Source: a virus (taxonomy: Duplodnaviria > Caudoviricetes). From it: 49,603 nt of DNA. A program made the translations under genes and the position numbers. Of the stretch, positions 1 to 49,603 are shown in pieces. The notes under the pieces are model-generated. The model saw only the letters and a list, made by a program, of their open reading frames with translations. It had not been told where the DNA came from and did no database searches. Location: IMG/VR virus record IMGVR_UViG_3300047409_000319, positions 1 through 49,603 of that record; one strand, given 5' to 3'. How positions within the stretch are numbered: the stretch's first letter is position 1; each line of letters starts with the position of its first letter.

Positions 1-393
1 ATGACCCCAATTTCCAGGTCAGACTGGGCGGCATTGGCTGTGAAAAATCAGCCAGTTTCCTTACCTACTTCATATTGGTTTGATAGAACTAGTCCTCCTA
101 CGGTTTATTTATGGGGAACACCAACATTCACTGACCCACTTGAACTTCATTACTTCAGAATGCGGCGGGTGCAGGATGCTAATCCACAGGGAACACAAAC
201 CCCTGATATTCCCTACCGTTTTGAGGAAGCTTTGTGTGCTGATCTTGCTTTCATGCTTGCCATGAAATGGAAACAGGAAATTGCCCAAGATCTCAAAGCT
301 TATGCAATGGAAGTATGGGGTGAGGCGGCTGGTGAAGATCGAGAACGGGTAGTGTTGAATATGGCCCCACAAACATCGAGCCTTTATTCATGA
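1..393 (+). CDS. Head-tail adaptor / tail tubular-like protein (probably 5' partial)
   Basis: P-x-x-Y...VYLW-x-P...L-x-Y motif and C-terminal 'IPYRFEEAL..LA..LA.K' helix typical of phage adaptors; sits upstream of the nozzle gene. Confidence 0.55.
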   Translation: MTPISRSDWAALAVKNQPVSLPTSYWFDRTSPPTVYLWGTPTFTDPLELHYFRMRRVQDANPQGTQTPDIPYRFEEALCADLAFMLAMKWKQEIAQDLKAYAMEVWGEAAGEDRERVVLNMAPQTSSLYS

Positions 394-725
394 CCGTACT
401 TGGGAGTAATCAACGTGCTAGGGTTAATACTCGCTCACCCGAAGCATTTGCAATCTGTGATCGCTGTGGTTTCCTCTATAACCATGTAGATCTTCGCTGG
501 CAGTATGAATGGAGAGGTAATAACCTTACCAATACTCGGTTTTTAGTGTGTGCCCCCTGTTATGATGTTCCTTTCGAACTTAATCGCCCGAAGTATCTGC
601 CTCCTGATCCTGTACCAGTGCTTAATGCCCGTCCGCCGCAGTGGGCAACCGAAGAAGAAGGTACTGGTCCGAACCCAGATATAGACGTTATTCAACAATT
701 AATAGACCTTGACCAAGTGCCATGA
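390..725 (+). CDS. Small virion-module protein with CxxC...CxxC zinc motif
   Basis: CDRCG...VCAPCYD; overlaps both neighbours (ATGA coupling). Confidence 0.6.
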   Translation: MTVLGSNQRARVNTRSPEAFAICDRCGFLYNHVDLRWQYEWRGNNLTNTRFLVCAPCYDVPFELNRPKYLPPDPVPVLNARPPQWATEEEGTGPNPDIDVIQQLIDLDQVP

Positions 726-1438
726 CCCTTACGTATACTCAATATGGTACATTGATGGCACAACTACTTGCCATTAATCCATCGTCTACATTGACAACTA
801 CCAATATCCCATTGCTCAATGCGATGATTGATTATGCTGAATTGAGAATTTATAGAGAATTGGATTTTCTTAATACTCAGAAAGATTCAGATACTTCTGA
901 TTTGACTATAGGTACACGTACTATAACTATACCAGGAAATATCTTTATTGTCAATTCAGCTTATATTGTAACTCCAGCAAGTACAGCCTCAAATGCTGGT
1001 ACACGTATTCCATTGTCACGAGTTTCACTAGAGTTTTTAAATTTTATCTGGAACACAACTGCTACTAAAGGTGTTCCAACTTACTTTGCATTAGAAAATG
1101 ATACCACAATCGTGGTAGCACCGACCCCAGATGATACTTACCGGATAAATTGCGTGGGTGTGTATCGTCCTTTTCCACTATATACATCTACGGGTGGAAC
1201 ATTTATCACTGATAATCTTTCGGACCTGTTTGTGGCGGCAAGCTGTGTGTGGGGTTTTGGTGGTATTAACCAGAATTTTGGGTCAGCGGCTGATGATCCA
1301 CAGTCAGCACAGTCATGGGAAAATCAATATCAGCAGATAAAGAATGGAGTACAGATAGAAGCCCTACGTCAAAAGGCTTGGATGAATTCCTGGCAACCTT
1401 TCTCACCATCCCCAACAGCTTCTCAGAGTCGTACATAA
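722..1438 (+). CDS. Head-tail adaptor / tail tubular protein A-like
   Basis: 'IDYAELRIYREL' and 'GVPTYFA...IVVAPTPDDTY' motifs; directly before nozzle gene. Confidence 0.65.
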   Translation: MTLTYTQYGTLMAQLLAINPSSTLTTTNIPLLNAMIDYAELRIYRELDFLNTQKDSDTSDLTIGTRTITIPGNIFIVNSAYIVTPASTASNAGTRIPLSRVSLEFLNFIWNTTATKGVPTYFALENDTTIVVAPTPDDTYRINCVGVYRPFPLYTSTGGTFITDNLSDLFVAASCVWGFGGINQNFGSAADDPQSAQSWENQYQQIKNGVQIEALRQKAWMNSWQPFSPSPTASQSRT

Positions 1439-1441
1439 CCA

Positions 1442-3466
1442 ATGACTATGCAGAAACTGATACTTAATGCTGGGGTTACGACTGAAGCGACTGAAACGCT
1501 TGCTGGTGTACAGGGCCGTTGGTCTGAGAGCAATCTTATTCGGTTTAGAGACAATTACATTGAAAAAATGTTTGGGTGGGCAAATATATCTGAAGATATG
1601 GTGGATGGTATTGCCCGTACACTTCTGGGATTCCTAGATGCTAATTCCATAGCTTTCATTGCCATTGGTTCAAATACCCGTTTATCCGTATGGCAAAATG
1701 GAGTGATTTATGATATTACTCCGTTAAGAACTACAACTAACGTAGCTGTAAATCTCAATACAGTGATTAGTACTAAAGTAGTTCAGATTACTGACGCCAG
1801 TTTTGGAGGAACCACAGGAGATCAAATATTTATAGTTGTTCCACTTTCTGTCGGTGGTGTAACACTCTACGGTAACTACACACTAACATTAGTCACTGCA
1901 AATACATATACTATAGTCGCCAGCCATAACGCTACAAGTACTGTAACGGGGGGTGGTGCTGTTCCATCATATCATACCAATAATACCACCGCAACCGTGA
2001 ATGTTACTTTTGCCGCCCATGGATTGGTCAGTGGCAATATTTGGACTGTGCATGTTTCCACTACTGTTGGTGGATTAACACTACTTGGTGACTATATTAT
2101 ATCAAACGTGGCAACTAATACATTTGATATAACCGCTGCGGGTAACGCAACGAGTACTGCTACTGCTTCTGAAAATAGTGGTAATGCCCGTTATCAGTAT
2201 CTTATTCCTGCTGGTAAAGTTTCTTCAACCACAGCTACAGGGTATGGAACAGGAACTTGGGGTGGTGGCCCTTGGGGTGTTGGGTCAGGTTCAGTTTTTC
2301 TTCCATTACGCTATTGGTTCCTGGACAATTTTTCTGCAACATTGATAGCCTGTATTGGCTATGGGAAGATGTACACGTGGAACTCACCAATTACTAATCG
2401 AGCTACTTTACTTACTCAAGCTCCATCTATTAACACTGCAATGTTCATTGCAATGCCACAGCAACAGATTGTGTCATTGGGTGCTGAGGTATTGGGTACG
2501 CAAGACCCGCTTTTAGTACGTTGGTGTGATGCAGGAGTTTATACTGATTGGATAGCTTCAACCACTAATCAAGCAGGAAGTTATCGTCTTTCACGTGGTA
2601 CACGTATTGTAGGGGGTATCCAAGGACCATTGTCCGGGTTGATTTGGACAGATACTGACCTGTGGCAAATGCAATATGTTCAACCTCCGTTTATCTATAC
2701 ATTTAACCTAGTGGCTACGGGTATGGGGCTTATTTCCCCATTAGCGATGGGTATTCTAGGCCGAAATATCTATTGGATGTCCCAGCAAGGATTCTACATA
2801 TACGGTTCTGGTTCACCTTCTCCACTACCCTGTGATGTGTGGGATACTATATTCCAAGATTTAGACGGGCCAAATCAAGATAAGATCATTTGTGCAACTA
2901 ATTCTCATACTAATGAAATTGCATGGTTTTTCCCATCAACATCTGGTGGTACTGGTGAAATAGATGCATGTGTACGAGTAAATTCCAATGGACAGTGGGA
3001 TTATAGTCCACCAGGAACTCTTTTCGCCCGCACTGCATGGTCGGACGGAAATCTTCAAGGTCTCCCGACTGCTGTAACTTTAGACCATAATCTTGTTCAA
3101 CATGAAATAGGGATGAATGATAATTTATCACCTATGACCGGTGTACACGCTCATACAGGATATTTAGATATATCTGAGGGTCAGCAAATGATGTTGATTG
3201 ATCAGATTATCCCAGATTTCAAGTTAACTGGAACTGATCCAACGATAGAAATATCCCTTCATGTCTTGGATGAACCTACGGGTACGCCTATCACCTTTGG
3301 ACCTTATACAGTAAATCATAACACTTCTATGATTTCTATACTCCCCGCAGCAAGAGGAAGGCAGATTAGCTTTGAAATACGTTCTGAGGCTCTTAATACG
3401 TGGTGGAGACTTGGAGCTGTTCGTGTGCGCACTAGGCCCTCTGGCCGCAGGCCAATGACATTTTGA
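1442..3466 (+). CDS. Tail nozzle / tail tubular protein B-like (P22 gp10-like stabilisation protein)
   Basis: 674 aa, beta-rich; 'DPLLVRWCD...W..STTNQAGSYRL', 'GRQISFEI...WRLG..R' motifs; Thr-rich beta insert in the N-terminal half. Confidence 0.7.
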   Translation: MTMQKLILNAGVTTEATETLAGVQGRWSESNLIRFRDNYIEKMFGWANISEDMVDGIARTLLGFLDANSIAFIAIGSNTRLSVWQNGVIYDITPLRTTTNVAVNLNTVISTKVVQITDASFGGTTGDQIFIVVPLSVGGVTLYGNYTLTLVTANTYTIVASHNATSTVTGGGAVPSYHTNNTTATVNVTFAAHGLVSGNIWTVHVSTTVGGLTLLGDYIISNVATNTFDITAAGNATSTATASENSGNARYQYLIPAGKVSSTTATGYGTGTWGGGPWGVGSGSVFLPLRYWFLDNFSATLIACIGYGKMYTWNSPITNRATLLTQAPSINTAMFIAMPQQQIVSLGAEVLGTQDPLLVRWCDAGVYTDWIASTTNQAGSYRLSRGTRIVGGIQGPLSGLIWTDTDLWQMQYVQPPFIYTFNLVATGMGLISPLAMGILGRNIYWMSQQGFYIYGSGSPSPLPCDVWDTIFQDLDGPNQDKIICATNSHTNEIAWFFPSTSGGTGEIDACVRVNSNGQWDYSPPGTLFARTAWSDGNLQGLPTAVTLDHNLVQHEIGMNDNLSPMTGVHAHTGYLDISEGQQMMLIDQIIPDFKLTGTDPTIEISLHVLDEPTGTPITFGPYTVNHNTSMISILPAARGRQISFEIRSEALNTWWRLGAVRVRTRPSGRRPMTF

Positions 3467-4614
3467 TGGCTGTTACTCCTACAAATAATAATAATAATAG
3501 AAATAACCCGAATACTGGTGAAAACAGTAGTAGTTCAAGTGTTCTTGGACAGGAACAGGCTGTCCAAAATCTGAATAATATCGCCCAAATCTTGGGGCGT
3601 ATGACTACTAATGCTGAACAAAGTATTACTGGTACATATCAACCACTAAATACAGTACTGACATCTATTGCCGTATTAAGCGGTTCATTAGTCAGTCAAG
3701 ATGTAATGATTGCTACGGGTAGCACATCAGTTGGTCATTTAGCTAAGGGTTCTGATGGAACCATATTAAGTGTAGCTGCGGGTAATTTATCTTATCAAGG
3801 TTTATCAACCTTAATAAATAATGAATTTGGTACTACTCAAGGAGATATTATTTATAGATCAGCAACAGCTTGGGATAATTTAGCTGCTGGTGTATCAGGA
3901 AAATTTCTAAAGACGCAAGGTGCTGGTGCTGATCCTATCTGGGCTTCTTTACCAGCCGTACCTGCTCTTTCACTTGCATTACAAGTCTTTACGGCTGGTG
4001 GAACTTATACCCCTACAACGGGGATGATTTACGCTTTGCTCTTTACCGTAGGTGGGGGTGCGGGTGGTGGTGGTGCTGCTAGTTCCACAGGTATTGGGGA
4101 TGGTGGGGGTGGGGGTGGTGGCAGCACAAGTATCAGACTTGTTGCAGCAGCAACTGTTGGTGCAAGTAAAGTTGTTACAATCGGTGGGACGGCTAATGGG
4201 GGTACGTCTGGTAACAATAATGGCACTGCTGGTAATGACACATCCATTGGTACGCTTTGTGTTGGTAAGGGTGGGTCGGCAGGAGGTGGAGCGGCAGCAA
4301 ATTCATCAGGTTCGTCGGGTAATGGTGGTGTCGTCGGAACGGGTGATATTAGAATCATGGGAGAAGATGGACAGAATGGCGGCGCATCTACCTCGGTCAC
4401 AACTCCTCGATTCCCCGGTGGTGAAGGCGGTGCTTCTGGCATGGGTTTTGGTCTAGGTGGCAGATGGGCTGGAACTGCTTCGGTCACAGGAACCGCTGGT
4501 AGTCTCTATGGTGGTGGTGGTGCTGGTGGATTTACTGCCAATTCAGGTGGATCGGTTGCAGGGGGCACTGGGGCGGCAGGTCTTGCCTTTGTGATTGAAT
4601 TCGTGGTAGTGTGA
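3466..4614 (+). CDS. Glycine-rich tail fibre protein
   Basis: 'GDIIYR..AW..LAAG.SGKFLKTQGAGADP.W' linker, then a Gly-rich C-terminal domain ('VFTAGGTYTPT', 'GGGAGGGG'). Confidence 0.7.
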   Translation: MAVTPTNNNNNRNNPNTGENSSSSSVLGQEQAVQNLNNIAQILGRMTTNAEQSITGTYQPLNTVLTSIAVLSGSLVSQDVMIATGSTSVGHLAKGSDGTILSVAAGNLSYQGLSTLINNEFGTTQGDIIYRSATAWDNLAAGVSGKFLKTQGAGADPIWASLPAVPALSLALQVFTAGGTYTPTTGMIYALLFTVGGGAGGGGAASSTGIGDGGGGGGGSTSIRLVAAATVGASKVVTIGGTANGGTSGNNNGTAGNDTSIGTLCVGKGGSAGGGAAANSSGSSGNGGVVGTGDIRIMGEDGQNGGASTSVTTPRFPGGEGGASGMGFGLGGRWAGTASVTGTAGSLYGGGGAGGFTANSGGSVAGGTGAAGLAFVIEFVVV

Positions 4615-4615
4615 T

Positions 4616-5002
4616 ATGCGGTATGCAATTATATCTGATGGAGTAGTTCAACATGTAGTTGAACTTAATTCTAATTGGGCAGATGTTGGACAGCCTTGGT
4701 CTTGGACACCCCCTGATGGAGTTACAGTAGTTCAAACTGATACGGCAGGGAAGGGTTGGACTTATGATGGTGTAATATTTACAGCACCCCCGCCTAACCC
4801 TGATCCTACACCTACGGATGATGATATACGGAATGCATCTTTTCTATCTCAGACAGATAGACAAGATATGATAACACGATTAAAGACAGCTACCCCAGCA
4901 CAGATAGATACGTGGCTCGCGGCTAATGTGACAAATATGGCTCAAGCTAGAGCTGTACTCGGGGCACTTATCAAAGTGCTTGCAACTAATGCTCAAATCT
5001 AG
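4616..5002 (+). CDS. Tail fibre-associated / assembly protein
   Basis: 'YAII.DGVV..V...GWTYDG..FTAP' motif, directly after the Gly-rich fibre. Confidence 0.55.
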   Translation: MRYAIISDGVVQHVVELNSNWADVGQPWSWTPPDGVTVVQTDTAGKGWTYDGVIFTAPPPNPDPTPTDDDIRNASFLSQTDRQDMITRLKTATPAQIDTWLAANVTNMAQARAVLGALIKVLATNAQI

Positions 5003-5011
5003 GAGAAAGAA

Positions 5012-5299
5012 GTGGAACAGCAACTAGAACTTCTCCCGGAAGATCCTAAGCCAGTCCGTGTATTGGTGCCCAAGGGCAATGCACCTAAGCTTGGTGAAGT
5101 TAGCCTTGGTCAACTCCTTACTGTTCAACTTCCAAATGAACGTACCCGTGCTGAAGTAACTGAGGTAGTTGACCAGGATAATATCAAGGCTAAGCTGGTT
5201 ATCACACCAATGTCCAAATCACATATGTACCAGCTTAATCAAACTTTGCCATTTCACCGTATATCTGGAGTAATGGGTGATAGGTGGGAGGTAACTTGA
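5012..5299 (+). CDS. Hypothetical protein
   Basis: GTG start with AGGAG RBS; in operon. Confidence 0.6.
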   Translation: MEQQLELLPEDPKPVRVLVPKGNAPKLGEVSLGQLLTVQLPNERTRAEVTEVVDQDNIKAKLVITPMSKSHMYQLNQTLPFHRISGVMGDRWEVT

Positions 5300-5835
5300 T
5301 GCCTCTAATTCATTCTGGTTCCAAGAAGGCTGTTTCCAAGAATATTTCGGAGATGGTAAAGGCGGGCCATCCACAAAATCAGGCAGTGGCGGCAGCACTT
5401 AACAATCAACGGGAATATGCGGTCCATAAAGCGGGTGGTGGCCCGGTAACAGGCTTGCTCAAGTCCCCTGTGGCTGGCCGCACTGACCGCCTTCCGATCC
5501 ATGTTTTGGAGGATAGTTATGTAATTCCTGCTGATGTGGTTTCTGGTTGGGGTCAAGGAAATACGGACGCTGGGGGTAAATTATTGGATAATATGTTCAA
5601 TAAACACCTACAACTTGGAGAACAATATAGGTCCACTGGTGGGAGAACTGCAGTTCCACGGCAAATTCCCATTGTGGCGGCTGGAGGGGAGTATATTGTG
5701 CATCCATCTGCTGTTAGTGCCGTTGGTGGTGGGGATATACGCAAAGGTCATTCGATACTTGACAAGATGGTCCGTAGCAAGCGGATAAGAACCGCTAAGC
5801 ATATGCAACAGTTGCCGGGGCCAAGGATGAATTGA
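5299..5835 (+). CDS. Putative internal virion protein
   Basis: 'MPL..G.S.KAVS.NISEM..AG.PQ.QAVA.AL' N-terminus, 'GGPV', 'GRTD.LP..V...SYVIPADVVS', 'GGEY'; ATG at 5299 coupled to previous stop. Confidence 0.55.
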   Translation: MPLIHSGSKKAVSKNISEMVKAGHPQNQAVAAALNNQREYAVHKAGGGPVTGLLKSPVAGRTDRLPIHVLEDSYVIPADVVSGWGQGNTDAGGKLLDNMFNKHLQLGEQYRSTGGRTAVPRQIPIVAAGGEYIVHPSAVSAVGGGDIRKGHSILDKMVRSKRIRTAKHMQQLPGPRMN

Positions 5836-6338
5836 TGACTGACGAATTTTTCCCTGGAGTAAGTTTTGCTCGTCCTGAAGATGAGGATGAGATATTTGCT
5901 ATGCTTCTAGAACTACACAAGGAAAATGGATTATTCCTTGTAGATGAAATTAAAGTTAGGAAGGTTATTAGGTCAGCTACTAGATTGGGCGAACCTAATG
6001 ATAGGGGATTTATCGGGCTTATTCGTGGTGAACGTATCGAGGGTTCTGTTGGGTTATTGCTTGATCAATGGTGGTATACGTCTGAGTGGTGTTTACAGGA
6101 ACTTTGGTGTTTTGTCCATCCTGATTTTCGTCGACAGAACCATGCTCGCCGTTTAGTAGATTTTGCTAAATGGTGCTCTGATAAGATGGAAATGCGATTA
6201 GTTATGGGAATTATGTCAACTCAACGGACTGAAGCTAAAGAGCGGCTATACCGTCGTAAGTTGACACCTGTTGGTGGTTTATTTGCTCATAGCAATGGTG
6301 GCCCAGTGGTCACAGGAGCGCCAGATGTGCGGCAGTAA
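5835..6338 (+). CDS. GNAT-family acetyltransferase
   Basis: 'FVHPDFRRQNHARRLV' acetyl-CoA-binding motif A; usual position before ejection proteins. Confidence 0.8.
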   Translation: MTDEFFPGVSFARPEDEDEIFAMLLELHKENGLFLVDEIKVRKVIRSATRLGEPNDRGFIGLIRGERIEGSVGLLLDQWWYTSEWCLQELWCFVHPDFRRQNHARRLVDFAKWCSDKMEMRLVMGIMSTQRTEAKERLYRRKLTPVGGLFAHSNGGPVVTGAPDVRQ

Positions 6339-9222
6339 GTCTAATACGACCACTCAGCAGGTTCAGTTGCCAGCATATCTTCAGGATACATATCAGAACC
6401 TGATAAGTGCTGGCACAGCGGCGGCCAATAAGCCCTTACAGCAATATTCTGGGCCGACTGTTGCTGGGTTTACACCCATGCAGAAACAAGCATTTAAGCT
6501 TACTCAACAAGCCCAGGGAATGGGTATTCCGTATATCAATGCAGCACAGACAGCTTTTCAAAATGCATCAGGTCAAGCGGCTGGTGTAACGGCACCTTAT
6601 TATTCTGCTGCAATGGGCGATTTCTCACAAGCCAAGGGAAGTGCTGCTGGGGCATTGACACCTTACTTTAACCAAGCGCAGGGGTATTTAGGCCAAGCTG
6701 GTCAAGAGGTTTATCCTCAACTTCAAAAATATAATGCTGAAAATCTCCAGCAATATATGGACCCATATACTCAGAATGTCATCGATACAACGATGGCGAA
6801 TGTTCTCAAGAACAATGCTGTTGCTCAACAGGGGCTCAAGGGCACTGGCATGGGGATGGGTGTCTCTCCGACCTTGGGCGACCGCATGGGGTTGGGGCAA
6901 GCTGAACTTGAGCGCAATCAGGGATTAGCTAGAGATCAAACCATTGCCGGTCTTGAATCTCAAGGATTCCAGAATGCTCAGCAGCAACTATTAAACCAAC
7001 AGAATCTGCAAGCTAGTACACAGACTGCCGATTATAATCGTATGTTGGGCATTGGTCAGACTGAGGCCAATATGGGCGCAACTGCGGCTAATGTTACTAC
7101 TTCCGACCTTAACCGTATATTGGCTGCTGGTCAAGCTACAGGGCAACTCGGTACGGACCTTGCCAATGTTACTACTTCTGATCTTAATCGTCAATTGAGT
7201 GTTGGTCAAGGTGAACTGGCGGCGGGCAATCAGGCACAGAACCAAGCTTATCAGGGTATTAATGCTCTCCTTTCTCAAGGTGCCCAGAAACAGCAACTAA
7301 ATCAAATACAGCTAGATCAAGCAAAGGCAAATTTCCAACAGCAACAGGATTATCCACAGAACCAAATTTCATGGCTGGCTAATTTAGCCTATGGAACTCC
7401 GCATGGAACAACCACTACCACTACCCAACCACCCCCGTCAATTCTGAGTCAGATAGCTGGGGCGGCAACGGCTGGTCTTGGGCTGGCTGGGGTTGGTAGA
7501 AAGCGCGGTGGTGTGGTGCCGCATATGGATGATGGAGGTGTTGCAACAGATACAACTCCGGCACCTTTGTTTGAAGGTGGTCCGATATTCCAGCCTATTA
7601 AATTTAGATATTTGACTCAAGATAATTGGAGATATCAACCACCGACAACTCCATTTAATCCATATTTGCCCCAGCTTAATCCTGCAGACATGATGCCGAA
7701 TGGACCGTGGACCACTGCGTTGCCAGCCGGGGTATCTAGTGCATTTGATCGGATAGCTGCCGGGGTAGCGCCCCCGGCCGCTGCTGCTCCGGCAGCGGCC
7801 CCAGCGGCGCGTGGGCAAGGGTCTTCTTCCTCTGGAACCAAAGGCAAACGGGCGTTAACTGATGGGTCAACGGGGCGAATTCTCTTTTACTATGGCGATG
7901 GGGGTGTAGTAGCCCCCGGTGTACACATGGCTCCGGGTGGAAATGTGTTTGACCCATATGACGCTTCTTCATTCTGGAATACAGGTATCGATTCAGGAAT
8001 ACCGGATGCTCCTACAGATCCACGTTATTCGTCTTGGCCTACTGATCCTGGGGTTGGGGCTGGGGTTACACCACCCCCTGCACCCCCTGTACCTCCCGTT
8101 CCAGTCCCTACTGGGGTGTCAGTAGACCCCAGAGTAGCGGCTGCACGTACAGGCGGATTCGGTAGTCATATGAATATGCCGTTGCTTTATGCTGGGTTAG
8201 GCATGATGTCATCTAGTTCACCCTTCCCATTACAGGGTATTGGTGAAGGTGCCATGAAAGGTTTAGCCACAGCATCTGAATTGGATAAGAACCCAGTAGT
8301 AGATGATTCAGGCCCAACTGTACGTGTCTTTTATCCGTCTGAGCATAAATGGGAAGACACTGGTATTCCATCAACTAAGTACGCTGAACTCCACTTTAAG
8401 CAACAGTTGATGGGGTATACCCCCCAGCCATTAACTGATGCTGAAATGCAGCAATATGGTATTACTGCTGACCAAGTATCCAAGTATGGTCGCCCATATT
8501 GGGATTTGACACCCACAGGCAAGGCACCAAAGTTCCCAGCGACAGGGGGCGGCACTAATATCAATTTAGTGGGTGAAACTGCCCAAGAAAAGAGTTTAGG
8601 TTCACTTTATGGTAAGCGTCAAGATGCCATAACCCAAGCGTCAGTCAGTGCTCAAGATACTATAAATAATATTGAAGAGATAAAAACTTTACTTGCTCAA
8701 CCGGGTGTTGTTCAAGGAACAGCCGCAGATCAGATTAATGAAGTCAAGAAGTGGGGTGCAACTTTATTCCCCAATAAAGATTGGAAAGGTGTAGCAGAAC
8801 CAGCGGCGGCTTCGGCACTTATGAACCAATTTGCCCTGAAACTTCGCAATCCTGGTCAGGGTGCAGGTATGCCGGGTTCATTGTCCGACAGTGATCGGGT
8901 ATTCCTAACTTCCATGGCTCCAAGAATGACAAATCTTCCGGCATCTAATGCCTTAATCATGGATTGGACCGAAAAGTTGGCCCGTCGCAATATAGATATT
9001 GAACGTCTACGTGAAAGTTATGTAAACTCTGATACAGACTACTATGGTAATCCAAAGAAACGTGGATTAATAGACAGCGGATTTGAAGCTGCTGTAAATG
9101 ACTTTGCTATGCATCATCCCTTGGTTACTCCAGAAGAAAAATCACTAGCAGTTAAGTTGGTTGGTGACAGAACAGGTGCTGCACCAGATACATCAGTTGA
9201 TCCATTGGATTTACATCACTAA
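6325..9222 (+). CDS. Internal virion / DNA ejection protein
   Basis: ATG at 6325 with AGGAG RBS; 'MCGSK..TTTQ', Gln/Ala-rich helical repeats, 'YMDPYTQNVID', GG-V motifs. Confidence 0.7.
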   Translation: MCGSKSNTTTQQVQLPAYLQDTYQNLISAGTAAANKPLQQYSGPTVAGFTPMQKQAFKLTQQAQGMGIPYINAAQTAFQNASGQAAGVTAPYYSAAMGDFSQAKGSAAGALTPYFNQAQGYLGQAGQEVYPQLQKYNAENLQQYMDPYTQNVIDTTMANVLKNNAVAQQGLKGTGMGMGVSPTLGDRMGLGQAELERNQGLARDQTIAGLESQGFQNAQQQLLNQQNLQASTQTADYNRMLGIGQTEANMGATAANVTTSDLNRILAAGQATGQLGTDLANVTTSDLNRQLSVGQGELAAGNQAQNQAYQGINALLSQGAQKQQLNQIQLDQAKANFQQQQDYPQNQISWLANLAYGTPHGTTTTTTQPPPSILSQIAGAATAGLGLAGVGRKRGGVVPHMDDGGVATDTTPAPLFEGGPIFQPIKFRYLTQDNWRYQPPTTPFNPYLPQLNPADMMPNGPWTTALPAGVSSAFDRIAAGVAPPAAAAPAAAPAARGQGSSSSGTKGKRALTDGSTGRILFYYGDGGVVAPGVHMAPGGNVFDPYDASSFWNTGIDSGIPDAPTDPRYSSWPTDPGVGAGVTPPPAPPVPPVPVPTGVSVDPRVAAARTGGFGSHMNMPLLYAGLGMMSSSSPFPLQGIGEGAMKGLATASELDKNPVVDDSGPTVRVFYPSEHKWEDTGIPSTKYAELHFKQQLMGYTPQPLTDAEMQQYGITADQVSKYGRPYWDLTPTGKAPKFPATGGGTNINLVGETAQEKSLGSLYGKRQDAITQASVSAQDTINNIEEIKTLLAQPGVVQGTAADQINEVKKWGATLFPNKDWKGVAEPAAASALMNQFALKLRNPGQGAGMPGSLSDSDRVFLTSMAPRMTNLPASNALIMDWTEKLARRNIDIERLRESYVNSDTDYYGNPKKRGLIDSGFEAAVNDFAMHHPLVTPEEKSLAVKLVGDRTGAAPDTSVDPLDLHH

Positions 9223-10706
9223 TGGGCACGCTTGCTGACTTTCGCCAGAAATACCCGATGTACAACGACATGCCTGATGCGGCATTGGCGGACCGTTTGT
9301 ACAGCAAGTTTTATTCAGACATGCCCCGTGATGAATTTAACTCTAAAATTGGATTATCGGATAATTCACCTTCATTTGGGGAATCTGCGGGTGATGTTGC
9401 AGCACAAGGTGTTGATCGCCTTGCTGCTGGTGTACTTGATTTACCCGGTATAGGTGGTGATGCCAACATATTGGCTGGAGAAGTGGGCAATTGGATAGGC
9501 AACCGATACCGGGCTAATTTCGAGGGTCAAACTGAAGATGTACCCTATGATCCAGAGAAACGTATCACCAAGGGTATTCTTCCAACATCTGAAGATGTGA
9601 AAACATGGGCTGGCTACACACCGAGAGAGCCAACTACACCAGCGGGAAAGTTTACTGATAAATACTTGGGAGATATCATCGAAATGGCTCCAGGGGCTGT
9701 AGCCCTCGGTGGCGGGCCGGGGGCTTTGTTACGTAGTGGGGTTAAGGCTGGGGTGCGGCAAGTTGCCAGTCGGGTCATACGGGGCGCGGCGATCCCAGAT
9801 ATAGTGGGCAAAGGGACCAAGGTTGTTCTAGACCAAATTCCAGGTATCCCTGATAACGTCAAGGGCATGATCGAAACTGGGGCGGAGACATTAGCCGCTG
9901 TCGGCGCTCATGGGGTCAAAGGTCCAAACGTCAAAGGCATCGTCGCCTCCCGTGCAACGCAAGTTAAAACTGATATTATAGAAAAAGCTATCAAAGATGC
10001 TGAAGAAAGTGGTATAGGAAATCCCAACTTTAACCGGGAGCAGGCGTTACGAAATCAGTTTGCTGATATTATAAAAACCCCGGCTAAGTTCAACCAGTTC
10101 AGTGCGGCTGAACAACAGGCTATCAGGCAAACGGCTGGGGGTAAGACCCTTGAGAAGATAATGATGAAGCTTGGGACATATGCACCTGAGAATTTGAATT
10201 GGAAAGCTGCCAAGCCTTATGTGATTGGGGCTATTTTGGGTATGCCTAAGCTGGGGGCGGCAGTTTCAGGTGCGGCGGAAGGTGCCAAGCGGGTAACTAG
10301 CGAGATGACCAAGAGATCAGCTCAGACTACCTTGGGCATGGTAAAGGAAGGCATGGACCGTAAGATACCGAATTTCCCTGGGTTAAAGCCTGCCGCTGCC
10401 ACGGGTATAAAGGTGGCGGCCACGCCTACCCAGAAATGGGAATTGGTGGACCCTGAAGGCTATGTGCGGAGTACCACTATCACCAAATTTGGTGACCCAC
10501 CCCCAAGGATACTTTCATCTATTTATCCTGGTGTGCGTTGGCAGAAAGCCAAGCCGGATAAGATGCCGTTGATACAGGGTGGTGAACCAGCACTCATGGA
10601 TCCTGGAGCAGCGGCACCCGAAGATGCTGCACCGGAAGATGCAACCCTACCGGACCCAATAGATAATTCTGACAATCCATTTGCCGAATTTACGGGAGAC
10701 CAGTGA
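9222..10706 (+). CDS. Internal virion / ejection protein
   Basis: N-terminal 'FRQKYP.YNDM.D..LAD.LY.KFYSDM' motif; Gly/Ala-rich; coupled to previous gene. Confidence 0.6.
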   Translation: MGTLADFRQKYPMYNDMPDAALADRLYSKFYSDMPRDEFNSKIGLSDNSPSFGESAGDVAAQGVDRLAAGVLDLPGIGGDANILAGEVGNWIGNRYRANFEGQTEDVPYDPEKRITKGILPTSEDVKTWAGYTPREPTTPAGKFTDKYLGDIIEMAPGAVALGGGPGALLRSGVKAGVRQVASRVIRGAAIPDIVGKGTKVVLDQIPGIPDNVKGMIETGAETLAAVGAHGVKGPNVKGIVASRATQVKTDIIEKAIKDAEESGIGNPNFNREQALRNQFADIIKTPAKFNQFSAAEQQAIRQTAGGKTLEKIMMKLGTYAPENLNWKAAKPYVIGAILGMPKLGAAVSGAAEGAKRVTSEMTKRSAQTTLGMVKEGMDRKIPNFPGLKPAAATGIKVAATPTQKWELVDPEGYVRSTTITKFGDPPPRILSSIYPGVRWQKAKPDKMPLIQGGEPALMDPGAAAPEDAAPEDATLPDPIDNSDNPFAEFTGDQ

Positions 10707-12415
10707 TGGTTAACCAGTTATCAAACGCACTGGGTAAACTTACTCCTGAAGATACACAAGCCATTATTGAAACATCAAATCGTCTTGGTATACGACCAGA
10801 TGATTTAACATCGATAATGTTATTTGAATCTGCAGGAACTATGAACCCAGATATATGGGGAGGTGGTACTAAATACGGCATACCTCGTAATTATGTAGGT
10901 CTTATTCAGCTTGGCCCGTCTGAACGACTACAGTATGGGTATAAGCCGGGTATGTCTATTGCTGAACAAGTAAGGGGACCAGTTTATAATTTCCTTAGTT
11001 CTCGCGGTGTCAAACCAGGAATGGATCTTAGTCAAGTTTATAATAAAATAAATCCTGGTGGAGGAATATTTACACATCAAATTGCAAATTACTTTCGCCC
11101 AGTAGTGCAGCAAACTCTTCCAAATTTGTCAATTGCTGGGGTATCTAATCGACCATCTACGACACTTGCACAGGCTGGTCTTACTCCAGATCAATACTCT
11201 GCTTTAACTAACCCTTATGATCCTTCTACTGCTCAAGCGGCACGTACACCTGATTTCAGTGCTGCTGGTTCACCTGATTATTCTCCACCGGCACCACCAG
11301 TAGCGACACCACCAGTAGCGACACCACCATTAACGGCTGGAGCTAATCCGCTTTCTGTTGAACAAGCCATTGCCCAAAATGGCAGTTGGAATGTTGCACC
11401 TAGAGGAGATTTATACCCACCTAATTCTCTTTATCCAAAAATATCACAAGCTGATTTTTTCACAGGTCCACCAGACCCGTATACTCAAGCGCAAATTGGT
11501 TCACCTTCGGCGGTAGCAGCAAGGGCACCAGCAAATATTTCTAGTTCGATGCCTTCCCCTATTAACCAGCGCAATATCAACTTCAACAATCAACGCCCTG
11601 CCATTAAGGGAGATGATGTTGCCTTTGTGCAAGAACAGTTGAAATCATCCCTAGATAGTACTGGAAAATCGTATTATACTGGCAAGGTGGATGGTATCGG
11701 GGGGCCAATGACCCGTGATGCTTTCGCGCGTTACCAGCAAGACCATCCGGGTACTGGTACTTCTATCTTCAATACAATGAATCCACGTAACAATGTCCCT
11801 GATGCTATCTATGGACCACGCTCACAGCGTAGTTTGGATGTGGTAAGGGGTACTGATCTTCCTAATATTTCTCCTGCTCCATTTTCACCCAGAGTAGGTT
11901 GGCCGGGAGCAGGCAGTATTGATTATACACCCCCGCCGATGATAGATACAAAGGTACCCTCACACATAGCCACATCTCCCGTTTATCAGGCTGCACGGAG
12001 TGACCGTGGTTTAACCCCAATGGATAGAGCTTTACAAGCTGTAGCTGAGGGTATGGGCATCATACCTGAGACTAGTAGGTCTTTCTTTAACCCATCTGGT
12101 TCTGGCGGGCACAGTATTGTTTCTGATTTCGTCCATAGTAGTAGTGATACAGGTGGCCCCGGAAATAGAACTACTTCAGGACCAGGGACTAATGGTAGTG
12201 CTTCCAGTGGAAATGGGAGAACTACATCTGGACCGGGAATAAGTAGTCCATCACATAGTTATTCATCTTCTGATACAGGGTATAGTGGCAATAATCCAAC
12301 TGGCTATATTAGCCAAGCTACTTCAACGCCTTCTGCACTGTACCAATCACCGAATACTTATCAGGATTATAACCCAGGTTACTCGGACTATTCGAACATT
12401 GGTGGAATACCATAA
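10706..12415 (+). CDS. Virion-associated peptidoglycan hydrolase (lysozyme/transglycosylase-like domain plus peptidoglycan-binding domain)
   Basis: 'IMLFESAGTMNP...YVGLIQ' catalytic Glu motif; 'GDDVAFVQEQL...YTGKVDGIGGPMTRDA..RYQ' PG-binding motif; Pro/Ser-rich linkers. Confidence 0.7.
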   Translation: MVNQLSNALGKLTPEDTQAIIETSNRLGIRPDDLTSIMLFESAGTMNPDIWGGGTKYGIPRNYVGLIQLGPSERLQYGYKPGMSIAEQVRGPVYNFLSSRGVKPGMDLSQVYNKINPGGGIFTHQIANYFRPVVQQTLPNLSIAGVSNRPSTTLAQAGLTPDQYSALTNPYDPSTAQAARTPDFSAAGSPDYSPPAPPVATPPVATPPLTAGANPLSVEQAIAQNGSWNVAPRGDLYPPNSLYPKISQADFFTGPPDPYTQAQIGSPSAVAARAPANISSSMPSPINQRNINFNNQRPAIKGDDVAFVQEQLKSSLDSTGKSYYTGKVDGIGGPMTRDAFARYQQDHPGTGTSIFNTMNPRNNVPDAIYGPRSQRSLDVVRGTDLPNISPAPFSPRVGWPGAGSIDYTPPPMIDTKVPSHIATSPVYQAARSDRGLTPMDRALQAVAEGMGIIPETSRSFFNPSGSGGHSIVSDFVHSSSDTGGPGNRTTSGPGTNGSASSGNGRTTSGPGISSPSHSYSSSDTGYSGNNPTGYISQATSTPSALYQSPNTYQDYNPGYSDYSNIGGIP

Positions 12416-13152
12416 TGTCTTCAACCTTCACACCTAATAAAATATATGAACTGCAAACTACTGGTGAAAATGCCGGTACGTGGGGTACATTGCTGGATGC
12501 AGTTCTTTCTATCATTGACCTTAATCTCGGTGGGCGGCTTGCATTAAATGTTGCAGGATCAGCAGATATTACTCTCACTAGTACTCAAGAACGTAATGTT
12601 TATATCCTTTGCACTGGTGTATTGACTGGGAATATTAGTGTTGTTTTCACATCAACTAATGGTGGATTTTATCTTATAGATAACCGTTCTACTGGAACTT
12701 TTACCATAACGGCAAAATACTCTGGTGGAACGGGAGTAGTGGTGCCCCAGGGTGGTAAAAGTGTTATAATGATTGACCCGGATAATACACGGGCAGTCAT
12801 GTGCGCTCAACCATACTCTACCCGTACAATCAAAACTATAGCTGTACTTTCAGACGGGGCTACACCAGCGTTAGATGCTTCTCTCGGTGATATATTCACC
12901 CTTACTACTACCACAAATCCTACAATAGCTGTACCCACTAATCCGGCGAATGGCCAAACTATCATAATTGCTGTAACTGCTTCTGGAAGTAATAGAACTC
13001 TTTCTCTTAATACAGGTGCTGGCGGGTTCCATTTTGGCTCAGATGTAACAGGTCTTTCTGCTATTGTCTCTGGTAAAACAGACTATATAGGAGCTATTTA
13101 CAATTCAGTTACTTCCTTTTGGAATGTAGTTGGGTACATAAAGGGCTTTTAA
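12415..13152 (+). CDS. Tail fibre / tail-associated structural protein
   Basis: 'E....GEN.GTWG...' N-terminal anchor; C-terminal beta-sandwich-like 'KTDYIG.IY...W.VV'. Confidence 0.6.
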   Translation: MSSTFTPNKIYELQTTGENAGTWGTLLDAVLSIIDLNLGGRLALNVAGSADITLTSTQERNVYILCTGVLTGNISVVFTSTNGGFYLIDNRSTGTFTITAKYSGGTGVVVPQGGKSVIMIDPDNTRAVMCAQPYSTRTIKTIAVLSDGATPALDASLGDIFTLTTTTNPTIAVPTNPANGQTIIIAVTASGSNRTLSLNTGAGGFHFGSDVTGLSAIVSGKTDYIGAIYNSVTSFWNVVGYIKGF

Positions 13153-14264
13153 TGGGTAATCGTTATTGGGTCGGCGGGGCCGCCCTTTGGGACACATTAC
13201 CTGGGACTAAATGGGCTACATCATCCGGTGGTGTGGGTGGTGCTGGTGTACCTGCTACATTTGATAACGTTTTCTTCGATAGCCATAGTGGAAATCATCT
13301 TGTTTCCATCGGTTCAGGTGCTACTTGTTATAACCTAGATACAACCGGATTCACAGGAACTTTAAGCTTTGGTTCTGGATTAGCTCAGACCGGATCTAAA
13401 TTGATCTTTGGGTCAGGTACATCATTTTCTGGGTCATCTACCATAACTGCTAATGCAGATGCTATAGTTCTTAACGGTGTAAGTCTGACATGCCCAGTAA
13501 ATTGTACTGGAGGTGATATTGGTATTACGAGTAATGGTGGAATCTTTACTGCTGGACTGACAATAGCTGTTACTAGCACTGCCCTTATTTCGGATGATCT
13601 TAGTTGTGGAACAAACACATTCACAATAAGCAGTGGAACTGTTACTATAGGCAGTAGTACGATAAATGCGGGCAGAGTGGTACTTATTTCAAGTTCTACG
13701 AAAGTAATAAACCTTGGATCTGATTTTTGGAATATATCAGGTACGGGCACGGTTTGGGATTTTCAAGGTGATTCAGCATCACACACTACTATTAATGGTG
13801 AAACTTCAACAATTAAATTAACTGATCCAACTTCTACACCCAAAACTTGGAATGGTGGTGGCCTTATATATAATAATCTTTGGATTCAGGGGGGTTCGGG
13901 TGTTTATACTATTCAAGGAAGCAATACCTTTAACTCTCTCAAAATGGATGGTAATTTTGCCCCTGTCAACAATTTGACTGTTAATTTTACGGCTGGCACT
14001 ACTACTACACTTACTACCATGTCTGTGACGGGGAGCAGTTTCGGGGCTTTTGTGACTCTAGGTAGTACCGGAAGTCCTGTAAATTTGATTTGTGCTAGTG
14101 GGGCAATTGATGTATCATACTGTCTTATCCAGAGCAGCCATGCCTCTGGGGGGGCTACCTTTACTGCTCAAAACAGCGTGGATGGAGGTGGAAATACTGG
14201 GTGGGTTTTTGGCGGGGGGCCATCCCCCGGAACAGGTTCACAAGGATTGATAATGTGTTTTTAA
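13152..14264 (+). CDS. Tail spike / receptor-binding beta-helix-like protein
   Basis: 'RYWVGG...W....WATSSGG.GGA.VP...DNVFFD' start, G/S/T-rich beta repeats, 'NSVDGGGNTGW' end; ATG at 13152 coupled to previous stop. Confidence 0.6.
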   Translation: MGNRYWVGGAALWDTLPGTKWATSSGGVGGAGVPATFDNVFFDSHSGNHLVSIGSGATCYNLDTTGFTGTLSFGSGLAQTGSKLIFGSGTSFSGSSTITANADAIVLNGVSLTCPVNCTGGDIGITSNGGIFTAGLTIAVTSTALISDDLSCGTNTFTISSGTVTIGSSTINAGRVVLISSSTKVINLGSDFWNISGTGTVWDFQGDSASHTTINGETSTIKLTDPTSTPKTWNGGGLIYNNLWIQGGSGVYTIQGSNTFNSLKMDGNFAPVNNLTVNFTAGTTTTLTTMSVTGSSFGAFVTLGSTGSPVNLICASGAIDVSYCLIQSSHASGGATFTAQNSVDGGGNTGWVFGGGPSPGTGSQGLIMCF

Positions 14265-14297
14265 CATGGTCACGTAACCCAAGGGATAGGTGCAATT

Positions 14298-14489
14298 ATG
14301 ATTGATATTCTTGTATATCTCGCTATATTCGTCATCATTGCTATACTGGTCTGGTGGCTACTCTCACAACTATCCCTCCCGGAACCACTGCGTACTATCC
14401 TTATTATTGTGATAGTAGTGATTGGGGCAGTAATACTTATCAATATCTTGCTTAACTTCACCGGGCACGGTTTGCCCATGCGTTACTAA
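14298..14489 (+). CDS. Small two-TM membrane protein (holin-like)
   Basis: Two strongly hydrophobic segments joined by 'LPEPLR'. Confidence 0.6.
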   Translation: MIDILVYLAIFVIIAILVWWLLSQLSLPEPLRTILIIVIVVIGAVILINILLNFTGHGLPMRY

Positions 14490-14499
14490 GGATAGTATT

Positions 14500-14805
14500 A
14501 TGAGTGTACATAAACTAGTTCTCTCCATAATCCTGTGCTGCACCGCTTTGGTCGGGTGTGTTCCCTCCAGTGGTAGTATCTCGATTTCGTCGGTACAGAA
14601 GGAAGCGGTGGCGATTTGTGGCTACCTCCCACTGGCGGCAGTCGTGGCCCAACTTGCCGGAACTCATGCGCCAAACCTCGGGTCGGTGTTTGCAATGGCC
14701 ACCGCGATCTGTAATGCGGTGACCCCCAAGGTTGGTTTCCGCTCTGGGCCACCTTCTGCTCCACACGTCAACGGCGTTCTCATTCGTGGAAAGTTTGTGA
14801 GGTAA
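14500..14805 (+). CDS. Lipoprotein (possible spanin component)
   Basis: Signal peptide with lipobox LVGC; within membrane-protein cluster. Confidence 0.55.
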   Translation: MSVHKLVLSIILCCTALVGCVPSSGSISISSVQKEAVAICGYLPLAAVVAQLAGTHAPNLGSVFAMATAICNAVTPKVGFRSGPPSAPHVNGVLIRGKFVR

Positions 14806-14809
14806 ACCT

Positions 14810-15088
14810 ATGATACCGAATCAAGACCAAATTATGAGTTCCGTCAGAAGCATTGGTATAGCTCTTTTCTCCTACGCGGTGGGCAAGGGGTATATTTCCA
14901 ATGACACGGCGGTTAATCTCGGTGCATTGATTGTCCCACTTGGACTAGCAATTTGGGGATTCTACGACAAGATGAAGGCGCGGACAGTTGCCAAGGCAGC
15001 AGACATTGTTCCCATTGGTGGAGCAGAACAGCGCAGTGTCGGTATCGTTCAACCTCAGCTAGTTCCAAGTAACCCTAAAGTGGTATAA
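14810..15088 (+). CDS. Putative holin
   Basis: Two TM segments, 'VR.I..A...Y.VGKGYI...W' pattern, basic C-terminal region. Confidence 0.55.
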   Translation: MIPNQDQIMSSVRSIGIALFSYAVGKGYISNDTAVNLGALIVPLGLAIWGFYDKMKARTVAKAADIVPIGGAEQRSVGIVQPQLVPSNPKVV

Positions 15089-15316
15089 ATGGAGTGGACA
15101 CTCAATCATATACCCACACTTCTAACTTCAGCCGGGGCAGTAATCGCCGCTATCTTAGGGTACACTAACGGTAGACAAATTCAAGAGATTCATCTAATAA
15201 TGAATTCAAGATTAGATAAACTGCTTGAAACTGTTGCTGCACAAAGCCATCTTGAGGGTGCAGCTACTGAAAGAGCAAGAGCTGACCTTGCGGAAAGTCT
15301 TAAATCTGGTAAATGA
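15089..15316 (+). CDS. Small membrane protein
   Basis: N-terminal TM, then 'IH..MNSRLD.LL' helix. Confidence 0.55.
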   Translation: MEWTLNHIPTLLTSAGAVIAAILGYTNGRQIQEIHLIMNSRLDKLLETVAAQSHLEGAATERARADLAESLKSGK

Positions 15317-15621
15317 TTGACAAGGTTGTTTCTCTTGCAAGATTATCTGTCCCGGTTCCCTATGTTTGGGTCATGGGCACGGTGCTTGTAGGCGTGGTAG
15401 GATGGTGTGTTCAACTTCAAGGAGAAGTAACCTCCCTCATACAAAATGGTAGTCCCGCATCAACATCCGCTTTGCAACAACTTGCGTCTCTGGCTATACG
15501 TGTAGATGAACTACAAAAATTATCTCCTCAGATTCCTATCAATGGCAATCGTATAACTAGGTTAGAAACTCAACTAGAAATAATTCAGAAGGAGTTATAC
15601 TCGAAAGAGATCCTAAGGTAA
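15313..15621 (+). CDS. Membrane-anchored coiled-coil protein
   Basis: One TM followed by a heptad-rich helix. Confidence 0.55.
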   Translation: MIDKVVSLARLSVPVPYVWVMGTVLVGVVGWCVQLQGEVTSLIQNGSPASTSALQQLASLAIRVDELQKLSPQIPINGNRITRLETQLEIIQKELYSKEILR

Positions 15622-15722
15622 GCATTGCGGTTAACGCACTACCCTCCAGTGACGTATCGACTGGAGTCGGGTACTTAGTGTAATCTGCGTCTGATCCGCG
15701 CCCCTTCGGAAAGGGCAGTGTT

Positions 15723-16310
15723 ATGAAATTTCTAGTATTTATGTTCACTATTACTCTCATCACCCCTGCCCTTGCGGCTGGGCCATGCCTTCCGACCGAC
15801 AAGATGTTTCTAACACTGCAAGACCGATACCAGGAGAAGAAGGCGTTTGTCGCAACTGGAAGTTCGGGTTTCGATGTTACAGTGACAGTTTCACCAGCCG
15901 GATCATGGACAATGGTTGCCCAGAATGGTGACATAGCGTGCATTGTTGGGGCTGGTGACAAATGGAAAGCTGCACCGACAGCGGCCACCCCGGAACTTCT
16001 ACCTGGATTACAGAAAAATAACCTGATCTTGATCCATAGTTGGTATGATGGGTTACATAATACTGATGGTGAAATCTGCTGTGGGGGTAGTGATTGCGGC
16101 CCAGTGGATGATCAAGACGTAACCCCGGTCCCTGGAGGGTATAATCTTCATATCACTAAATTTGACCCTATGGCTTCGGGCACAGGACCAGCGATATATA
16201 CCACTATCCCTAATGCGTTCGCTAAACCGGCAAAGGAAGGTGGGCAGTATCACCTTTGTTATTGGGGCGGCAAGGTGAAGTGTTTCTTTTTCCCAGCACC
16301 GAGTTACTAA
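15723..16310 (+). CDS. Secreted Cys-rich two-domain protein
   Basis: Sec signal (…PALA); domain 1 'C...L..RY.E...GSWT....ACI...G..W'; domain 2 'HSWY...CCG..DC...HLC....CFF.P'. Confidence 0.6.
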   Translation: MKFLVFMFTITLITPALAAGPCLPTDKMFLTLQDRYQEKKAFVATGSSGFDVTVTVSPAGSWTMVAQNGDIACIVGAGDKWKAAPTAATPELLPGLQKNNLILIHSWYDGLHNTDGEICCGGSDCGPVDDQDVTPVPGGYNLHITKFDPMASGTGPAIYTTIPNAFAKPAKEGGQYHLCYWGGKVKCFFFPAPSY

Positions 16311-16313
16311 TCT

Positions 16314-19300
16314 ATGGCCATAATCCCTGACTGGTCTGAAGCGGATCCTGGATATGGGGGTGCGACACCGCCCCCCATTGATCTTGACACTTATATCCAT
16401 ACTCTACGTTCCAACCCGATGATCAGTCAGGCACCACAGAAGGGCAAGCCGCGCCCTTACGGTGCAACGTACCAAGGTGTAGGGCACCCAGAAGACAACG
16501 CTGTCAGTAAAATCGCAGGGTCCATCCTTGAAGGTTCCCGTGCTGATGAACCATTAGGTATGGACTATAATGGTCCTGCTGAACAGGATATGCAGAAGGC
16601 ATTCGGATATCAGACACCACAATACTACGCCGCTGAGGCAATCGCCCGTCCCATTGCCACTATTGGCGATTTAGGATCACGGATATTCGGTGGTGTTCAG
16701 GCAGGCGTGGCGGAGACTGCAAAGCAGGCATTGCTCGCTGGTGGAGCACGTGAAGGTACAGCTCAATCACTTTCCAACGACATTGGAGGTATGTTTGAAT
16801 CCGAGGGGACACGCCAAATGGCGGAAGGTCCCGGCATGCGAGCCAAGGCTAAAGGCATTGACTACGATATCCCCAAGCATGGTGAAATCCTCCCACCTGA
16901 AGCACTTCCGTATACGGTACCCAAGGTTGAGAAACCTGGACCCACGATAGAGGGCGAGGCGGTTGGACCCAAGCGGCTGGCCGCACCACCGAAACAACTC
17001 CCGGGACCAAAACCTTCTGAAGTGGAGAAGGCGATACAGGAGCAGCAGCAAAGGCAGCAACGGGAGCAGCAGAAGCAGGCCCCAACCCTGCCGGATACAA
17101 TGCAGCCACAGCCCGAGCAGCCTTGGCAGGGGAAAACAGCACCTAAATTCTACAGTCATGCTGAAAAGGTGGCGGCGGAGAAATTGCCGCCGCGTGCGCC
17201 TATTGCACAGGTGGCAGCAACGCTCAAGAATTCAGGTATCCACAGCGAAGAATTGGCCCCCATTGAAAAGTGGCTAAAGGACGAAGCCAAACTCCGCCCC
17301 GATATAACCAAAAATGAAGTCCTTGCCAAGATAAGGGAAACCACACCGCAGATTGAGGAAGCAGTAAAGAGTGAACAATTAGACAATTCCCAGAATTTCC
17401 ACCAAAAAGTATTGGAATGGATGCAGGAGAAAGGTTATCCAGAAAAGGATATAACTGATTGGGTAAATGACTGGGACCCGCAAGCTTCTCAACGTATTGC
17501 CAAAGAATATCGGGATGCTCATCCCAGCCGTACCAAGTATCATGAATACCAAGTCCCCGGTGGTAATAATTACCGTGAATTGTTGATGAAGTTACCATCT
17601 TCAACCAGTAAAGTTGAAAAAGCAAAGCTTATTGATGAAAGTGCTAAGAAACTTGCTAATAGTTTCGGAGTTAATTGGGAAGATTTACCTGAAGAAAATC
17701 GTAATAGATATAGAGAAAGAGTTCAGGAAATAGATCCACAGGGTGGTGGGGCCAGAAATCCTGGTGATTTTACTTCTACCCACTGGCCCGACGATCCTAA
17801 CACGCTTGCCCATACACGGGTGAACGACCGTGTGATCGACGGCAAGAAAACCCTGTTTGCTGAAGAGTTGCAGAGTGATTGGCATCAGAATGGAAGAAAA
17901 ATTGGCTATGGTAAAGCTGAACCATTAACACCTGAAGAACGAGCAGAATTTCAAAAATTAGAATCTTTACCTGATAAGGTTCGTACACCTGAACAAACTG
18001 CACGTAGGGATGAATTAGTTCATAAATCTGATGCTTTTCATAGAGGTGATGGTGTCCCGGACGCCCCATTCAAGAAAACATGGCCGGAGTTGCTGCTCAA
18101 GCGGCTAGTGAGTGAGGCAGCGGAAAAGGGCCATGACCAGCTTGCCTGGACCGATGGTGCCACCCAAGCGTCCCGCTATGACCTGAGCCATCATGTTGAT
18201 CAGTTGACCTGGGATCCAAAGTCAGGTGAACTTAAAGGTATGAAAGGTGACCCTCCCAGAGAAGTTGTGAATGAATCTAATGTCCCTGCCGAAAAGCTGC
18301 CCGACTACATCGGCAAGGAAGCTGCCGATAAGATGATCAATAACCCAACCTCCAAGTATTCATGGGGCACCCACGTACTTGAGGGACAAGATCTCAAGGT
18401 CGGTGGCGCGGGCATGAAGGGTTTCTACGACACGATGCTGCCCAACATGGCCAACAAGCTGTTTGGAAAGTGGGGGGCGAAGGTTGAACAGCGAACTATC
18501 AAAGTAAACAGAAGTCCAACTTCATTTAAGACTCAAGAAGAGTATCTAAATCATCCAGGTGATAATAAAACAGTCCACGTTCTCCCAATCACCCCGGAAC
18601 TGCGGGCTAAGGCACTGAACGAAGGATTTCCGTTGTTCTCCGGTGCCGACAAGGTGGCTGGACCTGTCGTACAGCCGAAACTGCCTACTCCACCAAAGAA
18701 AGTCCTTACGACGCAGGAAAAGCAACGGGCGCGACAGCAGAAAAAACAGGCAGGGTTGCCAACCTTACCGGAGGACATGCAGGCGCAACCCACCCAACAG
18801 TGGCAGGCACAGAGTAAGTCTGCGGATTGGGCCAGTAAATTTCTTACAGATCATCCAGGGGCGGATCTAAATGAACCATTTCCAGGTTATCATGTAATTT
18901 ACCATGAAGGTAAGTCTTATACGGCTGACAATCCGCAGGGACTAAATCATCCTGATGATTTATATAACCTTAAATCATACAAAGCGGCTAGTAAGAAATA
19001 TTGGGAAAATTCTCATGCCCCAACAACTGACGAAGAAAGGCGTGTAGAACCAGACCTTCCACCTGAACCTGAACCCACACCCAAAACTGAAACATCACTT
19101 CCACCACATATCATTTCACAATACACCACCGAGACTCAAGGTAAGCAGCTCAGCTTGTACCCCAAGCAGTTCATGCGGGAGTATACCGACGCAGAATTCC
19201 CGTGGGAGTGGCGGGAGTATGACAAGTATGGCCGGGGTGCCGTGCCCGATGCGTTCAAGGACCAAGCCGACTTCAAGGCCAAGTATGATGCTGCCCCACT

Positions 19301-22300
19301 GGTCCATCTGAAGGAAGACGCCATAAAGAAAATGGACTATGCCACGGCTGGCAGCTACTTCGGCAAGGGCGAAGACTACGCACGGGAATCCTTCGCCCAC
19401 CACCGTGATATGGGCCGTATTCTCGACCAAATCCATAATAAGGACGTGGCTCCGCCCATTGTCCTGCTAACCGACAAAGGCTTGCGGATACTGGGTGGCA
19501 ACACCCGTTTATCGACTGCCGCCGCGCTCAACTACAATCTCCCGGTCAAGCTGATCGACGTAAGAAAGACGATGGGTGTGGAGCAGGGTGCGCCCATGCA
19601 GGCGTGGCACAATGCCCCAAAGACCATAGACGAATGGGCCAATGTGGAGGGCCAGAACCCTGACCTGAAGGAACCACCCCTTGCCTCGGCTAAAGGGTTG
19701 CCGTTGGCTACGGGTATTGTCATACAAGAGAAGGATGGATCAATATGGCTCATGCACCCCAAAGGCCAGTATGGGGGCTACAATGCTACGTTTCCCAAGG
19801 GGCGGCTGGAACCGGGCCTAAGCCCGCAGGCAAACGCGATTAAGGAAGCCTATGAGGAGACTGGGTTCAAGGTAAAGATACTCAGTCACCTGCTCGACCT
19901 TGATAAGACCACCACTCGCACCCGGTACTATTTGGGCGAACGAGTTGGTGGCAAGCCCACCATTGGGCCGGAAACGGAAAAGGTATCCAGGGTTACGCTG
20001 GACCAGTTACGGGGTATTGCTGACCATCCTTCTGACCTGCCGGTGATAAAGAAACTGGAGGCACAGAAGCCGCTGTTGCTCGGCTGGCGCGGCCCCAATG
20101 CTGGTAAAGGAATAGAGAAGGAGGGGGTCAAACCCTACAAACGGCTACTCCAGAAATATCCTGAACATCAGGAAGTATTTGAACCTCACCATGTTCAAGC
20201 TATATCAGACTGGACCAATGGAACCTATGGTGATATCGGTCGTCATATCTATAATGGTGATAAATTAGGTTCTACATCTGCGAAGACCATGCGGGGTTTG
20301 GACGATTTGCTTGAAAAAGCAACTCTCCCAACAAATCTCACATTATGGCGGGGAATTAATCGGTATGTGTATAATGATCTTCAGCGTCTGAAACCCGGTG
20401 ACGTATGGGATTCAGCCGGTGGTTATCAGGCTACTTCCCTTTCGCATAGTTTTGCTTCTGGGTGGAAAGAAAAGCACTACAAGATCATTGCTCCACGTGG
20501 AACTCGTGGTGCCATTGTCGGCAAGCACACAGCCGCCAGTACGACAGAGAATGAGGTCATTCTCCCCCGTGCTCAGCCCATGTTCTATCAGGGGCGGGAC
20601 CATGAAGGTGTGATGACTTTTCAGATAAAGGAGGAAGCTCCGCGCTTTACCCAACTGCCACCCGAACTTGCCGGTGCAGCATACGATCCAAACTTTGTGC
20701 AGAAGCCGAAATCTAAGACTACACCAATTCCAAAGCCAACTCGCGAAGATATTGCAGACGCCAAGGATTATTTGGACAGTCAATCATATGGTCAGGAAAA
20801 AATAGGTGGTATGACGGATAATGAAGTTATTCAAACCGCCATGGACGAAGGCTGGTTGCCCCCTGCGGTGTCACCAGCGTCATCACCAGCGTCTGCACCA
20901 TCAGACTGGAAAGTGGTTGGCAACCCGACCGGTGGTGGATTTTCCATTGAACATCCAGTGCATGGCTTGGGTTTGAAGTCGAATGGGCTTGGCCATGAAG
21001 TTTGGCCGACCAAGGAACAGGCCAAGGCGGCCATTAAATATTATGATCATACTGGAGTTAAAGGGAAACCCGAAGCCAAGAAAGACTTCGGCAATCTCGC
21101 TGAAAAACTGGCCAAGCACCCGGAGAATTTAACATCAGCCAATCAATATCTTTTGAATAATGGGTTAGGAATCACATTAAAAGAGGGAAACTTGATGCCA
21201 ACTTTTGATGTGTTTAATAAGGGAGTAATCCAAAAAGCCCTTGACCACGGATGGAAACCTGAAGCTAAGAAAGACTTTGGCAATCTCGCTGAAGAACTGG
21301 CCAAGCACGCCCCCAACTATGACGCGGCGAAACGATACCTTTGGGACCAAGGTAAATCAGCACATATGAATGATGCTGGAAAAATCTATAAGGGCGTCCA
21401 AGGTGTGATCCAAGCTGCCCTCGACCACGGCTGGAAACCTAAGACTGTGGCACCACAGGGTACTGGTTCTCCCGCGGAAATAATGAAATATCAAAAATTT
21501 GAGGGTTTAGCCAATGAAATGGCTAAGAATCCAAAGAATATGGATAATGCCGTTCATTATCTGTTAAACCATCCAGATATGTATCATATCAATGATATGA
21601 AAAATTGGACACCGAAAGAAAAAATACAAGAAGCATTATTTCAAAATTGGCAACCTAAAGTTATTGAACCCCCACCTGACCTCCAAGCTGAAGCTAAGGC
21701 ATGGCTTCAGAGTCAAATGACTGATCCAATAGCCCCAGACCAGGATTACGTGAAATGGGCGAGACAATACGGGTGGAACCCTGATAAACCAGCCTTGCAA
21801 AAGCCTTCAAACACACCCCATGTAGCGGGTGGTACGAAGGAGGGTAACTTGGCATCTTTCATTGGAAATATTAAAGACGCTGGTTGGACAAAAGGTTCAG
21901 GTGATACTTGGAATAACGCTGATAAGACAAAAACAATGTTTATTTATCCCACTAATGAAAGTTGGGATCTCTACGACAATAAATCAGGCACTTACTTACA
22001 GTCAGGTAAGGGATTCCAGGAACTACAGAAACATCTAGACAAACAATCCTTGCCAGTGAAGAAAAGTGTGGAAGATAAGTTGAATGAGGCTGGATGGGTG
22101 CAGAGCGAAGGTGCGGCCAGTCATGTTTGGCACAGCCCCAAGTATGACTATAAGTTGATTTTGGAAAAACATGGAGATTGGACCGTTTACCCGAATGATG
22201 GTTCGGGTAGAATTTTGGGCGAAGGCAACGGCCCTATCAAACTTGATAAGTTTCTCCCTGGAAAACCACCTTCTATCACTGAAGAAAGTCTAAAGGACGC

Positions 22301-23765
22301 AGAATACGTAAAGGTACCCGGTGGGGTCAGCGGTCAGCACTGGTGGAATGAGAAAGAATCTCAGTCAGTTTTCCTGCAGGATAATGGAGACTGGTCCGTT
22401 CATAACCCCCATGCAAAGGCGAATGAGAAGTCCATCAAGAAGGGTTCAGGTTTTACTCCACTGATAAATCATTTGGATGATCTAAAGGAAAACAAGGGCA
22501 AGGTCAATGTTCCTGACCCTGACGTACAGGACCTGTTGGACTGGGCGAATAAGAAGGGAAAATACGCCCCTGAACCTCAGTCGCTTAAAGCCCCTGAAAT
22601 AGTAACTAACATTGAAACAGCCGTTAAAAAGGCCGGATGGGAATTTAACGGAAAGCACCCAGATGGATATGACACCTGGAAAAAGGGTAAAGAATCCCTT
22701 ATACTTAAGGACAATGGGGACTGGGAATATATAGATTTTGGAAAAAAGGCCCGTGGAGAATCATTTAGCGAACCACACCAAGGTTGGGGCCTACATGCAC
22801 TCCAGCCATTTATCGAGAAACAATCCGAAAAGGTATCCAATAAGGACAATTTCTGGGCAGCACAGAAATTCTTAGAGGATAAAGGTTCTAACCCCATAGA
22901 ACTTGGGAAAATGTCACCTCCTCAAGTTATACAACATGCATTGGATAATGGTTGGGCACCTGTTACCAAAGGTAAATCTAATATAACTACATTACCAGTT
23001 AAGCCATTAACCCCACAGCAAAAGGCCGCTGGGTACACACAACTTGTGTATCACGGTAAAGAATCATCTGATCCATTGCAGCCACATGCGGGTATGCACT
23101 TTGGTACCAAGGCGGCAGCTACAGATAGGTTGACAATTTCCTCTAACGGCAAGGGCACCATTCACCCAGCCTATTTGAAAAGGGGCAAATACCTGGAAAT
23201 GCCAGACCAAGGTGAAGATGATTGGGGCTGGGCCTTAACTCGCCATTTAGGATTACCTGTTGACTCTGACCCATTTGAACATCTTCGGAAACAGGGTTAT
23301 CTTGGTATCAAATATAAAAATGATGCTGAGGACATAGGTTCATATTCCTACATTATTGCTGACCCAAGTGCGGTTCTAACACCCGGTAGTAAGGCAAGCC
23401 CTACCCTCATCCCTCAGAAGGAAAAGCCCAAGCACGGGCAGGCGGCGTTGCACTTCAAAGGTAACGTGTATTCCGCTGATTTTCATGCCGAAGCGTTGGA
23501 TAAAATGCTAAAGTTAAACGGCTACCCCAAGGCTAAGGAAGGTGGCATTGACCTGTTCCTGAAGGACCACCCGGAAGCGGACAATCTGACCTCAGACCAC
23601 TGGGGCGGCATAACCAAGACGGGTGAATATCACCCGTTCACAAAGGAACTTGGTGAAGCTGTACCTATGCCCATTGACCAACACCGCAGGCTTGGCGGTC
23701 GGGTGGTGGATCTGCGAGGTGCCGTTGCACTGTTGAAAGCAAAGAGGGCTAAAGCAAATGCATAA
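16314..23765 (+). CDS. Large polyvalent protein (conserved N-terminal domain, ParB-like, Nudix, VIP2/Alt-like ADP-ribosyltransferase, repeats, second ART-like domain)
   Basis: 2483 aa; 'PGG.NYRELL', 'EELQSDWHQ'; 'PPIV...ILGGNTRL'; Nudix box 'KGRLEPGLSPQANAIKEAYEETG'; ART 'LWRGI...ATSLS...ENEVIL'; 'VYHG...GMHFGT..AA..R...G..GIKY.N..ED.GS.SYI'. Confidence 0.85.
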   Translation: MAIIPDWSEADPGYGGATPPPIDLDTYIHTLRSNPMISQAPQKGKPRPYGATYQGVGHPEDNAVSKIAGSILEGSRADEPLGMDYNGPAEQDMQKAFGYQTPQYYAAEAIARPIATIGDLGSRIFGGVQAGVAETAKQALLAGGAREGTAQSLSNDIGGMFESEGTRQMAEGPGMRAKAKGIDYDIPKHGEILPPEALPYTVPKVEKPGPTIEGEAVGPKRLAAPPKQLPGPKPSEVEKAIQEQQQRQQREQQKQAPTLPDTMQPQPEQPWQGKTAPKFYSHAEKVAAEKLPPRAPIAQVAATLKNSGIHSEELAPIEKWLKDEAKLRPDITKNEVLAKIRETTPQIEEAVKSEQLDNSQNFHQKVLEWMQEKGYPEKDITDWVNDWDPQASQRIAKEYRDAHPSRTKYHEYQVPGGNNYRELLMKLPSSTSKVEKAKLIDESAKKLANSFGVNWEDLPEENRNRYRERVQEIDPQGGGARNPGDFTSTHWPDDPNTLAHTRVNDRVIDGKKTLFAEELQSDWHQNGRKIGYGKAEPLTPEERAEFQKLESLPDKVRTPEQTARRDELVHKSDAFHRGDGVPDAPFKKTWPELLLKRLVSEAAEKGHDQLAWTDGATQASRYDLSHHVDQLTWDPKSGELKGMKGDPPREVVNESNVPAEKLPDYIGKEAADKMINNPTSKYSWGTHVLEGQDLKVGGAGMKGFYDTMLPNMANKLFGKWGAKVEQRTIKVNRSPTSFKTQEEYLNHPGDNKTVHVLPITPELRAKALNEGFPLFSGADKVAGPVVQPKLPTPPKKVLTTQEKQRARQQKKQAGLPTLPEDMQAQPTQQWQAQSKSADWASKFLTDHPGADLNEPFPGYHVIYHEGKSYTADNPQGLNHPDDLYNLKSYKAASKKYWENSHAPTTDEERRVEPDLPPEPEPTPKTETSLPPHIISQYTTETQGKQLSLYPKQFMREYTDAEFPWEWREYDKYGRGAVPDAFKDQADFKAKYDAAPLVHLKEDAIKKMDYATAGSYFGKGEDYARESFAHHRDMGRILDQIHNKDVAPPIVLLTDKGLRILGGNTRLSTAAALNYNLPVKLIDVRKTMGVEQGAPMQAWHNAPKTIDEWANVEGQNPDLKEPPLASAKGLPLATGIVIQEKDGSIWLMHPKGQYGGYNATFPKGRLEPGLSPQANAIKEAYEETGFKVKILSHLLDLDKTTTRTRYYLGERVGGKPTIGPETEKVSRVTLDQLRGIADHPSDLPVIKKLEAQKPLLLGWRGPNAGKGIEKEGVKPYKRLLQKYPEHQEVFEPHHVQAISDWTNGTYGDIGRHIYNGDKLGSTSAKTMRGLDDLLEKATLPTNLTLWRGINRYVYNDLQRLKPGDVWDSAGGYQATSLSHSFASGWKEKHYKIIAPRGTRGAIVGKHTAASTTENEVILPRAQPMFYQGRDHEGVMTFQIKEEAPRFTQLPPELAGAAYDPNFVQKPKSKTTPIPKPTREDIADAKDYLDSQSYGQEKIGGMTDNEVIQTAMDEGWLPPAVSPASSPASAPSDWKVVGNPTGGGFSIEHPVHGLGLKSNGLGHEVWPTKEQAKAAIKYYDHTGVKGKPEAKKDFGNLAEKLAKHPENLTSANQYLLNNGLGITLKEGNLMPTFDVFNKGVIQKALDHGWKPEAKKDFGNLAEELAKHAPNYDAAKRYLWDQGKSAHMNDAGKIYKGVQGVIQAALDHGWKPKTVAPQGTGSPAEIMKYQKFEGLANEMAKNPKNMDNAVHYLLNHPDMYHINDMKNWTPKEKIQEALFQNWQPKVIEPPPDLQAEAKAWLQSQMTDPIAPDQDYVKWARQYGWNPDKPALQKPSNTPHVAGGTKEGNLASFIGNIKDAGWTKGSGDTWNNADKTKTMFIYPTNESWDLYDNKSGTYLQSGKGFQELQKHLDKQSLPVKKSVEDKLNEAGWVQSEGAASHVWHSPKYDYKLILEKHGDWTVYPNDGSGRILGEGNGPIKLDKFLPGKPPSITEESLKDAEYVKVPGGVSGQHWWNEKESQSVFLQDNGDWSVHNPHAKANEKSIKKGSGFTPLINHLDDLKENKGKVNVPDPDVQDLLDWANKKGKYAPEPQSLKAPEIVTNIETAVKKAGWEFNGKHPDGYDTWKKGKESLILKDNGDWEYIDFGKKARGESFSEPHQGWGLHALQPFIEKQSEKVSNKDNFWAAQKFLEDKGSNPIELGKMSPPQVIQHALDNGWAPVTKGKSNITTLPVKPLTPQQKAAGYTQLVYHGKESSDPLQPHAGMHFGTKAAATDRLTISSNGKGTIHPAYLKRGKYLEMPDQGEDDWGWALTRHLGLPVDSDPFEHLRKQGYLGIKYKNDAEDIGSYSYIIADPSAVLTPGSKASPTLIPQKEKPKHGQAALHFKGNVYSADFHAEALDKMLKLNGYPKAKEGGIDLFLKDHPEADNLTSDHWGGITKTGEYHPFTKELGEAVPMPIDQHRRLGGRVVDLRGAVALLKAKRAKANA

Positions 23766-23967
23766 GGAAAATTCCCCCGAGGAAACCCCTGAATGGATGA
23801 CCCCGGAATACCGGAAAAAGCGGATGACACAGGAATATTCCGGGTCAGTACGGGACAAAAATGGTAATTGGGTGCCACTTAACCCCAACCGACCACCCGT
23901 AACCGTCCCGCCAAGTCCTATAGGAGCCCCGCCAGAGCGTTTTAAAGGTAAGCCGGGTACCAAGTAG
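23758..23967 (+). CDS. Hypothetical protein
   Basis: 69-aa ORF overlapping the end of the giant gene, with GAGGG RBS. Confidence 0.45.
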   Translation: MHKENSPEETPEWMTPEYRKKRMTQEYSGSVRDKNGNWVPLNPNRPPVTVPPSPIGAPPERFKGKPGTK

Positions 23968-24006
23968 CCACCAGTCCCTAAGATGCGTCTACGGGGCATC
24001 CCAGGG

Positions 24007-25476
24007 CTAAACAAGCCAGTCCCTGATTTTATCCCCTACCACCAGTGAGGCTAGGTCAAGTCGTTCCCGCAGCGACTTGACTATTTTTTCCTCTACCGTG
24101 TTGGCAGTGATCAGATCATGGTATACTACACTACTGTGATGTTCTGACCCTTTCCTCCGAGTCCTAGCCTCAGCGTTCAGCCGTAGTTCAAGGTCCGGGG
24201 GGTTACTGTAGAAAACGGCGTGCCGTGCAACCACCAAGTCGTTAATCCCTCGGCCTCCAGCCATCTGGCTCCCAACAAAGAAACGACACTCAGGGTCATG
24301 GGCGAAACGGTGAAGGTTTTCAGCCCGTTGAGTTTCAGTTGTTTCGCCGTAATACTGGACAGTTGATCCGGTGCCAAACTTTTTCCAAAGGGCATAAGTA
24401 ATTTCTTGAATTGAATGCCGCCAGTGTGACCAAATCACTATTTTCTCAGTTTCACCTATTTCTTCTATCAACTCGAATAACTCATCAAGCTTGTCACACG
24501 GCAATACACTCAATGCTCCATCTTCAGTAGTTACATGGCCGCAAGCTATCTGATGCAATCGCATGATCAACGTGATGGCCAGTGTTGCGGTTACATGCCC
24601 CCCGCCATCCAACTCTGATGTGGCTTGGTTACATAGGTCACGGTAAACACGCCGAGTTTCGGCTGGCATCTCCACCTCCCGTTTAACGTACTGCAACGGC
24701 GGCAGGTCCAGACAATCATCTGCCCTGACACGGGAGGAATAGGGGCTGATCTTCGACCACAGTTCAGCCGTATTTTTATAACCCACCACTTGTTGAATAG
24801 TACGTGAGCCAAGGTACAGCGGTTGAATAACGGCATAACGTATGCGGTACGTGAAGAATGACTTGTGGCCCAGTATCTTCCAATCCAGTACCTGAAATTG
24901 CGAATACAGGTCAAGGGAAGACCGTGGAGCCGGAAACCCGGTAAGTATCCGCCGATACTTGGCATGATCAGCAAGCTTGATAACTTTCTTGGTACGCTTG
25001 GCAGATGGAGACTTCAATTGAGTACTTTCATCGCATACCAACATGCACTGTCGCCGTGTGAGAAAATCCATGCATACGTCAAAGGCTCGGTTGCCGTTTG
25101 ACAGTGCTTCAGTGTTGACTACCAGTATGACCAATCCCTTTTGGTCTTTCATTTGTGACAACTGCCACTTTTCCAATTTTGTATGCCCACCAGTCCATCT
25201 TGTGAGAAATACTGGAAATATCCTTGGGTCTAAATTCAAACACCAATGGCTTGTCTCAGGATTTTCCTCTGACCAATCCCGGTAAACCCCCTTGGGTGCC
25301 AGTATCAGCACTCCGTTGATCTTGCCCTCGGTGTACAGTCTCCCAGCATCGGCTACTATGACGGCGGACTTGCCCGTACCAAACTCCATCAGCAGTGCCC
25401 AGGATTCCTGGCCCAGCATACGGGAGAGTTCGGTGGCTTGGTGGGCGAGCAGGGGACGAGCGGGTTGATAGGTCAT
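24007..25476 (-). CDS. SNF2-family helicase
   Basis: Walker A 'EFGTGKS', DEST motif II, 'LTGFP' motif III, 'GGRGIN', 'EARTRR' motif VI; ATG at 25476. Confidence 0.9.
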   Translation of the reverse strand: MTYQPARPLLAHQATELSRMLGQESWALLMEFGTGKSAVIVADAGRLYTEGKINGVLILAPKGVYRDWSEENPETSHWCLNLDPRIFPVFLTRWTGGHTKLEKWQLSQMKDQKGLVILVVNTEALSNGNRAFDVCMDFLTRRQCMLVCDESTQLKSPSAKRTKKVIKLADHAKYRRILTGFPAPRSSLDLYSQFQVLDWKILGHKSFFTYRIRYAVIQPLYLGSRTIQQVVGYKNTAELWSKISPYSSRVRADDCLDLPPLQYVKREVEMPAETRRVYRDLCNQATSELDGGGHVTATLAITLIMRLHQIACGHVTTEDGALSVLPCDKLDELFELIEEIGETEKIVIWSHWRHSIQEITYALWKKFGTGSTVQYYGETTETQRAENLHRFAHDPECRFFVGSQMAGGRGINDLVVARHAVFYSNPPDLELRLNAEARTRRKGSEHHSSVVYHDLITANTVEEKIVKSLRERLDLASLVVGDKIRDWLV

Positions 25477-25481
25477 AACAC

Positions 25482-25511
25482 TGCCTAGCAAGGGGCAGGG
25501 GGTGGTGTAAA
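25482..25511 (-). promoter_or_regulatory. sigma70-like promoter for helicase (TTTACA-N18-TAGGCA)
   Basis: Same -35 hexamer as the other promoters in the window; -10 lies 5 nt before the ATG. Confidence 0.5.
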
Positions 25512-25526
25512 GGCAAAATGATACGA

Positions 25527-25775
25527 ATTCCCCCGGTACAGGGGGAATATACTACACGCGGGTATATAACGCGCGAGGAAAGGTCCTAAGGAAAAACTAT
25601 TAAAGTTGGAAGCTCCGTATTCCCCTGCCAATAGCTTGATTGCTGAACAAACCCAACAGGTTAGTGGTGGACTATTGGCCTATTGGCCTATTGGCTTCGT
25701 GTGCAATAGTGTGCAAAGTGCCTTAGGAGCAAACGCCAATAGGGGCAATAAAGCAATAGTCCTCGCGTACGCGAG
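25527..25775. repeat. Non-coding element A: hairpin, 70-bp core, CCAATAG/CTATTGG iterons, 14-bp palindrome (candidate origin)
   Basis: ATTCCCCC/GGGGGAAT hairpin 25527-25548; core 25555-25624; (CTATTGGC)x3 at 25672-25695; GCCAATAG at 25627 and 25735; CTCGCGTACGCGAG at 25762-25775. Confidence 0.8.
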
Positions 25776-25889
25776 CACGATACCCTTCCTAAAGGTTTCC
25801 CGGGACCACTGGCTATTATTTCAACTATTACTTAGTTGCGGCGACAATACCCGGCTGGTAAGGTATTTGTTCATAATGGTGGGATTATC

Positions 25890-26258
25890 ATGAACAATGA
25901 TCCATACGATTTTAGGTACAATGAATTTGAGATTCAAGCAGAAGCATATTCACTTCTAAGGGCAGCAGGATATTTGGTTAGGGGAGAATTCACGTTTAGA
26001 AATAAAAATCCACCATATTGGCATGAAACTAAACAGAGGATGGTAAGGGGTAGGGGTGGAAGATTTGATTTAGTCATTCTGGACCAAGAAAATGAAATAT
26101 TACTCATTATAGAAGTTAAGAAATACGCACAAGGTAAGGGTAATTCACGTGGCACTTATTATGAATTGTTAACCGGCAAACCATGCATTTACGTGAGGGG
26201 AATGGAAGAAGCCGAGAATGTAGTGGAGACTGTAAGGAAAATAATTGAAGCAAGTTAA
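25890..26258 (+). CDS. PD-(D/E)xK nuclease-like protein
   Basis: 'E..IQ...Y..L', 'RFDLVI...LIIEVK'; AT-rich relative to its flanks. Confidence 0.7.
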   Translation: MNNDPYDFRYNEFEIQAEAYSLLRAAGYLVRGEFTFRNKNPPYWHETKQRMVRGRGGRFDLVILDQENEILLIIEVKKYAQGKGNSRGTYYELLTGKPCIYVRGMEEAENVVETVRKIIEAS

Positions 26259-26284
26259 CTCCACCTGATTTATGAACAATTACC

Positions 26285-26313
26285 TTTACACTGGAGTTTA
26301 GCCAGCTTAGGTT
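26285..26313 (+). promoter_or_regulatory. sigma70-like promoter of replication operon
   Basis: TTTACA-N17-TAGGTT upstream of an AGGAGG RBS. Confidence 0.6.
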
Positions 26314-26339
26314 GGGTACCCCACCAAGGAGGATAGGTG

Positions 26340-26939
26340 ATGTTGCAAAATACTGCGCCCGATTTTCTGGAAGACGAAACGGGTGACCCCCCTGATCAAG
26401 ACAAGCTGGCAAGGCTGGTACAACTTTCCGAGGAATTGGTGGCACAGGCCACAGCTATAACCACCCTTGAAGAAAAGCTCGAATTTGCCAAGGCCCGCCA
26501 GCGCGAACTGGCCCACCGAACCATCCCTGATGCCATGGACGAGGCGGGGGTTGACCACATTGGCCTCCCGGATATTGGGGTTGACATACGGATCAAGCCT
26601 TGGTTTGATGGATCGCTGCCGAAACGGGAAGACCAAGTGCGGCGGCAAGCTGCGATGGAATGGCTGGTGGAAGAAGGTCATGGTGACCTTATCAAGACGA
26701 CTGTATCAGTTACATTCGGTAGAGGCGAGCATAACCAAGCCCTTACGCTGGTTAATCAGATGAATGACTTTATGTTCACTGAGGGCTGGAATAACCTTGC
26801 CACCATGAATGAAGACGTACACCACATGACCTACAAAGCATTTCTGCGTGAACAGGTTGAGGCGGGTGTTGCACTTCCCCTTGATACGCTTAATGCTACA
26901 GTTGGCCGGGTGGCCAAAATCGAACAAAGGAGAAAGTAA
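26340..26939 (+). CDS. Conserved phage replication-module protein
   Basis: 'IPDAMDEAG', 'A..WL...GHGDLIK..V', 'VH..T.KAFLREQ.E.G' pattern; precedes the SSB. Confidence 0.65.
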   Translation: MLQNTAPDFLEDETGDPPDQDKLARLVQLSEELVAQATAITTLEEKLEFAKARQRELAHRTIPDAMDEAGVDHIGLPDIGVDIRIKPWFDGSLPKREDQVRRQAAMEWLVEEGHGDLIKTTVSVTFGRGEHNQALTLVNQMNDFMFTEGWNNLATMNEDVHHMTYKAFLREQVEAGVALPLDTLNATVGRVAKIEQRRK

Positions 26940-27761
26940 ATGGCTAAAGCTGCGAATGTTACATCATTGGTACCAAAGGACGAACAACTTCCGTCTGAAA
27001 TGTTGGAGCAGTTTGAGTTTAATGCTGGGGAAGGTGTATCTACTTCAGCAGAAGATAACCTTGTACCGTTTGTAGGCGTGCTACAGGCACTGTCCCCCCA
27101 GATTTCTAAGCGTGACCCCAAGTACATCAATGGTGCTGAGGAAGGGGATATCCTAGTTACTTCACTTAACCGTTTCTGGAAAGGCGAAACGGGCATACTT
27201 TTTCAGCCGTGTGCATTTCAGCGAGATTTCGTGGAGTGGAAACCTAGGGATGCCGGGGGTGGGTTTATCGGCCGTCACCCGCAGATGCCTACTACAGCTA
27301 AGGAGGTACCGAACCCCAAGGATCCAAATAAGCGGCGTTGGGTTATGCCCGCTGGTACCGAGATTGTGGATACCCGTTACCATTTCGGCTATATTCTCAA
27401 TGGAGACCAAGCACAGGGTGATGGCCCGCAGCTTGGCCCCATGCAAGCGGTTATCGCGTTGTCGTCCACCGGGCACACCTTCTCCCGTTCATGGATGACC
27501 CAAATGTCACAGTTGAGGTTGCCATCTGGCAAGGGTGCGCCGTCCCGTGCCCATAAGTACCGGCTAACTACTATGCCTACCTCCAATGCCATCGGCAAGT
27601 GGTTTAAGTTCAGCTTAAAGAGTGAAGGGTGGATTACTGATGCTGAACAGTATGCGGCGGGTACGGCCTTGTTCCAGGCAATCCGTGACGGTTCGCTAAA
27701 GGCGGCAACCCCTGAAGGTGCAGGGGGTTCTGCCGGGGTTGAAGAAGAAACCCCCTTCTAG
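26940..27761 (+). CDS. Single-stranded DNA-binding protein (phage type)
   Basis: 'P...LQALSPQ', 'FVEWKPR..GGGF', acidic tail ending EEETPF. Confidence 0.7.
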   Translation: MAKAANVTSLVPKDEQLPSEMLEQFEFNAGEGVSTSAEDNLVPFVGVLQALSPQISKRDPKYINGAEEGDILVTSLNRFWKGETGILFQPCAFQRDFVEWKPRDAGGGFIGRHPQMPTTAKEVPNPKDPNKRRWVMPAGTEIVDTRYHFGYILNGDQAQGDGPQLGPMQAVIALSSTGHTFSRSWMTQMSQLRLPSGKGAPSRAHKYRLTTMPTSNAIGKWFKFSLKSEGWITDAEQYAAGTALFQAIRDGSLKAATPEGAGGSAGVEEETPF

Positions 27762-27770
27762 TCTGACCCC

Positions 27771-29297
27771 ATGTCAGCCGCTGCACAGGCGCTCCTCTCA
27801 TTATTTGAGGGGAGCGCGGAGGCTCACGGCACCTACACGGCTAACGGTGCTGTACCCCTTGGCACCAAGGTTGAAATCAAAAGCTCGGCTCGCACCTTGC
27901 GTGAGCCAGCATCTGAAGAAATATGGGATAACCACCTAGCGGGTAAAACCCCGCTGGGGGTTATTCCTTTACGTGCTGATGACATGATAGTTTGGGCCTG
28001 TGGTGATATCGACAAGTATGATATTAACCACGGTGAAATAGTACGGAAAATAGCCCAATACAAGCTGCCCCTGATACTGACCAAGTCCAAGTCAGGTGGG
28101 GCACATATATTCCTTTTCCTAAGTTCCCCAGCGGACCCTGCCCACATTCAAACCTGGATGCGAGTGCAGATGGCTTTGCTGGGCTATGGCACCTGTGAAA
28201 TATTCCCCAAGCAAACTAAGATACTGCGCGACCGGGGGGATTTGGGCAACTGGATAGTCATGCCTTACTTTGGGCAGACACAGGAAGCTATCCGTGCCAA
28301 TGGGGGTGCGCTAACGGTAGATGAATTTATACGGGAGGCGCAGAGGTTACGGCAAAATCCAGATGATCTGGTGGTCAAGCAACCAAAGTCAAATGGAGAT
28401 GCAGACAATACTGACATAGTGGATGGTCCACCTTGCCTACAGCATTTGATCGTCGCTGGCTTCCCTGAAGGTACACGCAACAAAGGCTTGTTTGCATTGG
28501 GGGTTTACTGCCGCAAAAAGTGGCCTGACCAGTGGCAGCGCCGGTTGGAGGAATACAACCAAAATTCAATGCGACCACCACTCCCGGCTGACGAAGTAAT
28601 GGCTGTGGTAAGGTCATTAGAGAAAAGGGATTATCAGTATAGTTGTAATGACATACCCTTGGTGAACCATTGTAATGCTCCTCTATGCCGGATGCGTACT
28701 TATGGGGTTGGGGGTGACGGCGGGGATATACCAGTTATCTCGGGGCTTTCAGTAATAGATGCAGATCCACCTATTTGGTTCCTGGATATAGGGGACCAGA
28801 GGATGGAGTTATCTACTGATGAACTACTGAATTACAGGCTATTCCAAAAACGTTGCACTGAAAAGCTATTCCAAATCTGGCGCACCCTGAAGCAAGACAC
28901 TTGGATGCGCATGGTGGGCAAGGCTATGGAGTCTGTGTCCCACATCGAAGTATCCCAGGAAATATCTCCCCAAGGGCACTTTCACGAATTAATCGAGGAA
29001 TTTTGTACTAACCGTACCCGTGGCACCCGTCCAGAGGACTTGTTCACAAAGCGGGTATACCATGCCGAACCAGAAGACCGATATTACTTCCGCATTGGTG
29101 ACTTGCAGAAGCATGTAGAAAAGGCCGGGATGAAAATGGACCGGCCCACACTAATAGCCAGAGTACGAGAATTAGGGGGTGGTAAGAAATTCCTTAATAT
29201 TAAGGGGCGCGGGGTTAATACTTGGTGGGTGGAACAAGGGTCAGTGGAATTTACTCCACCGATAGATCCACCGGAATTACAGCAGGAGGTTATGTAG
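27771..29297 (+). CDS. AEP-superfamily primase with PriCT-like domain
   Basis: DID motif, 'SKSGGAH', 'EIFPKQ', 'GNWI.MPY'; 'PPCL...GTRN..LF.LG' PriCT; Cys cluster. Confidence 0.85.
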   Translation: MSAAAQALLSLFEGSAEAHGTYTANGAVPLGTKVEIKSSARTLREPASEEIWDNHLAGKTPLGVIPLRADDMIVWACGDIDKYDINHGEIVRKIAQYKLPLILTKSKSGGAHIFLFLSSPADPAHIQTWMRVQMALLGYGTCEIFPKQTKILRDRGDLGNWIVMPYFGQTQEAIRANGGALTVDEFIREAQRLRQNPDDLVVKQPKSNGDADNTDIVDGPPCLQHLIVAGFPEGTRNKGLFALGVYCRKKWPDQWQRRLEEYNQNSMRPPLPADEVMAVVRSLEKRDYQYSCNDIPLVNHCNAPLCRMRTYGVGGDGGDIPVISGLSVIDADPPIWFLDIGDQRMELSTDELLNYRLFQKRCTEKLFQIWRTLKQDTWMRMVGKAMESVSHIEVSQEISPQGHFHELIEEFCTNRTRGTRPEDLFTKRVYHAEPEDRYYFRIGDLQKHVEKAGMKMDRPTLIARVRELGGGKKFLNIKGRGVNTWWVEQGSVEFTPPIDPPELQQEVM

Positions 29298-30724
29298 TGA
29301 CACCTGAAATAGTTATCGGTCCACCGGGTACCGGCAAAACAGAAACACTACTGGGGATTATCGATGAATGCTTAACATCGGGCATAGAACCTGAAGAAAT
29401 AGGGTTGGTGTCGTTTACTCGAAGGGCGGCGGGTGAGGCCATAGAACGTGCCGCAGAAAAGTTTAATCTTGACCGGGATAGGTTCAAATATATACGCACA
29501 TTGCATAGCATGTGCTTTCGACAGTTGGGACTGTCACCATCGGATGTATTGCAGGGCAAGCGGTTACGGGAATTTGCAGATTGGATAGGTATAGAAATAT
29601 CCACCAAAAAGTCTTTCGAGGAAGGTTCCACATTAGGATTTAAAGAGGGCGATCGGATACTGCACATGGAAAATTTAGCCCGTGTGCGCTGTATGCCGTT
29701 ACGGGAGGTATACGACCAGGACTGTGATGGGTTGAGTTGGTCGGATGTAAAGCGGGTGTCTGAGGGGCTGGCACTATACAAGAAGAAAAAATATCTAGTC
29801 GACTATACTGACATGCTCTCCCTCTACGCCAACGGCAACTCCCGGCCAAGGTTGAAGGTGCTGTTGGGGGATGAATCACAGGATATGTCGCTGTTGCAGT
29901 GGCAAGTGTTTAGCAGGCTGGCAAAGGGTTGTCAGCGGGTGGTTACGGCAGGGGATGATGACCAGTGTATTTTTCGGTGGGCAGGGGCGGCGCTAGAGCA
30001 CTTTGTGGGCATGGCGGGCAGTGTACGGGTGCTGGACCAAAGCTGGCGCGTGCCGCTGCTTGTCCAGGCCCTCGCACAGGACGTTATAGACCGGGTGGCA
30101 GGGCGGCGGCCCAAGCGGTGGGCGGCAAGGCCCGATAATGGAACAATCGAACGGGTAGGGTCGCTGGAAGACGTAGATTTCGACGGGGATGATGTGCTGG
30201 TGCTGGCACGCAACAACTACATCCTACAGGACCAAGTGGTGCCTGTGCTGAGAGCGGAAGGGATTATATATGAGCATCATAACGAACCGTCGGTGGATCC
30301 GGAAATTCTTGAGGCAATCACGGCGTGGGAACGTCTTCGTCGCGGCGAGGAGGTGGGAGAGGACGGCGAAATACTCATTAAGAAATACCGGCGGAGTAAG
30401 TCCCTACGTGTCGAAGGTGGACAGCAAATTTGGCACGACGCTTTGGATAACCTTCCTCCATCACAGATGAGTTATCTACTTGCGGCAAGGCGGCGTGGGG
30501 AAAGTTTGCAGAGAAAGCCAAGGGTGAGGCTGAGCACGATACACGGGGCCAAGGGGGCGCAGGCCAAGCATGTAGTGTTGCTTACTGAAATGGCACCTAG
30601 AACAACTGAAGAAGCTGAAAAGTGGCCCGAAGATGAAGCTAGGGTATGGTATGTCGGTTTGACCCGTGCTAGGGAAAAGCTCACTTTAGTGCAGCACATG
30701 GGGAAAAACGAATGGACCCTATGA
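29297..30724 (+). CDS. UvrD/Rep-like SF1 helicase
   Basis: 'GPPGTGKT', 'DESQD', 'AGDDDQCIF', 'STIHGAKG', 'YVGLTRA'. Confidence 0.9.
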   Translation: MTPEIVIGPPGTGKTETLLGIIDECLTSGIEPEEIGLVSFTRRAAGEAIERAAEKFNLDRDRFKYIRTLHSMCFRQLGLSPSDVLQGKRLREFADWIGIEISTKKSFEEGSTLGFKEGDRILHMENLARVRCMPLREVYDQDCDGLSWSDVKRVSEGLALYKKKKYLVDYTDMLSLYANGNSRPRLKVLLGDESQDMSLLQWQVFSRLAKGCQRVVTAGDDDQCIFRWAGAALEHFVGMAGSVRVLDQSWRVPLLVQALAQDVIDRVAGRRPKRWAARPDNGTIERVGSLEDVDFDGDDVLVLARNNYILQDQVVPVLRAEGIIYEHHNEPSVDPEILEAITAWERLRRGEEVGEDGEILIKKYRRSKSLRVEGGQQIWHDALDNLPPSQMSYLLAARRRGESLQRKPRVRLSTIHGAKGAQAKHVVLLTEMAPRTTEEAEKWPEDEARVWYVGLTRAREKLTLVQHMGKNEWTL

Positions 30725-31404
30725 CCGGGCAAGTGTGGGCCAATGGGGAGATAGAAGATCGAAAGTTGATTAAAGTAAATGAGGTGCTATGCCGAGAAAG
30801 TACAGCGGATGCGGATATTGTTAAGGAAATTGGAAGATCCTATGGTTGGCTAGATGTAAAGGGAAAAGTAGTCCTTGATATAGGGGCAAACATAGGGGCT
30901 TTTACCTGTTGGGCATTGGAGCAGGGGGCGCTGCAAGTTATAGCGATAGAGCCTGACCCTTTGAACTATAATATGCTTTGGAAAAATACTTGTCAATTAA
31001 GCAATAAATTAATTGTTCAAGTAGCTGTTGTGGAAGATAATTTTGAAGATTCATTTACAGAATTGTGGAGAACTGACAGTGGGAAAAATCCAGGTAACTA
31101 TTCCCTTGAAGTAAAGGGTGGCCGGACTGCAATTAAAGTTGGAACTGTTGGGTTTAAATCTATATTAGATAATTATCATCCTCATGTTATCAAAGTAGAT
31201 TGTGAAGGATCTGAGTATCGCTGGTTGGATGGTAGAAGGTTGCCGGGGGTTAACCAAGTGGCTGTGGAACTGCACTTTGGGAAGAAAAAATGGCGCGAGG
31301 ATAGTGCCCCAAAACTGGTTGAGTCATTCCGAGAATGGGAAGTTATGAAGGAACCAAAACTTGGTGGAAAACTGTGGCATTCTGTTGCAGGGTGGCGCAG
31401 ATAG
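30712..31404 (+). CDS. FkbM-family SAM-dependent methyltransferase
   Basis: 'VLDIGANIGAF', 'AIEPDP.N', 'IKVDCEGSEY'. Confidence 0.9.
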   Translation: MDPMTGQVWANGEIEDRKLIKVNEVLCRESTADADIVKEIGRSYGWLDVKGKVVLDIGANIGAFTCWALEQGALQVIAIEPDPLNYNMLWKNTCQLSNKLIVQVAVVEDNFEDSFTELWRTDSGKNPGNYSLEVKGGRTAIKVGTVGFKSILDNYHPHVIKVDCEGSEYRWLDGRRLPGVNQVAVELHFGKKKWREDSAPKLVESFREWEVMKEPKLGGKLWHSVAGWRR

Positions 31405-31406
31405 GC

Positions 31407-31435
31407 TTTACATTAACAGCTCAAGGGGCTATATG
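31407..31435 (+). promoter_or_regulatory. sigma70-like promoter
   Basis: TTTACA-N17-TATATG. Confidence 0.6.
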
Positions 31436-31469
31436 AAGTAGCACTTGGGACGCATATACAGAGGTAAAC

Positions 31470-31808
31470 ATGACTGACACTGAGACTGGAAACGCGGAAG
31501 ATCAGGCACCTGAGAAGGTAAAGAAAACACGTGCCAAGAAGGAACCGGCTGCTCCCAAGGAAAAGAAGGAGCGTACTGTCGCAACTTATCCGGGGTCGAC
31601 CAAGATTTACTTCGGTAAGGATAAGGACGGCAGGCTCTGGTCGCCGACGAATAGCCCACGTAGGGCAGGCACCAAGCTTGCTGATCGCTGGCATTACCGC
31701 AACGGCATGACACTGCGACAGGCAGTGGATGCCGGGATGCTCGCCGGTGACATCGTTTGGGATCTTTACAAGGGTTATATCAAGTTCGCTGATCCTGTGG
31801 ATGCGTAA
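31470..31808 (+). CDS. Small putative DNA-binding protein (Lys-rich tail plus 'RW.Y..GMT...D..W...KG.I' domain)
   Basis: GAGG RBS; paralogous to 43950..44453. Confidence 0.65.
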   Translation: MTDTETGNAEDQAPEKVKKTRAKKEPAAPKEKKERTVATYPGSTKIYFGKDKDGRLWSPTNSPRRAGTKLADRWHYRNGMTLRQAVDAGMLAGDIVWDLYKGYIKFADPVDA

Positions 31809-31841
31809 TTAGTTCCAAGTCGCACAACACGGGTTAGCGTC

Positions 31842-31891
31842 GGGCGTCAGTTTCAATGTATCCTCCTGCGTTGAGACTGACGCCCTTACTT
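31842..31891 (+). terminator. 19-bp stem-loop with TCCTCC loop (terminator and/or regulatory RNA)
   Basis: GGGCGTCAGTTTCAATGTA-TCCTCC-TGCGTTGAGACTGACGCCC followed by TTACTTT. Confidence 0.65.
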
Positions 31892-31908
31892 TATGTGAGG
31901 ATGAGGAA

Positions 31909-32823
31909 ATGACTTTAATTCCGGAACAAGTCGACGAATATTTTCGTACGGCACGGGTGCGGCATCAGATTTACTTGGACCGCAAGGCTGGCAAGCCGTA
32001 CCCCTGGACCGACGATGTTATCTTCAAGGACTGGAAGTTCACAAATGTTTTCAGAGAGTTAGATAAAACAACGGTATGGTTCCGGGAAAATGTACGGGAA
32101 CCCATGCGGGCTGACCCTGACGTGTTGCTGGCCACCATTGTCTTCCGCATGTTCAACAGAATAGGTACTGGTGAAGCTATATTTAACCAGAAAGCTTTCG
32201 ATGGTGGCCGCACGGCTTGGGAAGTATTTCTGGAAAAGAAAGACACTGATCACCTGAAATGGGCTATCAAGACTTACATCGGCGCACGCGGGCCGTATGT
32301 TACTGGAGCTTACATTATTCAGTCACCCGGCGGATATAACAAGGTTGATGGGGTGCTGAAGATAATAGAAATGGTAATGAATGGGTTAGACTTGGAAGGT
32401 TTCCGTCTATCTAGAGGAATAGGGTATTGGTGTGACAGTTTAGAAGATGCCTGTAATTTCCTACAAGGAACATTTAGATATATAGGTGGATTTACAGCCT
32501 ATGAATGGGTAAGTGACCTACGACATACGGACCTGTTGTGTAATGCACCTGACATTATGACTTGGGCGAATGCTGGACCGGGAGCAACCCGTGGGCTTAA
32601 CGTACTGCACGGGCGCAAGCTCACAGCCAACCCCAGGAAAGAACAGATGGTGGAGGAAATGAGGGAATTGTTGGAGTTGAGCAAAGACGAAGCATACTGG
32701 TCTTGGGATTGGCATGATTGGGAAATGCGGGAAGTGGAGCACTGGCTTTGTGAATATTTTAAGATTTACAGGGCCAAAGTACATGGTACAATGCCACGGT
32801 CTAGGTTTAAAACATGGTTATGA
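31909..32823 (+). CDS. aGPT-Pplase1 / 5-hydroxymethyluracil DNA kinase helical-domain protein
   Basis: 'RHQIY..R.AG.P.PWTDD.I...WKFTNVFRELDKTT', 'FRMFNR', 'F.AYE...DL', 'GPGA.RGL', 'EH.LCEY.K'. Confidence 0.85.
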   Translation: MTLIPEQVDEYFRTARVRHQIYLDRKAGKPYPWTDDVIFKDWKFTNVFRELDKTTVWFRENVREPMRADPDVLLATIVFRMFNRIGTGEAIFNQKAFDGGRTAWEVFLEKKDTDHLKWAIKTYIGARGPYVTGAYIIQSPGGYNKVDGVLKIIEMVMNGLDLEGFRLSRGIGYWCDSLEDACNFLQGTFRYIGGFTAYEWVSDLRHTDLLCNAPDIMTWANAGPGATRGLNVLHGRKLTANPRKEQMVEEMRELLELSKDEAYWSWDWHDWEMREVEHWLCEYFKIYRAKVHGTMPRSRFKTWL

Positions 32824-32832
32824 GGTTTAATC

Positions 32833-33441
32833 ATGACTTGTGGTGTTTATAAGATTTTGAATATGGTTGATAATAAAGTCTATGTGGGGTCTGCAGTTAA
32901 TATTGAAAGACGTTGGAATTTTCATAAGTATACTTTAAGACAGGGATTACACTCTACAAAATTTCAAAGAGCTTGGAATAAGCATGGTGAAATAAATTTT
33001 CAATTTGAAATTTTAGAACAATGTACTAATAATGAACTTATCGAAAAGGAACAATACTGGATTGATTTACTAAATTCAGTTAAAAAAGGATACAACATAC
33101 TTGAAAAGGCTTATTCACCAGTAGGAATTAAGCACTCTGAAGAAACCAAAGAAAAAATGCGATTGGGAAGAGCCAAATTCTTGGAAACTCCTGGTGCGAA
33201 AGAAGATTTATCTCGCCGGGCCAAGCTGCAACACGCTAACGGCAAGCTGGGGCGTTCAACCTGGAAAAGTGATCATACTAGAAAATTACGAGAAACAGGT
33301 TTAGAAGTTGGAAATCGTCCGGAAACTAAACAACGTCTCAAAGATCACATAGCTTCCCAGTCATCTGAAGAAATGAGACGCCGTAATTTACTTCGCAAAA
33401 CATATGGGAATGCCTACTACAAAGGTTTACCTAGAAAATAA
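32833..33441 (+). mobile_element. Free-standing GIY-YIG homing endonuclease gene with NUMOD3-like motif
   Basis: 'GVYKI.N...KVYVGSA...RW..H', 'EQYWID', 'GYN', 'KHSEETKEKM'; AT-rich. Confidence 0.85.
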
Positions 33442-33465
33442 TGAAGGAAACCGGGAGAGTTCCCC

Positions 33466-33879
33466 GTGGTCGGTTCAAACACTAAGCCAGTGATCGTGGA
33501 ACGTATATTCCACGGAAGGACAGAGAAACCTTGGCCTGGAGAAGTTGGGTCAGTTGGGTGGAATCTATGCCAGATGGTTGGATGCAGTGAATGGGAATTT
33601 CTCCAGGGGTTTGAACGGTTTATAATTGACCACAAGGTCCGCAAGCTGATACAGTTCATATGGGGTGAACTGGAAGGGCGAAGAGTTATCTTTTTAGGCT
33701 GGGCGGCGCTGAAACCCTTCGGCCTCCCGTTCGAAGGGTGGATCTTACCCCAGCTAGATGTAACCGGGCGCGAATGGCGGGTGATACCCAATACGGGAAT
33801 GGAAGAAAAAGCTTACCGTAATCCTCTAATGAAGCTTGAAGTATCCCTGCTGTTGAAGGACTGGTTCAATGGTTATTAA
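33466..33879 (+). CDS. Hypothetical protein, weakly uracil-DNA-glycosylase-fold-like
   Basis: 'RVIFLGWAALKPFG' and 'VIPNTG....YRNP' resemble UDG-superfamily C-terminal motifs, but the HPS motif is degenerate. Confidence 0.35.
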   Translation: MVGSNTKPVIVERIFHGRTEKPWPGEVGSVGWNLCQMVGCSEWEFLQGFERFIIDHKVRKLIQFIWGELEGRRVIFLGWAALKPFGLPFEGWILPQLDVTGREWRVIPNTGMEEKAYRNPLMKLEVSLLLKDWFNGY

Positions 33880-34210
33880 ACCTGACTGTGACTGTTGGAA
33901 AGACCCTGAAATGCGGGTCGAAAAAGAATTGAAGATAGATGCTATAGGCAGGGCTATACAGATTTCAGTAGGTCAAGTCATTAAAGACTTGAATATATGC
34001 AATGCCGCCACGGCTTATATCGGTGGTTCAGTAGTGGCAGGAATTGTCTATATGGTCGCCTACTTGCAACGGGGTGATGGGGAGTCTCCGACAGGTGAGC
34101 ATTTAGCCAAGGCGGAACTGGAAATCCTACAATGTTCACGTGAACGTCTTGAAGGTGCCCGTAATTTAGACATAGATAACTTGCCTGCTGTTTCAGACGT
34201 CAAACATTAG
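33869..34210 (+). CDS. Hypothetical protein
   Basis: Overlapping in-operon ORF. Confidence 0.55.
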   Translation: MVIKPDCDCWKDPEMRVEKELKIDAIGRAIQISVGQVIKDLNICNAATAYIGGSVVAGIVYMVAYLQRGDGESPTGEHLAKAELEILQCSRERLEGARNLDIDNLPAVSDVKH

Positions 34211-34219
34211 GGGTAACCC

Positions 34220-35218
34220 ATGCACGTGATAACTGGCCGCAATGTGAATAGTATTTACCGGCAAGCAGTTGAACTTGTACGGACTAAAGGCGTGCTACAG
34301 CCTTCGCGGGCTGGGGATGTTCTCACAGTTCTGGAGCCGGTGGTGCTGGAAACTATGGTTCCTACAGAACGGGTATTATTTGATATTCACAGGGATGCTA
34401 ATCCCTTTTTCCATTTCTTTGAGGCACTGTGGATGCTGGCAGGGCGCAATGATTCAGTATTCTTGAATCGATTTGTGCGAAATTTCGGTGAAAGATTTGC
34501 AGAGTATGATGAAAGTATACATGGAGCATATGGCTATCGGTGGAGAAAGCATTTCGGATTTGACCAGTTAAATACAGTGATAGCCAAGTTGAAGGCTAAT
34601 CAATATGATCGTCAAGTTGTGATTACTATGTGGGACCCTGAATTGAAATGGGGCCATAGAGACGAGAATGGTGCAACTGATTTACTGGGAGATTGGAAAG
34701 ATCGCCCATGCAATACTCATATCTACCCACGTATTGTCGATGGGAAACTTGATATAATGGTTTGCTGTAGGAGTAATGATGTGGTATGGGGTGCCACGGG
34801 TGCCAATGCAGTTCACTTTAGTTTCCTACTTGAATACTTGGCGGGTCGCATAGGGGTGGGCGTAGGTGTTATGCGACAAATGACCACTAACCTTCATGGG
34901 TATACTGATGTACTGGCGAAGATTGGGGAACCAAGTGCCGAAGTGACCTATGTTGCCAATGCACCTATCCCAATTGGCACTGATTGGGAATGTTGGGACT
35001 CTGACCTTATGTCTTTTCTCCGTATGGCTGAAAATGGCAACTGGGACGATGAAGTAGATAATGTGTGGTTTAATGAGGTAGCTCGGCCGATGTGGATGGC
35101 ACATGCTCATTGGCGACTAGGTCATTCTCGAGATACATACATGAATCTAGCAGCACAGATAGCCGCGCCCGACTGGCGGCTGGCGGCTACCCAGTGGTTA
35201 GGGAGGAGAAAGAAATGA
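34220..35218 (+). CDS. Thymidylate-synthase homolog, likely dUMP hydroxymethylase
   Basis: 'RDANPFFH..EALWMLAGRND', 'GAYGYRWR', catalytic 'PCN', 'RSND..WGA.GAN' (Asn at the U/C specificity position), 'NLH.Y'. Confidence 0.85.
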   Translation: MHVITGRNVNSIYRQAVELVRTKGVLQPSRAGDVLTVLEPVVLETMVPTERVLFDIHRDANPFFHFFEALWMLAGRNDSVFLNRFVRNFGERFAEYDESIHGAYGYRWRKHFGFDQLNTVIAKLKANQYDRQVVITMWDPELKWGHRDENGATDLLGDWKDRPCNTHIYPRIVDGKLDIMVCCRSNDVVWGATGANAVHFSFLLEYLAGRIGVGVGVMRQMTTNLHGYTDVLAKIGEPSAEVTYVANAPIPIGTDWECWDSDLMSFLRMAENGNWDDEVDNVWFNEVARPMWMAHAHWRLGHSRDTYMNLAAQIAAPDWRLAATQWLGRRKK

Positions 35219-35721
35219 GCTTTACTCGCGAGTCAGTATTAAAATCTATGCGGCGGGCGGGTAATGTTTTGAGGTATCACACATGGCCTACTATCCATAA
35301 ACAAACGGTGGCGGACCACACTTGGAACGTGATGCGAATTTACGTGGAGTTGTTCGGCCCACCAGATAAGAAACTATGGGTTCATATGCTGTACCATGAT
35401 GCCATGGAAATTCATACTGGGGATGTGCCATTTTATGCCAAACGAAAGTGGCCTAGTTTGAAAAAAGAATTAGACCATGCAGAAGTACAAGCGGCTGATG
35501 AATTTAATGTTCATTTGCCAATACTTACTCAAGCTGAGATAGATGAATGCAAGCTGTGTGACTTACTGGAAATGTGGGAATGGGGCAAGGAAGAAGTATT
35601 GATGGGCAATAGGTTAGCCCATACAATACAGGCTGATACTTGGTGGGCGGCGTCTGAGTTGTCCGAGAAACTTGGGGTAACGGAAATAGTCAAGAAATGG
35701 ATGGAGGAGAAGCAGCTATGA
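35215..35721 (+). CDS. HD-domain 5'-deoxynucleotidase (YfbR/DatZ-like)
   Basis: 'RYH....QTVADH', 'YHD..E..TGDVP', 'K.CDLLE'. Confidence 0.85.
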   Translation: MSFTRESVLKSMRRAGNVLRYHTWPTIHKQTVADHTWNVMRIYVELFGPPDKKLWVHMLYHDAMEIHTGDVPFYAKRKWPSLKKELDHAEVQAADEFNVHLPILTQAEIDECKLCDLLEMWEWGKEEVLMGNRLAHTIQADTWWAASELSEKLGVTEIVKKWMEEKQL

Positions 35722-36188
35722 CTAAGACACGAGAATTGTTGGAGGAACGGCAAACTACTCATGGCGAATATACGGTGAATGCTCAGATATCACAGGATAT
35801 CATGACCATTTGCCATGATGCACCAAGTTGGCCCAAGTTGACTCGAGTACAGCGGGAAACTTTGCATATGATCGCACACAAGATGGCCCGCATATTGGGT
35901 GGCAATCCTAATGTAGAAGACCACTGGAGAGATATAGCTGGCTACGCGGTGCTGGCGGCTGATAGGGTGACTAAGAAAGAATTTGATTATGTGAAAGCCG
36001 TGGGGGAATGGCCCACACAATATGATGAATCGTTCCGTAAGACTGTTCCAGTTGAAGACAGCAACAAACATGCTGATCAGATGAAGAAGAATATAACCCA
36101 TGATGAACTTATGAACCTGCCGAAAGAAGAACAAATGATGTATCGGTGGGCTCCATATGCAAACTCATACAAGTTGGACCTTGGGTAA
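35718..36188 (+). CDS. DUF6378-like all-alpha protein
   Basis: 'L.ER..THG.Y', 'MI.HKMARI..GNP...DHW.DIAGYA'. Confidence 0.75.
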   Translation: MTKTRELLEERQTTHGEYTVNAQISQDIMTICHDAPSWPKLTRVQRETLHMIAHKMARILGGNPNVEDHWRDIAGYAVLAADRVTKKEFDYVKAVGEWPTQYDESFRKTVPVEDSNKHADQMKKNITHDELMNLPKEEQMMYRWAPYANSYKLDLG

Positions 36189-36192
36189 ATAC

Positions 36193-37011
36193 ATGTCAGA
36201 CACACTCATAGCTATCCCTAGTTCAGGTCGGTCTGGAGCACAGACCACGATAGGTTACTTGCGGCAAGCTGGCGTGCTTGACCGGGTGGCCCTGTGCGTG
36301 CCAGAGGCCGAGGTTGACCGTTACAAGCGCAATGGCTGGCCGGGTGTTGTGGGCGTGCCGCCGACCCACCCCCGTATTGCGAAAAAGCGGGAATGGATAC
36401 TGACTGTACTGGCCTTTCAACGGCAGGCCAAGAAAGTATTAATATTGGATGATGACCTGCGGTTCAGCTACAGGGACCACTTAGGTGAAATCCACCTGAA
36501 CAAGGCTACACCTGACTCCATGAAGATGATGTTTGAACAATTGGATACATGGATGAATAGTGGATTTGTTCACGTGGGTATTTCCCACCGTAGTGGGAAT
36601 AATACTGAGCCAGAGGATTATAAAGACGCAACCCGCATGACTGCCGCTTACCAGTATGATACATATATGTTGTCAAAACTTATTGAAGCTGGTAAGGTTA
36701 CTTTAGCAAGGCTTGAGGTTATGGAAGATATTGATCTGACCCTACAGTTGCTACGGCTGGGCTACCCTAACCGGGTTACTTTTCAGTACACTTGGGATCA
36801 GGTTTCAAGTAAAAGCGGTGGCTGTAGCCAGTGGCGTACACCAGAAATCCAAGCGGAATGTGCCCATAAGCTGGCTGAACTGCATCCAGGATTTGTCAAG
36901 GTGACTGAAAAGACCACCAATACCAAGGATGCTTGGAAAGGCATGAAGACCCGAACCGATGTGGTGGTGTCCTGGGCCAAGGCGTACAAAAGTGCATTAC
37001 AGGAGAAGTGA
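36193..37011 (+). CDS. TET/JBP-associated (TAGT, GREB1-like) DNA glycosyltransferase
   Basis: 'IPS.GR', 'KREWI', 'LDDDL', 'EDIDLTLQLL..GY.N', 'GGCS.WRT', 'LAELHP..V', 'V.W.KA'. Confidence 0.8.
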   Translation: MSDTLIAIPSSGRSGAQTTIGYLRQAGVLDRVALCVPEAEVDRYKRNGWPGVVGVPPTHPRIAKKREWILTVLAFQRQAKKVLILDDDLRFSYRDHLGEIHLNKATPDSMKMMFEQLDTWMNSGFVHVGISHRSGNNTEPEDYKDATRMTAAYQYDTYMLSKLIEAGKVTLARLEVMEDIDLTLQLLRLGYPNRVTFQYTWDQVSSKSGGCSQWRTPEIQAECAHKLAELHPGFVKVTEKTTNTKDAWKGMKTRTDVVVSWAKAYKSALQEK

Positions 37012-37012
37012 C

Positions 37013-37282
37013 ATGATGAAGGTAGACGTAGGCGAAGTAGACAAATTAAAATCGTTTGAATGGTATTCAAATATAATTGAAATATTTGGAACTATAGACA
37101 ACAAGGACAAGTATGCAACTGTATTGTCAACAATGCAGTCAGTCATGGCTTATATGATATTTAATCATGCCGGGTCTTCAGAGGCTGGTTATGCTCAATT
37201 CATGGTATTTTGTGCTCAGCTTGGGGATATGACCAAGACTCTGTATGATAATGTTGAAGTACCGAAGGAAAGTATACACTGA
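37013..37282 (+). CDS. Hypothetical protein
   Basis: AGGAG RBS, in operon. Confidence 0.55.
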   Translation: MMKVDVGEVDKLKSFEWYSNIIEIFGTIDNKDKYATVLSTMQSVMAYMIFNHAGSSEAGYAQFMVFCAQLGDMTKTLYDNVEVPKESIH

Positions 37283-37617
37283 TGACTCCGTGCCCGTGCT
37301 GTGGTCAGTTAGTAGATACGAATGAGTTACTGGTTAGTCTAGATACGAATACTGTATCTCGAAATGGAACTATTGTCCACCTTTCGCCACAGTTGACTGT
37401 ACTTGTGTATATTCTTAATGAAGCACGACCCAAGGGTGTTGACCACCACAAAATTGTGGGGGCAATACATGGTCATTTGATGAATCCATCTACTAATGAC
37501 CCACTAGAAGTCATGCGTGTACTATTATCACGTACACGGCAGTTATTGGGAAATTTAGGTATACATATAGTCAATCAACGCGGTAAAGGCTACCGTATGG
37601 TGGTTGATGAAAACTAA
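37282..37617 (+). CDS. Winged-helix (OmpR C-terminal-like) protein with N-terminal CPCCG zinc knuckle
   Basis: 'CPCCGQ', 'LSPQ...L..L', 'V.LSR.R..L...GI.I.N.RGKGYR'. Confidence 0.75.
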   Translation: MTPCPCCGQLVDTNELLVSLDTNTVSRNGTIVHLSPQLTVLVYILNEARPKGVDHHKIVGAIHGHLMNPSTNDPLEVMRVLLSRTRQLLGNLGIHIVNQRGKGYRMVVDEN

Positions 37618-39646
37618 ACGCAAGTCTTCCCCGGATCAGGTGCCGCTGGCATTCATGGTGCCGGAAAGCAATTGGTTGCCGCCTACCGAGTTGCCTGATT
37701 TGGTGGCAATGGGGGTCAAGCGTATAGCACTGGACACGGAGGAACGTGATGACGGACTCGCGAGTAATCGAGGCCCAGGATGGGCTACGAGTTCTGGATA
37801 TATTTGTGGAGTATCAGTCGCATGGCACGGAGGATCAGATATACAGTCTATCTATGTCCCCACCCAACATCCTGACAGTGCCTGTTTTGATACGAATGCA
37901 TTGGCCAAGTGGATTAGAGACATTGTACTGGCAGGAACCGAAATCATTTGCCAAAACGGCTCCTTCGACTGGGGATGGTTGGGAACGGAGTGGGCCATAG
38001 CACCACCCGCTGAGGGTAAGGTGCATGACACCCAAGCTGCCGCCGTGATGCTGGACGAAAACCGGCTGAGTTACGGTCTGGGGTCGCTGTGCGGCTGGCA
38101 GGGCATACCGGGCAAAGACAAATCCATGCTGATGGAGGCGGGGCGTGCCCTTGGGGTTGGTCAGACAGATCGGGAGGTGATGAGCAACCTGTGGCGTTTA
38201 CCGGCTAAATACGTGGGGCCATACGCCGAGGCTGATGCCGAGGCTACCCTGCGGCTGTGGGACCAGATGGAACCACAGCTACACGCACAGGACCTGTGGG
38301 GAGCTTACCGGCTGGAATGTGACCTTATCCCAATGATCGTGGCCATGCGCCGCAAAGGGATTAGAATAAATACAGCGTACGTTGAACAACAGATAGTAGA
38401 GTTTAACCATAAGCGTGATGCAGCACTGGTGGAACTGGGGCGGCACCTAACCATAGGGCGGGCGGTAGATATAAAGGATGTAAACTCGCCCATATTCCTG
38501 GAAAAGGTATTTACTTCCGAAGGGATTAAGTTTCCGCGCACCAAGGGTACTGAGACTAGGCCACAGGGCACACCTAGCTTTCAATCGGAATGGATGGAAA
38601 AATCAGACCACTGGTTACCGCAAGGGGTAGTTAATGCCAACAAATACCACGACGCTGCCGATAAGTTCCTTCAGGGGTTTATCCTCGACTATTGTCACCG
38701 TGGTCGCCTACACGCCGACATTCACCATCTTAGAAGTGACGACGAAGAACGGGGTTTCCGTGGAGGTACACGATCCCACAGATTCTCTTATAGTGACCCT
38801 CCCCTTCAACAAATGCCGTCACCTAAACGGGACAAGGAAATAGGGTTGGCAGTGCGGCGGGCGTTTTTGCCGGAAGAAGGGGAGCAGTGGTACAAGTTAG
38901 ACTTCGACCAGAACGAGTATAGACTGCTCGTCCATTTCGCTTCACTCATGGGGTTGCCCAAGGCTGAAGAGGCAGCGAAGGCTTACCGGGAGAACCCGGA
39001 AACGTCGTTCCATCAACTGGTGGTGGACTGGACCGGGTTGCCTAAGCCACGGGCTAAGGACTGCAACTTCGCCAAAGCCTACGGGGCAGGGAGGCCGCAA
39101 TTTTCACGGATGGTGGGCTTGCCGCAAGACGAATCGGATAAGATATATGACCTCTATGATGAGGAGTTACCCTTTGTCTCAAGATTATACCAGGAGTGTG
39201 GCAAGACTGCTACTCGCCGGGGCTATATTAGGCTTGTTGACGGAGCGCGGGCTAGATTTGATCTTTGGGAACCTGGATGGGGGTACAAGGGCAAATACTT
39301 CCCCCCATGCTCACGGGCTGAAGGGGACGCAAGGGTATCGTCCACCGATCACGAATGGAGCGGGCAAACGTTACGACGAGCTTATACCCATAAAGCTATG
39401 AACAGGCTTATTCAAGGGTCAGCAGCACGGCAAATCAAACTGTCAGCAAGGGCAGCATGGCGGGCGGGTATTATTCCATTACTACAGTTGCATGATGAAT
39501 GGGACCTGTCCGCTGCTGGAGATGGCACAGCTATACAGGTAAGGGAAATGATGGAGGAAGCGGTTAAGCTGGCTGTGCCTGTAACGGCAGGGTGTGATGT
39601 TGGGCCAAGCTGGGGTGAAGCAGATACAGAGTTGAAACGTGCTTGA
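37604..39646 (+). CDS. Family A DNA polymerase with 3'-5' exonuclease
   Basis: ExoI DTE, ExoII N..FD, ExoIII YA..D; motif A DFDQNEYR, motif B R..AK..NF...YG (Phe at 762-equivalent), motif C HDE. Confidence 0.95.
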   Translation: MMKTKRKSSPDQVPLAFMVPESNWLPPTELPDLVAMGVKRIALDTEERDDGLASNRGPGWATSSGYICGVSVAWHGGSDIQSIYVPTQHPDSACFDTNALAKWIRDIVLAGTEIICQNGSFDWGWLGTEWAIAPPAEGKVHDTQAAAVMLDENRLSYGLGSLCGWQGIPGKDKSMLMEAGRALGVGQTDREVMSNLWRLPAKYVGPYAEADAEATLRLWDQMEPQLHAQDLWGAYRLECDLIPMIVAMRRKGIRINTAYVEQQIVEFNHKRDAALVELGRHLTIGRAVDIKDVNSPIFLEKVFTSEGIKFPRTKGTETRPQGTPSFQSEWMEKSDHWLPQGVVNANKYHDAADKFLQGFILDYCHRGRLHADIHHLRSDDEERGFRGGTRSHRFSYSDPPLQQMPSPKRDKEIGLAVRRAFLPEEGEQWYKLDFDQNEYRLLVHFASLMGLPKAEEAAKAYRENPETSFHQLVVDWTGLPKPRAKDCNFAKAYGAGRPQFSRMVGLPQDESDKIYDLYDEELPFVSRLYQECGKTATRRGYIRLVDGARARFDLWEPGWGYKGKYFPPCSRAEGDARVSSTDHEWSGQTLRRAYTHKAMNRLIQGSAARQIKLSARAAWRAGIIPLLQLHDEWDLSAAGDGTAIQVREMMEEAVKLAVPVTAGCDVGPSWGEADTELKRA

Positions 39647-40076
39647 AGAAGATAAAATGGTGAATCGTGTTTTAATTTACTCAGAGAAAAATCATATTAA
39701 ACGATTATTAGAAAAGCATCATATAACTAAACCTACATTGGCTGATAAGCTACGGGTGTTAGAATTAGATGCACCAGATAGACTTTTATCCTATTACATA
39801 CTAAGGAAAATATTTTATAGACTTACCCCAACTGTTCCTGACCATGTATTTTCACACTTAGACCAGAGAGATCGCCAGCAGATTGTAGCTATACGTAGGG
39901 ATAAGATGATAGTAGACAGCCCGATGTACCGTACTGGTTTGACAATTGCTGACTTACATTTTGTCTACGGAATATCCAGGAAACAAATAGAAGCTGAAGT
40001 CCAGGCTGGTGGGCTAGTATTGTCAGACCTGACCCCTATAATACACGTTGAACTTAACCAAGAGGAATTACCATGA
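39639..40076 (+). CDS. Hypothetical protein (divergent 'Y..G.T' domain at C-terminus)
   Basis: Overlaps pol stop; 'YRTGLTIADL...GI...I....AG.L'. Confidence 0.55.
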   Translation: MLEEDKMVNRVLIYSEKNHIKRLLEKHHITKPTLADKLRVLELDAPDRLLSYYILRKIFYRLTPTVPDHVFSHLDQRDRQQIVAIRRDKMIVDSPMYRTGLTIADLHFVYGISRKQIEAEVQAGGLVLSDLTPIIHVELNQEELP

Positions 40077-40182
40077 AAATCGCACTTACCTTGGCAAGGG
40101 CGGCGGGAACGGCATCGGGAACGAGGGCAATGGCAAGGGGCCGAAGGGTGGCGAGTCCCATCACGACCACCTGAGCCACTAA

Positions 40183-40353
40183 ATGAATGTTATGACCAAA
40201 GACGAATATCTGAACAAGTATCGTCTTGAAACGATAAGAATGAACATTGACTCCGCTGACCGTAGGGGGCGGCAGCGGAGTATAGCTATGCTGCTGACTA
40301 TTATCATAGCAGCAATTACTATCGCTTTGTTCTTTTCAATGGTGATATCATGA
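40183..40353 (+). CDS. Small membrane protein (56 aa, below ORF-track cut-off)
   Basis: MNVMTKDEYLNKYR...AMLLTIIIAAITIALFFSMVIS; stop overlaps next ATG (ATGA). Confidence 0.55.
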   Translation: MNVMTKDEYLNKYRLETIRMNIDSADRRGRQRSIAMLLTIIIAAITIALFFSMVIS

Positions 40354-40703
40354 CTACCCGCCCGCCGTCTGACCCCGATTACTGGTACGACCCTGACGAC
40401 AAGGCTGCCGAAACCTGCGAACAGCGCAACATGCGTATGGGCTGGGGCTGCAAATGCCACGGCATGACGTTCTGCGCAGACCTTGTGTGCATCGGGCTGG
40501 AGGACGACGTGCCAATCTTCGTTCGTCGCGACAGCGAAGAAGCCCACATCGCCGAACTAGAAGGCGAGATCACTTGGTGGTCACGAAGATTGACGACAGC
40601 ATACGCCCGCATCGCCGAGCTTGAAGCCGAGCGGGACAGGCTCAAGGCCGACGCCGACTACTGGATGAAGAAGGCGACAAGGAATATAACAAGTGCCAGC
40701 TAA
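40350..40703 (+). CDS. Hypothetical coiled-coil protein
   Basis: 'ARIAELEAERDRLK' motif common in small phage proteins. Confidence 0.55.
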   Translation: MTTRPPSDPDYWYDPDDKAAETCEQRNMRMGWGCKCHGMTFCADLVCIGLEDDVPIFVRRDSEEAHIAELEGEITWWSRRLTTAYARIAELEAERDRLKADADYWMKKATRNITSAS

Positions 40704-41133
40704 AAATCAACAGATGATAAAGTGGACGGCTGAGCGGGATGCTCACCTCAAGTTACTGATGGATGGTGGGGTAAGTATGCCCCAAGCCGCCAAGATACTT
40801 GAAACGACACGTAATGCGATTATAGGGCGATTACATAGACTGAAGATTCGGTCCAGCTTTGTTCATGCTATCCCAAACCATGCCAACAGAAAATCTAGGA
40901 TTAAGAAACCTGGGACTGTGACCGTGCCGGTGCCAGTACCCACTAGCGTGGATAGCCTGTGGGTCAACCTACTTGATTTAGATGCCGACGGATGCAAGTG
41001 GATTAAGGGTGACAAGCCGTTTTTCTACTGTGGCGTGCCGCGTGAAGGCCATAGGGATTACTGCCCGTACCATTGCACCATCGCCTTCCGGCCTGACACA
41101 CGCCCGTTCAAGGCTAGATCGTTGAGATATTGA
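40693..41133 (+). CDS. gcrA: GcrA-like cell-cycle transcription regulator
   Basis: 'WT.ER...LK.L...G.S..Q.A..L.TTRNAIIG..HRL' HTH; C-terminal 'LLDL....CKW..GD..FYCG......YC.YH..IAF'. Confidence 0.9.
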   Translation: MPAKNQQMIKWTAERDAHLKLLMDGGVSMPQAAKILETTRNAIIGRLHRLKIRSSFVHAIPNHANRKSRIKKPGTVTVPVPVPTSVDSLWVNLLDLDADGCKWIKGDKPFFYCGVPREGHRDYCPYHCTIAFRPDTRPFKARSLRY

Positions 41134-41143
41134 CATTTCCCCC

Positions 41144-41179
41144 TTTACATATGATCAAAGGCCGTATATATTGATCATA
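41144..41179 (+). promoter_or_regulatory. sigma70 promoter with overlapping inverted repeat
   Basis: TTTACA-N17-TATATT; TATGATCAA...TTGATCATA dyad. Confidence 0.75.
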
Positions 41180-41195
41180 GCAAATGGAGGGCAAC

Positions 41196-41426
41196 ATGGC
41201 CAAGCGTTATAAAGCACCGTTCGATGTGATGTTGCAGTTCGAGGACCGGGAGAAATGGGCGCAGGCCGCGCGGCTGCTGCAACATCATGGATTCCCTGCC
41301 CGTAGGTTCGAAATGGACCACCACGGTGAGGTACGTGTTAATCTCCCGGCTGGCCGCACTGTGTCCGAAGTTAAGTATATCACGGGTATGGTCTATGCCT
41401 ATGATAGAAATTACAAAGAAATTTGA
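41196..41426 (+). CDS. Small early hypothetical protein
   Basis: GGAGG RBS and own promoter. Confidence 0.65.
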   Translation: MAKRYKAPFDVMLQFEDREKWAQAARLLQHHGFPARRFEMDHHGEVRVNLPAGRTVSEVKYITGMVYAYDRNYKEI

Positions 41427-41434
41427 ACAAAGGG

Positions 41435-41469
41435 GTTACATAGTTCAAAGAACCGTGTATGAATGAACT
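41435..41469 (+). promoter_or_regulatory. sigma70-like promoter with dyad
   Basis: GTTACA-N17-TATGAA; AGTTCA...TGAACT dyad. Confidence 0.6.
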
Positions 41470-41487
41470 TACCAACAGGAGGGACCA

Positions 41488-41718
41488 ATGAGCACGGTGA
41501 ACAAAGCTAAGGTGTGGGCCAACCTTAAGGTTAAACCGGCCCTTAGACTTTTGGACCAGTTAGATTTTCGCCGGGTTAAGCCGTTCTATGATTATGAAAA
41601 CGTAGAAGGTGGCTACCGGAAAGTTGGATTCTACGTACCCAAAGGGGTAACTGTGCAGGAAGCCCTTGTGCTGATGGCCAAGCTGGCACCCGAAGGCACG
41701 GAGATATTCGCGTCATGA
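41488..41718 (+). CDS. Small early hypothetical protein
   Basis: AGGAGG RBS. Confidence 0.65.
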   Translation: MSTVNKAKVWANLKVKPALRLLDQLDFRRVKPFYDYENVEGGYRKVGFYVPKGVTVQEALVLMAKLAPEGTEIFAS

Positions 41719-41918
41719 GCACCTTTCCCATATACGAAACTCACCCGGCACTGGCGAACCTGCTTATCCACTATGCCGATGGGGGAGAAACAGATGAATT
41801 CGAACGAGCTGAACTGATGCAGCAGGGCTTGGTCCGCCCTGACGGCACGCTAACCGGGATAGCCAAGCTTATCTTGACTGAAGCGCCGAAGGAGGGACCA
41901 AATGAAATTCACACCTGA
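41715..41918 (+). CDS. Hypothetical protein
   Basis: ATGA coupling, GGAG RBS. Confidence 0.55.
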   Translation: MSTFPIYETHPALANLLIHYADGGETDEFERAELMQQGLVRPDGTLTGIAKLILTEAPKEGPNEIHT

Positions 41919-42126
41919 ACAACTGGCAAACTATTTCGACTATTTTGATACGCTCAGGGATAGTGAAATCACCAATATGTTTATGGCTCCGGCATATCTG
42001 GTAAGAGAATATTCAATTAAACGTGAAATTGCCAAACAAGCATTCATGCTTTGGGCAAATACCTATGATAATATGAAGACATTAGGTGACCGGGTGAATG
42101 CTGCCATGGAAAATCAAGATGTATAG
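41902..42126 (+). CDS. Conserved small phage protein
   Basis: 'Y.D.LRDS.ITNMF.A..YL..E' motif; AGGAGG RBS. Confidence 0.65.
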   Translation: MKFTPEQLANYFDYFDTLRDSEITNMFMAPAYLVREYSIKREIAKQAFMLWANTYDNMKTLGDRVNAAMENQDV

Positions 42127-42517
42127 AAATGATGATCCACCTGTAGAAAACAGTGAGGCTGAAGCTTTTTTCGATGAAATGTTTGACCAGTTTGAAGAGG
42201 CTGGGATACCTGTAACTGATAAAATAAACAAACTGGCTGATTGGATTTGGGACCAAGTCGGCAAGGCTTACGGAGAAGGCTATGTTCAGGGGGCATCTGA
42301 CGAAGGATTAGCTGGGATGAACAAGCAAGTGTTGCCGCCGTCACTGTCAGTAGTTCCGAATATATCGATACGAAATCAAACCTTGGAACAACTGACCGCT
42401 GAACGTGATTACTGGCAAGGCAAGGTAGATAAAGCAACTGGATGGGGTGCTGCGGTGGGTGCAGCTAACGAGTTTCTACTGGAATGTGAAAGGGAAATAC
42501 GAAGGAGGAAGTCATGA
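42119..42517 (+). CDS. Hypothetical protein
   Basis: In-operon ORF. Confidence 0.55.
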   Translation: MYRNDDPPVENSEAEAFFDEMFDQFEEAGIPVTDKINKLADWIWDQVGKAYGEGYVQGASDEGLAGMNKQVLPPSLSVVPNISIRNQTLEQLTAERDYWQGKVDKATGWGAAVGAANEFLLECEREIRRRKS

Positions 42518-42852
42518 ATCACTTATCCAACCTACTGGGGACCGCTGTGGTGTTAGGGACAGCCGCATGGGTGCTGTCCGATGCTCATGCAGCGTCCTTG
42601 CTCCAGCATGTGCCACCCGCTGACTTTCGGCCCACGGGACCAATACCTCCGGTCATTGTTAAGCTTATCCCCGAGGCAGATTTGCCTTCCACATGCAACC
42701 TTACGCCTGAACGGCTGGTGGGGTGCAGCGTACTGTACAAGGGGGTCAAGTGCCTGATATATGTGGGGAAGGAAGAGAAGAAAGAATTAATGTATGCCGT
42801 GATCGACCATGAGGTCGCGCATTGCGCGGGCTGGGTCCATGTAGATGATTAA
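42514..42852 (+). CDS. Secreted protein with HExxH metallopeptidase-like motif
   Basis: Signal peptide (…AHA); 'DHEVAHC..W.H'. Confidence 0.6.
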   Translation: MNHLSNLLGTAVVLGTAAWVLSDAHAASLLQHVPPADFRPTGPIPPVIVKLIPEADLPSTCNLTPERLVGCSVLYKGVKCLIYVGKEEKKELMYAVIDHEVAHCAGWVHVDD

Positions 42853-43017
42853 ATAACCATGACGATCAGGTTATGTAAATGAGATCAATTAATTTGCAAG
42901 CCGTGTTGCACGGCGAGATAGATTCAAGGCGAGTGTTTTGGGCCAAGGCAATGTGGAGGATTTACAAGAGCCGCCGATGCCGCAGGGCTATCGACACGAG
43001 AACCATGAGATTGCAAG

Positions 43018-43078
43018 GGGACTCCAAAAGGACCGATTAGATTATCCGGAGGGACTCCAAAAGGACCGATTAGATTAT
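43018..43078. repeat. Perfect 28-bp direct repeat x2
   Basis: GGGACTCCAAAAGGACCGATTAGATTAT at 43018-43045 and 43051-43078. Confidence 0.95.
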
Positions 43079-43500
43079 GAAACCAGAGCCAGCCGTACCC
43101 GTTCCCAGTTCCAATTCCGTGGCCCCCCTGTTAGCTTCAGAACTGGAGTTGCAGCTTGAAGCCCTCCGGAATTCAGGGTTAGAACGTCCGCGCCTCGGTG
43201 TAGCCATAGCTCATCAACCGGATCCCCTTTTCGAATGCCTCCGCCATGAGCTCGCCTTGTTAGAATCCATACTCTTCCGCCTGCCCTAGTGCGGCGGTCA
43301 ATCCAACCCGGCTGACCGGGTCGGAAAGGCACGGCATAGGTTTCCGTCTTCTTGAATTCTACCCAGCCTTCAACGCTTGCTATGCAAAAGTTGACATCGG
43401 GCACGCCGGGGCCGACAGCGCCTAATTCTATACGCTGAAAATCTCCGGCCGCACCCAAATGCGACCGGAGAAGCTGCCATAGCCCGCCGTCGGTACTTAT
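43075..43500 (-). CDS. VRR-NUC / Holliday-junction-resolvase-like PD-(D/E)xK nuclease
   Basis: 'RIE....PGVPD......EGWVEFK', 'RP.Q..W..RR..AGG'; start is either TTG 43458 or ATA 43500. Confidence 0.75.
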   Translation of the reverse strand: MSTDGGLWQLLRSHLGAAGDFQRIELGAVGPGVPDVNFCIASVEGWVEFKKTETYAVPFRPGQPGWIDRRTRAGGRVWILTRRAHGGGIRKGDPVDELWLHRGADVLTLNSGGLQAATPVLKLTGGPRNWNWERVRLALVS

Positions 43501-43548
43501 CTGCTTACCCTTTAGGGGTTAGGGGGCATTTGCGCCTCCTGCCTTGGG

Positions 43549-43755
43549 TTAACCGTTATACGGCTGGGCATATGCCCAGGAAAAATTTTCACCTACCCTA
43601 TCCTGGGCAATGTGGGCAGTTTGCCCCGCACGTACAACTTGCCACAAATGACCATTATCATGCGAATAGCACGGTTCATTGTACACAACCCCCACTTTAT
43701 ACCCGCCTTGGCTGTGCAGCTTTTTAGCTGCAACAAAGTACTTTAGCTTTGCCAT
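43549..43755 (-). CDS. Small early hypothetical protein
   Basis: AGGAG RBS before ATG 43755; upstream TTGCCT-N17-TATGAT promoter. Confidence 0.6.
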   Translation of the reverse strand: MAKLKYFVAAKKLHSQGGYKVGVVYNEPCYSHDNGHLWQVVRAGQTAHIAQDRVGENFSWAYAQPYNG

Positions 43756-43783
43756 GTGTTTCTCCTGTTTGCATTGCCCCTTT

Positions 43784-43906
43784 ATCATATACGCCTTAAT
43801 CATAAAAGGCAAGCGCAAAGGTTGAAATATCTTTTTGATATTTGTCAATCTTTAGCATTAAATACTCAAAATAGTTGTTGCGTTTTTGATTGGGCACGCC
43901 TAGATT
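43784..43906. promoter_or_regulatory. Divergent sigma70-like promoter pair
   Basis: Minus strand TTGCCT-N17-TATGAT; plus strand TTGCGT-N17-TAGATT; AT-rich spacer between them. Confidence 0.6.
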
Positions 43907-43949
43907 GAATACAGCAACCGGGGCACGGCCCCACATCAGGAGGACTAAA

Positions 43950-44453
43950 ATGGCCTACAATCTTGACAAGCCCATCGCCGACTACAGCATTAGCCAGCTT
44001 GTTACCGTGTACAACGATATTGCCCGGTACAATGGTACCCCGCTGCGTAGCAGCACATTTAGGGATAAGGCAACCGCAATCAAGGCGGTGGAAAATGCAC
44101 TGGTCCAGGCTAACGCAACGCCGGAAGTGGAAGAAGAAACAGTGCCGGATGCGCGTGAACAGCATACCCTGAAGGACCAGTTGCAGGAATCCCTGGCGGA
44201 AACCGAAACCGAGGCGGCTCCGGTTGCCACTGGTAAGCGGCGTGGGCGGAAAACCAGCATCACGGGTAACGAAGTAATCGTGCCACTGTTTACCAAGTAC
44301 CCTCTCCCGGCTGGTGGCAAGCCCGCTGCCCGTTGGGCCAACTACACCGACGGCATGACCATCGACCAGTTTGGGGTTGCCCTGCGCGACCGCAAGCAAG
44401 CAATCGCCGATGTGCGGTGGTATGTACGCAAGGGACACGTCAAGCTGGCATAG
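43950..44453 (+). CDS. Putative DNA-binding protein, paralog of 31470..31808
   Basis: AGGAGG RBS; acidic linker, 'KRRGRK', 'ARWANYTDGMT...DVRW..RKGHVKL'. Confidence 0.7.
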   Translation: MAYNLDKPIADYSISQLVTVYNDIARYNGTPLRSSTFRDKATAIKAVENALVQANATPEVEEETVPDAREQHTLKDQLQESLAETETEAAPVATGKRRGRKTSITGNEVIVPLFTKYPLPAGGKPAARWANYTDGMTIDQFGVALRDRKQAIADVRWYVRKGHVKLA

Positions 44454-44463
44454 TCCTGTGTGC

Positions 44464-44489
44464 AAGGGGGTGGCGGTCCGCCCCCTTTT
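44464..44489 (+). terminator. Intrinsic terminator
   Basis: GGGGGTGG-CGGT-CCGCCCCC-TTTT. Confidence 0.7.
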
Positions 44490-44513
44490 CACAGCATTAA
44501 GCTGTCAAAGGAG

Positions 44514-44882
44514 ATGAACATGGAGAATGACGAATATACGGAAACCAGCCGTAGGGCCACGACCATGGAGATTGTCAGGGTCAGTGAACAGCTCAAGCAA
44601 GTCCTGGTCGATACGGGAGATGTGGACAAGCTGGGTCGCCCAATCAAGAAGTATCTGGATGGCTGGTCAGATGACCGCATTGCCGATGAGATTGGTAATG
44701 CGTTTCCACGGTCCAGTGTCCGGCGTATCCGGCAGCAAGTGTACGGTAAAATCAGAGGGGCGGTGAAGCCAGAAAAGGAAGAAATCCTGCCGCCCATTCA
44801 GCAGATAAACCGCAAGCTGGCCAAGCTTCAAAGCCAGATTGAGTACCTTGCGGGCCAGCTTGGGGTTAAGTTCCCCATGTAG
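44514..44882 (+). CDS. Hypothetical HTH-like protein
   Basis: 'Y.DGWSD.RIA.E.......V.RIR.Q.YG'; AAGGAG RBS. Confidence 0.6.
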   Translation: MNMENDEYTETSRRATTMEIVRVSEQLKQVLVDTGDVDKLGRPIKKYLDGWSDDRIADEIGNAFPRSSVRRIRQQVYGKIRGAVKPEKEEILPPIQQINRKLAKLQSQIEYLAGQLGVKFPM

Positions 44883-44915
44883 GTGATAAAATGTGGAGGG
44901 GTTGAAAAATACCCC

Positions 44916-44944
44916 TTTACATTCCCATTCAACCCGTGTAGGAA
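44916..44944 (+). promoter_or_regulatory. sigma70-like promoter
   Basis: TTTACA-N17-TAGGAA. Confidence 0.6.
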
Positions 44945-44984
44945 TCGCGTTACCGGATAACCGGCCACAACATGGAGATGACAA

Positions 44985-45929
44985 ATGGCACACGAAGTAG
45001 AGACAATGGCCTTCGCCCACGAAACCCCTTGGCACGGCTTGGGTGTCAACGTTGACGCCGACCTGCCGGTGGACAACTGGCTTCACATGGCTGGCCTGGA
45101 CTGGGAAGTTGAGTTTAGGCCGATGCAGACCACACTGGCCGATGGCACAGTGGTGGAGGTACCATCGCACAGGGCGCTCGTCCGCAAGACGGACAACCGG
45201 TTGCTGACGGTTACGGGAGACCGTTGGGTGCCGTCGCAGAACAAGGACAGCTTTGAGTTTTTCAAGATGTTCACCGAGGCGGGTGGTGCCAAGATGGAAA
45301 CCGCCGGTTCGCTCAAGGGTGGTCAGATTGTGTGGGGGCTGGCTTCGCTTAACGACAAGTTTACCGTGGCAGGCAAGACTGATACGGTGAAAGGGTTCCT
45401 GTTGTTGGTTAGCCCACATCAGGCTGGTCGGGCCATTATCACCAAGGTCACCGGGGTGCGGGTGGTGTGCGCGAATACGTTGGCAATGGCTACGGCTGGC
45501 ACGGGTGCCATCGAACGGCGGTTTTCGCATGTCAAGGCATTTGACCCACAGGTTGCCGCCGATGCCATGGGCTTGATCCGGGAGGAGTTCTCGGCATTTG
45601 GCAAGCTGGCCAATCAACTGGCTGGGTTGCGGCTCTCTCAGGCCGAAGTGCTTGGGGTGCTGGGACCGGTCTACGACGCCGCCAGACACGCCGAGCTGGG
45701 TGGGGCATATACCCCTAGCCGTAATGTGGAGCGCGTGCTGGCGGCCTACCAGGACGCGCCTGGGGCCACTCCTGGCACAGGGTGGGGGTTGCTTAATGCC
45801 GTAACGTACGACGCCGACCACGGAACACAAGCCTCTAACGCGGATCAGCGGTTGACAAGTGCATGGTTGGGTGCATACGCTGGGGTCAAGGCCAAGGTGC
45901 TGGATAAGCTGACCGAGATGGTTGACTAA
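44985..45929 (+). CDS. DUF932-family protein
   Basis: 'MAH.VETM.....PWHGLG', 'AGLDW.V', 'ETAGSL.GG..VW', 'RVVCANTL', 'T.WG..NAVT...DH'. Confidence 0.9.
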   Translation: MAHEVETMAFAHETPWHGLGVNVDADLPVDNWLHMAGLDWEVEFRPMQTTLADGTVVEVPSHRALVRKTDNRLLTVTGDRWVPSQNKDSFEFFKMFTEAGGAKMETAGSLKGGQIVWGLASLNDKFTVAGKTDTVKGFLLLVSPHQAGRAIITKVTGVRVVCANTLAMATAGTGAIERRFSHVKAFDPQVAADAMGLIREEFSAFGKLANQLAGLRLSQAEVLGVLGPVYDAARHAELGGAYTPSRNVERVLAAYQDAPGATPGTGWGLLNAVTYDADHGTQASNADQRLTSAWLGAYAGVKAKVLDKLTEMVD

Positions 45930-45946
45930 CGTTGGGGTGTTGACTG

Positions 45947-45976
45947 GCGGGGCTTCGGTGAGGCCCCGCACTTTTT
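45947..45976 (+). terminator. Intrinsic terminator
   Basis: GCGGGGCTT-CGGTG-AGGCCCCGC-ACTTTTT. Confidence 0.7.
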
Positions 45977-45987
45977 AGGAGGGGAAA

Positions 45988-46257
45988 ATGAACCTACGTA
46001 AATGGAGATATAAGTACAAGGCGCGTAGTGATATGGCCAAGATCCACGCGGTTTATATACTAGACCAATATGGTCATGTGGATAGGAATGTTAAGGTTGT
46101 AGATATAAATACTATCTTACGCTTGAGACATGAGCAACCTAAAACAGCAAGGCCAGAATATATCACGCATGATGTAAATTCACTGCTGGTTTACCCGTCA
46201 CCTGATCAAAATTACAGGGTACGTATAGTGTATCAACCACATGATAAGGTGGTGTAG
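45988..46257 (+). CDS. Hypothetical protein resembling a fragment of the adaptor fold
   Basis: AGGAGG RBS; 'RPEY......LLVYPSPDQNY...I.Y'. Confidence 0.5.
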   Translation: MNLRKWRYKYKARSDMAKIHAVYILDQYGHVDRNVKVVDINTILRLRHEQPKTARPEYITHDVNSLLVYPSPDQNYRVRIVYQPHDKVV

Positions 46258-46395
46258 TATAAGCGAAATCCACTGTGGGGGGCTTTACAGGGTACAGGAG
46301 GGGTGGATAATGCAGGGTGGTGCAAATGGTCTGTAATGAGCATTTGCGCCGCACTACTGCCCTCCAAGGCCGCGTTTTTGGCCAGGTGGGGCAAA

Positions 46396-46910
46396 CTAAT
46401 AGGGCCAACCAATAGGACGGTTTTTGTTAGTAAGTGCAGTGGCTTAGGTACGGTTAGTTAAAAGTTTAGATACCTCAACCAATAGGATGCCAATAGCCGG
46501 TTAAGTAAGTAAAAACAAAGGGTTACATAAGACCCTATTGGTTTATTGGCAAATTGCCCCCGAAAATTTTATCTACGTAATGTGGACTCAGCAGGGAGAG
46601 TGCGGCCGAAAGTGTAACCGCGCGAGCGACCCTTCCATTTTTATTTTTTCGGCACTATCGGGCCAATAATGCCAATAAGCCAATAGGGGGTCGTTCATAG
46701 TGTTGTTTTTACAGGGGTTTCTGGGCTATTGGTTTCGTATTGTTTGCTATTGGCATTTAGTCGGGGTTGTATGCAACTTACAAAGCGGGAACGGAGCTTC
46801 CATCTTTTTATCTTTTTCTATGGGATCATCCTCGCGCGTAGTATACCCGCGTGAGCGTGCTCGCGCGTAGCAAGCGGCGTGCCAGGATTTGTATATACGT
46901 GTATATACTC
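46396..46910. repeat. Non-coding element B: iteron arrays plus inverted copy of the element A core
   Basis: CCAATA(G/A) at 46409, 46479, 46490, 46663, 46672, 46680; TATTGG at 46536, 46544, 46727, 46748; core 46787-46853. Confidence 0.8.
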
Positions 46911-46982
46911 GCGGGTGTGTGAACGAAGGGTTGAGCTAGTATAATATTATAATAGCTTGGATTGGACTTCGCAGTCGCGGGC

Positions 46983-47011
46983 TTTACATCAGGCACGGTG
47001 CAGCGTATGTA
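46983..47011 (+). promoter_or_regulatory. sigma70-like promoter upstream of terS
   Basis: TTTACA-N17-TATGTA. Confidence 0.55.
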
Positions 47012-47039
47012 TCGTCGGTGTTGGTAGGGGAAATACAGC

Positions 47040-47534
47040 ATGGCTAAGGGTATGCGGCCGTTGCGAGGTGAGCTTCTGCTCCCGAACAGCGTGAATCGCA
47101 TGTCGCCACCAGACTACCTGAGCGCACACGCGCGCGAGTACTGGGGTGATCTAGTACGTGCGCTCGGTCCTTCTGGTATGCTCAGCGAGGTTGATGGACC
47201 TGCGCTCGCTATGCTGTGTGAGAACCTGAGCGACTACTGGAGTATGCGTGCGGAGCTGGAAGATGTACTCAGCGATCCAAGTACTGCGGCCATGAAAAAG
47301 GTAGACTTGATTCTACTTCGCGCGAGGGTTTCCGATGCCCTTGGCCGCATTGACTCCCGGGTCCGGGACTGGCTCAGCGAAATGTGCTTAACTCCCATGT
47401 CAAGGTCCAAGGCGCAACCCGTGCGTGCGGAGTTGGAAGAAGAGAAGTTGGACCTTTCCGCCTTGGATGCAGACGAGCGGCAGGCATTACGTGAGATGCT
47501 TGCAAAGCGCGGGGAACAGAAGGTGTTGCAGTAA
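47040..47534 (+). CDS. terS: Terminase small subunit (P27-like)
   Basis: 'PP.YLS..A...W..L...L...G.L..VD...L...C', 'LTP.SRSK'; upstream of terL. Confidence 0.75.
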   Translation: MAKGMRPLRGELLLPNSVNRMSPPDYLSAHAREYWGDLVRALGPSGMLSEVDGPALAMLCENLSDYWSMRAELEDVLSDPSTAAMKKVDLILLRARVSDALGRIDSRVRDWLSEMCLTPMSRSKAQPVRAELEEEKLDLSALDADERQALREMLAKRGEQKVLQ

Positions 47535-47869
47535 TGGATTCTATGGAACTACAGAACTATACTCAGCCCGTTGGAGATGATCCAGTAGACCGAAAGTCAT
47601 TGCGTAGTTGGATCAAACGCAACTGTTCCGATGCACTGCGGCAGGCTGAAGAAGAAAAGGATCAGATTGGCTTTATTATCAGTCATACTCTATTGCAAGA
47701 TCTAGTTGGTATGAATTCGCGCAATACACCAGTAAGTGCGCTTAGTTTCGTGCTTGGTTGCTGTTCAGTTGACGATTTCCAAGTATCTATACTTCCACAT
47801 ACTGGCGATGTGATGGTTAATACTTGGCCGCAGTCGCCGGAAGGTTGGGAAGGTTTTAGAGTACCATGA
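47534..47869 (+). CDS. Hypothetical protein
   Basis: Translationally coupled to terS. Confidence 0.55.
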   Translation: MDSMELQNYTQPVGDDPVDRKSLRSWIKRNCSDALRQAEEEKDQIGFIISHTLLQDLVGMNSRNTPVSALSFVLGCCSVDDFQVSILPHTGDVMVNTWPQSPEGWEGFRVP

Positions 47870-47941
47870 GCTTCGGCCGGGTTCTAGTGGTCCCCTCCTT
47901 GGAACCAATGGCTGTAGCAAGTGCGGAGGTTGGTGGTCTCC

Positions 47942-49570
47942 ATGACGTTAGCCTCCGCACTTGACCTTGCTCTACTTCGCCCGCGCGAGGCAGAGCTTGA
48001 ACTAGACCGTGTAGACTGTGAAGAAGATATACTTAAGTTCCTGCAGCGCGGGTGGCGCACTATAGATCCTTCACCTTTCCGTGGAGGTTGGCATCTTGAA
48101 GCAATCGGAGAACATCTAGCCGCCGTTACTATGGGTGAGATCAAACGCTTGGTCATTAACGTGCCGCCACGTATGACCAAGTCCTCGCTGGTCTCTGTTG
48201 CTTGGCCAGCGTGGACGTGGGGCCAGAGGGAAATCCTCCCTCTCTCTGGTCCCCATGTTCAGTTCCTGTTTGCTTCATACGCACAAAGTCTAAGTGAACG
48301 TGATTCAGTAAAGACTCGCAGACTTATACAGTCGCCCTGGTATCAGAAGCTTTGGGGCGACAGGTTCCAGATGACTGGAGACCAGAATGCCAAGCGTAGG
48401 TTTGAGAATAACCTTGGGGGATATCGTCTGGCTACTTCTGTCGGAGGTTCGCTTACTGGAGAAGGCGGACACATCATTGTTGTTGACGACCCACACAACA
48501 CTATTGAGATCGAGTCCGAAGCACAACGTGAAAGTACGGTACAGTGGTGGGACGAAGCTCTTTCCACTCGTCTCAATGACATGGCTACCGGAGCCTATGT
48601 CATCATCATGCAACGCTTGTATGAGAATGACTTGACGGGTCATGTATTAACAAGGGAAGCTGGCGACTGGGTTCACCTTATGCTTCCGATGGAGTATGAA
48701 CCCGATCGGCATTGTCACACTCTACTAGGCTTTGAGGATCCACGTGAAGAAGAAGGTGAATTACTCTGCCCTGAGCGCGTTAGTGAACGCGACCTCAACT
48801 CCCTCAAGCGCCGCCTTGGTCCGTTCGGTGTTGCAGGCCAACTTCAGCAAGCCCCAACCCCACGCGGTGGTGGAATCATCAAAGCCGACGACTGGCAAGC
48901 TTGGCCCCCCCACGTTGAGGACTTGGTCTCCCCGATTGGTAAGAAACTTAGCCCCATTGCTTACCCGGAGATGGACTTCATATTGGCATCCATTGACACG
49001 GCCATGACTGAAAAGCAGGAGAACGACTTCTCCGCTATGAGTATATGGGGCATCTGGCGTGACAAGCATGACATGCCTCAGATCATGTTGATGGAAGCAT
49101 GGGCAGAGCATTTCAACTTGCATGACTTGGTTAACCGAATCATTACTGACTGTAAACGGCGGAAGGTCGATCGAATACTGATAGAAGGGAAGAACAATGG
49201 CTTCTCGGTTCACCAGGAAATTCAACGCTTGGTTCGGGGTGCTAACTGGGCATGTATACTGGAGCCGGTTAAGGGTGATAAGGTGGCACGCGCCCACGCT
49301 TGCCAGCCTACATTCGCTAGCCATCAAGTCTGGGCACCGGCTCGCAACCTCGAAGGCAACATTGTATTCCTCAAATGGGCGCAAGCTGTCATAGATCAAT
49401 GTGCTGCTTTGCCAAAGGGTTCACATGACGACTTGGCAGATACTGCAACACAGGCTATAAACCACATGCGCCGCTTTGGTCTACTTGAAACTAAGAGCGA
49501 GAAGATTGAATATCTTCACCGTAAGCTTGCACCTCCGGGCAACCGTGAATCGATATATGAAGTAATGTAA
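47942..49570 (+). CDS. terL: Terminase large subunit
   Basis: 'INVPPRMTKS' Walker A variant, 'IIVVDDPH' Walker B, 'IIMQRL', RNase H-like 'SIDTA', 'HDD.AD...QA'. Confidence 0.95.
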   Translation: MTLASALDLALLRPREAELELDRVDCEEDILKFLQRGWRTIDPSPFRGGWHLEAIGEHLAAVTMGEIKRLVINVPPRMTKSSLVSVAWPAWTWGQREILPLSGPHVQFLFASYAQSLSERDSVKTRRLIQSPWYQKLWGDRFQMTGDQNAKRRFENNLGGYRLATSVGGSLTGEGGHIIVVDDPHNTIEIESEAQRESTVQWWDEALSTRLNDMATGAYVIIMQRLYENDLTGHVLTREAGDWVHLMLPMEYEPDRHCHTLLGFEDPREEEGELLCPERVSERDLNSLKRRLGPFGVAGQLQQAPTPRGGGIIKADDWQAWPPHVEDLVSPIGKKLSPIAYPEMDFILASIDTAMTEKQENDFSAMSIWGIWRDKHDMPQIMLMEAWAEHFNLHDLVNRIITDCKRRKVDRILIEGKNNGFSVHQEIQRLVRGANWACILEPVKGDKVARAHACQPTFASHQVWAPARNLEGNIVFLKWAQAVIDQCAALPKGSHDDLADTATQAINHMRRFGLLETKSEKIEYLHRKLAPPGNRESIYEVM

Positions 49571-49603
49571 TGGCCAAATCAGCAACTGACATCAACATTG
49601 AAC

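Follow-up and report, generated by a model that had tools for sequence, protein, structure and literature searches.

The closest described hypermodification systems are those of the phages M6, PaMx11, ViI, PhiW-14, SP10 and SH-Ab 15599, which combine a 5-hmdU DNA kinase (5-HMUDK) with an amino-acid:DNA transferase (AADT; PMC8989533, PMC5889632, PMC13458397). The locus studied here shares with the M6 system a synthase, an HD nucleotidase, an aGPT-Pplase1 protein (gp55), a UDG-like protein (gp48) and PolA in one block, but it lacks the P-loop kinase, the AADT, and the PLP and radical SAM isomerase enzymes, and carries a TAGT-family glycosyltransferase and an FkbM-family methyltransferase instead. 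From the 5-PmdU pathway of M6, ViI and PhiW-14 the synthase was found in the window (the whole stretch of 49,603 nucleotides that was analysed), whereas the P-loop kinase and aGPT-Pplase2 were not.

A kinase-less core consisting of synthase, Pplase1, nucleotidase and glycosyltransferase lies near PolA, as in the window, in pelagiphages of the HTVC023P type and in JL001 and LuckyBarnes, two cultured phages, and is present in many metagenomic phages. For the HTVC023P type, the accessible text of PMC9599517 describes a region with TS, aG/PT-PPlase1, 5'-deoxynucleotidase and beta-glucosyl-HMC-alpha-glucosyltransferase. The terms "FkbM" and "methyltransferase" do not occur in the main text of that paper. 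The core is thus in print already, and the combination is less unusual than the sequence-only reading had supposed; what the window adds to JL001 and LuckyBarnes is FkbM, for which tblastn gave no match in either phage. No measured product of the core was found in the literature.

The product predicted for the window resembles base J (beta-D-glucosyl-5hmU), made in trypanosomes by JBP and JGT, in that a GT-A enzyme would attach a sugar to the 5-hydroxymethyl group of uracil. Unlike in base J synthesis, the 5hmU would be supplied by a pre-replicative synthase and not by JBP oxidation (no JBP/TET-type thymidine hydroxylase was found in the window), O-methylation would be added, and the likeness to JGT runs via phage GT-A enzymes. 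Phage TET/5mYOX clusters with glycosyltransferases likewise put GT-A sugars on 5-hydroxymethylpyrimidines in DNA, as far as the accessible text of the sources describes them (PMC8256090; bioRxiv 2023.12.21.572611; PMC13229309). O-methyltransferases are listed among their co-occurring domains, and close FkbM relatives occur in ParB-TET-TAGT-FkbM clusters; the products shown are on cytosine, however, whereas the window gave no match to TET and its synthase is predicted to select dUMP. Finally, SP-15, YerA41 and Carin-5 contain sugar-bearing T derivatives, as predicted for the window, but according to the accessible text of PMC13697223 these have a long C5 linker and a UDG-fused PolA, whereas the window has a single glycosyltransferase and a PolA without a Pfam UDG domain.

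Layout of the cluster and probable supply of 5hmU

The cluster sits between the genes for UvrD (29222-30724) and a family A DNA polymerase (PolA, 37604-39646; PF00476, homologous to M6 gp62 and JL001 gp28) in the genome of an uncultured bacterial virus that is 80% complete in the window. All features described here from the methyltransferase gene to PolA are on the plus strand. The first gene encodes an FkbM-family SAM-dependent methyltransferase (30712-31404; PF05050, E 7e-12, and motifs) and begins just before the UvrD gene ends. It is followed, among others, by genes for aGPT-Pplase1 (31909-32823; Pfam HMUDK_hel, PF18723, E 9e-41), a thymidylate-synthase homolog (34220-35218), a YfbR-like HD-domain 5'-deoxynucleotidase (35215-35721; PF12917, E 1e-8; homolog of M6 gp59 and JL001 gp25), a DUF6378 protein (35718-36188; PF19905, E 4e-6; ESM Atlas) and the TAGT-family GT-A glycosyltransferase (36193-37011; PF20691, E 1e-15; phrog_842, E 4e-40; JL001 gp22 homolog). 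This block agrees with the sequence-only reading, which had overlooked three ORFs: one for a GIY-YIG homing endonuclease, an insertion within the block (32833-33441; PF01541, E 8e-13; phrog_314, E 9e-32), one for a small basic protein (31470-31808) and an orphan (33869-34210).

The thymidylate-synthase homolog (40% identity to M6 gp58, E 2e-71) carries the signature of a dUMP hydroxymethylase, as given in the accessible text of PMC13326640: within a TS fold it has Asn196 at the Asn177 site and the acidic Asp161 at the Leu143 site. Alignments also placed Cys164 and confirmed the RSND motif (184-187) which, like the Asn at the specificity site, had been noted earlier. Of 103 synthases examined, 97 matched the motifs; all 97 have Asn at the Asn177 site, and 86 have Asp at the Leu143 site. 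These residues and the homology to M6 gp58 suggest a first step in which the synthase would make 5-hmdUMP, the HD nucleotidase would strip thymidine nucleotides (its sequence predicts depletion of dTMP or dTTP) and PolA would insert 5-hmdUTP.

The glycosyltransferase and the FkbM methyltransferase

The TAGT protein scores 58.5 bits against a PF20691 cut-off of 27.5, has a DxD motif (DDD, 86-88) and a GT-A fold (AlphaFold pLDDT 95.5; the structure matches are GT-A folds), and is the sole glycosyltransferase detected in the window. According to the accessible text of bioRxiv 2023.12.21.572611, phage GT-A enzymes glycosylate 5hmC directly and resemble the base-J glucosyltransferase. Among 80 loci selected for the glycosyltransferase, TS is present in 72, Pplase1 in 62, and kinase and AADT in one each; after dereplication at 70%, a kinase is found in one of 48. 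Loci selected for Pplase1 (20 in number) contain a kinase in 12 cases, a glycosyltransferase in nine and both in one. It therefore appears that the TAGT glycosyltransferase substitutes for the kinase route. In a second step it would take a sugar, most simply glucose, from a host NDP-sugar and attach it to the oxygen of the 5-hydroxymethyl group without passing through a phosphate. Replacement of T by 5hmU followed by direct glycosylation in DNA is, taken by itself, quite probable. The PHROG label of this glycosyltransferase family is that of a secondary, sugar-on-sugar T-even enzyme, which counts against such a role.

The FkbM protein (46.2 bits; PF05050 cut-off 22.7) has intact SAM-binding motifs (DIGA, EPD, KVDCEG) and a subfamily motif, SGKNPGN..GR; residues D56-I-G58-A59, G62, E80-P81 and K161-x-D163-x-E165-G166 are invariant in 18 of 18 sequences. 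Its nearest ESM Atlas clusters are mostly viral FkbM, and by its sequence and gene context it belongs to a viral subfamily associated with clusters for DNA modification. In 36 of 48 non-redundant loci with a close relative (at least 150 bits) FkbM lies near TS or TET, in several different gene orders, and ten lack any marker; because the profile was partly built from six of the counted loci, these counts are biased toward the contexts of those six. A glycosyltransferase was recognised in 29 of the 36 (17 TAGT, 12 GT1), with one further neighbour matching GT1 by hhalign. The nearest relatives, in L188 and L248, accompany a GT-B enzyme and the window protein a GT-A enzyme, so that one methyltransferase type is found with two unrelated glycosyltransferase folds. 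The frequent neighbourhood of a glycosyltransferase would suit a sugar hydroxyl as acceptor, although GT-less and TET-fused forms also exist; in a third and least certain step FkbM would methylate a hydroxyl of the DNA-attached sugar.

We estimate the probability of all three steps, in which a kinase-less cassette yields a base-J-like glycosyl-5hmU with an O-methylated sugar, at roughly 45%. Such a product would amount to base J with a methyl group, formed independently of JBP, a base predicted here and not yet described. The cassette is common in metagenomes. If the prediction is right, phages make base-J-like DNA pre-replicatively, and the modification would shield the DNA from restriction, while its methyl-sugar layer could blunt enzymes that cut sugar-modified DNA. 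A glycosyltransferase or methyltransferase that accepts normally paired 5hmU would be useful for labelling. Against the three-step pathway count the presence of FkbM in only five of the 80 GT-selected loci, the 4.8 kb between the FkbM and glycosyltransferase genes, the incompleteness of the genome, and the lack of a dCMP deaminase and of DUF3310, neither of which was found in the window.

The main rival explanation, which we consider unlikely, is that FkbM acts directly on the 5-hydroxymethyl group and yields 5-methoxymethyl-dU where the glycosyltransferase leaves sites free, and hence two parallel modifications. TET-FkbM fusions beside ParB with no glycosyltransferase seen in the locus (L027, L028) would fit this, as would Pplase1-FkbM-TS-HD-Pol loci without a recognised one (L079, L088, L241; L084 lacks an HD match). 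FkbM also occurs with kinase-AADT (L039, L042, L063), leaving 5hmU as the common denominator of its GT-A, GT-B and kinase-AADT contexts. However, the FkbM proteins of L027, L028, L063, L079, L084 and L088 reach no more than 68-98 bits, and these six group with one another (support 92) apart from the 48 rows that include the window protein (support 97). Kinase-AADT accompanies only two of the 36 close loci, as against kinase clusters in 12 of the 20 Pplase1-selected ones, and tblastn against 50,697 phage records gave four FkbM matches, none of them M6-like. Covering both acceptors, the widespread viral FkbM subfamily may tentatively be seen as DNA-acting O-methyltransferases, the base being O-methyl-glycosyl-5hmU or 5-methoxymethyluracil and Pplase1 returning leftover 5hmU to T without a kinase, a view to which we give somewhat less than even odds.

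Less probable still is a plain glycosyl-5hmU (base J or with another hexose), FkbM acting on the NDP-sugar donor, on a non-DNA target or on nothing in DNA. In line with this, FkbM is missing from 75 of the 80 GT-selected loci, lies apart from the cassette in some relatives (behind PolA or flanked by primase and helicase), and has ten marker-free loci among its close relatives; the association with TS or TET in varied gene orders and the TET fusions argue against it.

aGPT-Pplase1 and the absence of a kinase

The Pplase1 protein (140.5 bits; PF18723 cut-off 25) has the C-terminal Cys-Glu of its family: C281, E282 and K285 are invariant in all 84 homologs, from loci with or without a kinase. By hhalign it matches AADT (E 3.7e-4, prob 36), Cys281 aligning with a conserved AADT Cys, and we regard aGPT-Pplase1 as an all-helical paralog of the amino-acid:DNA transferases. 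A fold search gave weak matches that all fell short of E<=0.001, with HhH glycosylases and PaMx11 gp46 foremost. In kinase-type and sugar-type clusters alike, Pplase1 constantly accompanies the synthase. No enzymatic activity for it was found in the literature, nor an answer on how leftover 5hmU becomes T in M6-type phages; Pplase1 probably processes such unmodified 5hmU, for instance by conversion to T, and kinase-less clusters are the cleanest place to learn its function.

A more doubtful proposal makes Pplase1 the final enzyme: the sugar would replace phosphate as leaving group, the Cys forming an exocyclic methylene and adding a nucleophile or hydride, so that the virion holds T or an adduct. 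The invariant Cys-Glu is compatible with this, as are the formation of T from 5-PmdU by AADT plus borohydride, the absence of 5hmU from M6-type virions (both PMC8989533), and the clade-1 domain that is the sole aG/PT-PPlase listed for SP10 (PMC5889632, Table 3). A retained sugar is suggested instead by the tailoring genes, namely FkbM, second glycosyltransferases and, in 13 of the 80 GT loci, radical SAM/SPASM. An O-glycoside is, moreover, a poor leaving group compared with phosphate. In M6 itself, gp55 is dispensable for modification, the 5-hmdU kinase being the P-loop protein gp54 (Lee 2022, PMC8989533, Table 1).

The earlier assignment of a kinase to 31909-32823 is not upheld: the protein is a homolog of M6 gp55 (37% identity, E 1e-41) and JL001 gp19, and not of gp54, the tested kinase. 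Lacking a Walker A motif and having an all-alpha AlphaFold model (pLDDT 93.5), it is ruled out as a 5-hmdU DNA kinase, and the Pfam name "HMUDK_hel" ("5-hmdU DNA kinase, helical domain") misleads and invites false annotation. In the window, gp54 gave no tblastn match at E<=1, and searches with PF18748, PF18751 and PF18747, with AADT (aGPT-Pplase2) and Pplase3 profiles, and with the M6 PLP, M6 radical SAM and SPASM-family profiles gave none either, in agreement with the earlier impression that aGPT-Pplase2, PLP and radical SAM enzymes are absent. The four whole genomes that share this core likewise lack kinase and AADT: those of JL001 and LuckyBarnes (nothing over cut-off), G001 (97% complete, with the window's gene set in nearly identical order) and G002 (100%); the M6 positive control matched both. 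The window starts in virion genes and ends with terminase, and neither a portal nor a major capsid gene could be recognised in it, so the missing part is most likely the head module.

Of the pathway from T via 5hmU to an FkbM-tailored sugar in the sequence-only reading, the main line is supported by active-site residues and gene co-occurrence; its phospho-branch is very improbable. Phosphorylation of 5hmU in DNA, followed by a phospho-sugar or amine, would need kinase activity of the PF18723 protein or of one encoded outside the window, and is disfavoured despite the Pfam name, the missing ~20% and the joint occurrence of glycosyltransferase and kinase in L022 and L153, given that tested kinases are P-loop proteins, that the gap most likely covers the head module and that the four genomes lack a kinase.

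Accessory genes and an intergenic hairpin

The DUF6378 gene occupies the slot held by DUF3310 in relatives; homology between the two was not found by hhalign (prob 11), and the protein may have a nucleotide-pool role. The orphan ORF (113 aa) has no Pfam or PHROG match and no homolog in 187 loci.

The ORF at 33466-33879 (start uncertain), earlier described as UDG-like, is a true member of the M6 gp48 family by iterated profile (E 3e-32), but both motifs expected of an active uracil-DNA glycosylase are gone: in the alignment ERIFH replaces GxNP/GQAPG, and PNTG replaces PHPSG (family form PH(P/T)SG). It has no Pfam match, whereas five of eight other family members match UDG, and its sequence makes it likely that the protein is catalytically dead.

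The small basic ORF is a homolog of JL001 gp18 (tblastn E 3e-5). Profile matches to this type were found in 58 ORFs among 188 sequences searched, and the gene frequently adjoins that for Pplase1 or the glycosyltransferase. Between it and the Pplase1 gene, the stretch 31809-31915 folds at -44.3 kcal/mol (z -4.9; 0 of 200 shuffles equally stable); it contains a 19-bp hairpin (31842-31885) that could be a terminator or processing site.

Composition of the gene block

Between UvrD and PolA the window carries, all on the plus strand, FkbM as the first gene (30712-31404), a small basic ORF resembling gp18 of phage JL001 (31470-31808), the PF18723 ('HMUDK_hel') gene encoding Pplase1 (31909-32823), a GIY-YIG homing endonuclease (32833-33441), a degenerate UDG-like ORF of the M6 gp48 family, an orphan ORF, the thymidylate synthase homolog (34220-35218), an HD nucleotidase (35215-35721) and DUF6378, in that order, and the glycosyltransferase TAGT (36193-37011), the last of these genes before PolA. 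Iyer et al. 2013 is reportedly the source of the names TAGT and aGPT-Pplase. The sequence-only reading had placed the block correctly but overlooked the GIY-YIG endonuclease, and the kinase + glycosyltransferase + methyltransferase system it proposed was not found. The endonuclease separates the Pplase1 and UDG-like genes, which adjoin in L196 (L-numbers denote viral loci fetched for comparison). A second member of the JL001 gp18-like family, a frequent neighbour of Pplase1 or the glycosyltransferase among related loci, is encoded at 43890-44453, and a 19-bp hairpin (31842-31885, z -4.9) precedes the Pplase1 gene, downstream of the small basic ORF. An active UDG was rejected, both family motifs being gone from the UDG-like ORF, and DUF6378 was unsupported as a homolog of DUF3310 (hhalign probability 11). 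Neither dCMP deaminase nor DUF3310 was found in the whole window, whereas M6 and JL001 carry dCMP deaminase/DUF3310.

The synthase, 40% identical to M6 gp58, has Asp161, Cys164, RSND at 184-187 and Asn196, confirming the RSND and specificity-site Asn read earlier. According to the accessible text of PMC13326640, selection of dUMP depends on an Asn at the 177 site, hydroxymethylation is associated with an acidic residue at position 143, and a retained Asp169 argues against a 5-hydroxy-dCMP synthase. With Asn196 and Asp187 retained, a cytosine-type synthase (dCMP hydroxymethylase or 5hodCMP synthase) was ruled out, and a canonical dTMP synthase is unlikely given the Asp at the Leu143 site.

The contig is linear, 49,603 bases long and 80% complete (CheckV). 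Virion genes (adaptor, tail, holin and one for a 2,483-aa protein) come first, the replication genes SNF2, primase, UvrD and PolA follow as a block, and the terminase comes last. Because neither a portal nor a major capsid gene was identified in the window (Pfam, PHROGs), the head module is most likely what the contig lacks. A GcrA cell-cycle regulator homolog (40693-41133, E 8e-19) suggests an alphaproteobacterial host; GANTC sites number 90, with 124 expected. The 2,483-aa protein (16314-23765), with a NUDIX domain (~1130-1242), an ADP-ribosyltransferase-like region (~1284-1423) and an endolysin-like stretch (~485-625), is possibly ejected and may act on the bacterial host. Among 6-bp palindromes of the window the GC-only ones are more strongly depleted than those containing A/T (observed/expected 0.30 and 0.70). 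This ratio was reached by none of 7 loci that have similar GC and no marker, by only 7 of 28 sugar-type loci and by 0 of 2 kinase-type loci; we left this depletion out of the support for a modification.

The PF18723 protein and the missing kinase

In the available part of Lee et al. 2022 (PMC8989533), the enzymes shown to phosphorylate 5-hmdU in DNA are P-loop kinases, M6 gp54 among them, and the reaction proceeds without M6 gp55. The PF18723 gene of the window, previously taken for the kinase of the cluster, matches gp55 (37%, E 1e-41), and M6 gp54, gp51, gp52 and gp53 as queries gave nothing significant in the window. Pfam assigns gp54 to PF18748, gp55 to PF18723 and gp51 to ADDT, the amino-acid:DNA transferase also called AADT; in Table 3 of PMC5889632, an article available in part, gp51 and gp55 are swapped relative to this assignment. 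Family searches of the 80% complete genome with PF18748, PF18724, PF18746, PF18751 and PF18747 gave 0 matches each. A custom kinase profile built from 17 ORFs matched nothing in the window at E<=1, an AADT profile from 14 ORFs gave a single match at E 0.21, and a Walker A pattern scan returned only UvrD and the giant protein. No P-loop kinase is thus matched in the window, and the earlier statement that aGPT-Pplase2 is lacking stands on the PF18724 and AADT profile searches.

AlphaFold predicts an all-alpha fold for the PF18723 protein (pLDDT 93.5). The Foldseek matches of this model are all weak, none at E<=0.001, with HhH glycosylases and gp46, a transferase of PaMx11, at the top. Cys281, Glu282 and Lys285 are invariant in 84/84 homologs, and in an hhalign comparison (E 3.7e-4, probability 36) this Cys falls opposite the conserved one of AADT. 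Being gp55-like and not gp54-like, all-alpha in its model and devoid of a Walker A motif, the protein was rejected as a kinase; it is a paralog of the transferase and looks catalytic. Kinase-linked and kinase-less Pplase1 proteins differ, partially, at a single residue (Glu/Gln at 277), and no other residue splitting the two met our thresholds. Because M6-type virions lack 5hmU and AADT plus borohydride leads to T formation (both from the available part of PMC8989533), one might guess that Pplase1 converts leftover 5hmU to T.

Glycosyltransferase clusters and the kinase route

Twenty viral loci selected by Pplase1, several of them near-copies, contained a kinase in 12 cases, the glycosyltransferase in 9 and both in 1. 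A single-sequence glycosyltransferase scan of viral contigs gave no matches; an alignment-based scan succeeded, and 80 of its 88 loci were kept. These 80 contained the synthase in 72 cases, Pplase1 in 62, the HD nucleotidase in 57, PolA in 60 and a radical SAM/SPASM gene in 13, with FkbM in 5 and kinase and AADT in 1 each; dereplicated at 70%, 1/48 had a kinase. Since the compared loci are fragments with at most 10 kb of flank, whole genomes were tested too. No kinase or AADT exceeded the cut-off in the cultured phages JL001 and LuckyBarnes, which share the window's core of synthase, Pplase1, nucleotidase and glycosyltransferase, or in the viral genomes G001 (97% complete) and G002 (100% complete), and the same searches of the whole M6 genome matched both. 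A weak ADDT match of JL001 falls within its Pplase1 gene. G001 comes nearest to the window in layout (small ORF-FkbM-Pplase1-UDG-like-GT-TS-HD-PolA). It appears that in these clusters the glycosyltransferase takes the place of the kinase route.

TAGT of the window has a DDD motif and is modelled with a GT-A fold. With no other glycosyltransferase found in the window, it would need to use 5hmU directly as its acceptor. Phage GT-A enzymes that transfer sugars onto 5hmC and resemble the base-J glucosyltransferase are described in the accessible text of bioRxiv 2023.12.21.572611. A sequence search of solved structures yielded nothing useful for TAGT or Pplase1, and for FkbM the SAM motif only. In the kinase-less loci L031, L037, L043, L045, L050, L052 and L023 proteins of a GT1 (GT-B) family, ~430-445 aa long, occupy this same place, between Pplase1 and the synthase. 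A radical SAM/SPASM gene occurs within kinase-less TAGT cassettes (L019, L055, L128 and others), and its product could oxidise the DNA-linked sugar.

TAGT and FkbM are thus present as the sequence-only reading had it, but the kinase is absent and the core was already in print: the available part of Wittmers et al. (PMC9599517) reports TS, aG/PT-PPlase1, a 5'-deoxynucleotidase and the same glycosyltransferase family near PolA in HTVC023P-type pelagiphages, and names no product there. In Ralstonia phage RSL1 (L330, 9268-17662) three genes annotated as this glycosyltransferase family lie directly upstream of the synthase, together with an APS kinase, a sulfotransferase and nucleotidyltransferases; a sulfated-sugar thymidine modification is possible in this cultured jumbo phage.

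FkbM and the predicted base

FkbM of the window has intact SAM motifs, and its closest clusters are mostly viral. Sequences matching FkbM numbered 230 in all fetched loci; a score of at least 150 bits defined 80 close loci, 48 after dereplication. A synthase or TET gene was present in 36 of these 48, accompanied by TAGT in 17, GT1 in 12, kinase + AADT in 2, an unclassified partner in 1 and nothing recognised in 4, one of which (L189) has a GT1-like neighbour (hhalign probability 88). The remaining 12 contained Pplase1 + glycosyltransferase in 2 cases and no marker in 10. As six of the counted loci contributed to the FkbM profile, the count leans toward their contexts; it also leaves out FkbM neighbours in L247, L230, L242, L033 and L041 that look like glycosyltransferases by eye, with neither a Pfam glycosyltransferase nor a GT1-profile match. 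FkbM belongs to these modification clusters, and we favour the sugar as its acceptor. O-methyltransferases are among the genes co-occurring with phage 5mYOX in the accessible text of PMC13229309.

We propose that 5-hmdUMP would be made and then incorporated into DNA, where 5hmU would be directly O-glycosylated, with a probability of about 0.7 up to this step; the full path, in which FkbM would O-methylate the attached sugar, is more tentative, at somewhat under even odds. The cluster is genuine and occurs widely; it is a sugar-type version of phage thymidine hypermodification that lacks the kinase and has FkbM as a putative tailoring enzyme; the gene set, the synthase signature, the absence of kinase and AADT and the co-occurrence pattern come directly from the sequence and the searches.

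Direct methylation of 5hmU, giving 5-methoxymethyl-dU, is the main rival reading, though less likely, and agrees with the Pplase1-FkbM-TS loci that lack a glycosyltransferase (L079, L084, L088, L241) and with TET/JBP dioxygenase-FkbM fusions (L027:722-2335, L028:3811-5430), which have ParB upstream, terminase downstream and no glycosyltransferase seen in their loci. However, in a quickly built tree covering 101 proteins (the Pplase1 tree was likewise a quick one) most FkbMs from such contexts form a separate branch, whereas the nearest neighbours of the window's copy are GT1-linked L188 and L248 and TAGT-linked L196. Plain glycosyl-5hmU as the final product is less likely still, and use of the sugar as a leaving group by Pplase1 is slightly more doubtful again. 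A phospho-route is highly improbable, the kinase being absent from the 80% complete window and from four whole genomes with the core.

For the O-methylated glycosyl-5hmU reading, literature searches, with most subscription papers outside their coverage, found no measured glycosyl-5hmU or methylated sugar in phage DNA, and the word FkbM occurred in none of the 25 papers listed by one of them; Iyer et al. 2013, also outside coverage, may have predicted such a cassette or noted FkbM in these clusters. PMC13458397 was also consulted. The available parts of PMC8256090, PMC7824862 and PMC11946847 contain nothing on this cassette; that of PMC13697223 describes glycosylated T on long linkers in SP-15, YerA41 and Carin-5. 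As far as these searches show, the predicted base is so far unmeasured, and it is easy to test.

Finally, a myo-inositol-1-phosphate synthase adjoins FkbM and a distant HMUDK_hel protein in L041 (7539-12062), similarly in L056, L060, L066 and L234, and stands beside ADDT, a phosphatase and a kinase in L007 (1810-4788), which suggests inositol-type DNA modifications at the L041-like and L007 loci.
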